Positions 1 through 64,000 of a stretch of 64,000 nt of DNA are shown here, in pieces. This DNA is from Synechococcus sp. (GTDB lineage: Bacteria; Cyanobacteriota; Cyanobacteriia; PCC-6307; Cyanobiaceae). The DNA is taken from NCBI GenBank assembly GCA_047284725.1, contig JBJBEO010000001.1, positions 64,001 to 128,000 of the forward strand, read 5' to 3'. Position numbers and translations under genes: made by a program. The stretch's first letter is position 1. Each line of letters opens with the position of its first letter. The notes below the pieces were generated by a model. The model searched no databases and was not told the origin of the DNA. It saw nothing but the letters and a program-made list of their open reading frames with translations.

Positions 1-983
1 AGACTGGTCACCCGCACACCTGTGCGACTGACGCCGCGGGCCAGGGCATCGGCGATGGCTGCGGTATTGCCATAGGCGCTGGCAAACAGCAAGGCAACCG
101 TGAGGCTCGCGTTCTGCAGTCCTTCTCCCCAGCGGCGGTAGTCGTTCAGCAGACTGCGCCAGCTGGCTTCGATAGCAGGACCATGCCCGGGTGCGATCGT
201 GCGGATGTCGAGTTCTTCCAGGCGTTCCACCACGGCATCCACCTGGCTGGCCATCGATGCCATCAGGGAGTCGTAGAAGTGGCGCCGTTCCTCCTCGGTC
301 GCGCTGCGTCCGGTTTCCGCCCACTCAGCCGTGCAGAGGTGAGCCGAAAAAAGCTTGTCGCTCATCAGCAGACCCTCGCTTTCCTCGAAGGCGAGCAGGC
401 CGCCAGGCCATCGGGGTGTGGGGGCGGGGAGGAGATGCAGGGTGTGTCCGTGGCTCAACGCGAGGGTGTCCTCATGACGGATCACCTGCAGCGTGGGTAG
501 TGACGGCAGCGGTGGTCGGTTGTCGACTTCCCCTGGAGGGAGGGGCTTGCGCTGCTGCCAGAGCTCCTCAAGCAGCTTCGCTCCCGGGTTGGAGCAGATC
601 AGGCTCAGTTGGGGATAGACCTCGGCCAGGCTGCGCAGAAGGGCGACCCGGTTGGGATTCACGTGACCCACCACCACCAGCAGTTCACTGCAGTTGCCGG
701 GGAGGGCGGCGGCCAGGGCCGGCAGAAACACATCGGCGTAGGCCGCACCGGGGGGGTGCACCAACACAGCCGCCTGTTGATGACCTGTCGTGTCGAGGCC
801 TGCTGCAAACAGGAAGCTGTTGGCGGTGCTGCCCCGCTCGAGCGCGTATTCAAGTTCGAAACGCAGGCGCTGAGGGCTGAGGCCCCGCAGGCTGATCAGT
901 CCATCGCTCACCGGCAGGGTGATCACCTGTCGAGCATCACTGCTGCTGGGCTGCTGCGGTGTGGAGGCCATCGCGCTCACCAT
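1..983 (-). CDS. flv1: Flavodiiron protein Flv1-type (5' part only; runs off the window start)
   Basis: Manual translation from ATG 983 (TGATG overlap with the flv3 stop) gives ...LRGLSPQRLRFELEYALERGSTANSFLF...VVGHVNPNRVALL. The non-canonical H-x-N-P-N-R metal motif is typical of Flv1/Flv2. Missing from the ORF track because there is no stop in the window. Confidence 0.88.
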   Translation of the reverse strand, partial: MVSAMASTPQQPSSSDARQVITLPVSDGLISLRGLSPQRLRFELEYALERGSTANSFLFAAGLDTTGHQQAAVLVHPPGAAYADVFLPALAAALPGNCSELLVVVGHVNPNRVALLRSLAEVYPQLSLICSNPGAKLLEELWQQRKPLPPGEVDNRPPLPSLPTLQVIRHEDTLALSHGHTLHLLPAPTPRWPGGLLAFEESEGLLMSDKLFSAHLCTAEWAETGRSATEEERRHFYDSLMASMASQVDAVVERLEELDIRTIAPGHGPAIEASWRSLLNDYRRWGEGLQNASLTVALLFASAYGNTAAIADALARGVSRTGVRVTS

Positions 984-2755
984 CAGTAGTGGTTCCCCAC
1001 TTTGCGGTGGTGCACGGCGGTCGTCGCTTCGGTGTCGGCCACGTTGCCCTGTTCCACGATGGCGTAGATGATCCAGTGATCGGGCCCCTCCATGCGTTGC
1101 TCCACGCGGCAGCCCAGATAGGCCAGGGCGTCGCTCAGGACGGGACCTCCATCGGCGACAGTTTCAAGGATGCTGATCCCCTCAAAACGATCGGCCCCTG
1201 GCGGGAAGCGTTTGAGGAAATGGCGCAGCAGCGGTTGGTGATTGTCCTCCCGCAGCACATTCAGCACAAACCGATCCCCCACCTGCATCAGGGCTTCAAT
1301 CGCACGATCTTTGGCCACGGCCACGGTGAGCCCTGGCGGATGGAAGCTGGCCTGGCTCACCCAGCTGGCCACCATGGCGCTGCGTCGAAGGGTTTCGCCT
1401 TCCCCCTGACTCGCCGTCACGACGTAAAGACCTCCGCTGAGACGGCCCAGGGCTTTGTCGAGGTCGCCATCCAAGCTTTTCATGGCCGCGATCGTTTTCT
1501 CGCGCGTCAGCAGCTGGCCGAGGTCAGTTCCCGACTCCTCGCAGCGCTGGTAGTCGGCACCCGACGGCAACTGTCGGATGCGTAGAGGGGCAAAGGCCTC
1601 CTTCTGGCCCTGGCTGCGCAGCTGGCCAGCAACCGAATCGATCGGCTCATCGTTGCCACCGAAGGCGTCGTAGACCCCCACCCACTGTTTGCTGTGCAGG
1701 GCGGCCAGCAGAGTGCCGATGGAACTTTGCAGCTCGCTGTCAGGCGAGGCTGGCCACGTGGGCACCACCACAGCCTTGGCTTCACCGATCAACGCCGTGA
1801 GTTCCTGGGGGTCAGTGGCCCTCAGATCCACCAGCTGCACCTGGGCCTCGGCCTTGCCGATGCCGTGGGCGATGGCCTGGCTGATGCGATCGGCGAAACC
1901 GTACTGACTGAGATAACAGACGGCGGCATAGCTCTCACCCTTACTCCGCTGGCCGCTCCAGTCGCGGTAGTCGCTGATCCAGTGCTGTAGGTGTTCACGC
2001 AGCAGAGGGCCATGGCCGACGGCGATGGTGTTGATCGTCGGCAGGCCATCCATGCGTTTGAGAGCCTGCAGAACGCTGCGGGCGTTCGGTCCCATCAAAC
2101 AGTCGTAATAGAACCGGAAGTCGGGAGCGATCGCGCCGGGATCGCTGTCGAACACGGCATCGGAGCAGTAATGCAGGCCGAAGGCATCGCAGGTGTAGAG
2201 GATGCCGCTGCCATGGTCGAAGGAGAAGATCGTGTCGGGCCAGTGCAGGTTGGGGGCACTGAGGAACTCGAACTGGTGATGGACGCCGCTTTCAGGGTTG
2301 GTGCCCAGATCGAGTTCCTCACCGCTCTTGACTGCCCGGGAGTTGAACGGCCGGTGCACCTGGTTTTCCAGGAACTGGATCGCCACCTTGGAGGCCACGA
2401 TTTCGATCTCGGGGTTCAGGTCCAGCAGGTCACCGATCAGGCCGGAATGATCCGGTTCGGTGTGGCTGACGATCAGCACATCAATCGCTTTGGGATCAAT
2501 CTGCGCCTTGAGCAGGGGGATCCAGGTGTCGCGGAATTTGGCGTGACTGGTGTCAATCAGCGCCGTGCGCTCACCTCGCACCAGGAAGCTGTTGTAGGTG
2601 GTGCCGTTGCGCAGGCCGAACTCGATGTCAAAGCGGCTGCGATCCCAATCGAGCGAGCGGATGGTGACGGTGTCATCGGCGATGACCTCGCATTGCAGCG
2701 ACAGGCGAGGGGCTGCAGTGGAGGGATCTGTGCTGTTCAGGCTTGCCGTGACCAT
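983..2755 (-). CDS. flv3: Flavodiiron protein Flv3 (metallo-beta-lactamase, flavodoxin and flavin reductase domains)
   Basis: RSLDWDRSRFDIEFGLRNGTTYNS, canonical SHTEPDHSG and LHWPD motifs, C-terminal flavin reductase ending HHRKVGNHY. Start is ATG 2755 or TTG 2761. Confidence 0.92.
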   Translation of the reverse strand: MVTASLNSTDPSTAAPRLSLQCEVIADDTVTIRSLDWDRSRFDIEFGLRNGTTYNSFLVRGERTALIDTSHAKFRDTWIPLLKAQIDPKAIDVLIVSHTEPDHSGLIGDLLDLNPEIEIVASKVAIQFLENQVHRPFNSRAVKSGEELDLGTNPESGVHHQFEFLSAPNLHWPDTIFSFDHGSGILYTCDAFGLHYCSDAVFDSDPGAIAPDFRFYYDCLMGPNARSVLQALKRMDGLPTINTIAVGHGPLLREHLQHWISDYRDWSGQRSKGESYAAVCYLSQYGFADRISQAIAHGIGKAEAQVQLVDLRATDPQELTALIGEAKAVVVPTWPASPDSELQSSIGTLLAALHSKQWVGVYDAFGGNDEPIDSVAGQLRSQGQKEAFAPLRIRQLPSGADYQRCEESGTDLGQLLTREKTIAAMKSLDGDLDKALGRLSGGLYVVTASQGEGETLRRSAMVASWVSQASFHPPGLTVAVAKDRAIEALMQVGDRFVLNVLREDNHQPLLRHFLKRFPPGADRFEGISILETVADGGPVLSDALAYLGCRVEQRMEGPDHWIIYAIVEQGNVADTEATTAVHHRKVGNHY

Positions 2756-2792
2756 GACCAAAACGCGCTCAAATTGAACTCTACGGAGATCG

Positions 2793-4180
<1,388 letters not shown>

Positions 4181-4184
<4 letters not shown>

Positions 4185-4756
4185 AACGTCGGTCCTCCGT
4201 TGTCTTCCCCGCGGCTGGGTGACGGCGCAGCGGCGCCGTTCTGAAGGGTGGTGCCCAGACGCAACGCCTCGGCGATCCCCTGCAGACCCAGCAGCAGAAA
4301 CCCAAGCGGTATCAGGGACTTCACCCAGGTACGCGGCAGGCCTCCCGGATCGGGCGAGAGCTCCCCGATGCTCCAGGAGCGCAGGGCGGGGTCGATGGAA
4401 ATGGCCATGACTCCGAAGGCGAAGGGCAGCAGCAGCAACAGGAGGCTGTTCAGCTCCACACGTCGCCGACGCCTGGGCGACCAGCGGTTCTGCAGCACAT
4501 CCACCCGCACGTGCCCATCCTTCCGGAGGGTCCAGCCCATCCCGAGCAGAAAGATCAGATCGAAGAGATACCACTGCGCTTCGATCAGGCCATTGGAGCT
4601 CAGGTTGAGACCAAGGCCTGAGCCCAGATAGCGACCGATCACGTTCCAGATTCCGACCGCCAGCATCACCAACACGGCCCAGCGGGCCAGCCAGGCAGCT
4701 CCGGCGTTGACGCGATCGATGAGCTGGACGAGGGCCGCCACCAACGATCGCGTCAT
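4181..4756 (-). CDS. dctQ: TRAP transporter small permease DctQ
   Basis: About 4 TM segments, EAQWYLF and HVRVD motifs, located between dctP and dctM with 4-bp overlaps. Confidence 0.88.
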
Positions 4757-5877
4757 CCTGCGACCCTCGCGGAGCGTGCGCTGAACTGGGCCAGGGGCAG
4801 TTCGTTGATGCGGTTCCAGTTCTGCGTCGCGTCGCGGAACAGTCGCCAGCGTTCGAGCAGATCCCGGAAGCTCGGACTCTGCGCGGCCAGATCGGCAAAC
4901 ATGGCGCTGGAGGCCTCAGCCGCTGCTTCAAGAATGTCGTTGCTGTAGGCCTCGAGCCTGATGCCCTGTCGCTGCAGCTTGAGCAGGGCCTGGCTGTTGC
5001 GCTGTTCGTATTTGCTGTGCATGCTCAGATTCGATTCGTAGCAGGCGGTGCTGAACATCTCCTGGTACTCCCTCGGCAGCTGCGACCAGGCTTTGCGGTT
5101 GACCAGGGCCATCAGCGTCGGCCCCGGTTCCCACCAGCCTGGGTAGTAGTAGTAAGGCGCTGCCTTCGGCAGGCCCAGCTTGTCGTCGTCGTAGGGCCCT
5201 GTGAACTCAGCCGCATCGATGGCTCCCCGTTCGAGCGCCAGGTAAATCTCTCCACCGGGCAGAACCTGCACATTGACGCCGAGGCTGGCCATCACCTTTC
5301 CCCCCAGCCCGGGGATGCGCATTTTCAGCCCCTTGAGGGACGCCAGGCCTTCGATCGGACGTTTGAACCATCCCCCCATCTGGGCACCGGTGTTGCCCGC
5401 CGGAAAGCTTGTCGTTCCGAAATCAGCGAACAGCTCGTCCATCGCTTCCTGACCACCTCCGTAGTAGAGCCAGGCGTTCTGCTGAAGGGCGGTGAGGCCG
5501 AAGGGCACTGCCGTTCCGAACGCAAAGGCCGGGTTCTTGCCCACGTAGTAGTAACTGGCGGTGTGGCCACACTCCACCGAGCCCGCCTGCACTGCATCCA
5601 GCACCTCCAGCCCCGGCACGATTTCGCCTGCGGCAAAGGGCTCGATCCTGAAGGCACCACCCGTCATGGCGGCGACCCGCTCGCAGATGGTGGTGGCACC
5701 GCCGTAGATCGTGTCGAGGGACACCGGCCAGCTGGTCGCCATGCGCCAGCGCACCTGAGGGAGCCCACCGCTGCGACTGGTTTCGGCACGACGGATCGTG
5801 CAGGCGCTGAGGGCTCCGGCTCCAGCAGCAGCGGCGATCGCTTGTCCACTGCTCCGGAGCAGCTGCCGACGTTGCAT
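4753..5877 (-). CDS. dctP: TRAP substrate-binding protein DctP (TakP-like), Tat-type signal
   Basis: MQRRQLL N-terminus, WRMATSWP, GLKMRIPGLGG and YYPGWWEPG. Start placed at ATG 5877 (alternative 5892). Confidence 0.9.
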   Translation of the reverse strand: MQRRQLLRSSGQAIAAAAGAGALSACTIRRAETSRSGGLPQVRWRMATSWPVSLDTIYGGATTICERVAAMTGGAFRIEPFAAGEIVPGLEVLDAVQAGSVECGHTASYYYVGKNPAFAFGTAVPFGLTALQQNAWLYYGGGQEAMDELFADFGTTSFPAGNTGAQMGGWFKRPIEGLASLKGLKMRIPGLGGKVMASLGVNVQVLPGGEIYLALERGAIDAAEFTGPYDDDKLGLPKAAPYYYYPGWWEPGPTLMALVNRKAWSQLPREYQEMFSTACYESNLSMHSKYEQRNSQALLKLQRQGIRLEAYSNDILEAAAEASSAMFADLAAQSPSFRDLLERWRLFRDATQNWNRINELPLAQFSARSARVAG

Positions 5878-5964
5878 GGCGTGCTCCTGCATAGGTCGCC
5901 GGGAAGGCGACGTGGCTTGCTGGCACCTTATCGATGCTGCACAGCAGCACTTTGTCTTTGTGGC

Positions 5965-5993
5965 AAAAAAAAGCCCTCCGCTGTGCGAAGGGC
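5965..5993 (-). terminator. Rho-independent terminator of hsp20
   Basis: Minus strand reads GCCCTTCGC-ACA-GCGGAGGGC followed by T8. Confidence 0.85.
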
Positions 5994-6046
5994 CCAACCG
6001 TTGTTGTTGCTGGGGCTGGTGTGAGCGTGGCGTCGTTGCACCACGA

Positions 6047-6478
6047 TCAGCTTTCAACCTGCACAGACACGGTGGTGCGGTTGTCGGCTTTGACGGCATG
6101 GATTGCAAGGATGCCGTCGCGGTAGGTGGCCCGCAGTTGATCCCGATCCAGCGGTTGGGCGAAGCGGAAGCTGCGGCTCCAGGTGCCGGGACGGAACTCA
6201 CTGAGGAGCTGTTGGGTGGGGTTGGTAGCTGCTGCTGGGTCGGCGGCGCTGGTGTCGGCAGCGTCCGGCTTGGCAGGGCGTCGTTCAGCACTGATCACCA
6301 GGGTGCGATCGGTGGCCTTCACGTCAATCGAGTCGCGATCGACGCCCGGCAGTTCGAGACGAACGGTGTAACCGTTGGCATCCTCAAGAACTTCCGCAGC
6401 AGGCACCCGTTCAGCCTGGGCCACCTGTTGCTCGAGGCGGTCGAAAAGATCGAAGGGAGATTGGCGAAGCGTGATCAT
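6047..6478 (-). CDS. hspA: Small heat shock protein, Hsp20/alpha-crystallin family
   Basis: MITLRQSPFDLFDRLEQ...LELPGVDRDSIDV...ATYRDGILAI. A GGAGA Shine-Dalgarno lies upstream of ATG 6478. Confidence 0.9.
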   Translation of the reverse strand: MITLRQSPFDLFDRLEQQVAQAERVPAAEVLEDANGYTVRLELPGVDRDSIDVKATDRTLVISAERRPAKPDAADTSAADPAAATNPTQQLLSEFRPGTWSRSFRFAQPLDRDQLRATYRDGILAIHAVKADNRTTVSVQVES

Positions 6479-6583
6479 GGATGGTTCTCCAAAGGGTGGA
6501 AACAAACGGGGTGTTCGTGTCACCCGCAATGCCAATCTGTGCTGGCTGGATTGATCTGAGGAGGGGGACAACCGTCCTTTTCG

Positions 6584-6608
6584 GTTCGGTCTTAACGGCT
6601 GAGTTCGG
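6584..6608. promoter_or_regulatory. Two GTTCGG elements (K-box/Rre1-type heat-shock half sites) upstream of hsp20
   Basis: GTTCGG at 6584-6589 and 6603-6608, about 105-130 bp upstream of the hsp20 start. Confidence 0.45.
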
Positions 6609-6647
6609 TTCCTACGAGTGCATTGGTGTGTCAACCGAAAAGACATC

Positions 6648-7151
6648 TCACTCAGAGTTGGCTGTATCAATCCACCACCAGCTGGAGAAGCTGGCGGCTT
6701 GGCCACAACGGCACCCTTGTTCATCCCAAAGGCTCCAGATGCGGGCATTGTTAATCACAAACTGGCGACCGTCGCGATCAATGCGAATGCCGCTGTAGCC
6801 GCGATAAGCATCGCGATGCCGTGCGCGATCGAGGGCGTTGGCCCGCTCCTTGCGCTCCTGCTCCGGTGCGGTGAGTCGGGAGGGCATGCCCACCATCTGT
6901 GTCCAAGGGCGGCACCAGAGCTGGAGGGCCGCGGCGTTGGCATACACCAGTCGGGGATCGGGGTGGCCGTGATGGGCCAGGACGGGGCTGGAGAAGGCAA
7001 ACAGCTCCTGCGCGGTGCTCGCTGCGGCCAGCCAACCTGGTTGCTCACCCGCCAGGAGGGAACGCCCGAAGGCTCTTCGGTGGGATGTCTGAATGATCCC
7101 TGCCCACCGGCGTGCCTCAGGAGTGAGCCAGGGAGCGTTGGCTTCAGCCAC
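6648..7151 (-). CDS. MEKHLA (PAS-like) domain protein
   Basis: DPRLVYANAAALQLW...GMPSRLTA...GYSGIRID.DGRQF.I...IW...G...GQAASF is the bacterial MEKHLA pattern. Confidence 0.85.
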   Translation of the reverse strand: MAEANAPWLTPEARRWAGIIQTSHRRAFGRSLLAGEQPGWLAAASTAQELFAFSSPVLAHHGHPDPRLVYANAAALQLWCRPWTQMVGMPSRLTAPEQERKERANALDRARHRDAYRGYSGIRIDRDGRQFVINNARIWSLWDEQGCRCGQAASFSSWWWIDTANSE

Positions 7152-8061
7152 CGCCAGCGGTCATGGCGGCCAACATGGCCTGCTGACCCAGGGTCTGGCC
7201 CTGGTCGCGGAGATGCTGGAGGAATTGCTGCTTGGCGTCGGGGAAGCGCGGCTCTTCAGCCAGGGGCAGCTCACCGGCGGCATCCAGGCCTGTGTCTCCT
7301 TCCATCGCTGGGGTGATCACCACCAGGTCGCTATCGAGGCTGGCGTCGTAACGCCACCACAGGCTGGGGTCGAGCACTGCGGGGTGGGGCGGTGTGGGTT
7401 GGTCCTGTTCGTCTGGTGCGTGGTTGCTCGCCTTGGGTGATGCGGCGGGTTCTTTCTCCTCGGCCGCGGCCTCGGCGCGGGCCTCAAGGGACCTGCGGCG
7501 GTAGTCCGCGAGGTCATCCAGCAGCTTGGCGCGGGTGCGTCCCCGCAGCTGAAACAGCACGAACGGGTCTTCACTGAAGCGTTCCCCCATCAGGAAGTAC
7601 ACCGCGCTGATGTGTTTGCAGGGGTTGGCTTTGTCGGGGCAGCTGCACTCGCTGCGCACCTCCTGCAGCTTGAAGGGGAAGAGCCGGCGCCCGCTGGCGG
7701 CAAAGGCCCGTTCGATGTCTGCAGGCATGATCCCAGCCAGCAACTGGGCTGACCAGCGGGCTTTCTGGGTGAGGGCCTCGAGCACATAGCGCCAGTCCTC
7801 GTCGTTGAGCACGTCGAGCCAGAGCTTCACCTTGTAGGGGTCCTCGCCGGTGCCCTGCACCCGGGCATGGACCCGCCGACCTTCGAAACGAATCGAGGTG
7901 ACGTTGCCTTCGCGGGCGTAGGTCCAGGCCCGCTCCAGCCGTTTTTTGAAGCGGTAGGAGTTGATCAGCTCCATCCACTGCTCCACCCACCAGGGCTGCT
8001 GGCCAAGGCCCTCATCGCCGAGGGAGGTGTTGATGCCGTGGGTGGAAGGGGTGATGGTCAT
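7144..8061 (-). CDS. SWIM zinc-finger protein
   Basis: CSCPDKANPCKH SWIM motif and EDPFVLFQLRG; adjacent to a SNF2 gene. Confidence 0.9.
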   Translation of the reverse strand: MTITPSTHGINTSLGDEGLGQQPWWVEQWMELINSYRFKKRLERAWTYAREGNVTSIRFEGRRVHARVQGTGEDPYKVKLWLDVLNDEDWRYVLEALTQKARWSAQLLAGIMPADIERAFAASGRRLFPFKLQEVRSECSCPDKANPCKHISAVYFLMGERFSEDPFVLFQLRGRTRAKLLDDLADYRRRSLEARAEAAAEEKEPAASPKASNHAPDEQDQPTPPHPAVLDPSLWWRYDASLDSDLVVITPAMEGDTGLDAAGELPLAEEPRFPDAKQQFLQHLRDQGQTLGQQAMLAAMTAGGG

Positions 8062-8065
8062 GGAA

Positions 8066-11000
8066 TCAAGTGGCTTCGAGGCTCACCAGTTCTTTCAGCT
8101 GACCCATATCAAGCCCGCCGAGCCAATCTTCGCCTGAGCCAATGATGTCTTCTGCGAGACGTGATTTCTCGCGGATCATGCGGTCGATCTTCTCTTCCAC
8201 GGAGCCGCTGGTGATGAATTTATGCACCATCACCCGGTTGGTCTGTCCGATTCGGTAGGCGCGGTCGGTGGCCTGGTTCTCCACAGCTGGATTCCACCAG
8301 CGGTCGATGTGGAACACATGGCTGGCGCGGGTGAGGTTGAGGCCAACGCCGCCTGCCTTGAGGGAGAGCAGGAACAGCTGCGGGCCGCGGGGGTCTTCCT
8401 GAAACCGGTCCACCATGGCCTGACGCTCGCTTTTGCTGGTGCTGCCGCTGAGGAAGGGCACTTCGCTGCGCCACCGCCGTTGCAGGTAGCCCTGCAGCAG
8501 ATGTCCCCATTCCGCGAACTGGGTGAACAGCAGGGCTCGATCGCCTGCTTCGATCACTTCGTCGAGGATTTCCTCCAGCCGTTGCAACTTGGCGGAACGC
8601 TGGAGAAAGTCATCGTCGGCGGCCTCTTCCTTCAGGGCAAGGGCGGGATGGTTGCAGATCTGCTTCAGCTTGGTGAGCAGGCCCAGCACCTGGCCATGGC
8701 GTTTGCCGCGCGGTGCCCTGGCGATGGAATCGAGGGTGTCTTCCACGGTTTTGGCGTAGAGCGATTTCTGCTCTTTGCTCAAACCCACCCATTCGCTTAG
8801 TTCCACCTTTTCTGGCAGGTCGGAAATGATCGCCTTGTCGGTTTTCAGGCGTCGCATGATGAAGGGGCCAACACGCGATTTCAGATCCCGCAGCGACGAC
8901 ATGTCGCCATAGCGCTCGATCGGCATGCGGTAGCGCTGGCGGAAGAAGTCTTCTTCCCCCAGGACGCGCGGGTTGAGGAAGTCCATCAGGGCCCAGAGTT
9001 CACTGACGCGGTTCTCCACCGGTGTGCCGGTGAGGGCGATACGGAAGCGGCTGTTGCGGCCCGGTCGCGCCAGGTCGCGGGCGGCCATGCTCTGTTTGGC
9101 ACTGGGGTTTTTGATCGCCTGGGCCTCATCGATCACCATGCCCTGCCAGTCCAGGCTTTCCAGTAGTTCGCTGTCCCGTTGCAGCAGGCCATAGCTGGTG
9201 AGCACCAGATCCACCCCTTTGAGGGCTTTTTTTAGGGTTGCCGGGGTGGAGGGGCGGCGGGGGCCATAGTGCTCTTTCACCTCCAGTTCAGGGGTGAAGG
9301 CAGCTGCTTCGCGCTTCCAGTTGGTGAGCACGGAGGTGGGCGCCACCAGCAGCACCGGCCGTTTCAGTTCCTGCTCAGCTTTCAGGTGCTGCAGGAAGGC
9401 CAGCAGCTGAATGGTTTTGCCCAGGCCCATGTCGTCGGCCAGACAGGCGCCCTGATCGAAGCGGTGCAGGAAGGACAGCCAGCCCAAGCCCCGTTCCTGA
9501 TAGGGCCGCAGTTGTCCGCAGAACCCTTCCGGTGCTGGCAGGGGATCCGGTGCTTTCTGCTGGTGGTATTGCTCCAGCACCGCCTGCAGGCGCGGTCCTG
9601 CCTCGAGGCGATGCACCGGCATGCGCATCAGGGTGTCGCCTTCTGACGCTGTGAGCCTCAAGGCGTCATCGAGGCTGAGGTCCGGTTTGGCGGCAAAGAA
9701 TTTTTCGGCGTTCTTGAGGTCGTTGGGTCGCAGCTCGATCCAGGCCCCTTTGTGGCGCACCAGGGGGCTGCGTTTGCCCGCCAGCCGCTCGAGTTCCCGC
9801 AGCGTCAGGGTGACGCCGCCGATCATCAGCTCCCACTCCCAGTCGAGGGGTTCGCCCAGGGTGAATCCCCGGGATTTCTCCGGCAGTTCCGCTTTGATCG
9901 ACAGGCCGAGGCGGCTGGCCAGGCCACCGGAGAGGCTGGGGGGAAGTTCCACGCCCACGCCCACATCACGGAGCTGGCGGGCGGCGGTGCGCACCAGCAC
10001 AAAGGCCTCCGCAGGGGTGAGCTGCATCGCTTCGGGTGTGGAGCTGTCAAGGCCTCGCGCGATCGGTTCGAACACCGTGAGGGCCCGGCCCATGCCCTCC
10101 AGCAGCAATTCGCCGGGATGCTCCACGGCGATTTCTCCAAGTTGCAGGCCTTCAATGCCTGCGGCCCAGGCCACGCCTGCCGGCACCTTCAAGGTGGGGT
10201 CTGCTTCAGCCTGCAAAGAGAAACGCAGCGTCCAGAGGTCGTCCCCCTCGGCAGGGGTCTCGAGCTCGAGGCAGGCGCGGGCGGCGGCCACATTGCCGGC
10301 GACACCCTCCCGCCAGTGGTGGCTCGCGGTGGCGAGGCGTTCCGCGTCCTCGTCGCCAAGATGAATCACACCGGTGTCGGAGCCGAGGGCCTCCTGCCAG
10401 GCACTGAGCAGGGGATCCAGTCCTTCGGTGTCGGGGGTGAAGCCGGAGCGCAGCTGGGCGTCCACCAGGTCTTCCAACAGCGTGGCGACCCTCAGGCGTC
10501 CGCTGCGGGGGCGACAGCTGGCCACAGGGTTGGCGGCGCGCATCGCTTCCGGTCGCAGCCGTGTGGTGCGGTTGCTGCGCCGGCCGGTGGGTTCACGCCA
10601 GGGCAGGGCGCAGGTGGCCACCAGTGGCAGCCGCGCAGCGAGGTCCTCGAGTCGCCGTCGGTCGTCTTCACGGTTCAGCAGGGGCACCCAGCGGGCTCGG
10701 TGGGGGTAGCCCTCTCCTCGGCTCAGTTCCACCTGGGGAATCCAGCGCCCCCGGGCGATCAGGCTCAGGGCCCAGCGCTGCATGTGACTCCACCAGCGCA
10801 GTTCATCAGCCAGGTCGGGGTGGCGGCCGGAGAGGGGGAGTTTCGACAGCCAGGCTGTGGCTGCGCCGGGTTCGACGGCGAGGCCTTGCACCTGCCACGG
10901 CCACCACTGGATCTGTTTGGGGATCGGTTCGCCCGCCTGCAGAGGCAGGCCTGTCCAGCCTTCGGTGTCCGGGGCGGGCTCGCCTCGTTTCCGTTTCGGT

Positions 11001-11248
11001 TTCACCGTGCGGCTGGGCAGCGTGAGACAGGCGGTGGCATCGATGATGCCTTGAGGCAACAGGTCGCGTTCGCTCAGCCAGGCCCGCAGGTCTTCCGGGC
11101 TGAGGGTGAAGGGATGGGTGGCTGGCGTGATGCCGGGGCCTGCCGGTTCAGCCACCCGCCAGGTGTCAGCCCACACCAGCAGCGCCGGACGTCCGGAACT
11201 GGTGGGAGTACGGATGGCGGGGAGCCAGGTGGCGTGCAGCAGGCTCAT
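8066..11248 (-). CDS. SNF2/SWI2-family helicase-like ATPase
   Basis: LRPYQ, LADDMGLGKT, DEAQ, LTGTPVEN, GGVGLNL and QATDRAYRIGQ. Start placed at MSLLHATW (ATGA overlap with the upstream gene). Confidence 0.93.
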   Translation of the reverse strand: MSLLHATWLPAIRTPTSSGRPALLVWADTWRVAEPAGPGITPATHPFTLSPEDLRAWLSERDLLPQGIIDATACLTLPSRTVKPKRKRGEPAPDTEGWTGLPLQAGEPIPKQIQWWPWQVQGLAVEPGAATAWLSKLPLSGRHPDLADELRWWSHMQRWALSLIARGRWIPQVELSRGEGYPHRARWVPLLNREDDRRRLEDLAARLPLVATCALPWREPTGRRSNRTTRLRPEAMRAANPVASCRPRSGRLRVATLLEDLVDAQLRSGFTPDTEGLDPLLSAWQEALGSDTGVIHLGDEDAERLATASHHWREGVAGNVAAARACLELETPAEGDDLWTLRFSLQAEADPTLKVPAGVAWAAGIEGLQLGEIAVEHPGELLLEGMGRALTVFEPIARGLDSSTPEAMQLTPAEAFVLVRTAARQLRDVGVGVELPPSLSGGLASRLGLSIKAELPEKSRGFTLGEPLDWEWELMIGGVTLTLRELERLAGKRSPLVRHKGAWIELRPNDLKNAEKFFAAKPDLSLDDALRLTASEGDTLMRMPVHRLEAGPRLQAVLEQYHQQKAPDPLPAPEGFCGQLRPYQERGLGWLSFLHRFDQGACLADDMGLGKTIQLLAFLQHLKAEQELKRPVLLVAPTSVLTNWKREAAAFTPELEVKEHYGPRRPSTPATLKKALKGVDLVLTSYGLLQRDSELLESLDWQGMVIDEAQAIKNPSAKQSMAARDLARPGRNSRFRIALTGTPVENRVSELWALMDFLNPRVLGEEDFFRQRYRMPIERYGDMSSLRDLKSRVGPFIMRRLKTDKAIISDLPEKVELSEWVGLSKEQKSLYAKTVEDTLDSIARAPRGKRHGQVLGLLTKLKQICNHPALALKEEAADDDFLQRSAKLQRLEEILDEVIEAGDRALLFTQFAEWGHLLQGYLQRRWRSEVPFLSGSTSKSERQAMVDRFQEDPRGPQLFLLSLKAGGVGLNLTRASHVFHIDRWWNPAVENQATDRAYRIGQTNRVMVHKFITSGSVEEKIDRMIREKSRLAEDIIGSGEDWLGGLDMGQLKELVSLEAT

Positions 11249-11688
11249 GGCCGCGACGCGGACAGCATGCGTTGGGTTCCGTGAAGCAGGAGTGCGCTGC
11301 CGATCAACGGCAACCACGCCAGAAGGAGTTCCTGCATTAATGATGCCAAAGCGTCTGCCCCGTTCAAGGGCGAGGGCAAGGCCATGCCCAGGCTGCGCAC
11401 TCCGCAGATGGCTCCCACGAGGCCGGCTTGGAGGTGGGAGTCCTCGGGATCGACGCGTTCGAGATGGAAGGCCAGCAGGCCATAAAACAGTCCACAACCT
11501 GCAGAGCGCACGGCCAATTCAAGGCTGAACAGCAGACCAATCAAGGCGGCGGCAATCCCTGCCGTGAGGGCCCAGCCGATGGACCGCCAGCGCAGGTCGG
11601 CACGGGTCGGAGCGGTCTCGACCGTGGGGGTGCTGATGGTGTCGGGAAGCGGGGCGGCCAACGTCGGCGGCGGCTCAGGGGTGATCAT
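11245..11688 (-). CDS. Hypothetical membrane protein
   Basis: Several hydrophobic segments; its stop overlaps the SNF2 start; divergent from alaS. Confidence 0.65.
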   Translation of the reverse strand: MITPEPPPTLAAPLPDTISTPTVETAPTRADLRWRSIGWALTAGIAAALIGLLFSLELAVRSAGCGLFYGLLAFHLERVDPEDSHLQAGLVGAICGVRSLGMALPSPLNGADALASLMQELLLAWLPLIGSALLLHGTQRMLSASRP

Positions 11689-11723
11689 GGCTGCTGGACC
11701 CGACTTCGCCGCCCGACTTCGCC

Positions 11724-14402
11724 ATGGCTGTTGCACGATCGTCGCGCTCTGATGCAGCCCGTCCTCGCAGTGGTGCAGAGATCCGGGAGGCATTCCTGCG
11801 TTTCTTTGAGCAGCGCGGTCACCAGCGCATGGCCAGTGCCTCGCTGGTGCCGGACGACCCCACGGTGCTGCTCACCATCGCCGGCATGCTGCCGTTCAAG
11901 CCGATTTTTCTGGGTCAGCAGGAGCGTCCGGCCCCCTGTGCCACCAGCTCTCAGAAGTGCATCCGCACCAATGACATTGAAAACGTGGGACGGACGGCAC
12001 GTCACCACACGTTCTTCGAGATGCTCGGGAACTTTTCCTTTGGTGACTATTTCAAGGAGCAGGCGATCCAGTGGGCCTGGGAACTGAGCACCGGTGTGTT
12101 CGGCCTGGATCCCAAGCATCTGGTGGTGAGTGTCTTCCGTGAAGACGACGAGGCCGAGGCGATCTGGCGTGATGTGGTGGGGGTGAATCCCAGGCGAATC
12201 ATCCGCATGGATGAGGCCGACAACTTCTGGGCTTCCGGTCCCACGGGTCCCTGCGGTCCGTGCTCGGAGATCTATTACGACTTCAGGTCTGAGCTTGGCG
12301 ATGAGGGCATTGATCTGGAAGACGACGACCGTTTCATCGAGTTCTACAACCTGGTGTTCATGCAGTACAACCGCGACGCAGAGGGCACCCTCACGCCGCT
12401 GGAGAACCGCAACATCGACACCGGCATGGGCCTGGAACGGATGGCGCAGATCCTTCAGCAGGTCCCAAACAACTACGAGACCGATCTGATCTACCCACTG
12501 GTCACAACGGCCGCTGCTCTTGCCGGGGTCGACTACCAGCAACTCGATGATCGGGGTCAGACCAGCCTCAAAGTGATCGGCGACCACAGCCGAGCTGTCT
12601 GCCAGTTGATCTGCGATGGCGTCACCGCCAGCAACCTCGGACGGGGTTACATCCTGCGTCGTTTGCTGCGCCGGGTGGTGCGCCATGGGCGCTTGCTGGG
12701 CATCGACAAGCCGTTTCTGCCTGCGATGGGTGAAGCCTCGATCGCGTTGATGCAGGAGGCCTATCCCCAGCTGCTGGACCGCAAGGACGTGATCCTGGCG
12801 GAGCTGCAGCGGGAGGAGGCCCGCTTCCTGGAAACCCTGGAACGGGGCGAGAAGCTTCTCGCCGACGTGCTCGCCGCCAAGCCCAAACAGATTTCAGGCG
12901 CCCAGGCCTTTGAGCTGTACGACACCTACGGCTTCCCCCTGGAACTCACCCAGGAGATTGCTGAGGAGCATGGACTCAGTGTCGATCTGGCTGGCTTTGA
13001 AACGGCGATGGACGAGCAGCGCCAGCGGGCCAAGGCGGCGGCGGTGAGCATTGATCTCACGCTTCAGGATGCGATCGATCAGGTGGCCTCTGAGTTGGAA
13101 GCCACCAGTTTCCGGGGCTACGAGCTTCTGGAACACAGCAGCAGCGTGCAGGCTCTGGTGGTCAACGGTGAACCGGCAGCGCAGGCTGTCGCTGGTGATG
13201 CCGTGCAGGTGGTGCTCGACACCACGCCGTTTTATGGCGAAGGCGGAGGCCAGGTGGGCGATCGCGGAGTCCTCGTCGGCGATGGCCCCGATGGCCTCGG
13301 TTTGATTGTGGCGATCGACTCCGTGAGCCGCAATCGCAGTGTGTTCGTGCACAGCGGCCGCGTGGAGCGGGGCAGTTTGTCGATCGGCGACGTGGTGCAT
13401 GGTCAGGTGGATCGTGCCTGCCGCCGCCGTGCCCAGGCCAATCACACCGCCACACATCTGCTGCAGGCCGCGTTGAAGCAGGTGGTGGATCCGGGGATTG
13501 GTCAGGCTGGGTCATTGGTGGACTTCGAGCGGTTGCGCTTCGACTTCCATTGCCCGCGGGCCGTGAAGCAGGAAGAGCTGGAGCAGATCGAGGCGTTGAT
13601 CAACGGCTGGATCAGTGAGGCCCATGCCCTCGAGGTGCAGGAGATGGCGATCGAGCAGGCCAAGGCCGCTGGTGCCGTGGCGATGTTTGGCGAGAAATAC
13701 GCCGATGTGGTGAGGGTGGTGGATGTCCCTGGCGTGTCGATGGAGCTGTGCGGCGGCACCCATGTGGCCAACACCGCTGAGATCGGTTTGTTCAAGATCG
13801 TCTCGGAGGGTGGGGTCGCTGCTGGTATTCGCCGCATCGAAGCGGTGGCCGGTGGCGCTGTGCTCGCTTACCTGAATGAGCGGGATGGCGTTGTCAAGCA
13901 ACTGGGCGATCGCTTCAAGGCACAGCCCTCCGAGATCGTGGAGCGCGTGATCACACTGCAGGACGAACTCAAGGCCACGGCAAAGGCCCTTGCAGCGGTT
14001 CAGGCCGAGCTGGCCGTGGCCAAGTCAGCGGCTCTGGCCGCGAAGGCTGTGGCGGTCGGAGACTTCCAGTTGTTGGTGGAACGCCTGGATGGTGTGGATG
14101 GCAGTGGTCTTCAAGGCGCGGCACAAAACCTGGCTGACCAGCTGGGGGAGGGGGCTGCTGTGGTGATCGGGGGGCTGCCTGACCCCGCTGACCAGGGCAA
14201 GGTGATCCTTGTGGCGGCCTTTGGCAAGGCGGTGATCGCTGCCAAACTTCAAGCAGGCAAGTTCATTGGTGGAATCGCCAAGCTCTGCGGCGGCGGCGGT
14301 GGCGGGCGTCCCAACCTGGCTCAGGCCGGTGGACGGGATGGTGCTGCTCTGGATGGGGCACTCAAGATGGCGTCTGCTGAATTGAAGACAACGTTGAAAT
14401 GA
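11724..14402 (+). CDS. alaS: Alanine--tRNA ligase
   Basis: RHHTFFEMLGNFSFGDYFK, IDTGMGLER, NHTATHLL, ELCGGTH, GGGGG C-terminal domain. Confidence 0.98.
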   Translation: MAVARSSRSDAARPRSGAEIREAFLRFFEQRGHQRMASASLVPDDPTVLLTIAGMLPFKPIFLGQQERPAPCATSSQKCIRTNDIENVGRTARHHTFFEMLGNFSFGDYFKEQAIQWAWELSTGVFGLDPKHLVVSVFREDDEAEAIWRDVVGVNPRRIIRMDEADNFWASGPTGPCGPCSEIYYDFRSELGDEGIDLEDDDRFIEFYNLVFMQYNRDAEGTLTPLENRNIDTGMGLERMAQILQQVPNNYETDLIYPLVTTAAALAGVDYQQLDDRGQTSLKVIGDHSRAVCQLICDGVTASNLGRGYILRRLLRRVVRHGRLLGIDKPFLPAMGEASIALMQEAYPQLLDRKDVILAELQREEARFLETLERGEKLLADVLAAKPKQISGAQAFELYDTYGFPLELTQEIAEEHGLSVDLAGFETAMDEQRQRAKAAAVSIDLTLQDAIDQVASELEATSFRGYELLEHSSSVQALVVNGEPAAQAVAGDAVQVVLDTTPFYGEGGGQVGDRGVLVGDGPDGLGLIVAIDSVSRNRSVFVHSGRVERGSLSIGDVVHGQVDRACRRRAQANHTATHLLQAALKQVVDPGIGQAGSLVDFERLRFDFHCPRAVKQEELEQIEALINGWISEAHALEVQEMAIEQAKAAGAVAMFGEKYADVVRVVDVPGVSMELCGGTHVANTAEIGLFKIVSEGGVAAGIRRIEAVAGGAVLAYLNERDGVVKQLGDRFKAQPSEIVERVITLQDELKATAKALAAVQAELAVAKSAALAAKAVAVGDFQLLVERLDGVDGSGLQGAAQNLADQLGEGAAVVIGGLPDPADQGKVILVAAFGKAVIAAKLQAGKFIGGIAKLCGGGGGGRPNLAQAGGRDGAALDGALKMASAELKTTLK

Positions 14403-14621
14403 AGGTGGCTTGATCGTTGGCGTTGTGCTGTTGGAGACGTCTTTGATCCTCCGCGAAGGCATTGATCTGAGTTCGCTCACAAACAATCGCTTCTTTGCCA
14501 ACTTGAGGTATCAGGAGATGCATCGATCAGGTCTTGGTGTTGGCCATCAACAACGCATTCTCATGGAAACGTCATGCAATCTGCTGGCCTAATCTCTAGA
14601 GTCTGATTCATTCGCAAAGCG

Positions 14622-15791
14622 ATGATTTTGCCGATGAAATCGTTCGGGAAAATGTTGAGGTCAAGCCATGCTTTCCCTTGGTCTTTGACTTGTCTTTCGC
14701 TCAGCCTTTTGTTCGTTGGTTGTCGTCCTCAAGCGCAAGCTCCCCAGTCTTTGCCGCTGTATGCAGATGCGATTGTTAAGAAAGACTTTCGGCAGGTGGT
14801 GAATGCTGAAGGGATGATAGGAAATAATAATTATGTTCCCTTTAGGCCCTCACAAAGTGGCATTGTCACCCAAGTTTTGGTGAAGGCCGGCCAAAAGGTC
14901 AAGAAGGGCCAGGTCATGTTTGTTTTGGAACATGAGTCGCAACGTGCCGCACTTGATACCGCGAAGGCTAAAGCTCAGGAGGCAAAGATTGAAGCCTCTC
15001 GCTATCAGTTCTTGTACGCTGCCGGGGCGGCCACTCTCGAAGAAGCGGAACAGTACAGGATTACGGCCATCGCTCGACACAATGAATCGATCGATAAAAG
15101 AGTTCAATTGAGTCATCGATCCATCAAGGCACCTTTTGATGGTGTGATTGGAACTAATTTTGTTGTTAATGTCGGAACTTATATTCAATCAGGTGACATC
15201 TTGGGGGGGCTTGTTAATAACGATGAGCTTTTTGTTCAAATGAATGTCCCGGCAGCTCAGGCAGCATCCATTCAATTGGGTCAGGTTGTTCGGATTTATT
15301 CGGGAGGCTCGGATCGATCTATTGCCGAAGGACAAGTTGATTATGTAGCACCGTACTTTGATTCTGGCTCTGATGGTACTTCCCCTACCAATACATTAAC
15401 GGTTCAAGCCTCGTTTCCAAATGTCCAGGCAGGTCTGAAGCCTGGTGAGGTGTTGCGTTCTGAAATTCAAACGGGAGTTCGCCACCTGCCGGCAATTCCC
15501 ACGGCTGCAATCACCATGAAGGCTCAGCAAGCCTTTGTTTTCAAACTGGTTCCTGTTACCACCTTTCTTCGGTTGAACAATCTCGATGAAAAACAAAGCC
15601 AACCTCTCAAAGCATTGCCTTCTGAGTCGTTAATCGCTATGGAATCGCCTGTGACTTTAGGCGAGCTTCAGGAGAATCAATTCCCAGTCCTGAAAGGATT
15701 GGCGCCTGGCGATCAGGTGGCCATTAGCCAGACAAAAGTCTTGTTTACTGGAATGCCAGTGACAATTCTCCCTGATCTACCCTCCAACTAA
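14622..15791 (+). CDS. RND efflux periplasmic adaptor (membrane fusion protein), probable lipoprotein
   Basis: LLFVGC lipobox, lipoyl-like VKAGQKVKKGQ, IKAPFDGVIG and GLAPGDQV. Exact start uncertain. Confidence 0.88.
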   Translation: MILPMKSFGKMLRSSHAFPWSLTCLSLSLLFVGCRPQAQAPQSLPLYADAIVKKDFRQVVNAEGMIGNNNYVPFRPSQSGIVTQVLVKAGQKVKKGQVMFVLEHESQRAALDTAKAKAQEAKIEASRYQFLYAAGAATLEEAEQYRITAIARHNESIDKRVQLSHRSIKAPFDGVIGTNFVVNVGTYIQSGDILGGLVNNDELFVQMNVPAAQAASIQLGQVVRIYSGGSDRSIAEGQVDYVAPYFDSGSDGTSPTNTLTVQASFPNVQAGLKPGEVLRSEIQTGVRHLPAIPTAAITMKAQQAFVFKLVPVTTFLRLNNLDEKQSQPLKALPSESLIAMESPVTLGELQENQFPVLKGLAPGDQVAISQTKVLFTGMPVTILPDLPSN

Positions 15792-15795
15792 TCTG

Positions 15796-18700
15796 ATGTC
15801 GTTTGCAGATCCCTTTATCAAAAGGCCCGTCCTCACGAGTGTCTGCAGCATTGCTATTTTTATTGCCGGATTGGTTGTTGTCTCAGATCTGCCAATCGAA
15901 TTCGTGCCTGATGTTGCACCATCTCAGATCCGGATTTCTGCTGCTTTTCCTGGTGGTAATGCCAGCATCGTTGAGAAATCAGTGACGGATCAGCTGGAGG
16001 ATTTGCTTTCTGATACTCCAGGTGTTGATTATTTAGTATCAAATTCCACTGCAACTTCAAGTACGATACAGCTGTATTTAGAGCCAGGAATATCTGCAGA
16101 CACGGCTATGTTGGATGCGCAAAATCGCATTCAACAAGGGATTCAAAACCTGCCCCAGGCGACAAAGGATCAGGGTGTGAGTATTAGCCAGTCAACTGAC
16201 ACCACGCTCAGCAGCTATATGCTTACATCTGATCAAGGGCAATACAATTCGGCTTATCTGTCGTCGTTAATTGAGGGCAATCTAAAAAAACAGATTCAGC
16301 TGATTAATGGTGTTGGCACAGTCAGAATTTACCCTTCGGATTCCCGATTTCAGGTGTTTTTAGATCCTGATCTTCTGAAGTCCTACGATATTACAAGTGA
16401 AGAAGTTGCTCAGCGAATCCGATCACAAAATTTTCCCTCATCCGCTGGCAACGTCGGAGCATCCCTTCTCGGTGACGAAGCCTCCTACACGTATCCAGTC
16501 CTGGTGAAGGACGGTGGCTATATTCAGACCGTTGAGGAATTTGAAAATCTTGCGGTGAGAACGGCTCCTTCCGGAGCCCTGATCCGTGTGAAAGATATTG
16601 GCAAGGTTGAGTACATTGCAAGCCCGTCGGTCTCTCTGAAAACTCTGGATGGTTATCCAGCAAGCTTTATAGTCATCAATCAAAAATCAGGTAGTAATGC
16701 TGTGCAGGTGGCCAGCGATGTTGAGGAAGTGATTGCCGACTTTGAAAAAATTGCACCGCCTGGGATTCGAGTTTCACAGTTTGACGATAAAAAGTCCTTT
16801 GTGAATGAATCGATTGAAAACGTCTCCGACGCCCTCGGGCTGGCTGTCGTTTTGGTGTTGGTGACACTGTTGTTGTTTCTGAAAAATTGGCGAACAGTTC
16901 TGATCCCGGCTTTGGCTATTCCAGTGGCCATCGTGGGGACTTTTCTGTTCTTAGGCCTCTTTGGTTTCAGTCTGAACTTTCTCACTCTGACAGGTCTTGT
17001 TCTGGCGACAGGTTTAGTGGTTGATGATGCAATTCTTGTTGTTGAGTCGGTTTCTAAAAAGATCGAAGAGGGCATGCCCCCCAGGCAAGCTGCGTTGTCA
17101 ACAATGAATGAGCTTTCTGGTGCCGTTGTCTCAACATCACTTGTTTTAATCACGTTGTTTGTTCCAGTCACTTTGGTCGCTTCATCAGTTGGAAAAATTT
17201 ATCAGCAGTTTGCCATTACGATTATGGCTGCAATCGCAATTTCAACGTTTAATGCTTTAACATTTTCGCCAATGATGGCGGCCTTGATGCTCAGGTCGGG
17301 AAGTCAAATCAAACTATCTCGATGGCTGTCTGGCGCGGGTGGCTTGCTGACGGGTGCATTGTTTGGAGTGTTTACGCGTTCAAATTTTGGTGATTTGATT
17401 GTGCCAATTGCGATCGGTTTCTTTGGGGTTCTGGGGTTTTGTCTCGCCCAAGTGTTCCAGGTTTTTGAGTCCGGTTACACTGCTTTTGCGGTGAAATTTG
17501 CAGGTATTTCGAGTTTTTTGATTCGCAAAAATCGGCTTGTTACGGCTTGTTTGCTGCCAGCTTTCATCGTTACGATTGCTTTATTTGGTTCAATTCCTTC
17601 GGCTTTAATTCCCCAAGAAGACCAAAGTATTTTGACGGGTGGGACGCAGTTAGCCTCAGGTGCATCCCTCATGGAAACGGCCAAGGTTGCTGCCCAGGCA
17701 TCTTCTCTTTTGAGGCAAAAGCAGCAGTCGAAAGACTCTGCAATCAAGGATGCAGTGGTCATTGCAGGCCTTGGAGGTGCTGAACAATTGGGTTTTTATG
17801 CTTCGCTGAAGCCGCTTGAGGAGAGGCCCAATCCTTCGCAGGCTGCTGATGCACAGCAAAGAGCTCTCGGTGCGACCTTGTTGCCTCTCCCTACGGCACG
17901 CCCCGCATCTTTTTATCAGCCGCCAATGATCAATGTTGCGGCCAATACTCAGATTTCCATGTTGCTTGTTGACAAGAGCAACCGTGCATACACATTTGAA
18001 GAATTGAATGAATTTGCACGGCGCTTTCAAGAGTCGGCTCAGCGTGATCCTTTGATTGCCAGTATTTATACAATCTTTGCTCCGGATGCTCCTGCGTATG
18101 AGTTAACGGTCAATCGCTCGAAGCTTTCGTCTTTAGGTGTTGATTTCAATAAGGCGACGAGGGCATTGGCGGAGCTTGCCGGTGGCAGCAGGGTGAATCA
18201 AACCTCAATTCCTGGTGGTGTGAGAGATGTGCAACTGATTAGTGATTCAAGGGGAAGGCTCGACATCGATGATCTTCTGGATTACTCCGTGCGCTCAGCC
18301 AATGGCACTATGGTGAAAGTGAGGCAATTTACGGATGCTGAACTAATCAGTGCTCCTTCATCCATTGAGCATTTCAGCTTTAACCGCTCGGTTCGCTTCA
18401 TGATTCAGCCCGCACCTGGTGTCTCGCAGGGGCAGGTGATCGATCGCCTTGCTCAATTGTTCGCTGAGAATAACTTCAAGGATCTTGGCTATGCCTTTGA
18501 TGGTTTGGCCCGCACACAGGTTGAGTCTGGCGGGCAGGTCTTGATGCTGTTCGCCTTGGCTGGCCTGGCAGTGTTCTTTATTCTTTCGGCAACCTATGAG
18601 AGCTACATCACCGCCACGACAATTTTGCTCACAGCGCCTCTTGCCATCTTGGGAAGTCTGTTGTTTGTGAAAATGAGGGCAATGAATATCAATTTATTTT

Positions 18701-19062
18701 CACAAGTGGGATTGCTGATGCTGATTGGACTGGCGGCTAAAAACGCCATTCTTGTGGTGGAAATGGCGGATCAGGGCATGGCTCAAGGTTTGCAGGCAGC
18801 ACCAGCAGCGCTCCAGGCAGCTCAATCGAGACTGCGTCCGATCCTGATGACGTCCACGGCCTCTTTGGCTGGTTTCTTCCCTCTGGTGGTCGCAAGGAAT
18901 GCCGGAGCGAATGCGCAGCAATCGATCGGAACCGTTGTGTTCGGCGGTCTTCTCGTTGGAACGATCCTTTCCTTGGCTGTTGTTCCGTCTGTTTATGTGT
19001 TCATTAAAAATTGGGAGTCTCGTTGGTTCAACGCGCGTCGTGCCGCCAAGCCATCCTTGTGA
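15796..19062 (+). CDS. RND efflux permease, AcrB/HAE1 family
   Basis: FIKRP N-terminus; proton-relay motifs GLVVDDAILVVE, GLAAKNAILVVE and RLRPILMT are intact. Confidence 0.93.
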   Translation: MSFADPFIKRPVLTSVCSIAIFIAGLVVVSDLPIEFVPDVAPSQIRISAAFPGGNASIVEKSVTDQLEDLLSDTPGVDYLVSNSTATSSTIQLYLEPGISADTAMLDAQNRIQQGIQNLPQATKDQGVSISQSTDTTLSSYMLTSDQGQYNSAYLSSLIEGNLKKQIQLINGVGTVRIYPSDSRFQVFLDPDLLKSYDITSEEVAQRIRSQNFPSSAGNVGASLLGDEASYTYPVLVKDGGYIQTVEEFENLAVRTAPSGALIRVKDIGKVEYIASPSVSLKTLDGYPASFIVINQKSGSNAVQVASDVEEVIADFEKIAPPGIRVSQFDDKKSFVNESIENVSDALGLAVVLVLVTLLLFLKNWRTVLIPALAIPVAIVGTFLFLGLFGFSLNFLTLTGLVLATGLVVDDAILVVESVSKKIEEGMPPRQAALSTMNELSGAVVSTSLVLITLFVPVTLVASSVGKIYQQFAITIMAAIAISTFNALTFSPMMAALMLRSGSQIKLSRWLSGAGGLLTGALFGVFTRSNFGDLIVPIAIGFFGVLGFCLAQVFQVFESGYTAFAVKFAGISSFLIRKNRLVTACLLPAFIVTIALFGSIPSALIPQEDQSILTGGTQLASGASLMETAKVAAQASSLLRQKQQSKDSAIKDAVVIAGLGGAEQLGFYASLKPLEERPNPSQAADAQQRALGATLLPLPTARPASFYQPPMINVAANTQISMLLVDKSNRAYTFEELNEFARRFQESAQRDPLIASIYTIFAPDAPAYELTVNRSKLSSLGVDFNKATRALAELAGGSRVNQTSIPGGVRDVQLISDSRGRLDIDDLLDYSVRSANGTMVKVRQFTDAELISAPSSIEHFSFNRSVRFMIQPAPGVSQGQVIDRLAQLFAENNFKDLGYAFDGLARTQVESGGQVLMLFALAGLAVFFILSATYESYITATTILLTAPLAILGSLLFVKMRAMNINLFSQVGLLMLIGLAAKNAILVVEMADQGMAQGLQAAPAALQAAQSRLRPILMTSTASLAGFFPLVVARNAGANAQQSIGTVVFGGLLVGTILSLAVVPSVYVFIKNWESRWFNARRAAKPSL

Positions 19063-19120
19063 ATGTGATGTTGGTTCAGTTGTCCTTGAACAGGTCTTGC
19101 TTTGTCTTGGAGGTGTCGCT

Positions 19121-21100
19121 TCAGCTTTGCAGGTAGGTGCTTTGATTCAGGCTTTTTTCAAGATGATCCATTAAACGCCTGGCTTCACTGATTCGCAGCT
19201 GTCCGCTGTGAATCGCTTTCTCGCTGGCGATGCGCAAGCGTTCCAGTAATGCATCGGGATCATGCTCCATCATTTCCAGCACATCGGCGTTGGTGTCGCC
19301 ACGAACAACATGATCAACCTGGTACTCCCCGCCTGGTGCCAGTCGGATATGTGCGGAATCGGTGCTGCCGAACAAGTTGTGGAGGTTGCCCATCACTTCT
19401 TGATAGGCACCACCGAGGAACATCCCGATCAGGTAGGGCTCATCGGGCCTGAGTGGATGAAGCTCGAGCAGGGGTTTGTTCTGACCGTCATGGATGAATC
19501 GGTTCAGCTTCCCATCGGAATCGCACGTTAAATCGGCGAAGTGACCGAGACGAGTGGGTTGTTCGTTGAGACGATGCAAGGGCATCAACGGGAAGAGTTG
19601 CTGGATGGCCCAGGTGTCCGGGGCGGAGCGGAAAATGGACAGGTTGGCGTAGTAGGTCTCCGCCAAAACAGCCGGAAGTGTTTTCAGGTCATCGGGCAGT
19701 TTCGTCGCATCAGGGAGACGGTTGAGCAATGCCCTGGCGCACGCCCATGTGAGTTGTTCCGCCATGCTGCGTTCTTTCAAACTCAGATAGCCGAGTCGGA
19801 ATGCGGCTAAGGCATCCTCTTTGAACTTGAGTGCATCGTTCCAGGCTTCTTGCAGACGAGATGGTTCCGCCGACGCGTCCGTGGCTAAGCCTTCGATGCC
19901 TTGCAGGGTTTCGCGCAGATTGCGAACGATCAGGGGCTCATCCTGTTCAAGTCTGGGCGTGGGTTGCTGTAAGCCTCCGCAGCCGAGCACGTTGAACACC
20001 AGCACGGAGAAATGGCTGGCAATCGCACGACCGCTTTCGCTCACTAACGTTGGTACGGGAACGTTTCTTGACTCGCACCCTTCTTTCACCGTCGCAACCA
20101 CGTCGTTGGCGTAGTTCTGCAGGGAGTAGTTGGTGGAAGCGGCTGTGGCGGTACGGCTGCCGTCGTAGTCGATACCCAGGCCGCCACCCACATCGAGGTA
20201 GCCCATGGGGGCTCCGAGGTTGTGAAGCTCCACGTAGATGCGGGAGGCTTCCTGGAGCGCGTCTTTGACGACCGCAATGTCATTGATCTGGCTGCCCACA
20301 TGGAAATGGAGCAGACGCAGTTCGCTGAGAAGATCAGCCTCGTGGAGGGCTTCCACGGTGGAGAGGATCTCCGGCACTGGAAGGCCGAATTTGGCTTTGT
20401 CGCCCACAGAGCTGCCCCACCGCCCTGTGCTGCGGCTGGCCAGACGAGCGCGGATCCCGATCAGAGGCGCAGCCCCAAGGTCCCGGCTGGCTTCAATGAT
20501 CCTTGGTACCTCATCGGCCTGCTCGATCACCACCACAGGGCGTCGTCCCAGGCGCCTGGCAAGGATGGCGGTTTCGATGTAGCGCCGGTCTTTGTAGCCG
20601 TTGCAGATCAATAGCGCCTCAGGGTCGTCGATCAGTGACAGAGCAATCAGCAGTTCGGCTTTACTGCCTGCTTCCAAGCCGAAATGCCAGCGCTTGCCGC
20701 AGCTCACCAGCTCTTCCACCACGTGACGCTGCTGGTTGCACTTCACCGGGAAGACGCCCTGATAACGGCCGCTGTAGCCGTACTGGGTGATGGCCCGTTC
20801 GAAAGCGGCGTGGAGGCTTTCCAGTCGGTCTTCGAGAATGTCGTCGAAGCGGATCAGCAGGGGAAGGTTGAGGTTCCGGCCTTGGAGCCCTTCCACCAGT
20901 TGCATCAGATCAAGGCTGCCGCCGCGCTCTCCCCGTGGTTGAACACTCACATGGCCGCGCAGATTGATGGAGAAGTAAGGGTTCCCCCAGCGCTCGAGGC
21001 CATACAACTCAGCGCTGTCTTGAATGCTCCAGGCCGGCTTCGCAGCAGCAGATCTGGCGTTCGCCTCATGGCCCAGAGGGTTGGGGTTGGCGAGCACCAT
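19121..21100 (-). CDS. speA: Biosynthetic arginine decarboxylase
   Basis: FPVKCNQ PLP lysine, GLEAGSKAEL, HFHVGSQI, DLTCDSDG and GAYQEVMGNLHNLFG. Confidence 0.96.
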   Translation of the reverse strand: MVLANPNPLGHEANARSAAAKPAWSIQDSAELYGLERWGNPYFSINLRGHVSVQPRGERGGSLDLMQLVEGLQGRNLNLPLLIRFDDILEDRLESLHAAFERAITQYGYSGRYQGVFPVKCNQQRHVVEELVSCGKRWHFGLEAGSKAELLIALSLIDDPEALLICNGYKDRRYIETAILARRLGRRPVVVIEQADEVPRIIEASRDLGAAPLIGIRARLASRSTGRWGSSVGDKAKFGLPVPEILSTVEALHEADLLSELRLLHFHVGSQINDIAVVKDALQEASRIYVELHNLGAPMGYLDVGGGLGIDYDGSRTATAASTNYSLQNYANDVVATVKEGCESRNVPVPTLVSESGRAIASHFSVLVFNVLGCGGLQQPTPRLEQDEPLIVRNLRETLQGIEGLATDASAEPSRLQEAWNDALKFKEDALAAFRLGYLSLKERSMAEQLTWACARALLNRLPDATKLPDDLKTLPAVLAETYYANLSIFRSAPDTWAIQQLFPLMPLHRLNEQPTRLGHFADLTCDSDGKLNRFIHDGQNKPLLELHPLRPDEPYLIGMFLGGAYQEVMGNLHNLFGSTDSAHIRLAPGGEYQVDHVVRGDTNADVLEMMEHDPDALLERLRIASEKAIHSGQLRISEARRLMDHLEKSLNQSTYLQS

Positions 21101-21239
21101 GCGGTCTGACGTGCTGAGGACGTTGCGGCAAATCTAAGGAGCATGAATCCATGGAGCAGCAACACGTGCGGCGGTGCTGTGCTTGCCAAGGGGGAGGCTG
21201 AGCACGGAGCATGGCCCGGTTATCAGTGATGTCTTCTTC

Positions 21240-21698
21240 ATGGCCACCGAACGCACGTTCATCGCCATCAAGCCCGATGGTGTCCAGCGCGGGCTGGTGG
21301 GCGAGATCCTCGGCCGCTTTGAGCGCAAGGGTTTCAAGCTGGTGGGCTTGAAGCAGATCACCCCCAGCCGGGAGCTGGCTGAGCAGCACTACGGCGTGCA
21401 CAAGGAGCGTCCTTTCTTTGCGGGCCTGGTTGAGTTCATCACCTCTGGCCCTGTGGTGGCCATGGTCTGGGAGGGCGATGGCGTCATTGCCAGTGCCCGC
21501 AAACTGATCGGAGCCACCAAGCCTCTCGAGGCTGAGCCCGGAACGATTCGTGGTGATCTGGCGGTCAACATCGGTCGCAACGTGATTCACGGCTCCGATG
21601 CCGCCGAGACCGCCCAGTTCGAGATCGGTCTCTGGTTCCAGCCGTCTGAGCTCAATGCGTGGACCCCTTCCGATCAGGGCTGGCGCGTCGAGGCTTGA
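21240..21698 (+). CDS. ndk: Nucleoside diphosphate kinase
   Basis: [16 protein letters not shown] and RNVIHGSD. Start ATG 21240. Confidence 0.98.
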
Positions 21699-21739
21699 TC
21701 AGCCCCTGGGTGTCCCCGCTTGTTGTCAGGTGACACCTC

Positions 21740-21773
21740 ACAACCGCCAAGGCAGACCTGCCTTGGCGGTTGT
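21740..21773. terminator. Perfect inverted repeat between convergent ndk and thiO (probable bidirectional terminator)
   Basis: ACAACCGCCAAGGCAG-AC-CTGCCTTGGCGGTTGT, with 16-bp perfect arms. Confidence 0.7.
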
Positions 21774-21774
21774 T

Positions 21775-22890
21775 TCATTTGAAGCGATCCCAGCTGAAGC
21801 TGGGGAGCAGAGCCATGAGGTCGCGGCGTGGGCTGCACCCGCTGACCAGATCGCCGATCAACTCTGCTGTGATGGCTGCCAGCAGGACGCCATTGCGATG
21901 GTGACCGCAGGCGAGCAGTAAGCCCTGAATGGGCCCCATCCCCAGCAGGGGAGCCTCGTCCGGGGTGCAGGGGCGAAATCCCCACCAGCGTTCCATCGGC
22001 GGCCAGTTGACGGCGTCGGGCAGGAGTGAGTGAATGCCGTGGTGAAGCGTGGACTGCCCCTGTGGTGTCAGGCCTTCTCGGAAGCCTGCATCCCGTTCGG
22101 AGGTGGCGCCGACCACCACCAGACCGTCTTCCCTGGGGACGAGGTAGGTGCCAGGGCCGAAAATGATGCGCCGCAGGGCTCCGCGGGGGGTCTGCAGCGA
22201 CAGCATTTGTCCTTTGACTGGGAAGACAGGGAGCTCTGGGAGCAGCTGAGCGCTCCAGGCGCCGCTGCAGAGCACCGCATGGCGTCCCTTCAGCGTCGCT
22301 TCCCTCCCCTCGGAGTCGCGGGTCCGAACGCCTAGGAAAAAGCCGTTGTTTTGCAACAGCTCGAGCACTTCAACCCCTTCCTGGAATTGGACACCTCGGT
22401 CGACGCAGGCACTTTCCAGGGCTCGCATCAGTTGTCGGCGGTTGTCGATCTGACCGTCCTGGGCGAACAGCAGACCTGCTTGCCACTGCGGGGCGAGGCC
22501 CTGCACTTCCTGGTCCAGTTGTCGGCGGTTGAGGGCCTCGCCAAAGGCGGCTGTCGGATAGGCATCCCGTTCCTCCGCGTTGTGCAGCGGCACCACGATT
22601 CCTGTGGAGCGCAGGCCGCAGGGGAGGCCGCTGTCGGCTTCAATCTGAGCCACCCAGCTTGGAATGCGCCCCAGGCTGAGTTGCCCGAGGCGTAGAAGAT
22701 CCCCGCTCAGGCCTTCGGCATGGGGCGCCAGCATGCCGGCCGCCACGAAGCCGGCGGCTTCGCTACGGCGCCTGCTGAGCACGGTCGTCGCCATGCCCCG
22801 CCGTGCCAGTTGGTGGGCGATCGCCAGCCCCATCAGACCACCGCCGAGGATGAACACCGGGTCTTGAGCAGAGCTGCTGGCAGCGGTCAT
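21775..22890 (-). CDS. thiO: Glycine oxidase ThiO
   Basis: GGGLMG FAD motif, AAGMLAP, PVKGQM, WWGFRP and GHHRNGVLLA. Confidence 0.9.
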   Translation of the reverse strand: MTAASSSAQDPVFILGGGLMGLAIAHQLARRGMATTVLSRRRSEAAGFVAAGMLAPHAEGLSGDLLRLGQLSLGRIPSWVAQIEADSGLPCGLRSTGIVVPLHNAEERDAYPTAAFGEALNRRQLDQEVQGLAPQWQAGLLFAQDGQIDNRRQLMRALESACVDRGVQFQEGVEVLELLQNNGFFLGVRTRDSEGREATLKGRHAVLCSGAWSAQLLPELPVFPVKGQMLSLQTPRGALRRIIFGPGTYLVPREDGLVVVGATSERDAGFREGLTPQGQSTLHHGIHSLLPDAVNWPPMERWWGFRPCTPDEAPLLGMGPIQGLLLACGHHRNGVLLAAITAELIGDLVSGCSPRRDLMALLPSFSWDRFK

Positions 22891-22989
22891 GGGCAATGGG
22901 GGGCCGTTGTGCGCACCCAGACAGCTTCCCAGCCTGTCCTGTGGCGCCTTTCCATAGGATTGCCGTGCTCTGAACGATCCTCACAGCGG

Positions 22990-24474
22990 ATGGCGGCACC
23001 TGCAGTAACGGACCAAGCCTGGGAAGCCGTGATTGGTCTGGAGACCCATGTGCAGCTGGGGACCAACAGCAAGATCTTCACCGCTGCCTCCACCACCTTT
23101 GGTGATGACCCCAACACCCATATCGATCCGGTGGTGTGTGGGTTGCCCGGCACGCTGCCGGTGCTGAACAAGAAGGTGCTCGAGTATGCAGTGAAGGCTG
23201 CGATGGCCTTGAACCTCAACATCGCCGAACACAGCAAGTTCGACCGCAAGCAGTACTTCTACCCCGATCTGCCGAAGAACTACCAGATCTCTCAATACGA
23301 CGAACCGATCGCGGAAGAGGGTTGGATCGAGGTTGAGGTGGCTGAGAAAGGGAAAGACACGTATCTGAAAACGATCGGCATCGAGCGCCTGCACATGGAG
23401 GAGGACGCCGGCAAGCTTGTACACGCGGGCAGTGACCGTCTGGCCGGCTCCACTCACTCACTGGTGGATTACAACCGAGCCGGCGTGGCGCTGGCTGAGA
23501 TTGTCAGCAAGCCCGATCTGCGCACCGGCCGCGAAGCGGCGGAATATGCCTCGGAAATCCGCCGGATCATGCGTTATCTGGGGGTGAGTGACGGAAACAT
23601 GCAGGAGGGCTCCCTGCGTTGCGACGTGAACATCTCCGTGCGTCGGGGACCGGATGCGCCCTTCGGCACGAAGGTGGAGATCAAGAACATGAACTCCTTC
23701 TCGGCGATTCAGAAAGCCTGCGACTACGAGATTCAGCGTCAGATCAAGGCCTATGAAAGCGGTGAGGCCATCGTGCAGGAAACCCGTCTGTGGGATGAGG
23801 GCAAGCAGCTCACCAAGAGCATGCGCAGCAAGGAGGGAGCCAGCGATTACCGCTATTTCCCTGATCCTGATCTCGGTCCTATTGAGGTGAGTGCGGCCCT
23901 GCGTGAGGGCTGGCGGGCTGAACTGCCTGAACTCCCGGCCGCCAAGCGCCACCGTTATGCCGAGGAGTTCGGTCTCTCGCAGTACGACGCCCGGGTTCTC
24001 ACCGACGAACGGCCGATGGCCGACTACTTCGAGGCGGTTGTGGGCGCTGGCGCTGACGCCAAGCTTGCGGCGAACTGGATCACCGGCGACATCGCTGCCC
24101 ACGTGAACAGCAACCGCCTCAGCTATGCCGAACTGCCCTTCCGGCCTGAGCAGTTGGCCGAGATGGTGAAGCTGATCGATGGCGGCAAGATCAGCGGCAA
24201 GATCGCCAAGGAGATCCTGCCGGAGCTGCTCGACAAAGGCGGCTCACCCAAGGCGATCGTGGACGAGCGTGGTCTCGGCATGATCAGTGACCCTGCCGCG
24301 ATCACGGCCATCGTGGATGAGTTGCTGGCGGCCCATCCCGCTGAGGTGGAAGCGTTCCGGGGCGGCAAGAACAAATTGCAGGGCTTCTTCGTGGGTCAGC
24401 TGATGAAACAGACCGGCGGCAAGGCCGACCCTAAATTGGCGAACCAGATCCTCAGTCAGAAGCTCAAAGGTTGA
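22990..24474 (+). CDS. gatB: Asp/Glu-tRNA amidotransferase subunit B
   Basis: VIGLETHVQL, FDRKQYFYPDLPK, LRCDVNIS and DYRYFPDPDL. Confidence 0.98.
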   Translation: MAAPAVTDQAWEAVIGLETHVQLGTNSKIFTAASTTFGDDPNTHIDPVVCGLPGTLPVLNKKVLEYAVKAAMALNLNIAEHSKFDRKQYFYPDLPKNYQISQYDEPIAEEGWIEVEVAEKGKDTYLKTIGIERLHMEEDAGKLVHAGSDRLAGSTHSLVDYNRAGVALAEIVSKPDLRTGREAAEYASEIRRIMRYLGVSDGNMQEGSLRCDVNISVRRGPDAPFGTKVEIKNMNSFSAIQKACDYEIQRQIKAYESGEAIVQETRLWDEGKQLTKSMRSKEGASDYRYFPDPDLGPIEVSAALREGWRAELPELPAAKRHRYAEEFGLSQYDARVLTDERPMADYFEAVVGAGADAKLAANWITGDIAAHVNSNRLSYAELPFRPEQLAEMVKLIDGGKISGKIAKEILPELLDKGGSPKAIVDERGLGMISDPAAITAIVDELLAAHPAEVEAFRGGKNKLQGFFVGQLMKQTGGKADPKLANQILSQKLKG

Positions 24475-24520
24475 CCTGGCTCCTCTCATCCAGGAGGGTC
24501 TCCAGGCCTTGAAGCCATGA

Positions 24521-25168
24521 TCAGCCGAGCTGGTCCAGCTGCTCGCGGATCTGGGTTTGCCAGCGCTCAGGCTGGCTCCGGTTATCGAGCACCAGATCCG
24601 CAAGCTTGCATTTCTCGCTCAATGGCCATTGGGCCTGGATGCGTGCGCGCGCTGCAGCGTCATCCAATCCGTCTCTCTGTTGAAGACGCTCGAGCTGTTG
24701 CTCCGGGGTGCAGTTCACCACCCAGATTTCAGAGCAGAGCCCTGAAAGGCCAGCCTCGAAGAGGAGGGGAATCATCAGTACCACCGCCTCAGCCTGGCGG
24801 TGCTGCCTGAGTTCCTGGTCGAAGCGCTCACGCACCAATGGGTGCACCAGTTGCTCCAGCCATCGCCGTTCGCTGGGGTTGTTGAACACGATTTGGCCTA
24901 AGGCTCGGCGGTTGATGCTTCGGTTGACAGGGCTTGCCGTTGCGTTCTGGCTGGTTGTGTCGGCTTCGACCTGGGCCCCGTAGCGATCCAGGACCGTCTC
25001 GGAGGCTGGGCTGCCTGGCGCCAGTGCGTCGTGGGCATAACGATCCGCATCCAAGACCGGTAATTGGTGGACGGCCAGGTATCGGCCCACGCTGCTTTTG
25101 CCGCTGGCAATGCCGCCCGTGAGCCCGATACGCCGCTGCGCTCCTTGATGATGGGGCGTTGCGCTCAC
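24521..25168 (-). CDS. coaE: Dephospho-CoA kinase
   Basis: IGLTGGIASGKS, LEQLVHPLVR and IPLLFE. Confidence 0.95.
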   Translation of the reverse strand: MSATPHHQGAQRRIGLTGGIASGKSSVGRYLAVHQLPVLDADRYAHDALAPGSPASETVLDRYGAQVEADTTSQNATASPVNRSINRRALGQIVFNNPSERRWLEQLVHPLVRERFDQELRQHRQAEAVVLMIPLLFEAGLSGLCSEIWVVNCTPEQQLERLQQRDGLDDAAARARIQAQWPLSEKCKLADLVLDNRSQPERWQTQIREQLDQLG

Positions 25169-25272
25169 GGGCTTCTCAAGGGCATCTGGGCTCAGTCTGT
25201 CGTGGTGGCACTACGGCAGGCAGATGGATGGCTTTTGAATAGGAGGTGTGGTTCGTCTTGCCTTCAGCTTCG

Positions 25273-26508
25273 ATGGCGCAATCTGTTCGCTGGACTCCCA
25301 TCGGTGGGGGCATCACCGCTCCTGACGGCTTTCAGGCGGAGGGGCTGACCGCAGGGCTCAAGGCCTCAGGGAAACCCGATTTATCGCTCCTGCTCGCTCC
25401 TGAAGGCGCTGTGTGCGCCGGCACGTTCACCACATCGGTGGTGAGGGCGGCGTGTGTTGATCTCTGTGCAGACCGGTTGCGGGACAGCGGCGGGCTGGCG
25501 CGGGCTGTGGTGACCAATTCCGGACAGGCCAATGCCTGCACGGGCGATCGAGGCCTCATCGACAGCCTGCGGGCGACGCAGGCCGTGGCGGATCGTCTGG
25601 GCCTCCCACCGGAAGCGGTGTTGATCTGTTCCACAGGAGTGATTGGTGTGCCGATTGCCATGGACACCCTTCTGGCGGCTGTGGATCCATTGGTGGAGGG
25701 CCTTGCAACGGACCGAGGTGCTGCAGCTGCAGAGGCCATCCTCACCACTGATCTGGTTGACAAACAGATCGCCCTGGAGGCCGAGTTGGCAGGGCGCAGG
25801 GTCCGTGTGGCCGGGATGGCCAAGGGATCGGGAATGATTCATCCCGACATGGCCACGATGTTGGGCTACCTCACCTGTGATGTCGGCGTGCCTGCGGAGG
25901 TGTGGCAAGCGATGGTGAGCCGGGCGGTGAATCGCTCGTTCAACGCGATCACCGTCGACGGTGATACCAGCACGAACGACACGTTTCTGGCTTTTGCGGC
26001 AGGCGATCCTCTACCAGACACGGCGTTGGAAGGGCTTGAGCAAGGGGTCACGCTTGTGGCTCAACATCTGGCGCGGGCGATCGCCCGCGATGGTGAGGGT
26101 GCAACCTGTTTGATTGAGGTGGACGTGGAGGGGACGGCCAGTGAGTCCGATGCGTTGCAGATGGCACGCACTGTGTGTGGTTCCTCCTTGGTGAAGACCG
26201 CTGTTCATGGTCATGACCCCAACTGGGGGCGCATTGTTGCGGCGGCCGGTCGCGCCGGTGTGCCCTTTGACCCTGCTTCCGTTGCCCTGTGGCTTGGCAC
26301 CCATCAGCTGATGGCCTCAGGCGAGCCCATGGTGTTTGACCGATCCGCCGCCTCGGCGTACCTGCAGGCTTGCGTTGAAGGGGCCTATCTCGAGAATGAC
26401 TGCGTTTGTATTCGTCTCAAGGTGGGTGATGGCCCTGGTCGGGCCAAAGCCTGGGGATGTGATCTTTCGGATCAATATGTGCGCATCAACGCCGATTACA
26501 CCACTTGA
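25273..26508 (+). CDS. argJ: Bifunctional ornithine acetyltransferase/N-acetylglutamate synthase
   Basis: GMAKGSGMIHPDMATML, DGDTSTND, DGEGAT and the C-terminal YVRINADYTT. Confidence 0.97.
   Translation: MAQSVRWTPIGGGITAPDGFQAEGLTAGLKASGKPDLSLLLAPEGAVCAGTFTTSVVRAACVDLCADRLRDSGGLARAVVTNSGQANACTGDRGLIDSLRATQAVADRLGLPPEAVLICSTGVIGVPIAMDTLLAAVDPLVEGLATDRGAAAAEAILTTDLVDKQIALEAELAGRRVRVAGMAKGSGMIHPDMATMLGYLTCDVGVPAEVWQAMVSRAVNRSFNAITVDGDTSTNDTFLAFAAGDPLPDTALEGLEQGVTLVAQHLARAIARDGEGATCLIEVDVEGTASESDALQMARTVCGSSLVKTAVHGHDPNWGRIVAAAGRAGVPFDPASVALWLGTHQLMASGEPMVFDRSAASAYLQACVEGAYLENDCVCIRLKVGDGPGRAKAWGCDLSDQYVRINADYTT
26484..26501 (+). repeat. Left att-like direct repeat (inside the argJ 3' end)
   Basis: CATCAACGCCGATTACAC; 17/18 identical to 31009-31026. 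Confidence 0.75.
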
Positions 26509-27642
26509 GGTCCACGTCGTCAGTAGAGCGTTGTGGTTGCGAGAGGGTTGAGAGATTGTCAGAGGGCACATGTAGGGCTGATTGTTCCAGGTGCCTAACG
26601 TAATTTGAGGTATTACGATTCAGTTGATTGGCACAAATGGGTGCAGTGAATGCTCTTTTCAAGGGCTAAGTAGCATGAAAATGCCAGATAGGGTGCTTCC
26701 CTTTTCTTGAGAGGAGGTTGGTTTAATGCTTTGCCTTGATAAGGCAGATAAGAATCGTAAGGAGTGTGGCTGCGGGCACGGATGCGTCAGCGTGAAAGAC
26801 CTTGATGTTTGTGAGATTGGTATCTTTGCGGTGATGCTTATCTTGTGATTGCTCAGCTGCTTTCTGCGCTCTCTCCCAAGGATGTTGATCGGTTTGATTG
26901 CATGTTTCATTAAGCAATGTGCTGATGTTGATCCAGCATCTGTTGTCGATGACGACGGCCACTCCAGGTTGATTGGTCACACACCTGCTGATCTAAAATG
27001 GTGCTGCAAAGGTAAATACAATTACGTAATTCTTGAAGAGTAGAGAAGATGCAAGTGGCTGATCTTCTAGCACTTGTCGAGTTGTCTATGAAGCAGGAAA
27101 ACCAGGAAACTCTGGATCTTGTTGATGACGATGCCGCCAACTTGCACGTCGGTAGATTTCCGATCTTTTTCTGGGCACTGCTTAAGCCACAGGTTGCTGG
27201 TGATCTCCCGATGGGTGGTCGCCGATGACTGTCCAGGTAAGTGTCAAGCAGCAATCACTGATCAAGCAGACCATCCAGAGGATGCCATTGATCACGATCT
27301 CCAACACTTCAAGAAGCATCGGTATCAGATCCGCTGACAACTCAGCGGACAAGAGCACCAACACGGCAGAAAGCGACCTGCCCACAACAGCAGCAGACGA
27401 CTACCTGACGCCTATTGAGAGGTGTCACGGCGCTGCTCTGATCTAACGCCTTCGGCAACGTCAGCAAGAGTCGTTCGAGCGGGGCATCGTTAAGGCAAGA
27501 CGCCTCTGCAACGCAGGTCGCTGAATGAGTTTTCGACGCTTCCGCTCGGTGACGAAGGACTCACTGAATCGCTGGGAGGGGAATGGGGCAGTGAAGCGAG
27601 GAGAGAAGTCACCGTAAAATCGGTACAGGTGAGAGATGCGTT

Positions 27643-28653
27643 GTGAATCAAGAGGAGATGACGCAGCAGGTCCAGGCTGCAGTGCAGGCATATCAGGGCA
27701 AGGATCTTGATCGTGCTGAGGCAATGTTTAAGCAGATTCTTTCTGTTAACGCAAAAGAGCCGACTTCCTTACATCTTCTTGGCTGTATTTATAGTGAGCG
27801 TGGGCAACTGCAGCAGGCTGTTGAGTTCATCCAGGCATCGATTCGAGAAGATGATAGCAACCCAATGCCAATCCTCGATTTGGGGAAGATTCTTTTTATT
27901 GCTGGACAGCATGAGAATGCAGCGGCTGTCTTCCAGGAGTCATTGAAGAGAAACCAGGAGATCCCTGAGGCTTGGTTTTGCTTGGGCAATGCCCTTAAGG
28001 AGATTGTGAAAACAGAAGAAGCCAAACAGGCATATCGACATGCGTTGACATTGAATCCAGCTCATATTGGAGCCGCATCGAACTTGGGATGTCTGCTCGC
28101 CGATGATGGTGAATTGGCAGAAGCCGAGGAATTGCTTTTAAAAGCCTTGGAGCATGCTCCAAATAATGTGTATCTTAGAATTAATTATGGTAAGTTGTTG
28201 TCTGAGAAGGATCAGCATATTACAGCGATTGAGCAGTATCGTTTTGCGCTGTCGCTTGCTCCTCGTTCGTCTGAGCTGCACTACAATTTTGCTGACTCAT
28301 TGAATGAAGAGGGGGAGGTAGAGGAGGCGATCGCAAGTTATCGGAAAGCGATCGAGCTGAAGCCAGATTTTGCAGATGCGTATTTGAATTTGGGTAATGT
28401 GTTGAAAGAAGAGGGAGAGGTAGAGGAAGCGATCGTAAGTTATCGGAAAGCAATCGAACTGAGGCCAGATTTTGCAGATGCGTATCTGAATTTGGATAAT
28501 GTGTTGAAGGAAGAGGGGAAAGCGGTTGAGGCGCGCGAGCTGTTGAAATATGCCTATCAAGCTACGCCTTCTTTAGCAAGCAATCTTGCATTGGTTGCGA
28601 GGATTTCTTCTATGGGACAAGATATTGCTGAATCCATTTTCAACCCTCATTAG
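27643..28653 (+). CDS. Tetratricopeptide repeat protein (TPR-only)
   Basis: Successive 34-aa TPR units such as ADAYLNLGNVLKEEGEVEEAIVSYRKAIELRPDF. Start is GTG 27643 or ATG 27658. Confidence 0.9.
   Translation: MNQEEMTQQVQAAVQAYQGKDLDRAEAMFKQILSVNAKEPTSLHLLGCIYSERGQLQQAVEFIQASIREDDSNPMPILDLGKILFIAGQHENAAAVFQESLKRNQEIPEAWFCLGNALKEIVKTEEAKQAYRHALTLNPAHIGAASNLGCLLADDGELAEAEELLLKALEHAPNNVYLRINYGKLLSEKDQHITAIEQYRFALSLAPRSSELHYNFADSLNEEGEVEEAIASYRKAIELKPDFADAYLNLGNVLKEEGEVEEAIVSYRKAIELRPDFADAYLNLDNVLKEEGKAVEARELLKYAYQATPSLASNLALVARISSMGQDIAESIFNPH
28306..28518 (+). repeat. 102-bp tandem repeat (about 2.1 copies) encoding duplicated TPR units
   Basis: Units begin GAAGAGGG at 28306, 28408 and 28510; the two full copies are near-identical at DNA level. 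Confidence 0.9.
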
Positions 28654-29666
28654 GCATTGTGTGACGAGGTCTCTATCAAGGCTATTTCCATATCAATTGA
28701 CTTGATAAGAGCCTTTGTTGTGTCATTTAAGTGGACGCTTAATTGGCTTTTGAGTTTATTTCTTTGGGCTATGTTGGCTTGCTGTAGTGTTTGTATTATG
28801 CTTGATGTCGTGCTCTCGCTAATTCCATGCTTTTGGGTAATTGAACAGAAAAAAGCCACGGGAAGTTTCCTCGAAGTTGAGCCTAAAGGCAGCGCTGGGA
28901 TTGTAAGAGTATTTTGTTTGAGTGATATCTTTTTGTCCGTTGATTCGATTCCTTCTTGGCCGCCTTCTATTCTTATTGTTGGCCCTCTATCGCCTATCTT
29001 GATCTCTGCGGGAAGTGAATATGCGAAGAATTCATGACTTGCAAAGCCATAACTAAAAAACATGTCCATGGGGCTTGTTTTGAGTCTGTATGCATGGAGA
29101 ATTTCATTGGTTGTGCATTCTGTTGGATCGTTTGGTGTTTCTGCTCCAATTCTTGATACTTTGAAGGGGCTTGCGAATGGGCTGTGGTTGACGAGCTCCC
29201 AGATCGGTGCCAAGGCAGATTGATTTTTATATCTTACGTGCCTTGATTCTATAAATCTTTGCAGCGAAATCTGCAGGCTTGGCTTGGACATGAAGGGATC
29301 GTAAGTCCATAGCTTGTTTTCATTAAGGGAGATTTTCACTTCTTCGGGTATTTGATTCATTTCTCTGAGAAACTTTGTTGCCTCTTCTTCTCCGGATTCT
29401 CCCCAGGAAAAGTTTTGATAGTAAGTTTCTATAAACTCTCTTGCTTCTGGCGTGTGGTCGGACTCTGCTTTAAGCCGAAATTCTCCGGAAGTCAGGATGA
29501 CGTCGTCCACTTTTGCCAAAAGATGTGGTGGGCAAAGGATTCGGGGCTTGTCGTTGTTGCCTTCCCTGAATAATCCTCTGCCGTTGTCGCCATCTCGACA
29601 GATCAGATTGTCAACAATTCCGCCTAGCTTGATGAATTCATTTTTGAAATAATCCCAATTGCTCAT
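28650..29666 (-). CDS. Hypothetical protein with SET-domain (LSMT/SETD3-like) methyltransferase motifs
   Basis: Ordered motifs GDNGRGLF, ILCPPHLL, FIESR, LAPIWELVNHS, NEILHAY and MFFSYGF. Start probably ATG 29666 (MSNWDYF). Confidence 0.72.
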   Translation of the reverse strand: MSNWDYFKNEFIKLGGIVDNLICRDGDNGRGLFREGNNDKPRILCPPHLLAKVDDVILTSGEFRLKAESDHTPEAREFIETYYQNFSWGESGEEEATKFLREMNQIPEEVKISLNENKLWTYDPFMSKPSLQISLQRFIESRHVRYKNQSALAPIWELVNHSPFASPFKVSRIGAETPNDPTECTTNEILHAYRLKTSPMDMFFSYGFASHEFFAYSLPAEIKIGDRGPTIRIEGGQEGIESTDKKISLKQNTLTIPALPLGSTSRKLPVAFFCSITQKHGISESTTSSIIQTLQQANIAQRNKLKSQLSVHLNDTTKALIKSIDMEIALIETSSHNA

Positions 29667-30149
29667 CTTGTAATGCGTGCCTGCCTGGTTTGTCTGAGAG
29701 CTTATGTGAAATCGATGCCAACCTTGCTTGGTTGTCGTCACTTTGGCGCCTCGGGCGATCGGCTCTACTCTCCTCGGCAGTCAGGCATCCACGTCCGTAC
29801 CTTTGATGGTCTGATCCACGCTCGTTCTCTCGGGAAGATGGCAGCACTGGTCGTGGTACTACTCATGAGTCTTGCGAGGTTGAGACGGAGCTGATCAGGG
29901 AAAGGACGCTGGATTTTATTGCTCATCGCAAGAGCACTGGCGGATCCCTTGGGGGACGTCCCAGGACCAGTTAGCCAAGAAAAGGTCTGGTGCTTCCCTA
30001 CGGACGTCTTGTGACTCTTACAGAGTGATCCGAGAGAAGACAGGCTTGGTCTCGCCACCATCAGAAGGATCCTGTGGCGTCGGAGGCAGTGACCATTTAG
30101 GTGTCTCCTATCCAGGTTCCCTCCATCCAGTCATTGCCGATGGCTGTCT

Positions 30150-30890
30150 TCAGGCCTATGCGTTCTGTGGAGAGTTGTCAGTGGCATCCCACGCTCCAAG
30201 ACAAGCGTGATGAAGGTGTGGCTGAAGGAAGACCAGGGGAGAGTTTTCCTGAGTGGTTGTCGATCTTCCTGAGGTTGTTGAAGTCGCCTTCAGGCCACTG
30301 AGCAAGTCCTGCTTCGACCATCGCCTCGAAGTGACCATCTCTTCAAAGGTGATCGCTCAGGGGTTTCCCCGTCTTCCTGTTGGTGAAGAGCAGATTGCTC
30401 TTGGACGTGGGTTGCGTGTTCTTTCTCGGTTGACGACGGTGCGCCACGACTGGTGCTGAGAACTCATGCCAACGACCTGTCTTGGTGTTTTCCGCTGCCA
30501 CCTCGATCGACACCACACATTTTGGTCTTCAGTGCTGAGGGTTGGGTTGGCACTGACGTGTGACCACCTCATCTGACGTCGAGATCCGCATCGTGAGCTC
30601 GAGCATTTGCCTGGGCTCCAGCTGTTGCCTCGCCCGTGCCAACTGCTGATGCCTTTGCCCTTGTTGGGACCCCTGGAGATGGGGTGAAATCCCAAGGGTT
30701 TGCCGTCCTTATTGAATCTGCTGACGCCCTTGCTCCAAGACAGACCTGCTGGTGTCGAACCAGGGATGAACCGATTGGGTTTCTTCAGTGAGAAGCGATG
30801 CCTCTTGCCTCTCTTCTTATTCAGGAAGTCAAGACACCACTTGCCGTGACGCCGCCCATCTCTAAAGACATCAGCGTTGTGAGCACGCCC
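30150..30890 (-). pseudogene. Fragmented tyrosine recombinase/integrase
   Basis: Pieces across frames: CGSRRQMRWSHV (box I remnant), IEVAAENTKTGR (catalytic Lys turn, 30472-30492), LLFTNRKTGKPLS followed by an in-frame TGA at 30343-30345, and WSSFSHTFITLVLERGMPL (box II remnant with R>S, ~30180-30237). Boundaries approximate. Confidence 0.75.
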
Positions 30891-31008
30891 TCCTTGGAGG
30901 TCGCACCGATTCACAGCCTTCGTGTTGGCAGCGGCGCTTTTGCTGATACCTCTGAAGTATCGACCTGGAGGACATTGTCTCCAGCACTAGGAAACCTAGA
31001 TACGTATC

Positions 31009-31026
31009 CATCAACGTCGATTACAC
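31009..31026 (+). repeat. Right att-like direct repeat (degenerate copy of the argJ 3' end)
   Basis: CATCAACGTCGATTACAC. The surrounding 31001-31033 reads YVSINVDYTPW versus argJ YVRINADYTT*. Confidence 0.75.
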
Positions 31027-31078
31027 GCCCTGGAAATCACGAAATCCGCCAGGGCAAACCATCAGCAGAGCTGTCAAG

Positions 31079-31768
31079 ATGGCTGCGCTGTTCGATCCCG
31101 TCGCTGTACCCGTGGAGAACCAGCCCCAAGTCGAACACAAGACGAAGCGACGGCCCCAGTTCTGGATCGGTCCGGTGGTGGCCGGTAGTTGTTTCGCTCT
31201 CGGTTTTGGGGTGACGCAGCGATTCTTGGCACTCCAGGGGGGGGAGGCGCCGACGGCTCAGCAAACCTTTGGCGCCCAGCGTTTCCCTGGGCATTCGCTT
31301 GAAAGTCTCACAACGGCTCCTGCAGACACGGAGCGACCTCTGATTGCGGATGTGGCCGCCCGTGAGGCCGAGCTTGCCAAGACCCGACCACCGAAACCCA
31401 AGAAAACAATCGACAAGGCCCAGCAAGAGGCCGCGCGTCTGGCCGATGAGGCTCGACAGCGCCGCGAGAGCACCGCTGCCCTGAGAGCTCCTGTGGTGCC
31501 CGCAGCCGCGGTGACGGTGCTCGATGAGTCTGAGAGCTTGGCTGCGCCTGAACTGCCACCGCAGGCTGAGGAAGAGCAAGCACCGACTGAGATCCAGCCG
31601 CTGCCGGCAGAGCTCCCCTTCCCTGCCCAGGATCCAGTGGCCCCGTTGGCGGTCGAACCCCTTGACGAACCTCCCGTCACCCCCGCAGCACCCATCCCGG
31701 AGGTCACCTCTGCACCGATCCCGGTTCCCTTAGCCGTGCCCGCTCCAGCGGCCCCGCCTGCTCCCTGA
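31079..31768 (+). CDS. Hypothetical membrane-anchored protein with Pro/Ala/Glu-rich tail
   Basis: One TM segment (FWIGPVVAGSCFALGFGVT), a coiled-coil-like middle and a low-complexity tail; host-like GC. Confidence 0.75.
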   Translation: MAALFDPVAVPVENQPQVEHKTKRRPQFWIGPVVAGSCFALGFGVTQRFLALQGGEAPTAQQTFGAQRFPGHSLESLTTAPADTERPLIADVAAREAELAKTRPPKPKKTIDKAQQEAARLADEARQRRESTAALRAPVVPAAAVTVLDESESLAAPELPPQAEEEQAPTEIQPLPAELPFPAQDPVAPLAVEPLDEPPVTPAAPIPEVTSAPIPVPLAVPAPAAPPAP

Positions 31769-31833
31769 CGCGCGCCCCTTCAGCATTCCTGGATTGAGAT
31801 CTGCCACAGTCGGGGCATTCCGGCAATGAGGTC

Positions 31834-32154
31834 ATGCCCTCTCCAGATGTGCTGCTCAAGGCCACGGTGAGTCGGTTGGCTGCGCGGCTGGGCCATGGCC
31901 TGGCAGAGGCTGCTGCGGAGGCCGCGGTTCTGGCACAGGATGCGCCGGAGCGGCTGCGGCGCGAATGGGACCTGTTTCAGGAAGAAGTGCAGGCTGAGGC
32001 AGAGCGCCTGCAGTACGGCGATCAGCCACCGTCGCCTGAAGCCCCTGAACCGCCGTCAGCAACGGATTCACCAACGGAGTCACCGCAACAGCAGATCGAC
32101 CGCTTGCGCGCCAAGGTGGCTGATCTCAACATCCGCCTGGACGGCACGCGCTGA
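31834..32154 (+). CDS. Hypothetical protein upstream of the ABC1 kinase
   Basis: 106-aa helical ORF whose stop overlaps the kinase start (TGATG). Confidence 0.75.
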   Translation: MPSPDVLLKATVSRLAARLGHGLAEAAAEAAVLAQDAPERLRREWDLFQEEVQAEAERLQYGDQPPSPEAPEPPSATDSPTESPQQQIDRLRAKVADLNIRLDGTR

Positions 32155-33833
32155 TGACTCTCCAGTGGCTGCGCTCGCCCCTGCGCCGTGCTTTGCGGGG
32201 CCTGCGTATCTGGCGTTCAGTCCTCACGCTGATTGTTTATCTCTGGTGGGATGGTCGTGACTGGACGTATCGCGGTGGCTGCACGCCAGCCCGGAAGATG
32301 GCTCGTCAACAACGGCGTGCCCGGTGGTTGACGGCCGAATTGCTGGGGCTTGGTTCCGCCTTCATCAAGCTTGGACAGCTGCTCTCGGCTCGGCCTGATG
32401 TGCTGCCTGCCGGGTGGGTGAGTGAACTTGCTGCTCTGCAAGACAGGGTTCCCCCTTTCTCCTTCGATCGAGCCCAGGCGTTGCTGGAAGAGGAGCTGGG
32501 CCAGCGTTGTGCCGAGATCATCGACCTTGATCAGGAGCCCCTTGGTGCAGCATCGCTGGCTCAGGTGCACAGGGCGCGCCTGAGAAGTGGACGCCAGGTA
32601 GTGCTCAAGATTCAGCGGCCTGGTCTCGAAAAGCTGTTCCGCCTCGACCTTGAAGTGATGCAGCAGGTGGCTGCCGTGCTCCAGCGTCACCCCAGTTGGG
32701 GGCGTGGGCGTGACTGGGTGGCGATGGCCCAGGAATGTCGTCGGGTGTTGTTGCGGGAGCTTGATTTCCGCATGGAGGCGCAATACGCGGCCCGTTTCCG
32801 TCAGCAGTTCCTGGATGAGCCCCGTGTTCGTGTGCCAGGAGTGATCTGGGAGCTGAGCAGCCGGCGTGTGCTTTGCCTCGATTACCTGCCGGGCATCAAG
32901 GTGAATGACCGCCCAGCGCTCTTGGCAGCAGGTATCGATCCGACTGCTGTTGCGGAGATAGGTGCTGCCAGTTATCTCCAGCAACTGGTGCGGTTCGGGT
33001 TCTTTCATGCCGATCCTCATCCCGGCAATCTGGCTGTTGCCAGTGATGGAGCGCTCATCTACTACGACTTCGGGATGATGGGATTGCTGTCGGAGGGGTT
33101 GCGACGCCGGCTCGGTTCGATGGTGCGGGCTGCGGCCGCCCGTGATGCGGCAGGGCTCGTGTCGGAGATGCAGGCGGCCGGTGTGATCGCTGCCGACATC
33201 GATGTGGGGCCCGTGCGTCGCTTGGTGCGCGTGATGCTCAAGGAGGCCCTCACCCCTCCCTTCAGTTCGAACGTGATCGACAAGCTATCCGGAGACCTCT
33301 ACGAGCTCGTGTATGGCCAGCCGTTTCGCTTGCCCGTGGAACTGATCTTCGTGATGAGGGCGCTGTCCACGTTCGAGGGGGTGGGCCGCAGCCTGGATCC
33401 CGGCTTTAGCCTGGTGGGTATCGCCAAGCCCTACCTGCTGCCTCTGATGACCGCCAGTGGATCCAGCTCCAATGACCTGTTCAATGAGCTGGGTCGCCAG
33501 GTGGGAGCCCTGGGGAGCAAAGCCGTTGGCATCCCTCGGCGACTGGATGAAAGCCTGGAGCGGCTGGAGCAGGGGGATCTGCAACTGCAGATCCGCATGG
33601 GTGAGTCTGATCGCCAGTTCAGGCGGATGGTGACGGCTCAGCACGCCCTGGGGCAATCGGTGCTGCTTGCGGCGTTGACCCTGTCGGCGGCTCTCCTGGG
33701 CGCCAGTCCCCGCCCTGTCTGGGCCTTGCTGCCTGTTGTGGCTGGCGTGCCTGTCGGCATGGGGTGGTTGAAGTCGCAACTCAAGCTGCGGCGTGATGCC
33801 CGCGTGGAGGGCTTGTCCGGTTCAGCTCGCTGA
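32154..33833 (+). CDS. AarF/ABC1/UbiB-family kinase
   Basis: FIKLGQLLSARPD, AASLAQVH, KIQRPG, FFHADPHPGN and YDFGMMG. Confidence 0.93.
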   Translation: MTLQWLRSPLRRALRGLRIWRSVLTLIVYLWWDGRDWTYRGGCTPARKMARQQRRARWLTAELLGLGSAFIKLGQLLSARPDVLPAGWVSELAALQDRVPPFSFDRAQALLEEELGQRCAEIIDLDQEPLGAASLAQVHRARLRSGRQVVLKIQRPGLEKLFRLDLEVMQQVAAVLQRHPSWGRGRDWVAMAQECRRVLLRELDFRMEAQYAARFRQQFLDEPRVRVPGVIWELSSRRVLCLDYLPGIKVNDRPALLAAGIDPTAVAEIGAASYLQQLVRFGFFHADPHPGNLAVASDGALIYYDFGMMGLLSEGLRRRLGSMVRAAAARDAAGLVSEMQAAGVIAADIDVGPVRRLVRVMLKEALTPPFSSNVIDKLSGDLYELVYGQPFRLPVELIFVMRALSTFEGVGRSLDPGFSLVGIAKPYLLPLMTASGSSSNDLFNELGRQVGALGSKAVGIPRRLDESLERLEQGDLQLQIRMGESDRQFRRMVTAQHALGQSVLLAALTLSAALLGASPRPVWALLPVVAGVPVGMGWLKSQLKLRRDARVEGLSGSAR

Positions 33834-33896
33834 AGGCGTCCATCCCACCGGACAAACGCCTCTCACCATGACCAGGGAACAACGCTGATCCAATGA

Positions 33897-35216
<1,320 letters not shown>

Positions 35217-35288
35217 CTATGGAATGCCCCCTGCAGCCCCCCTTCGCGCTTTGGCACCATGCGATGAGAACAGGCGGAACTGCAGCGC

Positions 35289-35690
35289 ATGCGCATGCTT
35301 CACACCATGCTCCGGGTGGGTGACCTGGAGCGCTCTCTGCGCTTCTACACCGAGGTGCTCGGTATGCAGCTGCTGCGGCGTAAGGACTACCCCTCCGGTC
35401 GTTTCACCCTTGCGTTTGTCGGTTACGGGCCGGAATCGGAGCAAACGGTGCTGGAGCTCACCCATAACTGGGATACCCAGGCCTACGACGTTGGAGATGG
35501 CTATGGCCACATTGCCCTGGGTGTGGAGGACATCGTTGGCACCTGTGCCGCCATTGCGGACCGGGGCGGTCGGGTCGTGCGCCAGCCCGGCCCGATGAAG
35601 CACGGCAACACGGTGATTGCGTTTGTTGAGGATCCCGATGGCTACAAAGTGGAATTGATCCAGCTTTCGTCTCGCTCGGACGCTGCTTAA
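35289..35690 (+). CDS. gloA: Lactoylglutathione lyase (glyoxalase I)
   Basis: [21 protein letters not shown] and [10 protein letters not shown]. Confidence 0.96.
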
Positions 35691-35707
35691 CCAAGGTTCA
35701 ACCCGCC

Positions 35708-38518
35708 ATGACCTCTTCGGCCCGCACCAGCGTTGAACCACCTGCCAGCCTGACGGCAGAGCCTGATCGTTTCAGTGACGACGCCTGGGAGTTATTGCTT
35801 GCAGGCCAGGATCTGGCGCGCCGCTGGCGCCATGGCGAGCTCGATGTGGAGCATCTGCTGCAGGTGCTGTTCAGCGATCGTCGTTACGGCGACCTGGTTC
35901 GTGCGCTCAGCCTTGATCCCGAGGAACTGCTGGATCGCCTGGAGGGGTTTCTCGCAGATCAGCCGATGGCTCGTGGTGATGAGTTGTTCATCGGTGACGA
36001 TCTCGAAGACCTGCTGGAGCAGGCGGATCGCCAGCGTGCGCTTTGGGGTTCTCGCCTGATCGAGGTCTCCCATGTGCTGATGGCCATGGGGCGGGATCCA
36101 CGCCTGGGGGCGGAGTTGTTTGAGCGCCTCGGGTTGCCGGCGGATCGTCTCGAGGCGGAGGTGAGGCAGTGGCGCCCGGCGCAGAGGGCCTCCGTGGAGC
36201 AGAGAGCCGCGGGGTCTGCCCAGGTCGCGGAAGAGCCGAGGCAACCGACTTCGCAGGAGATCAAGCGACGTCGTGGATCTCGCCTCGCCCCAGAGCCGTC
36301 TATGCCGGGGGCTGAGCGCCCCAGAATTACGCCCCAGCCCGCTGATGCAGCACCACCGGACACGGTTCCTGAGGCGGAGCCGATGGCCCTCGATCTTTAC
36401 GGCCGCGATCTGACCGCAGCAGCAGCGGCCGGCACGTTGGATCCGGTCATCGGCCGCGACAGCGAAATTCGCCGTCTGATTAAGGTGCTGTCGCGCCGTG
36501 GCAAGAACAACCCTGTCTTGATCGGTGCTCCGGGTGTGGGTAAAACCGCGATCGCCGAATTGCTGGCCCAGCGGATCGTGGCTGGTGAGGTGCCGGAGTC
36601 GTTGCAAGGGCTGCGCTTGGTGGCGTTGGATGTGGGGGCGTTGATCGCCGGCGCCAAGTTCCGCGGTCAGTTTGAGGAGCGCTTGCGGGCGGTGCTGGCG
36701 GAGGTGAGTGATCCCGATGCCGGTGTGGTGTTGTTCATCGATGAGCTGCACACAGTGGTGAGCAGTGATCGCTCCAGTGCGGATGCCGGCAGTCTGCTGA
36801 AGCCAGCCCTGGCGCGTGGCGATCTGCGTTGCATTGCCGCCACGACACCTGAGGACTATCGCCGCACCGTGGAGAAAGATCCGGCCCTGCATCGGCGCTT
36901 CCAGCAGGTGCCGATCCTTGAACCTTCCCTCGAGCTCAGTGTCGAGATCCTGCGGGGCCTGAAGGAGCGCTACGAGCTGCACCACGGGGTCACCATCACC
37001 GATGAGGCCGTGGTGGCCTCGATCCGGCTTGCCGATCGCTACATCAGTGATCGCTGCCTACCGGACAAGGCGATCGATCTGATCGATGAAGCGGCCGCGC
37101 AACTCAAGATGGACGTCACCTCGAAACCCCAGGTGGTGGAGGATGCTGAGGCTGAGCTTCGGCGGGTGGAGTTGGCTTTGCTGGCGTCCGAACAGGCCCC
37201 TGAGGCGGAACGGATTCAGCTGCAGCGTTCAAGGCTTGAGGCCTCGAATCGCCTGGAGGATCTGCGCGAGCGGTGGCAGGCGGAACGGGATCAGCTGTCG
37301 GAACTGCGTCAGTTGCTGCAAGACGATGAGGATCTGCGCCACGCGATGGCGGAAGCAGAGCGCGGTGGTGACCTCGAGGAAGCCGCACGCCTGGAGTACG
37401 ACCAGCTGCATCGGGTGCAGCAGCGACGCAGCGATCTGGAGCAGACCCTGGCGGAGGCGCAGTCGTCTGGCACGGCCTTACTGCGTGAGCAGGTGGAGGC
37501 AGGAGATATCGCTGATGTGGTCGCTCGATGGACCGGGATTCCCGTTCAGCGTCTGATGGCGGGGGAACGCCAGAAGCTGCTGGATCTGGAGGCGCATCTG
37601 GGTGAGCGGGTGATCGGTCAGCCGGAAGCGGTGCAGGCGGTGGCAGCGGCCATTCGACGTGCACGGGCCGGGATGAAGGATCCGCGCCGACCTGTGGGCT
37701 CTTTTCTGTTCCTGGGACCCACCGGGGTCGGCAAGACCGAACTGGCGAAAGCGCTGGCTGCCCTGCTCTTCGACGAGGAGGAGGCGTTGGTGCGCCTCGA
37801 CATGAGCGAATTCATGGAGCGCAATGCCGTGGCCCGTTTGCTGGGTGCGCCGCCTGGCTATGTGGGTTACGAGGAAGGGGGCCAGCTCACCGAGGCGGTG
37901 CGTCGTCGTCCCTATGCGCTGCTGCTGCTGGATGAGGTGGAGAAGGCTCACCCCGATGTGTTCAATGTGTTGCTGCAGGTGCTCGACGACGGTCGCCTCA
38001 CTGACTCGCAGGGCCGCACTGTCGATTTCCGCCACACGGTGGTGGTGATGACCAGCAACCTCGCCAGTCGCGCTATTCTGGACAGCGCGCGCCAGCGCCA
38101 GCAAGAAGGGGCTGATGCTCAGGCACTGGAGGCCACGCTCACAGCTCAGGTGGATGAGGCCCTTGGCCGGCAGTTCCGCCCGGAATTTCTCAATCGGATC
38201 GATGAGGTGATTCGCTTCCGTCCATTGGCTGTGGACGATCTCGTACGCATCGTTCGTCTGCAGCTCAAGGATCTCTCGACCTTGATGGCGGAGCAGGGGC
38301 TGGAGCTTGCGGTGGATCCTCCTGTCGTACGTGCGTTGGCCGAACTGGGGCATGAGCCGGAGTACGGGGCCCGCCCCCTGCGCCGCGTTCTGCGTCGGCA
38401 TCTGGAGAACCCCTTGGCGACGGAATTGCTGGAGGAGCGTTTCAGCGGTGCGCAGGTGGTGCGGATCAGTGCCGGTGAGAGCAGCGCTGATCCGTTCCGA
38501 TTTACGGCAGAGTCTTGA
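35708..38518 (+). CDS. clpB: ClpB-family AAA+ chaperone (ClpB2-like)
   Basis: Two NBDs (GAPGVGKT and GPTGVGKT), a middle coiled coil, GYVGYEEGG and YGARPL. Confidence 0.92.
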
Positions 38519-38594
38519 CGAGAGAGGCATCCGGTAAGGTGTCTGTTTGCCGGCAGGTGCTTCTCACACCGGCGTCAGCACCGGCCCCCGATTC

Positions 38595-38834
38595 GTGACC
38601 ACCCCCACTTCCGAGGACACAACAGCGACCACACCGCAGGAACCTTCTGGCGACAGCCGCAAGGGTGGATTTGTGGCTGCCACGTTGGCAGAGCTCAAGC
38701 TCGTGGTTTGGCCCACCCGCCAGCAGTTGTTCAGCGAATCCATCGCTGTGATCCTGATGGTGAGTCTGTCGGCGGCGGCGATTGCCTCGGTCAGTCGTTT
38801 CTTCAGCTGGTCTTCAGCTCAGGTCTTCCGGTGA
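38595..38834 (+). CDS. secE: Preprotein translocase subunit SecE
   Basis: ELKLVVWPTRQQL followed by a TM segment; directly upstream of nusG. Start GTG 38595. Confidence 0.93.
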   Translation: MTTPTSEDTTATTPQEPSGDSRKGGFVAATLAELKLVVWPTRQQLFSESIAVILMVSLSAAAIASVSRFFSWSSAQVFR

Positions 38835-38896
38835 TCAGCGTTTCTTCGTGTCTGATTGCCTGATGTTGCGCTCTTCTCCTTTTTTCTGCTTCGCCC

Positions 38897-39556
38897 GTGT
38901 CTGACGTCGATCTCACTGCCCAAAGCTCCGAGGTGCTGGATCTGCCCGCTCCCAATGAGGGTGAGGAGGGTACGGCGTCTCAGGCACGCACATCCGTCGC
39001 CCGTTGGTATGCCGTGCAGGTGGCCTCCAGTTGTGAGAAAAAAGTGAAGGCCACCCTCGAGCAGCGGGCGGTGACGCTTGGTGTGAGCAATCGCATTCTC
39101 GAGATTGAGATCCCCGAAACCCCGGCAGTGAAGATCAAGAAGGACGGCAGCCGTCAATCCACGGAAGAGAAGGTTTTCCCCGGCTACGTGTTGGTGCGGA
39201 TGGTGCTTGACGAAGACACGATGATGGCCGTCCGCAGCACCCCGAACGTGATCAATTTTGTCGGTGCTGAAGATCGCCGTGCCACCGGTAAGGCACGCGG
39301 CCACATCAAACCGAGGCCTCTCAGCCGTTCGGAGGTGGACCGCATCTTCAAGCGCGCTGCCGAGAAGAAGACTGTGGTCAAGGTGGATCTCACCGAGGGC
39401 GATCAGATCCTGGTGACGGCAGGCCCGTTCAAGGATTTCCAGGGAGAGGTTATCGAAGTCTCCGGCGAGCGCAGCAAGCTCAAAGCCTTGCTTTCGATCT
39501 TTGGCCGGGAAACCCCGGTCGAACTCGAGTTCTCTCAAGTCAGCAAACAAGGCTGA
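38897..39556 (+). CDS. nusG: Transcription termination/antitermination factor NusG
   Basis: WYAVQV, FPGYVLV and a KOW domain (GPFKDF...IFGRETPVEL). Confidence 0.97.
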   Translation: MSDVDLTAQSSEVLDLPAPNEGEEGTASQARTSVARWYAVQVASSCEKKVKATLEQRAVTLGVSNRILEIEIPETPAVKIKKDGSRQSTEEKVFPGYVLVRMVLDEDTMMAVRSTPNVINFVGAEDRRATGKARGHIKPRPLSRSEVDRIFKRAAEKKTVVKVDLTEGDQILVTAGPFKDFQGEVIEVSGERSKLKALLSIFGRETPVELEFSQVSKQG

Positions 39557-39665
39557 TTCAGCGGCGGCCGTCTCCCTGTGGAGGGCGGCCTGAGGGATGG
39601 CTCTCCATCTCGCCGCGCCTGCCCTAAGGGTCAGGTGATCCGCAGCTGTCCAACCCTGCTAGCCG

Positions 39666-40091
39666 ATGGCCAAGAAAGTCGTAGCTGTGATCAAGCTGGC
39701 CCTTCAGGCCGGCAAAGCCAACCCTGCACCGCCCGTGGGCCCTGCCCTCGGTCAGCACGGGGTCAACATCATGGCGTTCTGCAAGGAATACAACGCCCGC
39801 ACGCAGGACAAGGCTGGGTTCGTGATCCCGGTGGAGATCTCGGTCTTTGAAGACCGCAGCTTCACCTTCATCACCAAGACGCCTCCGGCGTCGGTGCTGA
39901 TCACCAAAGCCGCTGGAATCGCCAAAGGTTCCGGTGAGTCCGCCAAGGGAAGCGTTGGTTCCATCAACCGCGCCCAGCTCGAGGAAATCGCCAAGACCAA
40001 GCTGCCCGATCTCAACTGCACCAGCGTTGAGTCGGCCATGCGCATCATCGAAGGCACCGCCCGCAACATGGGCGTCGCCATCAGCGACTGA
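39666..40091 (+). CDS. rplK: 50S ribosomal protein L11
   Basis: [30 protein letters not shown]. Confidence 0.98.
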
Positions 40092-40134
40092 CGCGCGCAG
40101 CGTCACAGCGTTTTCCGCATTCCGTTCACCCCAT

Positions 40135-40166
40135 TGGGGGAGACCGTTCCGGTCGCCTGAACCCCA
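40135..40166 (+). promoter_or_regulatory. Putative L1-binding autoregulatory RNA element upstream of rplA
   Basis: GGGGGAG-ACCG-TTC-CGGT-CGCCTGAA-CCCC forms a stem with an asymmetric internal loop, like known L1 mRNA targets. Confidence 0.55.
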
Positions 40167-40175
40167 CCCCTGACT

Positions 40176-40883
40176 ATGCCCAAACTCTCCAAGCGTCTGG
40201 CCAGCCTCGTCAGCAAGATCGAGGACCGTGCCTACGAACCCCTTGACGCCATCAAGATCGTCAAGGACAACGCGAACGCCAAGTTCGACGAAACGATCGA
40301 AGCGCATGCCCGCCTCGGCATTGATCCCAAGTACACCGACCAGCAGCTGCGCACCACGGTGGCTCTGCCTGAAGGCACTGGTCAAACCGTCCGGATCGCG
40401 GTGGTTGCCCGCGGTGAAAAGGTGGCTGAGGCCAAAGCCGCTGGCGCTGAACTCGCTGGTGATGATGACCTGGTGGAGACCATCGCCAAGGGCGACATGG
40501 ATTTCGACCTGCTGATCGCCACCCCCGACATGATGCCCAAGGTGGCCAAGCTGGGCCGGGTGCTCGGCCCCCGCGGCTTGATGCCGAACCCCAAGGCAGG
40601 CACCGTGACCACCGATCTTGCAGCAGCCATCAAGGAATTCAAGGCCGGAAAACTTGAATTCCGTGCTGATCGCACCGGCATCGTTCACGTGCGTTTCGGC
40701 AAGGCCAGCTTCTCGGCTGAGGCGCTGCTGACCAACCTCAAAACCCTGCAGGAAACCATCGACCGCAACAAGCCCTCCGGTGCGAAAGGTCGTTACTGGA
40801 AGAGCCTGTATGTGACCTCCACCATGGGTCCATCGGTGGAAGTTGACATCTCCGCCCTCCAGGGCATCGACCAAGAAGGCTGA
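40176..40883 (+). CDS. rplA: 50S ribosomal protein L1
   Basis: [23 protein letters not shown] and STMGP. Confidence 0.98.
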
Positions 40884-41000
40884 TCTTCCGCATGGATGGG
40901 TGCCGCTCCCGCAGCGGCTCCATCACAGGCCTTCCCTTTGCGGGGAAGGCTTTGTTGTAGGTTGAAAGACTGGCGAAAGCCAGACGGGCATGCGCCCGGC

Positions 41001-41070
41001 CCAAGACAGCAGGTCGTCGCTGAATTGGAACCTTCGGTTTCGCTCAGTTGACATAAGCCCTGCCGAGGCA
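41001..41070 (+). promoter_or_regulatory. Ribosomal protein L10 leader
   Basis: CCAAGACAGCAGG...TAAGCCCTGCCGAGG pattern in the rplA-rplJ intergenic region. Confidence 0.75.
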
Positions 41071-41180
41071 GACGCAACGATTTCTCCCTTTGGGATTGGA
41101 TCGGCACGCGGCCTCGTCTCCGTCAGGAGATTTGATCGGCCGTATGCCCAGCTTGTTCCCCTCGATCCGATCCAATTCCT

Positions 41181-41708
41181 ATGGGCCGCACGCTGGAGAG
41201 CAAGCAACAGATCGTCGAAGAGCTCAAGCAGCTCCTTGGCGAGGCCGAAATGGCACTGGTCCTGGATTACCAGGGTCTTTCCATCAAGGAGATGTCTGAT
41301 CTGCGGACGCGTCTGCAGGCCAGCAACGGTGTGTGCAAGGTGACCAAAAACACCTTGATGCGTCGTGCAATTGATGGCGACAGTGCTTGGTCGGAACTCG
41401 ATTCCCTGCTGACGGGGACCAACGCATTCGTTCTGGTGAAGGGCGATGTCGGTGGTGCTGTGAAGGCTGTTCAAGCCTTCCAGAAGGACACCAAGAAGTC
41501 TGAGACCAAAGGAGGCCTTTTCGAAGGCAAGCTCCTGTCTCAGTCCGAGATCAAAGCCATTGGCGACCTTCCTTCCAAGGAAGTACTCATGGCCCAGATT
41601 GCCGGTGCCGTCAACGCAGTGGCCACCAAGGTGGCTGTTGGCATCAACGAAGTTCCCTCCGGTCTCGCTCGGGCGCTCAAGCAGCACGCCGAATCCGGCG
41701 ACAGCTGA
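41181..41708 (+). CDS. rplJ: 50S ribosomal protein L10
   Basis: [17 protein letters not shown] and LPSKEVL. Confidence 0.97.
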
Positions 41709-41755
41709 TCGTCTTCGACCCGACTGTTTTTTTGATCTGTTGCTGATTCCCAACC

Positions 41756-42145
41756 ATGTCTGCTACTACCGACCAAATTCTCGAGCAACTGAAGTCGCTC
41801 TCCCTGCTTGAAGCTTCCGAGCTTGTCAAGCAGATTGAAGAGGCTTTCGGTGTGTCCGCCGCTGCATCTGCTGGTGTGGTGATGGCTGCTCCCGGCGCCG
41901 CTGCTGGCGGTGGCGAGGCTGCTGAAGAGAAGACCGAGTTTGATGTTGTGCTGGAGAGCTTCGACGCTTCCGCCAAGATCAAGGTCCTCAAGGCCGTTCG
42001 CGAAGCCACCGGTCTGGGCCTGGGCGATGCCAAGGCTCTCGTCGAGGCTGCCCCCAAGGCTGTCAAGGAAGGCGCGTCCAAGGACGAAGCCGAAGCCCTC
42101 AAGAAGGCCATCGAAGAGGCAGGCGGCAAGGTCACCCTCAAGTGA
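41756..42145 (+). CDS. rplL: 50S ribosomal protein L7/L12
   Basis: [20 protein letters not shown] and [12 protein letters not shown]. Confidence 0.98.
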
Positions 42146-42188
42146 TCACCGTGTCGAAGCTCGCTTCGGCCTCTTTTCTCAGTTCCGT

Positions 42189-42221
42189 GCCGGCTGCTCC
42201 TCTGGAGACAGCCGGTTTTTT
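42189..42221 (+). terminator. Rho-independent terminator after rplL
   Basis: GCCGGCTG...CAGCCGGT followed by a T-run. Confidence 0.8.
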
Positions 42222-42245
42222 GTGGCGTGGGTGCGCTCGCCAGAG

Positions 42246-42986
42246 TCAGGGGCGGAACGGAATCACCTGCAGCCGGATTGGACCGTCACTGTTTTGATTG
42301 GTGCGACGCGAGGCCCACTGGGTTGCTTTCGGTGGCTGCGGGGCACGCAGACCAGGGCTTTTGAAGGTCAGTGTTGTCGGTCGCTCCCCGGCTCTGGCCA
42401 GCAGGGTCTCAGTGGAGTCGGCATGGGCGAAGTACACGTGGCTGAGGGTGCGGCCCTTGTAGGCCCGCCGTTCCAGATTCCAGCCGGGTTCGAGTTTGAG
42501 TTTCACAAACGCATTGCGATTGCGCACCGGCCGTTCAGCGCGGGCCACCACGATCGGCACGCCTCGGTCGGGATCCATGGCAGAGAGCTTGAGTCCCTGT
42601 TGATCGGTGTCCAGCCGCAGCCGGAAAGACGACGCCATGTCGCTGCCCGCTGTGCGCAGTGAATAGCCATTGCTGTCGAGATAGCGGCTGCAGATACCGG
42701 TGAAATCGAAGCTGTTCAGCGATGGGGTCACCAGGCCATCTCGCCGTTCTTCCCAGCACAGCGGCTTGGCCTTGATCTGCTCCAGCACCAGGAGCTTCCA
42801 GCGATTGCTCCCCACGGCCTGGGCGAGCACCGCGAAGCGATCCTGATCCAAGGGACGGCTGTCAAACAGACTGGCCGCTGCGAGGGGAATTCCGGCGGCG
42901 GCAACGGCTGAGGTGGTGATCAGCGCAAGCGCATGGCCATGCCCCAGCAGCGGCCATGGGCGGCGGTCAGGGTAGGTTCGCGGCAT
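42246..42986 (-). CDS. Secreted cyanobacterial conserved protein (DUF3747-like)
   Basis: Signal peptide; [26 protein letters not shown] and GRTLSHVYF. Confidence 0.75.
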
Positions 42987-43045
42987 GGCTGAAGCTCCAC
43001 CAAGGAACGAATCTGTGTTCTACCGAATCTGGCGCGGAGAGACCA

Positions 43046-43825
43046 ATGGTTGAGGGTCGGGGTCGGGTGGTGGCTGCTGCGACGGATGGTGCCTGCAGCG
43101 GCAATCCCGGCCCCGGGGGCTGGGGTGCGTTGCTGCGCTTTGAAGACGGCAGTGTGGAGGAATTCGGCGGATCAGCACCGGCCACCACGAACAACCGCAT
43201 GGAGTTGCAGGCCGCTCTGGCGGTGCTGGAGCGTCTGAAGGAGCTGCCCCGTCATCCCGATCTGCGCCTTCGAACCGATAGCAAATATCTGATCGATGGC
43301 CTTGGCTCCTGGATGAAGGGCTGGAAGCGCAAGGGGTGGAAGACGGCCGCCGGTAAGCCCGTTCTCAACCAGGATCTCTGGCAGGCCCTTGACCGTGCGC
43401 GCCTGGATGATGTGCCGTTGGCTTATGTGAAGGGGCACAGCGGTGACCCTGACAACGAGCGGGTGGATCAGATCGCCGTGGCGTTTTCCCGTGGCCAGCA
43501 GCCGGTGCCGGAACGGGGGGGCGAGTCTCAGCCGGTTGCTGGGAATGACCAGGAGGTGGAGGCTGCGTCAGATCAGCCCGTGGACGATCCGGCACCTCCC
43601 GCCCTGCAGCGCCTGCTCAGTCGTCTGGAGCTGGCTGATCGTTTGGCCCAGGGCGGTTATTCACTCACCCTGATCGAACTGGCCCAGCTGGTGGAGCAAC
43701 CGTTGGCCAAGCTTGAGCAGCGGCAGGGGATCTGGCGTTGGCGCGACTGGGAGGTGCAGCCCTTGGATGGCGAGGGGCGGTGGTGTTTGCACCGTGCCGA
43801 GGCAGGATCAACACAAACGGGATGA
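43046..43825 (+). CDS. rnhA: Ribonuclease HI with C-terminal extension
   Basis: [28 protein letters not shown] and VKGHSG..NERVD. Confidence 0.95.
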
Positions 43826-43832
43826 GGCCGGT

Positions 43833-45041
43833 ATGGGTCAGCCGTCGCGGACGGGGCGGGGGTCGCAGGGATCTGGTTCGTCTGGCCCCTTGTCAGCTGG
43901 GGGCTTCTATCAACGCTGGTTGGGTCCGGTGCTGGCGAATGATGAGGGCCTGGATGCCGAGCAACTCAGCCGCACGGCGCTGACGGCACTGGGTCAGGCG
44001 AGTCTGCGGCGCCATTGGCCGGGGATCTCCACCATGCTGGAGGGCGTCGCTGCTGATCTGCAGCGTCGTGATGTCCGTCTGGAGCAGGTGCTGTTCGGCT
44101 GTCGCTTCAGCAATCCCGTGGGTTTGGCGGCAGGATTCGACAAAAATGGGGTGGCTGCTGGGCTGTGGGACCGGTTCGGCTTCGGTTTTGCCGAGGTGGG
44201 CACGGTCACCTGGCATGCCCAGCCAGGTAACCCCCGGCCCAGGCTGTTCCGTCTGGCGGCGGAGCAGGCGGCCCTGAATCGCATGGGTTTCAACAACAAC
44301 GGTGCCGAAGTGATGGTGCGGACGCTCCAACGCCAGCAGTTGCCGCCGCCCGGCCAGCGGCCGGCGGTGCTGGGCATCAATCTCGGCAAATCCAAGATCA
44401 CCAGTCTGGAGCTGGCCCCCGACGATTACGCCTCCTCGCTGGAGTTGCTGGCGCCGATGGCCGATTACGCCGTGATCAATGTCAGTTCCCCCAACACGCC
44501 CGGGTTGCGCGACCTGCAGGATGCTTACCAGCTGCGCCGTCTGGTGGAGCGCTTGCGGCGGCTGCAGGCTTGCCCGCCTCTGTTGGTGAAGATCGCGCCC
44601 GATCTCGATGACGAGGCGATTGATGGCATTGCCCGTCTCGCCTATGAAGAGGGCCTGGCCGGGGTGATTGCAGTGAACACCAGCCTGGACCGGCTGGGCC
44701 TCGAGCAGAGGGTGCTGTCCCAGACCGGTCGCAGCCTGGCTGAAGAGGCCGGAGGTCTCAGTGGTGCCCCCCTGCGCCAGCGGGCGTTGGAAGTGATGCG
44801 ACGTCTGCGGGCCATGGCCGGACCATCGTTGCCCTTGATTGGTGTGGGCGGGGTGGACTCCCCGGAAGTGGCGTGGGAGCGGATCACCGCCGGGGCTTCA
44901 TTGATTCAGCTGTACACCGGCTGGATTTTCCAGGGGCCGGATTTGGTGCCCAGGATCCTTGACGGGCTGAGCGATCAGCTCGATCGCCACGGCTTCCGCC
45001 ATCTCCGTGATGCGGTGGGGAGCGGCGTGCCCTGGCAATGA
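43833..45041 (+). CDS. pyrD: Quinone-dependent dihydroorotate dehydrogenase
   Basis: [34 protein letters not shown] and GGLSG. Confidence 0.96.
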
Positions 45042-45074
45042 CCGGTACCCTTCGGGAACAGATGCAAAGGTTCG

Positions 45075-46709
45075 TTGACGCGGGCTGACTTTCTCGATCG
45101 CACCCCGGCGCTGGCGCGCCTGAAAGGGGTGCCTCGTGTCTTCAGTCGTCGCCATGCGGTGGTGATGGCGGTGCAAGACGACACGCTCACCCTCACCTGG
45201 ATGGAGGCTGGTGAGCGGCAGTGGCGCCGAGTGGGGATGCCGAAGGATCTCTGCCGCGATGGTCTGCCGATGCAGCGCGAGTCGCTGGGGGAGCTTTGCG
45301 CGGAGCTTCTTTTCGACAACGGTTTACCGCCAGCGTTGGTGGATCTGGAGTTGCTGTTGCCGCTGGAGGCTTGCCATTGGCGCCTCCTCGCTGGAGAGGG
45401 CGTTTCTGCGTCGTCGACCCTGGCGGATCTGCGGGGTGAGAAACCGTTGCTGGAGTGGCCATTTCAGATTGATGATGCGTACCTTGCTGCGATGCCCGCC
45501 CCCGATGGTGCGGACGCTCAGCTGTTGGTGGGTGTGCAGCGCCTGATGCTTCAGGCCTGGGTGGATGTGGTCGAGGCGGCTGATCTCTCTCTGCGTCGCG
45601 TCGATTGGCTGATGGCGTCAGCCTGGCGCGGACTGGTGGGATCCTTTGATGTGGGCATCCCTCAGGACCTGGTCTGGTTGCTCCGTGGGAGCGGTGGATG
45701 GCGTGTCTTGCTGCTCAACAACGGTTTACCCGAATTGGATCGCTTGATCCTTGACAAGGAGCTCGATCCTGCATTGAGCGAATCTAAGGGGTTGCACCAG
45801 CAGCTGGAACGAACCCTCAGCACGTGGGACGTGCAGACCACGTCAAAGGCCGGTGAGGCCAACTGGCAGCGTTACTGGTGGATCTCAGCCCGCCTGGCCG
45901 ACCAGGCCCAGTGGCTTGATTGGATGGCACGGGAGGTGCATGGGCCGATCCTTGGCGTCCCCAAGGGGGATCTGCAGCTTGAGGATGCTGACGCTCCGGA
46001 GCCTCTGATTGCGCTGGCGCTCAAGGGCAGCGCATCAATGGATCTGTTGCAGGAACGGCGACCTGAGCTTGGCCTGCCCGCTGCGACGCCGGTGGTGGAA
46101 GACAGTCGCTCGTTGTTATTGAAGGGGGCCGGCCTTGGCGGTGGCCTCGTGTTGCTTGGTTTGCTCGGCATCGGGGCGATGGCCTGGTGGGAGGGGTATC
46201 AGGCTCAACAACTGGAGGCCCTGTTGCCTGTGGAGCAGCAGGTGCTGGAAACAGAAGCCAAACTCAAGCGTCTTGAAACACGCATCACCACGATCACGAA
46301 CGACAACAAAAAGATCGCCCAGACTTTGGTGGCTGTACGTTCAAGTTCGGCGTTGATGGAGCAAATGCGTCAGATTGCTCCACAGGGAGTTCAATTCAAA
46401 GATTTGGGTGTGAAGGGAAATTCGATCAAGTTGAGCGGAGTTGTTGTCGGAGCGGGCACCCCAGGCCCTTTGGAGCGCATCAATTCTTTGCTGATCACGC
46501 TGTCTGAACTGCCGGAGAGCAAAAGCAATGGAGTCTCGCTGGTTAATGCAAGACGTACTTCAGATGGCGCGCGCGGATCAGTGAGTTTCAACCTCAATTG
46601 GACTCTTGATTCCTCGACTAAACCCACCGTGGAGCAGTTGGAGGCCTTGGGGGCCACGGGCATGGCTGCGCGTCTGCGGATGCTGGAGAAACAGGGGGTG
46701 CAATTTTGA
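45075..46709 (+). CDS. Type IV pilus/T2SS alignment protein: degenerate PilM-like N-half fused to a PilN-like C-half
   Basis: Single 544-aa frame with an internal MDLLQERR at 46038, followed by a TM segment, coiled coil and ferredoxin-like PilN domain. First gene of a pilO-pilQ-like cluster. Confidence 0.65.
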   Translation: MTRADFLDRTPALARLKGVPRVFSRRHAVVMAVQDDTLTLTWMEAGERQWRRVGMPKDLCRDGLPMQRESLGELCAELLFDNGLPPALVDLELLLPLEACHWRLLAGEGVSASSTLADLRGEKPLLEWPFQIDDAYLAAMPAPDGADAQLLVGVQRLMLQAWVDVVEAADLSLRRVDWLMASAWRGLVGSFDVGIPQDLVWLLRGSGGWRVLLLNNGLPELDRLILDKELDPALSESKGLHQQLERTLSTWDVQTTSKAGEANWQRYWWISARLADQAQWLDWMAREVHGPILGVPKGDLQLEDADAPEPLIALALKGSASMDLLQERRPELGLPAATPVVEDSRSLLLKGAGLGGGLVLLGLLGIGAMAWWEGYQAQQLEALLPVEQQVLETEAKLKRLETRITTITNDNKKIAQTLVAVRSSSALMEQMRQIAPQGVQFKDLGVKGNSIKLSGVVVGAGTPGPLERINSLLITLSELPESKSNGVSLVNARRTSDGARGSVSFNLNWTLDSSTKPTVEQLEALGATGMAARLRMLEKQGVQF

Positions 46710-47443
46710 CGAATCTCTCCGCTTCAGTTTCTGTCTGGAAGCGACGCTTCAGTCGCGAACGCGTGCTGATTGGCACCCCAGTGATTACTGGTGTCGTGGT
46801 GTTGGCCTGCTTGTTGATTTTCGATGGATGGCCGCGGGTGGGTCGTCTTCAGGAGCAGAGAGAGCGACTGCAGGAGCTGCGCCTCAAGCAGGCCTCGTTG
46901 CCTGGATTGCGACGGCAGCTGGCGAAGCAGGAAATCCGGGCCCAGCAGGTGGCCCAGCAGCAGGCCTTATTGGTGGACCTGATTGCTGGTCGTGACCAGA
47001 TTCAAACCTTTTTGGCTGAGGTGGGTCGTGTTGCCGATGCAACAGGCGTTGTGGTCAGTTTGTATGAACCTTCGGCTCCCCCTGCGCCCAAGCCCCCCAA
47101 GCCCCAGTCCCGGAGTCGATCCAGCAAATCAAAACAAAAAGACGTTCCAAAAGATCCCCTTAATGAGCTTGGTTACGTCAAAACCAGTGTGTTGCTCAAG
47201 GCGATAGGCCCCTATGAAGCATTGCAGTCGTTTTTGAGACGGATGGAGTCGTTGCAATTGCTTGTTCAGCCCAGTAATCTTGCTCTGAAATCGTCTTCTA
47301 AAGGGCAGAAGATTAAAGTCCGATCCACTGCCGTAGAATTAGAGAAGCCTAATACAGAGCTTAATTTGCGACTGAGTTTCTTCGATCGGGTCGATGGCGC
47401 TGAGCCTCAGTCCAAGGATCAGGAGCCCCAACGGCGACCTTGA
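46706..47443 (+). CDS. PilO/GspM-like protein
   Basis: N-terminal TM, coiled coil and GPYEALQSFLRRMESLQLLV; lies between the PilN-like gene and the secretin. Confidence 0.7.
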   Translation: MTNLSASVSVWKRRFSRERVLIGTPVITGVVVLACLLIFDGWPRVGRLQEQRERLQELRLKQASLPGLRRQLAKQEIRAQQVAQQQALLVDLIAGRDQIQTFLAEVGRVADATGVVVSLYEPSAPPAPKPPKPQSRSRSSKSKQKDVPKDPLNELGYVKTSVLLKAIGPYEALQSFLRRMESLQLLVQPSNLALKSSSKGQKIKVRSTAVELEKPNTELNLRLSFFDRVDGAEPQSKDQEPQRRP

Positions 47444-47524
47444 TGACCTTTGGGGCTTGGTGACAGGCGGCTAGCTATCGCTGGATTTGATCGATACCAT
47501 CCGTCTACTGCAAGTGCTCTTGGC

Positions 47525-49825
47525 ATGGCCCGATCCTCTTCCCGTCGTTTCAAGTCCCTGGCATTGGGCTTGTCTCTGGCAGTAGGAAGCACTGCGCTGG
47601 ATTGCTCGGGTCTGGTTCAGGGCGGGCGCGGTGGAGCCTTGGCGCAGAGTCAGCGTCAGCAGGGCGTGATGCAATTGCGTCTGAAGCGCCGTGCCGACGC
47701 CTTGGATGTGGTGATTGAGGGTGTGGGTGCTGAGCCCGAATTGCAGCAGCGGCTTAACGGGCTCATCTGGGAGGCCAAGCTGCGCACCCAGGGCCAACCG
47801 GGCCTGTTGCGGGGACCTCAGACACTGAGCCTGCCCGAGCTTGGCATTGAGAGTGTGTCGCTCAATGGTGGTGGCGATAGCTATCGCATTGTCATCAGTG
47901 CCATTCAAGGCCAATCCCTTGCCGACCCTGTCGTGACGGCTGATGGTCGCAATCTGATCCTTACCTTCGCTGGCCTGGGCACACCCCAACTGCAAACGAC
48001 CACGCTGGATCTCACCACGCCGGGTCGGGTGCCGCAGCCCCGCTACGCACCGCCACTGCGTCCAAGGGCCGTCGCTCCACCGCTGGGAGATATGGCCGTG
48101 GGCACGATGGTGCTGCAGAACCGCAGTTTTGTGAATGTGAGTGGTCCTCCGGTCACGCTCACGCTGAATCAAGCACCGGCGAAAGATGCCATTTTGTCGT
48201 TGGCGCGTTTGGGGAATTACGGATTCATTTATATGGGCGATGAAGGTCAGGGCACAGGAGCCAACACTGTTTCTGCTCCGGTCACCATGGCGTTCAACAA
48301 CGAAACCTACGCACGGGCTCTGAATTCTCTTCTCTTGGCGTCTGGCCTGCAGGCCAAGTTGGATGGTCGCACTCTGATGGTGGGTCCAAACGTTTCTGGT
48401 AAAACTTTTGGGCCCAAAGTTTCGAAGGTGTATCGCCTGAATCAGGCCGATGTTTCCTCTGCGGCTGATTATCTGGCCAGCCTTGGAGCTGAGATCAGCA
48501 AGGTCACAGTGCAGAGCACAACGACAGGTGAGCCGGTTGCGGGTGGTGGCTCGACATTGAGTAATCAGGTCTCACAGACCACCTCGACACTGACAGAGGT
48601 GGAAACCTACGGCGCTGCCACTGGTCCCTTGCGTGGCTTGACGGGAACGACGGATTCACGCCTGCAGTCAATCACTCTGGTGGGGGATTCGCGATTGGTG
48701 GCTGTGGCTGAAGGCTATCTCAAGCAGATTGATCTTCGCCAGAGACAGGTGGCTGTCAAAGTTCAGATTCTTAATGTGGATTTGTCAAATGACAAATCCA
48801 TTGACTCTAGTTTTTCTGCTCAAATCGGGAATACGTTCTTGGTCAGCGAGAGTGGGAGGGCTTTTGTGAATTTCGGGGATTACAAGCCCGGCGGTAGGGC
48901 TGGGACTGGGGTTGTTGAGGATGGAACTGAGTACATCCAGCCGGGAGCTTATAATGCTGGCATTGAGCAAGAGGCAGCACAAAGAGTTATTGACCCTCCA
49001 TTTGTTGAGGCTCAAGAATTCATTAACGTTACTACTTTTGATTCCAATGGCAACCGAGTTGTGACTCAGGAGCTGGTTCCAAGGTTGGATAATTTTGGTC
49101 GTCCTGAATATGTTCCAACAACAGATCCAGCCGCGTCTCCTCAGTTGGTTGAAAGGTACGATGCTAATGGTCAGCCTATTTATATTCCAGGCCAAGATCC
49201 TGCTCGGTTTAAATACCCGAAAAACTCTTTTTATGGTTACTTGGAAGCGGCAATTGTTAGTTCCAGCGCCAAGACAATTGCTCAGCCAACTCTCTTGGTC
49301 CAAGAGGGAGAGGAGGCGTCTGTAGAGACTGGTACAAGTGTGATTACTGACGTCACGACAACTGACACCGCGAACGGTTCTACCCAGTTTTCGTATTCCA
49401 GAACCAATGCTGGATTAAATCTTGAGGTTAAGGTAAATAAGATTGATGATAATGGTTTTGTCAGTCTGGAATTGAACCCTGAGGTTTCGGTTCCGGTGCC
49501 AGCGGGTACGAATCAGGGTGTTGCGATTTTCAATATTGAAGGAAGAAAATTGAGTTCAGGCAGTATTCGCCTGAGGGACAGGCAAACTCTTGTTTTGACA
49601 GGAGTGATTCAAGATTCTGATCGGGAGCAAGTACAGAAATGGCCGATCCTCGGTGATCTCCCTGTGATTGGTCAGCTCTTCAGGAGCACTGCACGTAGCA
49701 GGCAGAAAAGTGAGCTTGTGATCTTGGTGACGCCCTCGATCATTGATGATGAACAGGGTGGAACCTATGGCTACGGATATCGTCCATCCACCCGCGAGGC
49801 ACGCCAGTTGCTGGGACCGGGCTGA
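47525..49825 (+). CDS. pilQ: Secretin (PilQ/GspD family)
   Basis: N3-like DSRLQSITLVG, QIDLRQRQV and the C-terminal secretin motif TLVLTGVI...WPILGDLPVIGQLFR...ELVILVTP. Confidence 0.88.
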   Translation: MARSSSRRFKSLALGLSLAVGSTALDCSGLVQGGRGGALAQSQRQQGVMQLRLKRRADALDVVIEGVGAEPELQQRLNGLIWEAKLRTQGQPGLLRGPQTLSLPELGIESVSLNGGGDSYRIVISAIQGQSLADPVVTADGRNLILTFAGLGTPQLQTTTLDLTTPGRVPQPRYAPPLRPRAVAPPLGDMAVGTMVLQNRSFVNVSGPPVTLTLNQAPAKDAILSLARLGNYGFIYMGDEGQGTGANTVSAPVTMAFNNETYARALNSLLLASGLQAKLDGRTLMVGPNVSGKTFGPKVSKVYRLNQADVSSAADYLASLGAEISKVTVQSTTTGEPVAGGGSTLSNQVSQTTSTLTEVETYGAATGPLRGLTGTTDSRLQSITLVGDSRLVAVAEGYLKQIDLRQRQVAVKVQILNVDLSNDKSIDSSFSAQIGNTFLVSESGRAFVNFGDYKPGGRAGTGVVEDGTEYIQPGAYNAGIEQEAAQRVIDPPFVEAQEFINVTTFDSNGNRVVTQELVPRLDNFGRPEYVPTTDPAASPQLVERYDANGQPIYIPGQDPARFKYPKNSFYGYLEAAIVSSSAKTIAQPTLLVQEGEEASVETGTSVITDVTTTDTANGSTQFSYSRTNAGLNLEVKVNKIDDNGFVSLELNPEVSVPVPAGTNQGVAIFNIEGRKLSSGSIRLRDRQTLVLTGVIQDSDREQVQKWPILGDLPVIGQLFRSTARSRQKSELVILVTPSIIDDEQGGTYGYGYRPSTREARQLLGPG

Positions 49826-49827
49826 GA

Positions 49828-50628
49828 TCAGAATCCTGCCGCGGGCATGAACAGTTTCATCGCCAGCGGCAGGAGCGCCTTGGAGGTGGAGAGCAGTCCA
49901 TCCAACACAGCCGAGCCCATGCCGTTGCCGCTCTCTTTTTGGTGCACTTTGTCTTGCAGTGCCTTGGCGGCAGCAGTGAGTTGTGCGGATTGAACCTGCC
50001 CTCCCGCGGCGCTGTAAAGGCTGCTGGCGTACGTGAAATCCTGCATGGCCAGCTGGCGCTTGCCGAGCTTTTCGCGGGCGATGCCCCTTGCCACCCAGCT
50101 CTCCGCAGCATCGGGCTGCTTGCGAATCGCCAGACCGAACAGGTCTTCCGCTTGCGTCCAGCGATTGGATTCACCGGCGGTGACGCCGGCGTTGTGAAGG
50201 GCCGCATGGCTCTGGGCTTCGGGTTCCAGGCCGGTGGCACCAGTCCAGTGGGCTTCTTCAAGAGCGTTGGCATCGAGAAGTGCGCTGGTGAGATCCGCAT
50301 CCCTTAGATCGGTTCCCAGCAGTCGGCTTCCTCGCAAGTCGGCACCGCGCAGGGATGCCCCTTGCAGGCTGGTGAAGCTCAGATCGGCTCCGCTGAGGTT
50401 GGCCCCATCAAGGCGGGCCTGGCCGAGGTTGGCGCGCTGCAGGCGGGATTGGCTCAGATCGACATCCCGTAGATCCGCGTGCACGAGGTCTGCATCCGCC
50501 AGGGAGCACTGGGGGCAACGTTTGGTCTGCAGCAGCTGCAGGAGATCGTCACTGGCGCGGGCGTTGCAAGGGATGGTCAAGGCGCCTGCAAGCAGCAACC
50601 CAAGCAACAGGGGGTGACGAGCTGTCAT
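49828..50628 (-). CDS. Secreted pentapeptide-repeat protein with TPR-like C-terminus
   Basis: Signal peptide, CPQC, ADL/ANL pentapeptides, then a TPR-like ESWVARGIAREKLG segment. Confidence 0.85.
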   Translation of the reverse strand: MTARHPLLLGLLLAGALTIPCNARASDDLLQLLQTKRCPQCSLADADLVHADLRDVDLSQSRLQRANLGQARLDGANLSGADLSFTSLQGASLRGADLRGSRLLGTDLRDADLTSALLDANALEEAHWTGATGLEPEAQSHAALHNAGVTAGESNRWTQAEDLFGLAIRKQPDAAESWVARGIAREKLGKRQLAMQDFTYASSLYSAAGGQVQSAQLTAAAKALQDKVHQKESGNGMGSAVLDGLLSTSKALLPLAMKLFMPAAGF

Positions 50629-50740
50629 GGATGGTGCGCTGGAGGCTTCTGTTTTGTATCGGGTTCCGGCGCTTGCGTCGACCTGGGTCGAGTGGCTAGG
50701 GACCTGGCTGGGCAGGATAGAGCGATTGCAGGTCTGATTC

Positions 50741-51853
50741 GTGAGCGGCGCTGTTCCTGCCCATGGCGGCAACCTCCTTGCGGAGGCGCGTCGGTTGGGA
50801 GTGGATGCCTCCACGCTTCTGGATGCCAGCGCTTCCTTGGTGCCGTTTCGCCCGCCTCGCTCGTTGCAGCGGGCGCTTGCGTCGGCGATTCGCGGCAGTG
50901 CGCTGCGCGATTATCCCGATCGCGATCAACGGGGCCTGCGCGACGCGATCGCTCGTTGGCATGGCCTTGACTCCGCTTGCGTGTTGCCGGGCAATGGCGC
51001 TGCGGAGTTGTTCACCTGGGCCGCCCGTGATGCTGCGGCTCTCGGATGCAGTCTGTTGCCCACACCTGGTTTCGCGGACTACCGGAGAGCCTTGCAGTGC
51101 TGGCAGGCCCCACTGCGCTCCGTCAGTCTTCCTCTGAACGGCTTCACCGGGCCGCTTCAATCATTCCCTGAACAAGATGATGATTCGCGCCGCGATGCCG
51201 TGCTGTGGGTGACTAACCCCCACAATCCCACCGGTCAGCTCTGGAGCCGGAGTTCGCTTGAGCCTCTCTTGGAGCGCTACGCCCTCGTGATCTGCGATGA
51301 GGCTTTTCTTTCCGTTGTCCCCGACGGAGAGAGGCAGTCCTTGCTGCCGCTGGTGGAGGCCTACCCCAATCTTGTGGTGATTCGCAGCCTCACCAAGATC
51401 TTGGCTGTGGCTGGTCTGCGCCTGGGCTATGCCGTTGCTCAGCCGGAGCGCCTCGGCCGGTGGCAGCGGTGGCGTGACCCTTGGCCTGTGAATGGGCTGG
51501 CTTCAGCAGTTGGAGAAGCGGTATTGGCCGATGATCAGGGATTCGTTCGATGGCTGCAGCGGGTGCATCAGTGGGTGGCGCGTGACGGCTTGTGGCTGTC
51601 GGAGCATTTGCATGCCCTGCCGGGCCTGGTTCCTTTGCCTTCAGCGGCCAATTTTGTGCTGATCCAAGCCGCTCAGAGCCTGGTGCCTCTGCGGGATGCG
51701 GTCGCTCGGCGCCATGGGGTGTTGCTCCGCGATTGCCGTTCGTTTGAAGGTCTGGGTGAGAACTGGTTGCGCATCGGTCTGCAGAACCGGCGCGGCAACC
51801 GCCGCATCCTCCGGGCCTTGCATCAGGAACTCCCCCGTCGGCCTCTGGTTTGA
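50741..51853 (+). CDS. cobD: Threonine-phosphate decarboxylase (cobalamin pathway, CobD/CobC), PLP class I/II
   Basis: HGGN start, GNGAAEL, NPHNPTG, DEAF, RSLTK...GLRLGY and RDCRSFEGL. Confidence 0.8.
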   Translation: MSGAVPAHGGNLLAEARRLGVDASTLLDASASLVPFRPPRSLQRALASAIRGSALRDYPDRDQRGLRDAIARWHGLDSACVLPGNGAAELFTWAARDAAALGCSLLPTPGFADYRRALQCWQAPLRSVSLPLNGFTGPLQSFPEQDDDSRRDAVLWVTNPHNPTGQLWSRSSLEPLLERYALVICDEAFLSVVPDGERQSLLPLVEAYPNLVVIRSLTKILAVAGLRLGYAVAQPERLGRWQRWRDPWPVNGLASAVGEAVLADDQGFVRWLQRVHQWVARDGLWLSEHLHALPGLVPLPSAANFVLIQAAQSLVPLRDAVARRHGVLLRDCRSFEGLGENWLRIGLQNRRGNRRILRALHQELPRRPLV

Positions 51854-51895
51854 ACCCTGGTGTGAAGCTTGGATGTTCCAGGGCTGTGCGGGCCT

Positions 51896-52972
51896 TCAGT
51901 TCACCAGGTCCTGCAGCACGTCCGCCAGGCGGCTTTCTGCATCGCGCACCGCCAGACGTTCCATGCCGGCGGCCATGGTGACGAGCGGATCAACGACAGC
52001 CTCGCAGTGGCGCAGCCGTGGACCCAGCAAGCGCCATAGCGTGCGCTTCAGGGCATGGTGGTCGGGCGTGTGCTGATGCACGATCACGGCGGCTCCGAGG
52101 GCCGCAGCGCAGACGGCGTTGGCGTCCTGGTGCTGGTCGGCGGCTTGCGGGAATGGCACCAGCACGCTGGGGGTGGCGGTCACCGCCAGCTCGCTGAGGC
52201 TGCCGGCTCCGGCTCTGCTGATCGCCAGGTCGGCGTGTTGGAGCAGCCCCGGCACCTCATCGCTGAAGGGGAGTTCCACCAGGTTGGGGTGTTGGATTGT
52301 GCCGGCTTCCGGGTCGTTGCTGCCGCTGAGGTGCACCACCCGGCAACCAGCGCCGAGCAGATCCGGCAGCACGGCGCGCACCATGCGGTTGAGGCCTAAC
52401 GCTCCTTGGCTGCCGCCCATCACCAGCACAAGAGGCCCCGCACCCGTTGGCACCCAGGCGGGTAGCGGTTGGGGCGTGAGAAAGCTCTCGCGCACCGGCG
52501 TGCCGGTGACAACGGCCGTGCAGCCAGGAATGCGTTTGACGGCAGCGGGGAGTCCAACGGCCACCTGCGTGCAGAAGCGCCCGAGCAGTCGCGTGACGCG
52601 GCCAGGGACGGCATTGGATTCATGCAGCACCACCGGGATGCCACACCAGCGGGCCGCCAGGATCGCCGGAGCGGCGATGTAGCCGCCGGTGGTGAACACC
52701 ACCTGGCTGCCCTCGCGGCGGATCAGGCGACGCACGCCGCGGCTGGCGGCGATCAATTGCAGCAGTTGGATCACTTTGCGCAGACCCCGTCCCTGCAGGC
52801 CACCGGCTTGCACGGTGGTGAGCGGATAACGCTCCGGCACCAGCGAGGTTTCCAGTCGGTCGGGCACGCCGAGCCAACAGGCCTGCCAGTGCTCGGGCAT
52901 AGCCTCGGCGACGGCGAGGGCCGGGAAGAGGTGGCCACCGGTGCCGCTGGCGGCGATCAAAAGCCGTGACAT
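51896..52972 (-). CDS. murG: UDP-GlcNAc:lipid I transferase MurG
   Basis: [30 protein letters not shown] and HQDAN. Confidence 0.96.
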
Positions 52973-53031
52973 GGCAGCGGGCGCGGCAGGAAGAGGCGCC
53001 CTAACTTAAGGGTGATGCTGATTCTGCTTGC

Positions 53032-53799
53032 GTGCGGCCCTATCTGACTTCGTTGCTGAGCTTGTGTGTGATGGCCTCGGCTGCGCTGCCGGTGTCGCTT
53101 CGGGCGCAGGCCTTCGCCAGTCAGGCCGACCCAGCGCCATCTGCGTCCGCGCCATCCGTGGTGGCCCGGCTTGAGCAGGCCCTGAATGCCCCCGATCAGG
53201 AGGGTCTGGATGCGTTGCTCGCTCCGGATCAACGGGATCAGCTGGGGCCACGCCTGCGTCGTTTCGCCCAGCGTTTCACCAATGCCCGCTGGCGTCTCAC
53301 GGCGGGTGAGCCTCTGTCTGATGGCACGGTGCCGGTGGCTGTGGCGGTCAGCGGCAGCACAACGAGCAATGGGTTGCAGTACTCCCTGCAGGCGAGTCAG
53401 CAACTGCGTCTGCGTCTGGAGGGTGGCTTGATCAGTGGTCAGGAGTTGGTGCAAGACCAGTCGGTGCTCACGAGCGCCCGTCAACCCCTGCCGATCACCT
53501 TGGTCATTCCCGATGCGGTGCTCACCGGTAGTCGTTACGACGTGGACGTGGTGCTGGATGAGCCCCTGGGCCAGGCCCTGGTGGCCGGTGGATTGGCGGC
53601 GTTAACGCCGCGCCAGATTCGTGAGCAGCAAACGCCAGCCATTCAGCTCGAGCCCCTGGGAGGCGGGGGCCTGTTCAAGTCGGTGCAGGCGCCGCTGCAG
53701 CCAGGGGTGCAGACCTGGGCGGCGATGCTGGTGCATCCCGATGGTGTGATCACCGTCACCAAGCAGGTGCGGGTCGTGAACGACCGCACCGAACTCTGA
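53032..53799 (+). CDS. Conserved secreted hypothetical protein (possibly NTF2-like N-domain)
   Basis: Signal peptide; C-terminal GGGGLFKSVQAP...PG.QTWAA motif; host-like codon usage. Confidence 0.7.
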   Translation: MRPYLTSLLSLCVMASAALPVSLRAQAFASQADPAPSASAPSVVARLEQALNAPDQEGLDALLAPDQRDQLGPRLRRFAQRFTNARWRLTAGEPLSDGTVPVAVAVSGSTTSNGLQYSLQASQQLRLRLEGGLISGQELVQDQSVLTSARQPLPITLVIPDAVLTGSRYDVDVVLDEPLGQALVAGGLAALTPRQIREQQTPAIQLEPLGGGGLFKSVQAPLQPGVQTWAAMLVHPDGVITVTKQVRVVNDRTEL

Positions 53800-53838
53800 G
53801 CTTCGGTCTTGGCATGACAGCACCCTGACAAGCGGTGG

Positions 53839-54750
53839 TCAGGGTGCCGGCGGCAGACTTCGGCGCAGCGCTGAGACATCAGCGTCGCCCAGCCCCTGTG
53901 CCATCAGGGCGGCTTCTTGGTCCCGTACCGCTGCGGAGATCGGCAATTCCAGCCCCGTCACCTGAGCTGTCTCCAGAGCGATGCCGAGATCTTTGTGATG
54001 CAGCGCCAGCTTGAAGCCGAGGGGGTAGTGATCGGCAAGCATGGCGCTTGAGCGGTGTCGCAGGGCCCACGACCCCGCCGCGCCATGCTGCAGGGCGCTG
54101 ACCACCTGATCCATCGGCAGCTTCAGGTGTTGCCCCAGGGCCATCGCTTCCGCCACGGCGGCATAGCTGCCGGCCACCAGCACCTGATTCACCGCCTTCA
54201 CCTGTTGGCCAGCGCCCACGGGGCCGAAGTGGTGGATGGACCCCCCGATGGTGTCCAGCACAGGACGGGCCCGCTCCAGATCGGCGAATGCTCCACCGCA
54301 GAGAACCGTGAGCGTGCCGGCTTTGGCGCCTTCCGTGCCGCCGGTGACGGGGGCATCGAGATAGCCCACGCCCCGTGCCGCCAGGCGTTGTGCCATCGCC
54401 TGGGAGGTGGCCGGGCTGATGGTTGAGCAGTCGATCACCAGGCTCCCCTCGGCCAGCACGGGGCCTGCCCCCTGTTCGCCCCAGAGCACCGTCTCCACGG
54501 CGGCGTCATCACTGACGCAGAGCACCAGGGCCTGGCAGCCGCAGGCGGCCTCGGTGGGGGACGCGCAGCCGACTGCTGCTGCTCTGGCGTCACCCTGTTG
54601 CAGGGCTGCATCGCTCTCGGCGCCGCGGCTGCGGGTGTGCACGCGAAGGGCGTAGCCGGCGCTGCGAAGGTTGATCGCCATGGGTAACCCCAGAGCGCCA
54701 AGACCCACCACGGCAAGGGAGCAAGGGGGCTGCAACTCAGGCTTCATCAT
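53839..54750 (-). CDS. NAD(P)-dependent beta-hydroxyacid dehydrogenase (3-hydroxyisobutyrate/tartronate semialdehyde reductase family)
   Basis: GLGALGLPMA, DAPVTGG, GAGQQVKAVNQ and KDLGIAL. Confidence 0.9.
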   Translation of the reverse strand: MMKPELQPPCSLAVVGLGALGLPMAINLRSAGYALRVHTRSRGAESDAALQQGDARAAAVGCASPTEAACGCQALVLCVSDDAAVETVLWGEQGAGPVLAEGSLVIDCSTISPATSQAMAQRLAARGVGYLDAPVTGGTEGAKAGTLTVLCGGAFADLERARPVLDTIGGSIHHFGPVGAGQQVKAVNQVLVAGSYAAVAEAMALGQHLKLPMDQVVSALQHGAAGSWALRHRSSAMLADHYPLGFKLALHHKDLGIALETAQVTGLELPISAAVRDQEAALMAQGLGDADVSALRRSLPPAP

Positions 54751-55005
54751 CAGGGGGGCGATCGCGACGCGTTGCCCCCGATTGTGCAGACTCTGCGCCC
54801 GTTGATCGCCGCTGCGTTGGCGGTTGGCACCACGCTTGCCACCCTCAAGGCGAGACCGTCTGCATCGACGTGGCTGGTCGTCTTTCGGTGGTTTTGACGA
54901 CGGCATTGCCCATCTGTTCATCACCCCACCGGCATGGATCGCGGCAGTTGGATTGTTGTGGCTGGGGCTCTTGGCCAAAGGCTGAGGGGCGCGCTGTCTT
55001 CCATC

Positions 55006-55022
55006 GGTCAGATCCGGTCATG
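55006..55022 (+). promoter_or_regulatory. GGTCAGA-N4-GTCATG motif upstream of secreted paralog 1
   Basis: GGTCAGATCCGGTCATG; the same motif occurs at 55557-55573. Confidence 0.45.
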
Positions 55023-55095
55023 CCTGGCCGTCAGTTCAGTCAGACCTGGGCGATGGAGTTCACGCACGCTTGAGCTGTTCCACGCACATGAAGCG

Positions 55096-55551
55096 ATGAG
55101 TGCAGCCATTCGTTGGCAGCGGTTGTGGCTTGGCCCTTGCACGGCACTGGCCTTAGCCGCACTGCAGCCGTTCCATCCATCGGCCCAGGCCCACCCCGTT
55201 GCCGTGGCCTCCAGAGATCAGCTCAATCACGCAGAGCGCCGTGCTCTGTTTCGGGACCGGCGTGAGTGGGAGTTGAACAGTTTTGAGCGCCGCCGGACCA
55301 TGTGGCGCAATGAACGCCGTTGCATTCGCCATGCCAGGAGCCCCTGGGACCTGCGGCGCTGCAAAGACGAGTTCGCCCGTGCTCTCAACCACCTGGAGAA
55401 GGACCGGTCCCGCGCCATGGATCACGCACGTCGCCGGTTGCGGTTGAAGGCCGTGCGCCATGGATCCAGCGTTTCCTGGCGTGATCGGCGCCATGGCTAT
55501 CCGCATGCTCACCGCCAGCAGCCGATCCTCCGCGTGGATTGGCTGCGCTGA
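55096..55551 (+). CDS. Secreted Arg-rich hypothetical protein with a C-x12-C pair (paralog 1)
   Basis: Signal peptide ending AQA; ERRALFRDRREW...RRCIRHARSPWDLRRCK. Confidence 0.65.
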   Translation: MSAAIRWQRLWLGPCTALALAALQPFHPSAQAHPVAVASRDQLNHAERRALFRDRREWELNSFERRRTMWRNERRCIRHARSPWDLRRCKDEFARALNHLEKDRSRAMDHARRRLRLKAVRHGSSVSWRDRRHGYPHAHRQQPILRVDWLR

Positions 55552-55556
55552 GGGCT

Positions 55557-55573
55557 GGTCAGACCTTGTCATG
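55557..55573 (+). promoter_or_regulatory. GGTCAGA-N4-GTCATG motif upstream of secreted paralog 2
   Basis: GGTCAGACCTTGTCATG; the same motif occurs at 55006-55022. Confidence 0.45.
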
Positions 55574-55665
55574 GCTTGCCATCGTCCTGGTCAGATTCAG
55601 CCCGATCACCCGCCCCACGATGGACGGGTCCGACGTTTCTCCTTCTTCTGATGACTGTTGCATCG

Positions 55666-56046
55666 ATGCCCTGGCAGCGGGCTCTGTTGATCCCCTGTGC
55701 CGTGCTCACGGCTGCCGCCCTGCAGGCGGGGAGCGCCTCCGCTCAGGCTTCCGAGCTCACGGCGTCTCAGCGGGACGCCCTGTTCAGGGTCCGACGCGAC
55801 TGGGTGCTCAAGACCTATCCCCAGCGTCTGGCGCTGCTCAAGAACGCGCAGCGCTGCCTGGAGGGCGCTGCTGTGCCGGAGGCCTTCCGCCAGTGCAAAC
55901 GTCAGAACCGCATGGCCCGCCGGGCACTGCTTCGGCAGGGCCGCAACGTGATCAATGCCGAACGTCAACGTCTCGGCCTCGCACCCCTGGCCAAACCTCT
56001 GCAGCGGCGTGACGGCCGCCATCGCCATCAAAAAGGCCGCTCCTGA
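55666..56046 (+). CDS. Secreted Arg-rich hypothetical protein with LTxxQ and C-x12-C (paralog 2)
   Basis: Signal peptide ending [19 protein letters not shown]...[17 protein letters not shown]. Start 55666 or 55651. Confidence 0.7.
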
Positions 56047-56086
56047 TGGAGCGGCCCATCCGCTGGTATGCATCAGCGGATGTTGA

Positions 56087-57292
56087 TCAGGCTGCGTCGA
56101 GGGCGGCTACGCCGGGCAGCACCTTGCCTTCCAGCAGCTCGAGGCTGGCACCACCGCCGGTGGAGATGTGGGACATCTTGTCGGCCAGGCCAGCCTTCTC
56201 CACCGCAGCCACGGAGTCACCACCGCCGATGATCGTGCAGCAGCCCTTGCCGCTCAGGTCCGCCAGGGTGGTGGCGATGGCATTGGTGCCAGCGGCGAAT
56301 TTGTCGAACTCGAACACGCCCATGGGGCCGTTCCAGATCACGGTCTGACAATCCGCAAGGGCGTTCTGGAAGACCTTCACGGAATCGGGGCCGATGTCCA
56401 GGCCCATCCAGCCGTCGGGGATGGCGGTCACAGGGGCGGTCTGGCTGTTGGCGTCAGGGGCGAAGTTGTCCGCCAGAACCACATCGGTGGGAAGCAGAAG
56501 TTCCACCCCTTTGGCTTTGGCCTTGGCCTCCAGCTCCTTGGCCAGTTCCAGTTTGTCCTCTTCCACCAGGCTCTTGCCGACGGCGAGGCCGCGGGCTTTG
56601 TAGAAGGTGAAAATCATGCCGCCGCCGACAAGGATCTTGTCGCACTTGTCCATCAGCGCTTCCAGCACGCCGATCTTGGAGCTGACCTTGGAACCGCCGA
56701 CGATCGCGGCCAGGGGGCGCTTGGGGGCATCGATGGCACCCTGGAGGTACTGCAGCTCCTTCTCCATCAGGAAACCGCCGACGGAAGGCTTGAGGAACTT
56801 AGTCACGCCCTCGGTGGAAGCATGGGCGCGGTGGGCGGCGCCGAAGGCGTCGTTCACGTACACCTCAGCCAGGCCGGCCAGCTTTTCAGCGAAGCCGGGA
56901 TCGTTCTTCTCCTCTTCGGCGAAGAAACGCACGTTTTCCAGCAGCACCACATCACCGCTGGCCATGGCGCCCACCTTGGCTTCGGCATCGGTGCCGATGC
57001 AGCTGTCGGTCTTCACCACCGACTTGCCCAGCAGCTCGCTCAGGCGTGCAGCCACGGGGGTGAGGCGCATGCTCTCGTTCACCTGACCCTTGGGACGGCC
57101 GAAGTGGGCCGAAAGGATCACCTTGGCGCCTTTGCCGATCAGGTCGTTGATCGTGGGCAGGGCGGCGCGGATGCGGGTGTCGTCGGTGATTGCGCCGGCA
57201 TCGTTGAGGGGCACATTGAAGTCAACCCGCACGAGAACGCGTTTGCCGCTGAGGTCGGCGCCGGTGAGGCTGGCCAGGGAACGCTTCGCCAT
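56087..57292 (-). CDS. pgk: Phosphoglycerate kinase
   Basis: [27 protein letters not shown] and [11 protein letters not shown]. Confidence 0.98.
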
Positions 57293-57393
57293 GGGGTTGT
57301 GTCGCGCGGTAAGAAAACGAGGGGAGATTAACCCGGGTGGTGCTGATCTGGCGCTAGACCGTCCATATCGGTTCTGCCCCAGTGGAGGAACGC

Positions 57394-57777
57394 ATGTTCA
57401 GCACCGTTCTGTTCCCGATCGACCAAAGCCGGGAGGCGCTGGAAACGGCGGGCAAGGCCCTGGATCTCGCCAAAAGCCATGGCAGCCGCATGGTGCTGTT
57501 GTCGGTGGTGCAGCCGGAGCGGCCGGAGATGCACGACCACGCCACGGTGGCGCCGTTGCTCGACCAGGCCCGTCAGCAGTTTGAGCAGGCGGGTGTGGCC
57601 TGTGAGCTGGTGGAACGGGAGGGCAAGCCGGCCTTTGTGATCTGCGATGTGGCCGACGAGTTGAATGTGGATGTGATCGTGATGGGCACCCGCGGCGTGA
57701 ATCTGGAAGACGACACGGAAAGCACAGCGGTGCGGGTGATCCAGCTGGCGCCTTGCCCCGTTTTGGTGGTGCCGTGA
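57394..57777 (+). CDS. Universal stress protein
   Basis: [24 protein letters not shown] and APCPVLVVP. Confidence 0.9.
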
Positions 57778-58664
57778 GTACACCGCCGATTCAGTGGTAT
57801 CCCGGCCATATCGCCAAGGCTGAGCAGCAGCTCAAACGCAACCTTGACAAGGTCGACCTGGTGATCGAGGTGCGTGATGCCCGCATTCCTTTGGCCACAG
57901 GCCATCCACATCTCGACCGTTGGGTGAAGGGCAAGCAGCATGTGCTCGTGATCAACCGCCGTGACATGGTCACCGCGGAGGCCCGGGAGGCCTGGCAGCA
58001 GTGGTTCAAGAGCAAGGGGCAGGCCACGGTGTGGTGTGACGCCAAGGTCGGCACCGGCGTGAAGCAGCTCCAGCAGGCGGCGATCCGTGCCGGCCATCAG
58101 CTCAACGAGCGGCGCCGCAACCGTGGCATGCGTCCCCGTCCGGTGCGGGCGCTCACCCTGGGCTTCCCCAACGTGGGCAAATCGGCGCTGATCAATCGGC
58201 TCGTCAAGCAGAAGGTGGTGGCCAGCGCCCGCCGGGCTGGTGTGACGCGCACCCTTCGCTGGGTGCGTCTGGGCCAGGACCTCGATCTGCTTGATGCCCC
58301 CGGGGTGTTGCCGCCGCGGCTGGATGATCAGAAAGCGGCGCTGTTTCTGGCGCTCTGCGATGACATCGGGCAGGCGGCCTACGACGGTGAGCTGGTGGCT
58401 CAGGCCTTTCTGCGGTTGCTCACGGAGATGGAGCAGCGCCCAGGGGCTGGGGTGTCGCTGGCGCGTCTGGCGGATCGCTACGGCATCCCTGTGGCCGGTG
58501 ACACCGTTGATCCGGCGCTGTGGATGCAGGCCGCTGCGGAGAAGCACACCTCGGCGGACACCTCGCGGATGGCCCAGCGCCTGATGGATGACTTCCGCAA
58601 GTCAGCCCTGGGCAGCATTGCCCTGGAGCTGCCGAAGGAGCGGCCGGTGGAGCAGCGGGTGTGA
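57774..58664 (+). CDS. ylqF: Ribosome biogenesis GTPase YlqF/RbgA
   Basis: IQWYPGH, DARIP, GFPNVGKSALIN and LLDAPG. GTGA overlap with the usp gene. Confidence 0.95.
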   Translation: MSTPPIQWYPGHIAKAEQQLKRNLDKVDLVIEVRDARIPLATGHPHLDRWVKGKQHVLVINRRDMVTAEAREAWQQWFKSKGQATVWCDAKVGTGVKQLQQAAIRAGHQLNERRRNRGMRPRPVRALTLGFPNVGKSALINRLVKQKVVASARRAGVTRTLRWVRLGQDLDLLDAPGVLPPRLDDQKAALFLALCDDIGQAAYDGELVAQAFLRLLTEMEQRPGAGVSLARLADRYGIPVAGDTVDPALWMQAAAEKHTSADTSRMAQRLMDDFRKSALGSIALELPKERPVEQRV

Positions 58665-59692
58665 GCGGTCAGGGCCATCGGCGCCAACGTCCCCCCTTGC
58701 CGGAGGAAACCTTCACCCAGGCCTTTGGCGAGGGGGAAGGAGAGCTGCTGACGCTCACCTATCCCAAACCGCTGCCGATGCGACTCGATCGCTGGTTGGT
58801 GAGTCAGCGATCCGAGCAGAGCCGGGCGCGCATTCAGAAGTTCATCGACGCCGGCTTCGTGCGGGTGAACGGCAAGACCGGTAAAGCCAAAACGCCCTTG
58901 CGCGAGGGGGATGAAGTGCAGCTGTGGATGCCCCCACCGGAACCGCTGCCCTACCTGAAACCGGAGCCGATGGATCTCGATGTGCTCTTTGAAGACGCGC
59001 ACCTGATCGTGATCAACAAACCGGCGGGTCTCACGGTGCATCCGGCACCGGGCAACAAGGACGGCACGTTGGTGAATGGCCTGCTGCACCATTGCCCCGA
59101 TCTGCCGGGGATCAGCGGCAAACTCCGGCCCGGGATCGTGCATCGGCTCGATAAGGACACCACCGGCTGCATCGTCATTGCCAAGAGCCAGGAGGCGCTG
59201 GTGAAGCTGCAGGTGCAGATCCAGAAACGGATCGCTTCAAGGGAGTACATGGCCGTGGTGCATGGTCTGCCCCAGGGGGATTACGGTTCGATCGTGGGGG
59301 CGATCGGTCGCCACCCAGCCGATCGCAAGAAATATGCCGTTGTCAGCGGGGAGAGCGGTCGTTACGCCTGCACGCACTGGACGCTGGTGGAGCGTCTCGG
59401 CGATTACTCGCTGTTGCGCTTCAAGCTCGACACGGGACGCACCCATCAGATCCGCGTGCATTGCGCCCACATGAACCACCCGGTGCTGGGGGATCCCACC
59501 TACAGCCGTTGCCGCAAATTGCCGATCGACCTGCCAGGCCAGGCCTTGCATGCCTTTCAACTGGGTCTCGATCACCCGATCTCGCGGGAACGCATGGTGT
59601 TTGAAGCACCGCTCCCACCGGTGATGGAGACGTTGCTCACGGTGCTCAGGCGGCGGGCAGGCGTGGACATGCATCCACCAACTTTCGAGTGA
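58661..59692 (+). CDS. rluD: RluA/RluD-family 23S rRNA pseudouridine synthase with S4 domain
   Basis: RLDRWL S4 domain, NKPAGL, HRLDKDTTG and GRTHQIRVH. Confidence 0.92.
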   Translation: MSGQGHRRQRPPLPEETFTQAFGEGEGELLTLTYPKPLPMRLDRWLVSQRSEQSRARIQKFIDAGFVRVNGKTGKAKTPLREGDEVQLWMPPPEPLPYLKPEPMDLDVLFEDAHLIVINKPAGLTVHPAPGNKDGTLVNGLLHHCPDLPGISGKLRPGIVHRLDKDTTGCIVIAKSQEALVKLQVQIQKRIASREYMAVVHGLPQGDYGSIVGAIGRHPADRKKYAVVSGESGRYACTHWTLVERLGDYSLLRFKLDTGRTHQIRVHCAHMNHPVLGDPTYSRCRKLPIDLPGQALHAFQLGLDHPISRERMVFEAPLPPVMETLLTVLRRRAGVDMHPPTFE

Positions 59693-61271
59693 TGGCGGCC
59701 TGGGGAGAGCCCAGGAGCTGATCGCCCGGTCCGGCTTCCACGATGCGGCCCTGGTCGAGCACGATCACCCGATGGCAGAAGCCACTCGCCACCGCGAGGT
59801 CGTGGGTGATGAACACGATCCCAAGCCCCAGTTGATCCTGCAGCGAACGCAGCAGGGCCAGCACATCCGCCTGGATCTCCGCATCGAGCATGCTCACGCT
59901 TTCGTCGCAGATCAGCACCTTCGGCGCCAGGGCCAAGGCCCTGGCGATCGCCACGCGCTGCTGCTGGCCGCCGGAGAGCTGTCGGGGTCGCCGGTTCTGG
60001 AAGTCCTCCGCAGGCGATAACCCCACCAGCTCCAGCAGCTCGCGGGCCCGTTCCCGGGCGGCGGCCTTGCTGGCCAGCCCATGAATGAGCAGGGGGTCGG
60101 CGATTGCATCCCCCACCTGCAGGGCTGGGTTGAGGCAGGCGAGGGGGTCCTGGAACACCATCTGAATCCTGCGCCGCAGCTGCCGTTCACGGCTGCCGCG
60201 TTGCCGCAACAGGTTGTTGCCTTCCAGCCACACCGCTCCGCCGCGGATCGGGTTGAGTCCCATCAGGGCCCGGCAGAGCGTGCTTTTGCCGCAGCCTGAG
60301 CCCCCCACGACCCCCACGGATTCACTGGCCTGCAGCTGGAAGCTCACCCCATCCACGGCTTTGAGCCAGCGGGGTGCCCAGGGTGGTCCGCCCAGGTTGT
60401 GCCAGCAACGCAATTCCTCCACCTTCAACAGCGTGGAGGCATCCGGTTGCTCCGGTGTACGCCCCCCCTCCCGGGCACGGGCGGCTGACACCAGGCGCTG
60501 TGCGATGGCGGAGCGTGGCTGGGTGAGGACGGCGGTGCTGCTGGCTGATTCCACCACCTTGCCCCCATCGAGCACGGCCATGCGATCACACCAGCGGTGG
60601 GCCATGGCCAGGTCGTGGGTGATCAGCAGCAGGGCACTGCCGAGGTCGTCGCAGTGTTGGCGCAGTTCCGCCATCACCTGTCCGGCCACGGCCACATCCA
60701 GGCTGGTGGTGGGTTCATCCGCGATCAGGAGCGGCGGCTCCAGGGCGATGGCCAGGGCGATGGCCAGGCGCTGACGCATGCCACCGCTGAATTCATGGGG
60801 ATAGGCGTTGAAGCGGTCGGCACCGAGGCCCACCCGCTCCAGCAGCTCACAGGCCCGCTGCCGCCGACTGGCGGCACTCCGGTCGGGGCGATGGGCCTTG
60901 AGGGTGTCGAGCAGATGCGCCCCCACGGTCATCAGCGGATTGAGCCGGGTCATGGGGTCTTGAAACACCAGACCCACCGCTTCGCCACGCAGCTGGCGCA
61001 GGGCCCCGCGGCTGAGGCTGCGGGGATCCTGGCCATTCAGGCGCAGGCCACCGTCACAGGTGCTGCCGGGCGGTAACAGTTGCAGGGCGGTGCGGGCCAC
61101 GGTGCTCTTGCCGCAGCCGGAGGGTCCCACCAGGGCCAGATGCTCCCCAGCGGCAATGCGCAGATTCAGACCATCGAGGGTCCACTGGCGACTTCCCGGG
61201 TAGCGCAGGCGCAGTTGATCCAGCTCCAGCACAGCCGCGGAGGCACGGGATGGATCTGGCCGCTGGCTCAT
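59646..61271 (-). CDS. ABC transporter ATP-binding protein with two fused NBDs (dipeptide/oligopeptide-like)
   Basis: GPSGCGKS/FSGGMRQR and GGSGCGKS/LSGGQQQR. Start uncertain (61271 chosen). Confidence 0.9.
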   Translation of the reverse strand: MSQRPDPSRASAAVLELDQLRLRYPGSRQWTLDGLNLRIAAGEHLALVGPSGCGKSTVARTALQLLPPGSTCDGGLRLNGQDPRSLSRGALRQLRGEAVGLVFQDPMTRLNPLMTVGAHLLDTLKAHRPDRSAASRRQRACELLERVGLGADRFNAYPHEFSGGMRQRLAIALAIALEPPLLIADEPTTSLDVAVAGQVMAELRQHCDDLGSALLLITHDLAMAHRWCDRMAVLDGGKVVESASSTAVLTQPRSAIAQRLVSAARAREGGRTPEQPDASTLLKVEELRCWHNLGGPPWAPRWLKAVDGVSFQLQASESVGVVGGSGCGKSTLCRALMGLNPIRGGAVWLEGNNLLRQRGSRERQLRRRIQMVFQDPLACLNPALQVGDAIADPLLIHGLASKAAARERARELLELVGLSPAEDFQNRRPRQLSGGQQQRVAIARALALAPKVLICDESVSMLDAEIQADVLALLRSLQDQLGLGIVFITHDLAVASGFCHRVIVLDQGRIVEAGPGDQLLGSPQAAITRKLVDACPRLPAA

Positions 61272-61327
61272 GGAGGGCTGTGATGGGCGCATGACTCCCA
61301 TAACATGGTGAAACCCTGCCGGGTCGG

Positions 61328-63664
61328 ATGCTGAAAGGCGCCTCTGCGACAGAACCGACACAGATCGATGCGGTCTGTGAGGAGCCCACTGCGGGCCTGC
61401 CCACGGTTCGCGCCCATCCGATTCGCAGCATCGAGGATTACGGCATCGACCTGCCCCCCTGGTTGCGGGAGTGTCTTGGGCATGTGCCCCCGGGTGCGGG
61501 ATACAGCTGTCCCACCGATTCAGAAGCGCTGCTGGCCGCCGCGTTCGATTTCGCCTTTCAGCTCCATGAGGGGCAGTTCCGCGCCAGCGGCGATCCCTAC
61601 ATCGTCCATCCGGTGGCGGTGGCCGATTTGCTGCGCGACATCGGCGCCAGTGCTCCGGTGATTGCCGCCGGCTTCCTCCATGACGTGGTGGAAGACACCG
61701 ACCTCACCGCTGATCAGCTGGAAGAACATTTCGGGCCTGAGGTACGGGCTCTGGTGGAAGGGGTCACCAAGCTCGGCGGCCTTCACTTCACGAATCGCAC
61801 CGAAGCCCAGGCGGAGAACCTGCGCAAGATGTTTCTGGCCATGGCCAGCGACATCCGCGTGGTGCTGGTGAAGCTGGCGGACCGCCTGCACAACATGCGC
61901 ACCCTCGGGTCGTTGAAGCGCGAAAAGCAGGAACGGATCGCCCGTGAGACCCGGGAGATCTATGCCCCGCTGGCCAACCGTCTGGGGATCGGTCGGTTCA
62001 AGTGGGAGCTCGAAGACCTGGCCTTCAAGCTGCTGGAACCGGAGGCGTTCCGGGAGATCAGCGAAGAGGTGGCCACCAAGCGCAGCGAACGGGAAGAACG
62101 ACTCGGCGTGACCCTGAAGTTGTTGAGCGATCGGCTGGCGGCGGTCGGGCTGGACAGCTGTGAGGTGAATGGCCGGCCGAAACACCTCTACGGCATCTGG
62201 AGCAAGATGCAGCGCCAGCAGAAGGCCTTCCACGAGATCTACGACGTGGCGGCGGTGCGGATCATCACTCCGAGTCTGGAAACCTGTTACCGGGCTTTGG
62301 CGGTGGTGCACGACACCTTCCGGCCGATCCCCGGACGCTTCAAGGACTACATCGGCTTGCCCAAGCCCAATGGCTACCAGTCGCTGCATACGGCGGTGAT
62401 TGGTCGCCATCGACCGATCGAGGTGCAGATCCGCACCGCAGAGATGCATCAGGTGTCGGAATTCGGCATCGCGGCCCACTGGAAATACAAGGAGGGCGGT
62501 TCCCCCGCCGCCGCCGGTGACACGGAGCGCTTCAACTGGCTCCGGCAGCTGGTGGATTGGCAGCAGGAAGGTGGCAACGACGACCACAACGACTACCTCG
62601 CGTCGATCAAGGAAGACCTCTTTGACGAGGAGGTGTTTGTGTTCACCCCCAAGGGCGAGGTGGTGGGGCTTCGGAAGGGGTCCACGGCGGTGGACTTTGC
62701 CTTTCGGATCCATTCCGAAGTGGGCAACCACTGCCATGGCGTCCGGATCAACGACCGCTTGTCGCCATTGTCGACGCCGCTGCAGAACGGTGACTTCGTC
62801 AACATTCTCACGAGCAAAACGGCTCACCCCAGCCTTGACTGGTTGAACTTCGTGGCCACGCCCACAGCGCGGAACCGCATCCGCCAGTGGTACAAGCGCA
62901 GCCATCGTGAGGAGACGATCGAGCGTGGCAAGGAGCTGCTGGAGCGGGAGCTGGGGCGCAGTGGCTTCGATGCCCTGCTCTCCAGCGATGCGATGACCAG
63001 GGTGTCGGAACGCTGCAATCTGCAGTCCACCGAAGATCTGCTGGCGTCGTTGGGCTTCGGTGCCGTCACTCTGCAGCAGGTGCTCAACCGTCTGCGGGAG
63101 GAGATCCGCCTTCAGACCGATACCCAGACCCAGCCCCTCAGCAATGAGGACGTGGCCCGCAAGTTGGTGGAGCAGCAGGCTGATGCCGCATCAGGCCGCA
63201 GTCGTCACAGCGAAACCCAACCCATTCTCGGGGTGGAAGGCCTCGACTACCGCCTGGGGGGCTGCTGCAGTCCGCTGCCGGGAGAGGCCATCGTCGGTAC
63301 GGTGGCCCTCGGCAACCATGGCATCACCATCCACTGCCGGGAGTGCGCCAACATCGAGACGACGCCGAGTGAACGCCGACTGCCGGTGCGTTGGAATCCA
63401 GCGGCGACACGCGAAGGGCAACGCTTCCCGGTGCATCTGCGCATCGATGTGATCGATCGGGTTGGCATTCTCAAAGACATCCTGATGCGCCTGTCGGACG
63501 GCTCGATCAACGTCAGTGATGCCCGGGTGAAAACCGCCTATGGCAAACCGGCACGGATTGAATTGCTGGTGGAGCTGGGCAGTGCTGATCTGCTGCAGCG
63601 CACCATGAGTCAGATCCGCTGCATGGCGGATGTGCTCGATATTGCCCGCACAGGGCAGGGATAA
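61328..63664 (+). CDS. spoT: Bifunctional (p)ppGpp synthetase/hydrolase (long RSH)
   Basis: HD motif LHDVVED, synthetase RFKDY...YQSLHT, TGS domain FAFRIHSEVG, CC and ACT domains. Confidence 0.96.
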   Translation: MLKGASATEPTQIDAVCEEPTAGLPTVRAHPIRSIEDYGIDLPPWLRECLGHVPPGAGYSCPTDSEALLAAAFDFAFQLHEGQFRASGDPYIVHPVAVADLLRDIGASAPVIAAGFLHDVVEDTDLTADQLEEHFGPEVRALVEGVTKLGGLHFTNRTEAQAENLRKMFLAMASDIRVVLVKLADRLHNMRTLGSLKREKQERIARETREIYAPLANRLGIGRFKWELEDLAFKLLEPEAFREISEEVATKRSEREERLGVTLKLLSDRLAAVGLDSCEVNGRPKHLYGIWSKMQRQQKAFHEIYDVAAVRIITPSLETCYRALAVVHDTFRPIPGRFKDYIGLPKPNGYQSLHTAVIGRHRPIEVQIRTAEMHQVSEFGIAAHWKYKEGGSPAAAGDTERFNWLRQLVDWQQEGGNDDHNDYLASIKEDLFDEEVFVFTPKGEVVGLRKGSTAVDFAFRIHSEVGNHCHGVRINDRLSPLSTPLQNGDFVNILTSKTAHPSLDWLNFVATPTARNRIRQWYKRSHREETIERGKELLERELGRSGFDALLSSDAMTRVSERCNLQSTEDLLASLGFGAVTLQQVLNRLREEIRLQTDTQTQPLSNEDVARKLVEQQADAASGRSRHSETQPILGVEGLDYRLGGCCSPLPGEAIVGTVALGNHGITIHCRECANIETTPSERRLPVRWNPAATREGQRFPVHLRIDVIDRVGILKDILMRLSDGSINVSDARVKTAYGKPARIELLVELGSADLLQRTMSQIRCMADVLDIARTGQG

Positions 63665-63679
63665 GCCGCTGCTGGCGCG

Positions 63680-64000
63680 TCAGCGACAGCGCTCCTTCAG
63701 GGCAGCGAGCACCTGTTTCACGCCATCACGCTGACCCTGCATGAAAAAGGCTTCGCGCTCCACCGCGCGACTGCCGTGGTGGTAGCTGCGCAGAAGGATG
63801 CCGCTGATTTCCCTTTCAATCACCGGGCTCACCTTCACGCGCCAGCCGATGGGCGTCAGGCGGCCTGTTGGACAGCTCTGCACGGCATGGACCGCTTCAT
63901 GCAGAAAGGTCTGTCGGGCGATGCCCAGGGGAAACGTGAGGGGCGAGATCCAGAGCGTTCGGCTTTGGCTCTGGAACAGTCCGTAACTGCGCTGGACGGG
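63680..64000 (-). CDS. Partial hypothetical protein with an HExxH zinc-metallopeptidase-like motif (3' part only)
   Basis: Manual translation: PVQRSYGLFQSQSRTLWISPLTFPLGIARQTFLHEAVHAVQSC...EREAFFMQ...CR*. The frame is open to the window end. Confidence 0.65.
   Translation of the reverse strand, partial: PVQRSYGLFQSQSRTLWISPLTFPLGIARQTFLHEAVHAVQSCPTGRLTPIGWRVKVSPVIEREISGILLRSYHHGSRAVEREAFFMQGQRDGVKQVLAALKERCR

Follow-up and report, generated by a model that had tools for sequence, protein, structure and literature searches.

Which enzyme is encoded by a foreign-looking gene in a Synechococcus genome whose motifs recall the LSMT/SETD3/SETD6 class of SET enzymes, a class treated as eukaryotic, and how could such an enzyme find its target? 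The window, i.e., the whole stretch of DNA that was analysed (64,000 nucleotides), holds this gene in a small islet together with one convergent neighbour:

26509..31078, no strand: low-GC islet, bounded by argJ and by the high-GC genes from 31079 onwards
26509-27642 and 29667-31078, no strand: islet stretches without a recognisable gene, flanking the gene pair
27643..28653, forward strand: TPR-only partner gene (336 aa; TPR families with E down to 1.6e-43)
28650..29666, reverse strand: SET-like gene (338 aa; start ATG at 29666, stop codon 28650-28652)

The SET-like gene showed a GC content of 0.428 and a GC3 of 0.44, compared to a GC content of 0.609 for the window, 0.624/0.67 (GC/GC3) for argJ and 0.632/0.71 for a ubiB-like gene; the flanking core genes overall ranged from 0.62 to 0.63 in GC and from 0.67 to 0.75 in GC3. 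We counted this difference from the flanking core genes for a foreign origin, and the description of the gene as island-borne in the first-pass annotation holds (43% vs 61% GC in the window). At the islet borders, searches revealed no tRNA, Rfam family, flanking direct or integration repeat or recognisable gene. None of the 14 ORFs scanned in the two empty stretches matched Pfam and no Rfam match was obtained there. Promoter-like sites were no commoner than in shuffled sequences (3 vs 3.5), and terminator-like sites were uninformative.

The listed ORF of the SET-like gene was longer (28650..29741, reverse strand, 363 aa from GTG), with an in-frame GTG at 29741, upstream of ATG 29666, contributing 25 extra residues. 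Since 338 aa is also the length of 7 out of 14 relatives, most of which start at the methionine equivalent to this ATG (alignment A1, 15 sequences of the window's own subfamily), we took ATG 29666 as the start. The translation contained the strings FIKLGG, GDNGRGLF, ILCPPHLL, FIESR, LAPIWELVNHS, NEILHAY and MFFSYGF in the order given by the first-pass annotation, with LAPIWELVNHS (residues 152-162, 29181-29213) and MFFSYGF (residues 202-208, 29043-29063) exactly where it had placed them. GDNGRGLF was present as well, but at 29568-29591 (residues 26-33), slightly off the position of ~29561-29590 assigned before. A helical insert could likewise be recognised, although the model (see below) gave it ~75 residues (66-141) and not ~100, while the C-terminal domain measured 126 residues (213-338), close to the ~130 aa expected. 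The protein was thus divided as follows:

29472..29666, reverse strand: N-terminal helix and N-terminal SET half (residues 1-65, strands 17-65; DSSP of the model)
29574-29582, reverse strand: cofactor motif G29-R30-G31, within the N-terminal SET half
29244..29471, reverse strand: iSET-like helical insert (residues 66-141; DSSP of the model)
29031..29243, reverse strand: C-terminal SET half (residues 142-212; motif alignment to LSMT)
29241-29243, reverse strand: R142, C-terminal SET half
29184-29207, reverse strand: P154-H161 (PIWELVNH), C-terminal SET half
29088-29105, reverse strand: E188-Y193, C-terminal SET half
29043-29051, reverse strand: Y206-G207-F208, C-terminal SET half
28653..29030, reverse strand: family-specific C-terminal domain (residues 213-338; model and conservation)
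28773-28775, reverse strand: N298, C-terminal domain, the sole residue invariant in 123/123 sequences

Family searches placed the protein in a large bacterial family that has no name and comprises 365 clusters at 50% identity, so that the picture of an isolated eukaryote-like import had to be given up. Its closest relatives (49-92% identity) all came from metagenomes, and the nearest family clusters in a language-model look-alike search included Cyanobacteriota and Pseudomonadota. As anticipated, the family is annotated as hypothetical: 5 of 24 relatives carried a source name, in each case 'hypothetical protein', and a Pfam domain was found in 0/24 of the relatives with annotation examined. 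None of the curated libraries Pfam, NCBIfam, PADLOC and PHROGs named the window protein. Neither Pfam SET (PF00856) nor Rubis-subs-bind (PF09273) matched it even at E<=1, zf-MYND gave no Pfam match, and the only Pfam hit was DUF2019 at E 0.23, below its cut-off; among the relatives, 0/115 matched Pfam SET at E<=0.01. A reading as a defence-system or phage gene was dropped, as the enzyme matched 0 families in PADLOC and 0 in PHROGs.

Conservation was counted in alignment A2, which comprises 123 family sequences at 22% mean column identity. Glycines G29 and G31 were retained in 112 and 121 sequences, respectively, and the C-terminal SET half kept R142 (122), P154 (118), N160 (122), H161 (120), E188 (120), Y193 (121) and F208 (115). 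Loss of the motifs among homologues would have spoken against a SET enzyme; instead, 112-122 of 123 sequences keep the cofactor and catalytic residues, indicating that the motifs are not due to chance in a family of such low mean identity. In SETD3 and LSMT, the counterparts of the residues kept (GxG, N160-H161, Y193, F208, R142) bind AdoMet or assist in methyl transfer. P0032, one of the relatives, carries two modules in tandem, the first of which appears degenerate at the NH, Tyr and YGF positions (by eye, from the printed sequence), suggesting that inactive copies do arise in this family.

Comparison of the A2 profile with the PDB (177,635 sequences) yielded 8 matches, led by Rubisco LSMT (two sequences, E 0.0017) and followed by pTAC14 (E 0.029), SETD6 (0.13) and a pTAC14-like sequence (0.16); phmmer with the single sequence and the 15-sequence profile gave no PDB match. 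In the profile alignment, the SR, PxxELxNHS, ExxxxY and YGF motifs corresponded to RSRAF, VPMADLINHS, QVYIQY and DYGF of LSMT. Furthermore, an AlphaFold2 model of the protein (pLDDT 94.7, pTM 0.92) showed two beta-rich SET halves (strands 17-65 and 144-176) separated by a helical insert (helices 73-140) of four helices (73-85, 88-104, 108-116, 131-140), and a C-terminal domain in which three long helices (268-335) come after a small beta sheet (214-263). Foldseek against 350,542 PDB chains returned 36 matches at E<=1e-3 (best 3.3e-7, probability 1.00), the best 28 of which were all LSMT, SETD3, SETD6 or pTAC14, a chain of the plastid RNA polymerase; SMYD2 entered the ranking only from E 1.1e-3. 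An earlier shallow model (pLDDT 71) had given the same top matches. Despite these E-values global superposition was poor (query TM 0.41-0.51, rmsd 10-13 Å), and the class assignment therefore rests on the local 3Di+AA scoring of Foldseek together with the motif alignment. For the C-terminal domain, PF09273 gave no match, and the Foldseek alignments, which spanned the full length of the protein, had TM <=0.51. A viral fold library contained a mimivirus SET protein as best match (E 1.1e-3; 0 matches at E<=1e-3), and language-model look-alikes included SET, Ctm1 and Rubis-subs-bind clusters, which we regard as a lead only. The AlphaFold and Foldseek check suggested in the first-pass annotation thus returned top matches from the proposed class, and two largely independent tests, sequence profile and fold search, support the assumption that the SET-like protein adopts a SET fold with a helical insert of the LSMT/SETD3/SETD6 class.

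Short bacterial SET proteins are not known to carry an iSET insert and generally match Pfam SET; unlike these, the window family has the insert and gave no Pfam SET match. LSMT (PDB 1mlv, 2h21), the best match by both sequence profile and fold, shares with the window protein a split SET fold, a helical insert, an extra C-terminal domain and the SR, PxxD/ELxNHS, ExxxxY and YGF motifs. Identity amounted to ~12-13% in the Foldseek alignments, and the window protein is shorter (338 aa vs ~440 in crystallised LSMT chains), as is its insert. Unlike that of LSMT, its C-terminal domain consists of a beta sheet and three helices and has no PF09273 match. We know of no separate TPR partner of LSMT.

SETD3, an actin histidine N-methyltransferase, was absent from the sequence-profile matches, although together with SETD6 it gave the highest query TM-scores (0.51; SETD3 E 4.7e-7 to 7e-6). 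In the available part of the SETD3 literature, AdoMet contacts are assigned to residues 105-106, 275-279 and 313, adenine stacking to F327, and the iSET to residues 131-254 (PMC8537074); at 124 aa it is longer than the window insert of ~75 aa. Activity is described there as depending on Y312/313 and N278 (PMC6684798, PMC6400499). Two pocket positions deserve attention. W156 aligns with an Ala of LSMT (profile alignment; PMC6684798, accessible text), a position that corresponds to Trp273 in SETD3 (Dai et al.; same text), and Trp occupies it in 15/15 sequences of A1 and 27/123 of A2. V144, in turn, aligns with a Phe of LSMT (profile alignment; same text) and takes the place of the histidine-specifying Asn255/256 of SETD3, with I, V or F in 104/123 family sequences; exchange of this Asn (N255V) lowers the His activity of SETD3 and raises its Lys activity, as stated in the same accessible text (PMC6684798). 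With a SETD3-like W156 and V144 instead of Asn, the window pocket would be a hybrid.

SETD6 and pTAC14/PAP7 also ranked among the best matches in both sequence and fold, but both come from eukaryotes or plastids, are 410-510 aa long and differ from the window protein in their C-terminal domains and partners. More remote are the SMYD lysine methyltransferases (E>=1.1e-3, TM 0.26-0.31), whose MYND zinc finger is missing in the window protein. Their split SET works with a TPR-like domain, as described in the available part of PMC3105404, and this arrangement would parallel, within a single chain, the SET-plus-TPR pairing proposed below, where the TPR protein is a separate polypeptide.

The adjoining TPR gene, absent from the first-pass annotation, provides the best lead at hand as to how the enzyme might reach its target. 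Two of its segments are of relevance here:

28285..28488, forward strand: tandem duplication of one 102-nt (34-aa) TPR unit, 85% identical
28570..28650, forward strand: non-TPR C-terminal tail of the partner (residues 310-336), the main predicted enzyme contact

It is convergent with the SET-like gene, which implies that the two are not co-transcribed, and they share 4 nt at their 3' ends (28650-28653). As in the window, the immediate downstream neighbour was a TPR-only gene on the opposite strand in 8 out of 9 related Synechococcus and Prochlorococcus loci, with a 3' overlap in 7 of these 8, at 28-33% enzyme identity and in differing flanking contexts. These loci were found with patterns from the window's own subfamily (the 15 sequences of A1), all are picocyanobacterial and the set is biased towards this subfamily; within picocyanobacterial loci, the pairing is conserved. 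Partner length varied from 172 to 492 aa in the other loci, and PADLOC and PHROGs matched the window partner with generic TPR models only. A C-terminal tail followed the last TPR in 8/8 aligned partners, with one kind of similar sequence in the Prochlorococcus partners and another shared by the window and one other locus (L001). An exhaustive search of representatives also revealed two family members (P0104 and P0118, out of 115 scanned) in which TPR, Glyco_transf_41 (GT41) and a SET-like module are fused, the SET-like module being covered as a whole in each case. Both are distant relatives of the window protein, and a word-indexed search for longer forms found no fusion close to it.

Structure prediction of enzyme and TPR partner as a complex gave scores of 0.86, 0.85 and 0.86, compared to 0.00 for the best of three controls; these controls were unrelated proteins rather than other TPR proteins, so that TPR 'stickiness' may contribute. 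Of 157 solved complexes, 116 attained this score, as did 2 of 215 mismatched pairs, in a calibration run without user alignments or ligand. The runs shared at least 91% of contacts, with a partner pLDDT of at least 90. On the partner side, the confident contacts (310, 312-316, 318-319, 321-326, 329 and 333-334 among others) were dominated by the non-TPR tail (310-334). On the enzyme side, most of the predicted contact surface fell in the C-terminal domain, and confident contacts also included 147-148, 163-166, 171-172, 192 and 195-196, while the pocket residues 144, 156 and 193 were not among them. Conserved positions were not enriched at the interface (0.94 vs 1.65 bits elsewhere, without burial correction), and within the C-terminal domain the interface was likewise less conserved (0.96 vs 1.39 bits). 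The prediction supports binding of the TPR protein by the enzyme, mainly through the C-terminal tail of the partner.

We consider it probable that the gene product is the catalytic subunit of a split-SET, SAM-dependent protein N-methyltransferase of LSMT/SETD3/SETD6 architecture that would work together with the adjoining tail-to-tail TPR protein. The GxG loop, the NH motif and F208 would enclose SAM, and a substrate protein would insert a Lys or His side chain into a pocket formed by V144, W156 and Y193. The C-terminal tail of the TPR protein may dock on the enzyme's C-terminal domain, beside the SET substrate groove, leaving the TPR protein to act as a substrate-recruiting adaptor, much as the TPR superhelix does for GT41/OGT enzymes. 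In OGT, this superhelix recruits the substrate, and TPR-GT41 glycosyltransferases (OGT/SPINDLY-type) follow the same logic, in that an array of TPRs is joined to a catalytic domain that modifies proteins; their catalytic fold and chemistry are unlike those of the window enzyme, which has no GT41 domain. The gene pair was presumably acquired together with the low-GC islet.

Alternatively, the TPR protein might itself be the substrate, or an autoinhibitory pseudo-substrate whose tail occupies the peptide groove of the enzyme, instead of an adaptor. Mapped by linear offset from the aligned motifs, the enzyme contacts at 147-148, 163-166, 171-172, 192 and 195-196 would approximate SETD3 Pro259, Ile284, Tyr288/Leu290 and Arg316, residues that bind the actin peptide according to the available part of PMC6400499, and the contacts on the partner side lie mostly in its non-TPR tail. 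Yet the contacting tail segment contains neither Lys nor His (its sole basic residue is R320, and H336 is the terminal residue), the pocket residues stay outside the contact list, and the tails differ between Synechococcus-type and Prochlorococcus-type partners, so that we regard this possibility as unlikely. Somewhat less credit still goes to an active LSMT-class methyltransferase that works alone, next to a TPR gene only because both ride in TPR-rich variable islands. Such islands do abound in further TPR genes (L004 and L005 have TPR-sulfotransferases, L007 has additional TPR proteins), and the convergent layout without an operon, the unenriched interface and the lack of close fusions would all fit. 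Chance adjacency is harder to reconcile with an immediate, opposite-strand and mostly overlapping arrangement that recurs in 8/9 loci with varied flanks and divergent enzymes, with the existence of TPR-GT41 fusions and with a complex score of 0.86 vs 0.00 in controls.

Two further explanations question catalysis or the fold itself. In view of pTAC14 chains among the best structural and sequence matches and the seemingly degenerate first copy of P0032, the protein could be a SET-like scaffold without catalytic activity, on the model of plastid pTAC14/PAP7, which has a structural role in a larger complex; we judge this improbable, as a family without catalysis would hardly be expected to retain its cofactor and catalytic residues in 112-122 of 123 sequences when mean column identity is 22%. 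That the protein is no SET protein at all, its motif likeness and fold match being convergent or spurious, would agree with the missing Pfam SET match, TM-scores of <=0.51 and a best PDB sequence E of only 0.0017. However, from among 177,635 sequences and 350,542 chains, two largely independent methods arrived at one and the same small class, it is the functional residues that align, and the language-model look-alikes add a weaker lead; we thus give this explanation hardly any credence.

SET superfamily proteins are known from bacteria, but the terms 'LSMT' and 'Rubisco' had 0 occurrences and an LSMT-like class was not mentioned in the available text of a review on them (PMC3980110). Our search of the open-access literature found no described SET enzyme in picocyanobacteria, no bacterial LSMT-like class and no enzyme-level study of protein methylation in marine picocyanobacteria. 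The accessible part of PMC10734472 goes no further than naming a 'SET domain' gene on an island in the alphaproteobacterium HIMB59, and PMC7801250, which according to its available part concerns CpcM, was set aside as not relevant.

Prochlorococcus and Synechococcus are the most abundant ocean phototrophs, and a large bacterial LSMT-class family without a Pfam or NCBIfam model is present in both. Such a family is relevant to the question of how this enzyme class arose in evolution, and annotation would follow for several hundred clusters of 'hypothetical proteins'. New here are the convergent TPR pairing, the TPR-GT41 fusions and the predicted binding, and the conserved TPR partner offers a concrete and cheap experimental entry point. 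Taken jointly, and only as a tentative proposal that we hold to be less probable than not by some distance, the data might describe a self-contained two-gene protein-methylation module new for bacteria. The LSMT/SETD3-class groove would be held by the tail of a dedicated TPR protein, as substrate or pseudo-substrate gate, while the TPR array would select further targets, and the picocyanobacterial subfamily with Trp at the SETD3 Trp273 position could be a SET-type histidine methyltransferase or target another non-lysine residue. If this two-gene-module reading is true, the TPR-GT41-SET fusions would point to a wider TPR-targeted toolkit of glycosyl-, sulfo- and methyltransferases in the variable islands of marine picocyanobacteria.

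The window has a GC content of 61% and carries core genes. A low-GC stretch sits between argJ and the high-GC genes beginning at 31079, and holds only two convincing genes, a TPR gene and the SET-like ORF. The islet and its surroundings are made up as follows.

Upstream of the islet: core genes alaS, speA, thiO, gatB, coaE and argJ
25246-26508, + strand: argJ, GC 0.624, GC3 0.67
26509-27642: 1.1-kb stretch beside the gene pair, intermediate GC (0.50)
27643-28653, + strand: TPR-repeat protein gene, 336 aa, matching Pfam TPR families with E down to 1.6e-43, GC 0.461, GC3 0.46
28650-29741, - strand: SET-like ORF in its full extent, GC of the gene 0.428, GC3 0.44
29667-31078: 1.4-kb stretch on the other side of the pair, intermediate GC (0.55)
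31079-31768, + strand: Pro/Ala-rich 229-aa ORF on the islet's high-GC edge, GC 0.657, without Pfam or NCBIfam match
Downstream of the islet: core genes for a ubiB-like kinase (GC 0.632, GC3 0.71) and enolase

The SET-like and TPR genes are convergent, with a 4-nt overlap of their ends, and are distinct from the flanking genes because of their GC and GC3 composition. The islet is compositionally foreign, in agreement with the first-pass annotation, which had described the gene as island-borne. A start at ATG 29666, the start position of most of the 14 relatives found first, gives a SET-like protein of 338 aa, the length also seen in seven of them. In the two stretches bordering the pair, none of 14 ORFs scanned matched Pfam, and no Rfam family, tRNA or flanking repeat was found. 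Within the TPR gene, one 102-nt TPR unit is tandemly duplicated with 85% identity (28285-28488, + strand), suggesting recent repeat expansion. Two other regions of the window show lowered GC.

14622-19062, + strand: second low-GC island right after alaS, GC about 0.47, GC3 0.45-0.47, encoding two RND efflux components, a periplasmic adaptor (389 aa) and a permease (1088 aa)
45075-49825, + strand: somewhat reduced GC (0.52-0.57), with two ORFs (544 and 245 aa) without Pfam match, followed by a 791-aa secretin that is PilQ-like from its Pfam domains Secretin, Secretin_N and STN
After this secretin, opposite strand: pentapeptide-repeat protein

Searches of the enzyme against Pfam, NCBIfam, PADLOC and PHROGs yielded no match, or none above threshold, as did searches of the PDB with the single sequence and with a 15-sequence profile. 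A word-indexed protein search returned 14 relatives (49-92% identity, all metagenomic), none with a Pfam domain or a descriptive name. Five of 24 relatives bore a source name, in each case 'hypothetical protein', as had been predicted. The profile of the first relatives, run against 1.84 billion cluster representatives, retrieved 365 proteins at E<=1e-3, mostly 320-360 aa long; of these, 258 reached E<=1e-10 and 65 reached E<=1e-30. Among 150 listed, 115 near-full-length or longer members were scanned (32 fragments and three proteins already in hand were dropped), and Pfam SET was found in none at E<=0.01. Language-model look-alikes were headed by unnamed bacterial clusters (Cyanobacteriota, Pseudomonadota), followed by SET, Ctm1 and Rubis-subs-bind clusters, and serve as a lead only. 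The foreign composition fits the proposed horizontal acquisition, but the protein is no one-off import from eukaryotes; hundreds of bacterial clusters form its family.

The motif strings quoted in the first-pass annotation were all present, in the order given and at positions exact or a few bases off. We assessed their conservation in a 123-sequence family alignment (the window protein, 10 of the 14 first hits and 112 representatives; P0003, P0008, the fragments P0014 and P0015 and three long fusions were left out) with a mean column identity of 22%. G29, G31, F33, R142, P154, L158, N160, H161, E188, Y193 and F208 are among the residues shared by 90% or more of the sequences, and the cofactor and catalytic residues were retained in 112-122 of 123 (G29 112, G31 121, R142 122, N160 122, H161 120, E188 120, Y193 121, F208 115). 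The sole fully invariant residue (123/123) was N298 (28773-28775, - strand), which is located in a C-terminal-domain helix and is distant from the SET motifs along the sequence.

With the family profile, eight of 177,635 distinct PDB sequences matched at E<=10. Two constructs of pea Rubisco LSMT ranked best (E 0.0017), followed by pTAC14 (0.029), SETD6 (0.13) and a pTAC14-like protein (0.16); the remaining three (E 0.22-1.3) were unrelated proteins. The alignment with LSMT paired ksRai with RSRAF, vlmPilELvNHs with VVVPMADLINHS, Eilv-rY with QVYIQY and nygF with DYGF. AlphaFold2 reached a pLDDT of only 71 from a shallow alignment; the family alignment gave 94.7 (pTM 0.92), with all five models at 94.3 or higher. 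In a Foldseek search of the PDB, this model had 36 matches at E<=1e-3 (best 3.3e-7, probability 1.00), and all 28 of the 36 that were listed were Rubisco LSMT, SETD3, SETD6 or the plastid RNA polymerase chain pTAC14/PAP7; SMYD2 appeared from E 1.1e-3 onward. The superpositions had a modest query TM (0.41-0.51) and a large rmsd (10-13 A), which may reflect differing domain sizes and arrangement. The modeled strands (17-65), four helices (73-140), strands 144-176 with segment 188-208, and C-terminal domain, where three long helices (268-335) follow a small sheet (214-263), are consistent with a split SET domain. As far as computation can go, these data support the earlier class assignment and place the enzyme in the split-SET LSMT/SETD3/SETD6 class, as a divergent bacterial member that lacks annotation.

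Published work on SETD3 describes AdoMet contacts at residues 105-106, 275-279 and 313, with adenine between E104 and F327 (PMC8537074), and a target pocket of Asn255, Trp273, Ile310 and the conserved Tyr312, in which Asn255 and Trp273 are replaced by Phe and Ala in SETD6 and LSMT, and N255V lowers His and raises Lys activity (PMC6684798). Through the family-profile alignment with LSMT, G29-G31 corresponded to the SETD3 104-106 loop, R142 to Arg253, V144 to Asn255 (LSMT Phe), W156 to Trp273 (LSMT Ala), E157 to Asp274, N160-H161 to Asn277-His278, Y193 to Tyr312 and F208 to the adenine-stacking Phe. Judged by these correspondences, the cofactor site is apparently intact, and the target pocket reads as a hybrid of SETD3-like and other residues. 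Position 156 is Trp, as in SETD3, in all 15 sequences of the close-relative alignment and in 27/123 of the family (otherwise L/I/V/M), whereas the His-specifying Asn of SETD3 is replaced by a hydrophobic residue (I 54, V 30, F 20 of 123).

Of the new findings, the conserved convergent TPR partner is the most useful; it is backed by fusions and by a predicted complex with a strong score. Two peptide patterns from the close-relative alignment were used to scan one genome per GTDB species. Of 40 candidate stretches, 10 could be confirmed, representing nine loci: one in a Synechococcus MAG and eight in single-cell genomes of Prochlorococcus, with 28-33% identity to the window protein. The next ORF downstream encoded an opposite-strand TPR-only protein (172-492 aa) in eight of nine loci; in the ninth, L003, the contig stops 635 nt past the match. 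The 3' ends overlapped by 9-44 nt in seven of these eight and were separated by 19 nt in L008. All eight partners have a non-TPR C-terminal tail, alike among Prochlorococcus and separately alike between the window and L001. Wider contexts vary: guaA in L002, L004 and L009, glycosyltransferase and amidohydrolase genes in L001, and, in L008, a gene of a photosystem II protein family (Pfam PSII). TPR-sulfotransferase fusions lie one gene past the partner in the Prochlorococcus loci L004 (9905-11542, - strand) and L005 (4457-5641, - strand), and two further large TPR proteins are close by in L007, so that these islands bring together several TPR-linked modifying enzymes. In two of the 115 members scanned, one protein combines TPR, a GT41 (OGT-type) glycosyltransferase and, C-terminally, the whole SET-like module. 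In the metagenomic relative P0032 (695 aa), two complete modules stand in tandem, spanning profile positions 3-338 and 3-340. Visual reading of its sequence suggests degenerate NH, Tyr and YGF motifs in the first copy, and the protein may thus join a pseudoenzyme to an enzyme.

The complex was predicted from the enzyme (family alignment) and the TPR protein (partner alignment) as the scored partner, with SAM along. It scored 0.86, 0.85 and 0.86, while the best of three controls, unrelated proteins and none of them TPR, scored 0.00; in a calibration run without user alignments or ligand, 116 of 157 solved complexes and 2 of 215 mismatched pairs attained the mark for this score. Contact agreement between runs was at least 91% and partner pLDDT at least 90. 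No comparable solved complex is known to us, and it therefore seems unlikely that the predictor merely reproduced a structure it had been trained on. Confident enzyme contacts comprised 147-148, 163-166, 171-172, 178-181, 192, 195-196, 213-214 and parts of 239-251 and 260-275; on the partner they fell mostly in the tail (310, 312-316, 318-319, 321-326, 329, 333-334), with scattered TPR residues. Counting along the sequence from the aligned motifs, enzyme residues 147-148, 163-166, 171-172 and 195-196 would correspond to the positions at which SETD3 holds the actin peptide, given in PMC6400499 as Pro259, Ile284, Tyr288/Leu290 and Arg316. Against reading the partner simply as the substrate, the pocket residues 144, 156 and 193 are absent from the contacts, Lys and His are lacking in the part of the tail that makes contact, and conservation is lower at the interface (0.94 bits) than elsewhere in the protein (1.65 bits). 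We propose that the SET-like enzyme and the TPR protein may together make up a protein methyltransferase of two subunits; the TPR protein would then either recruit the substrate or serve as one itself.
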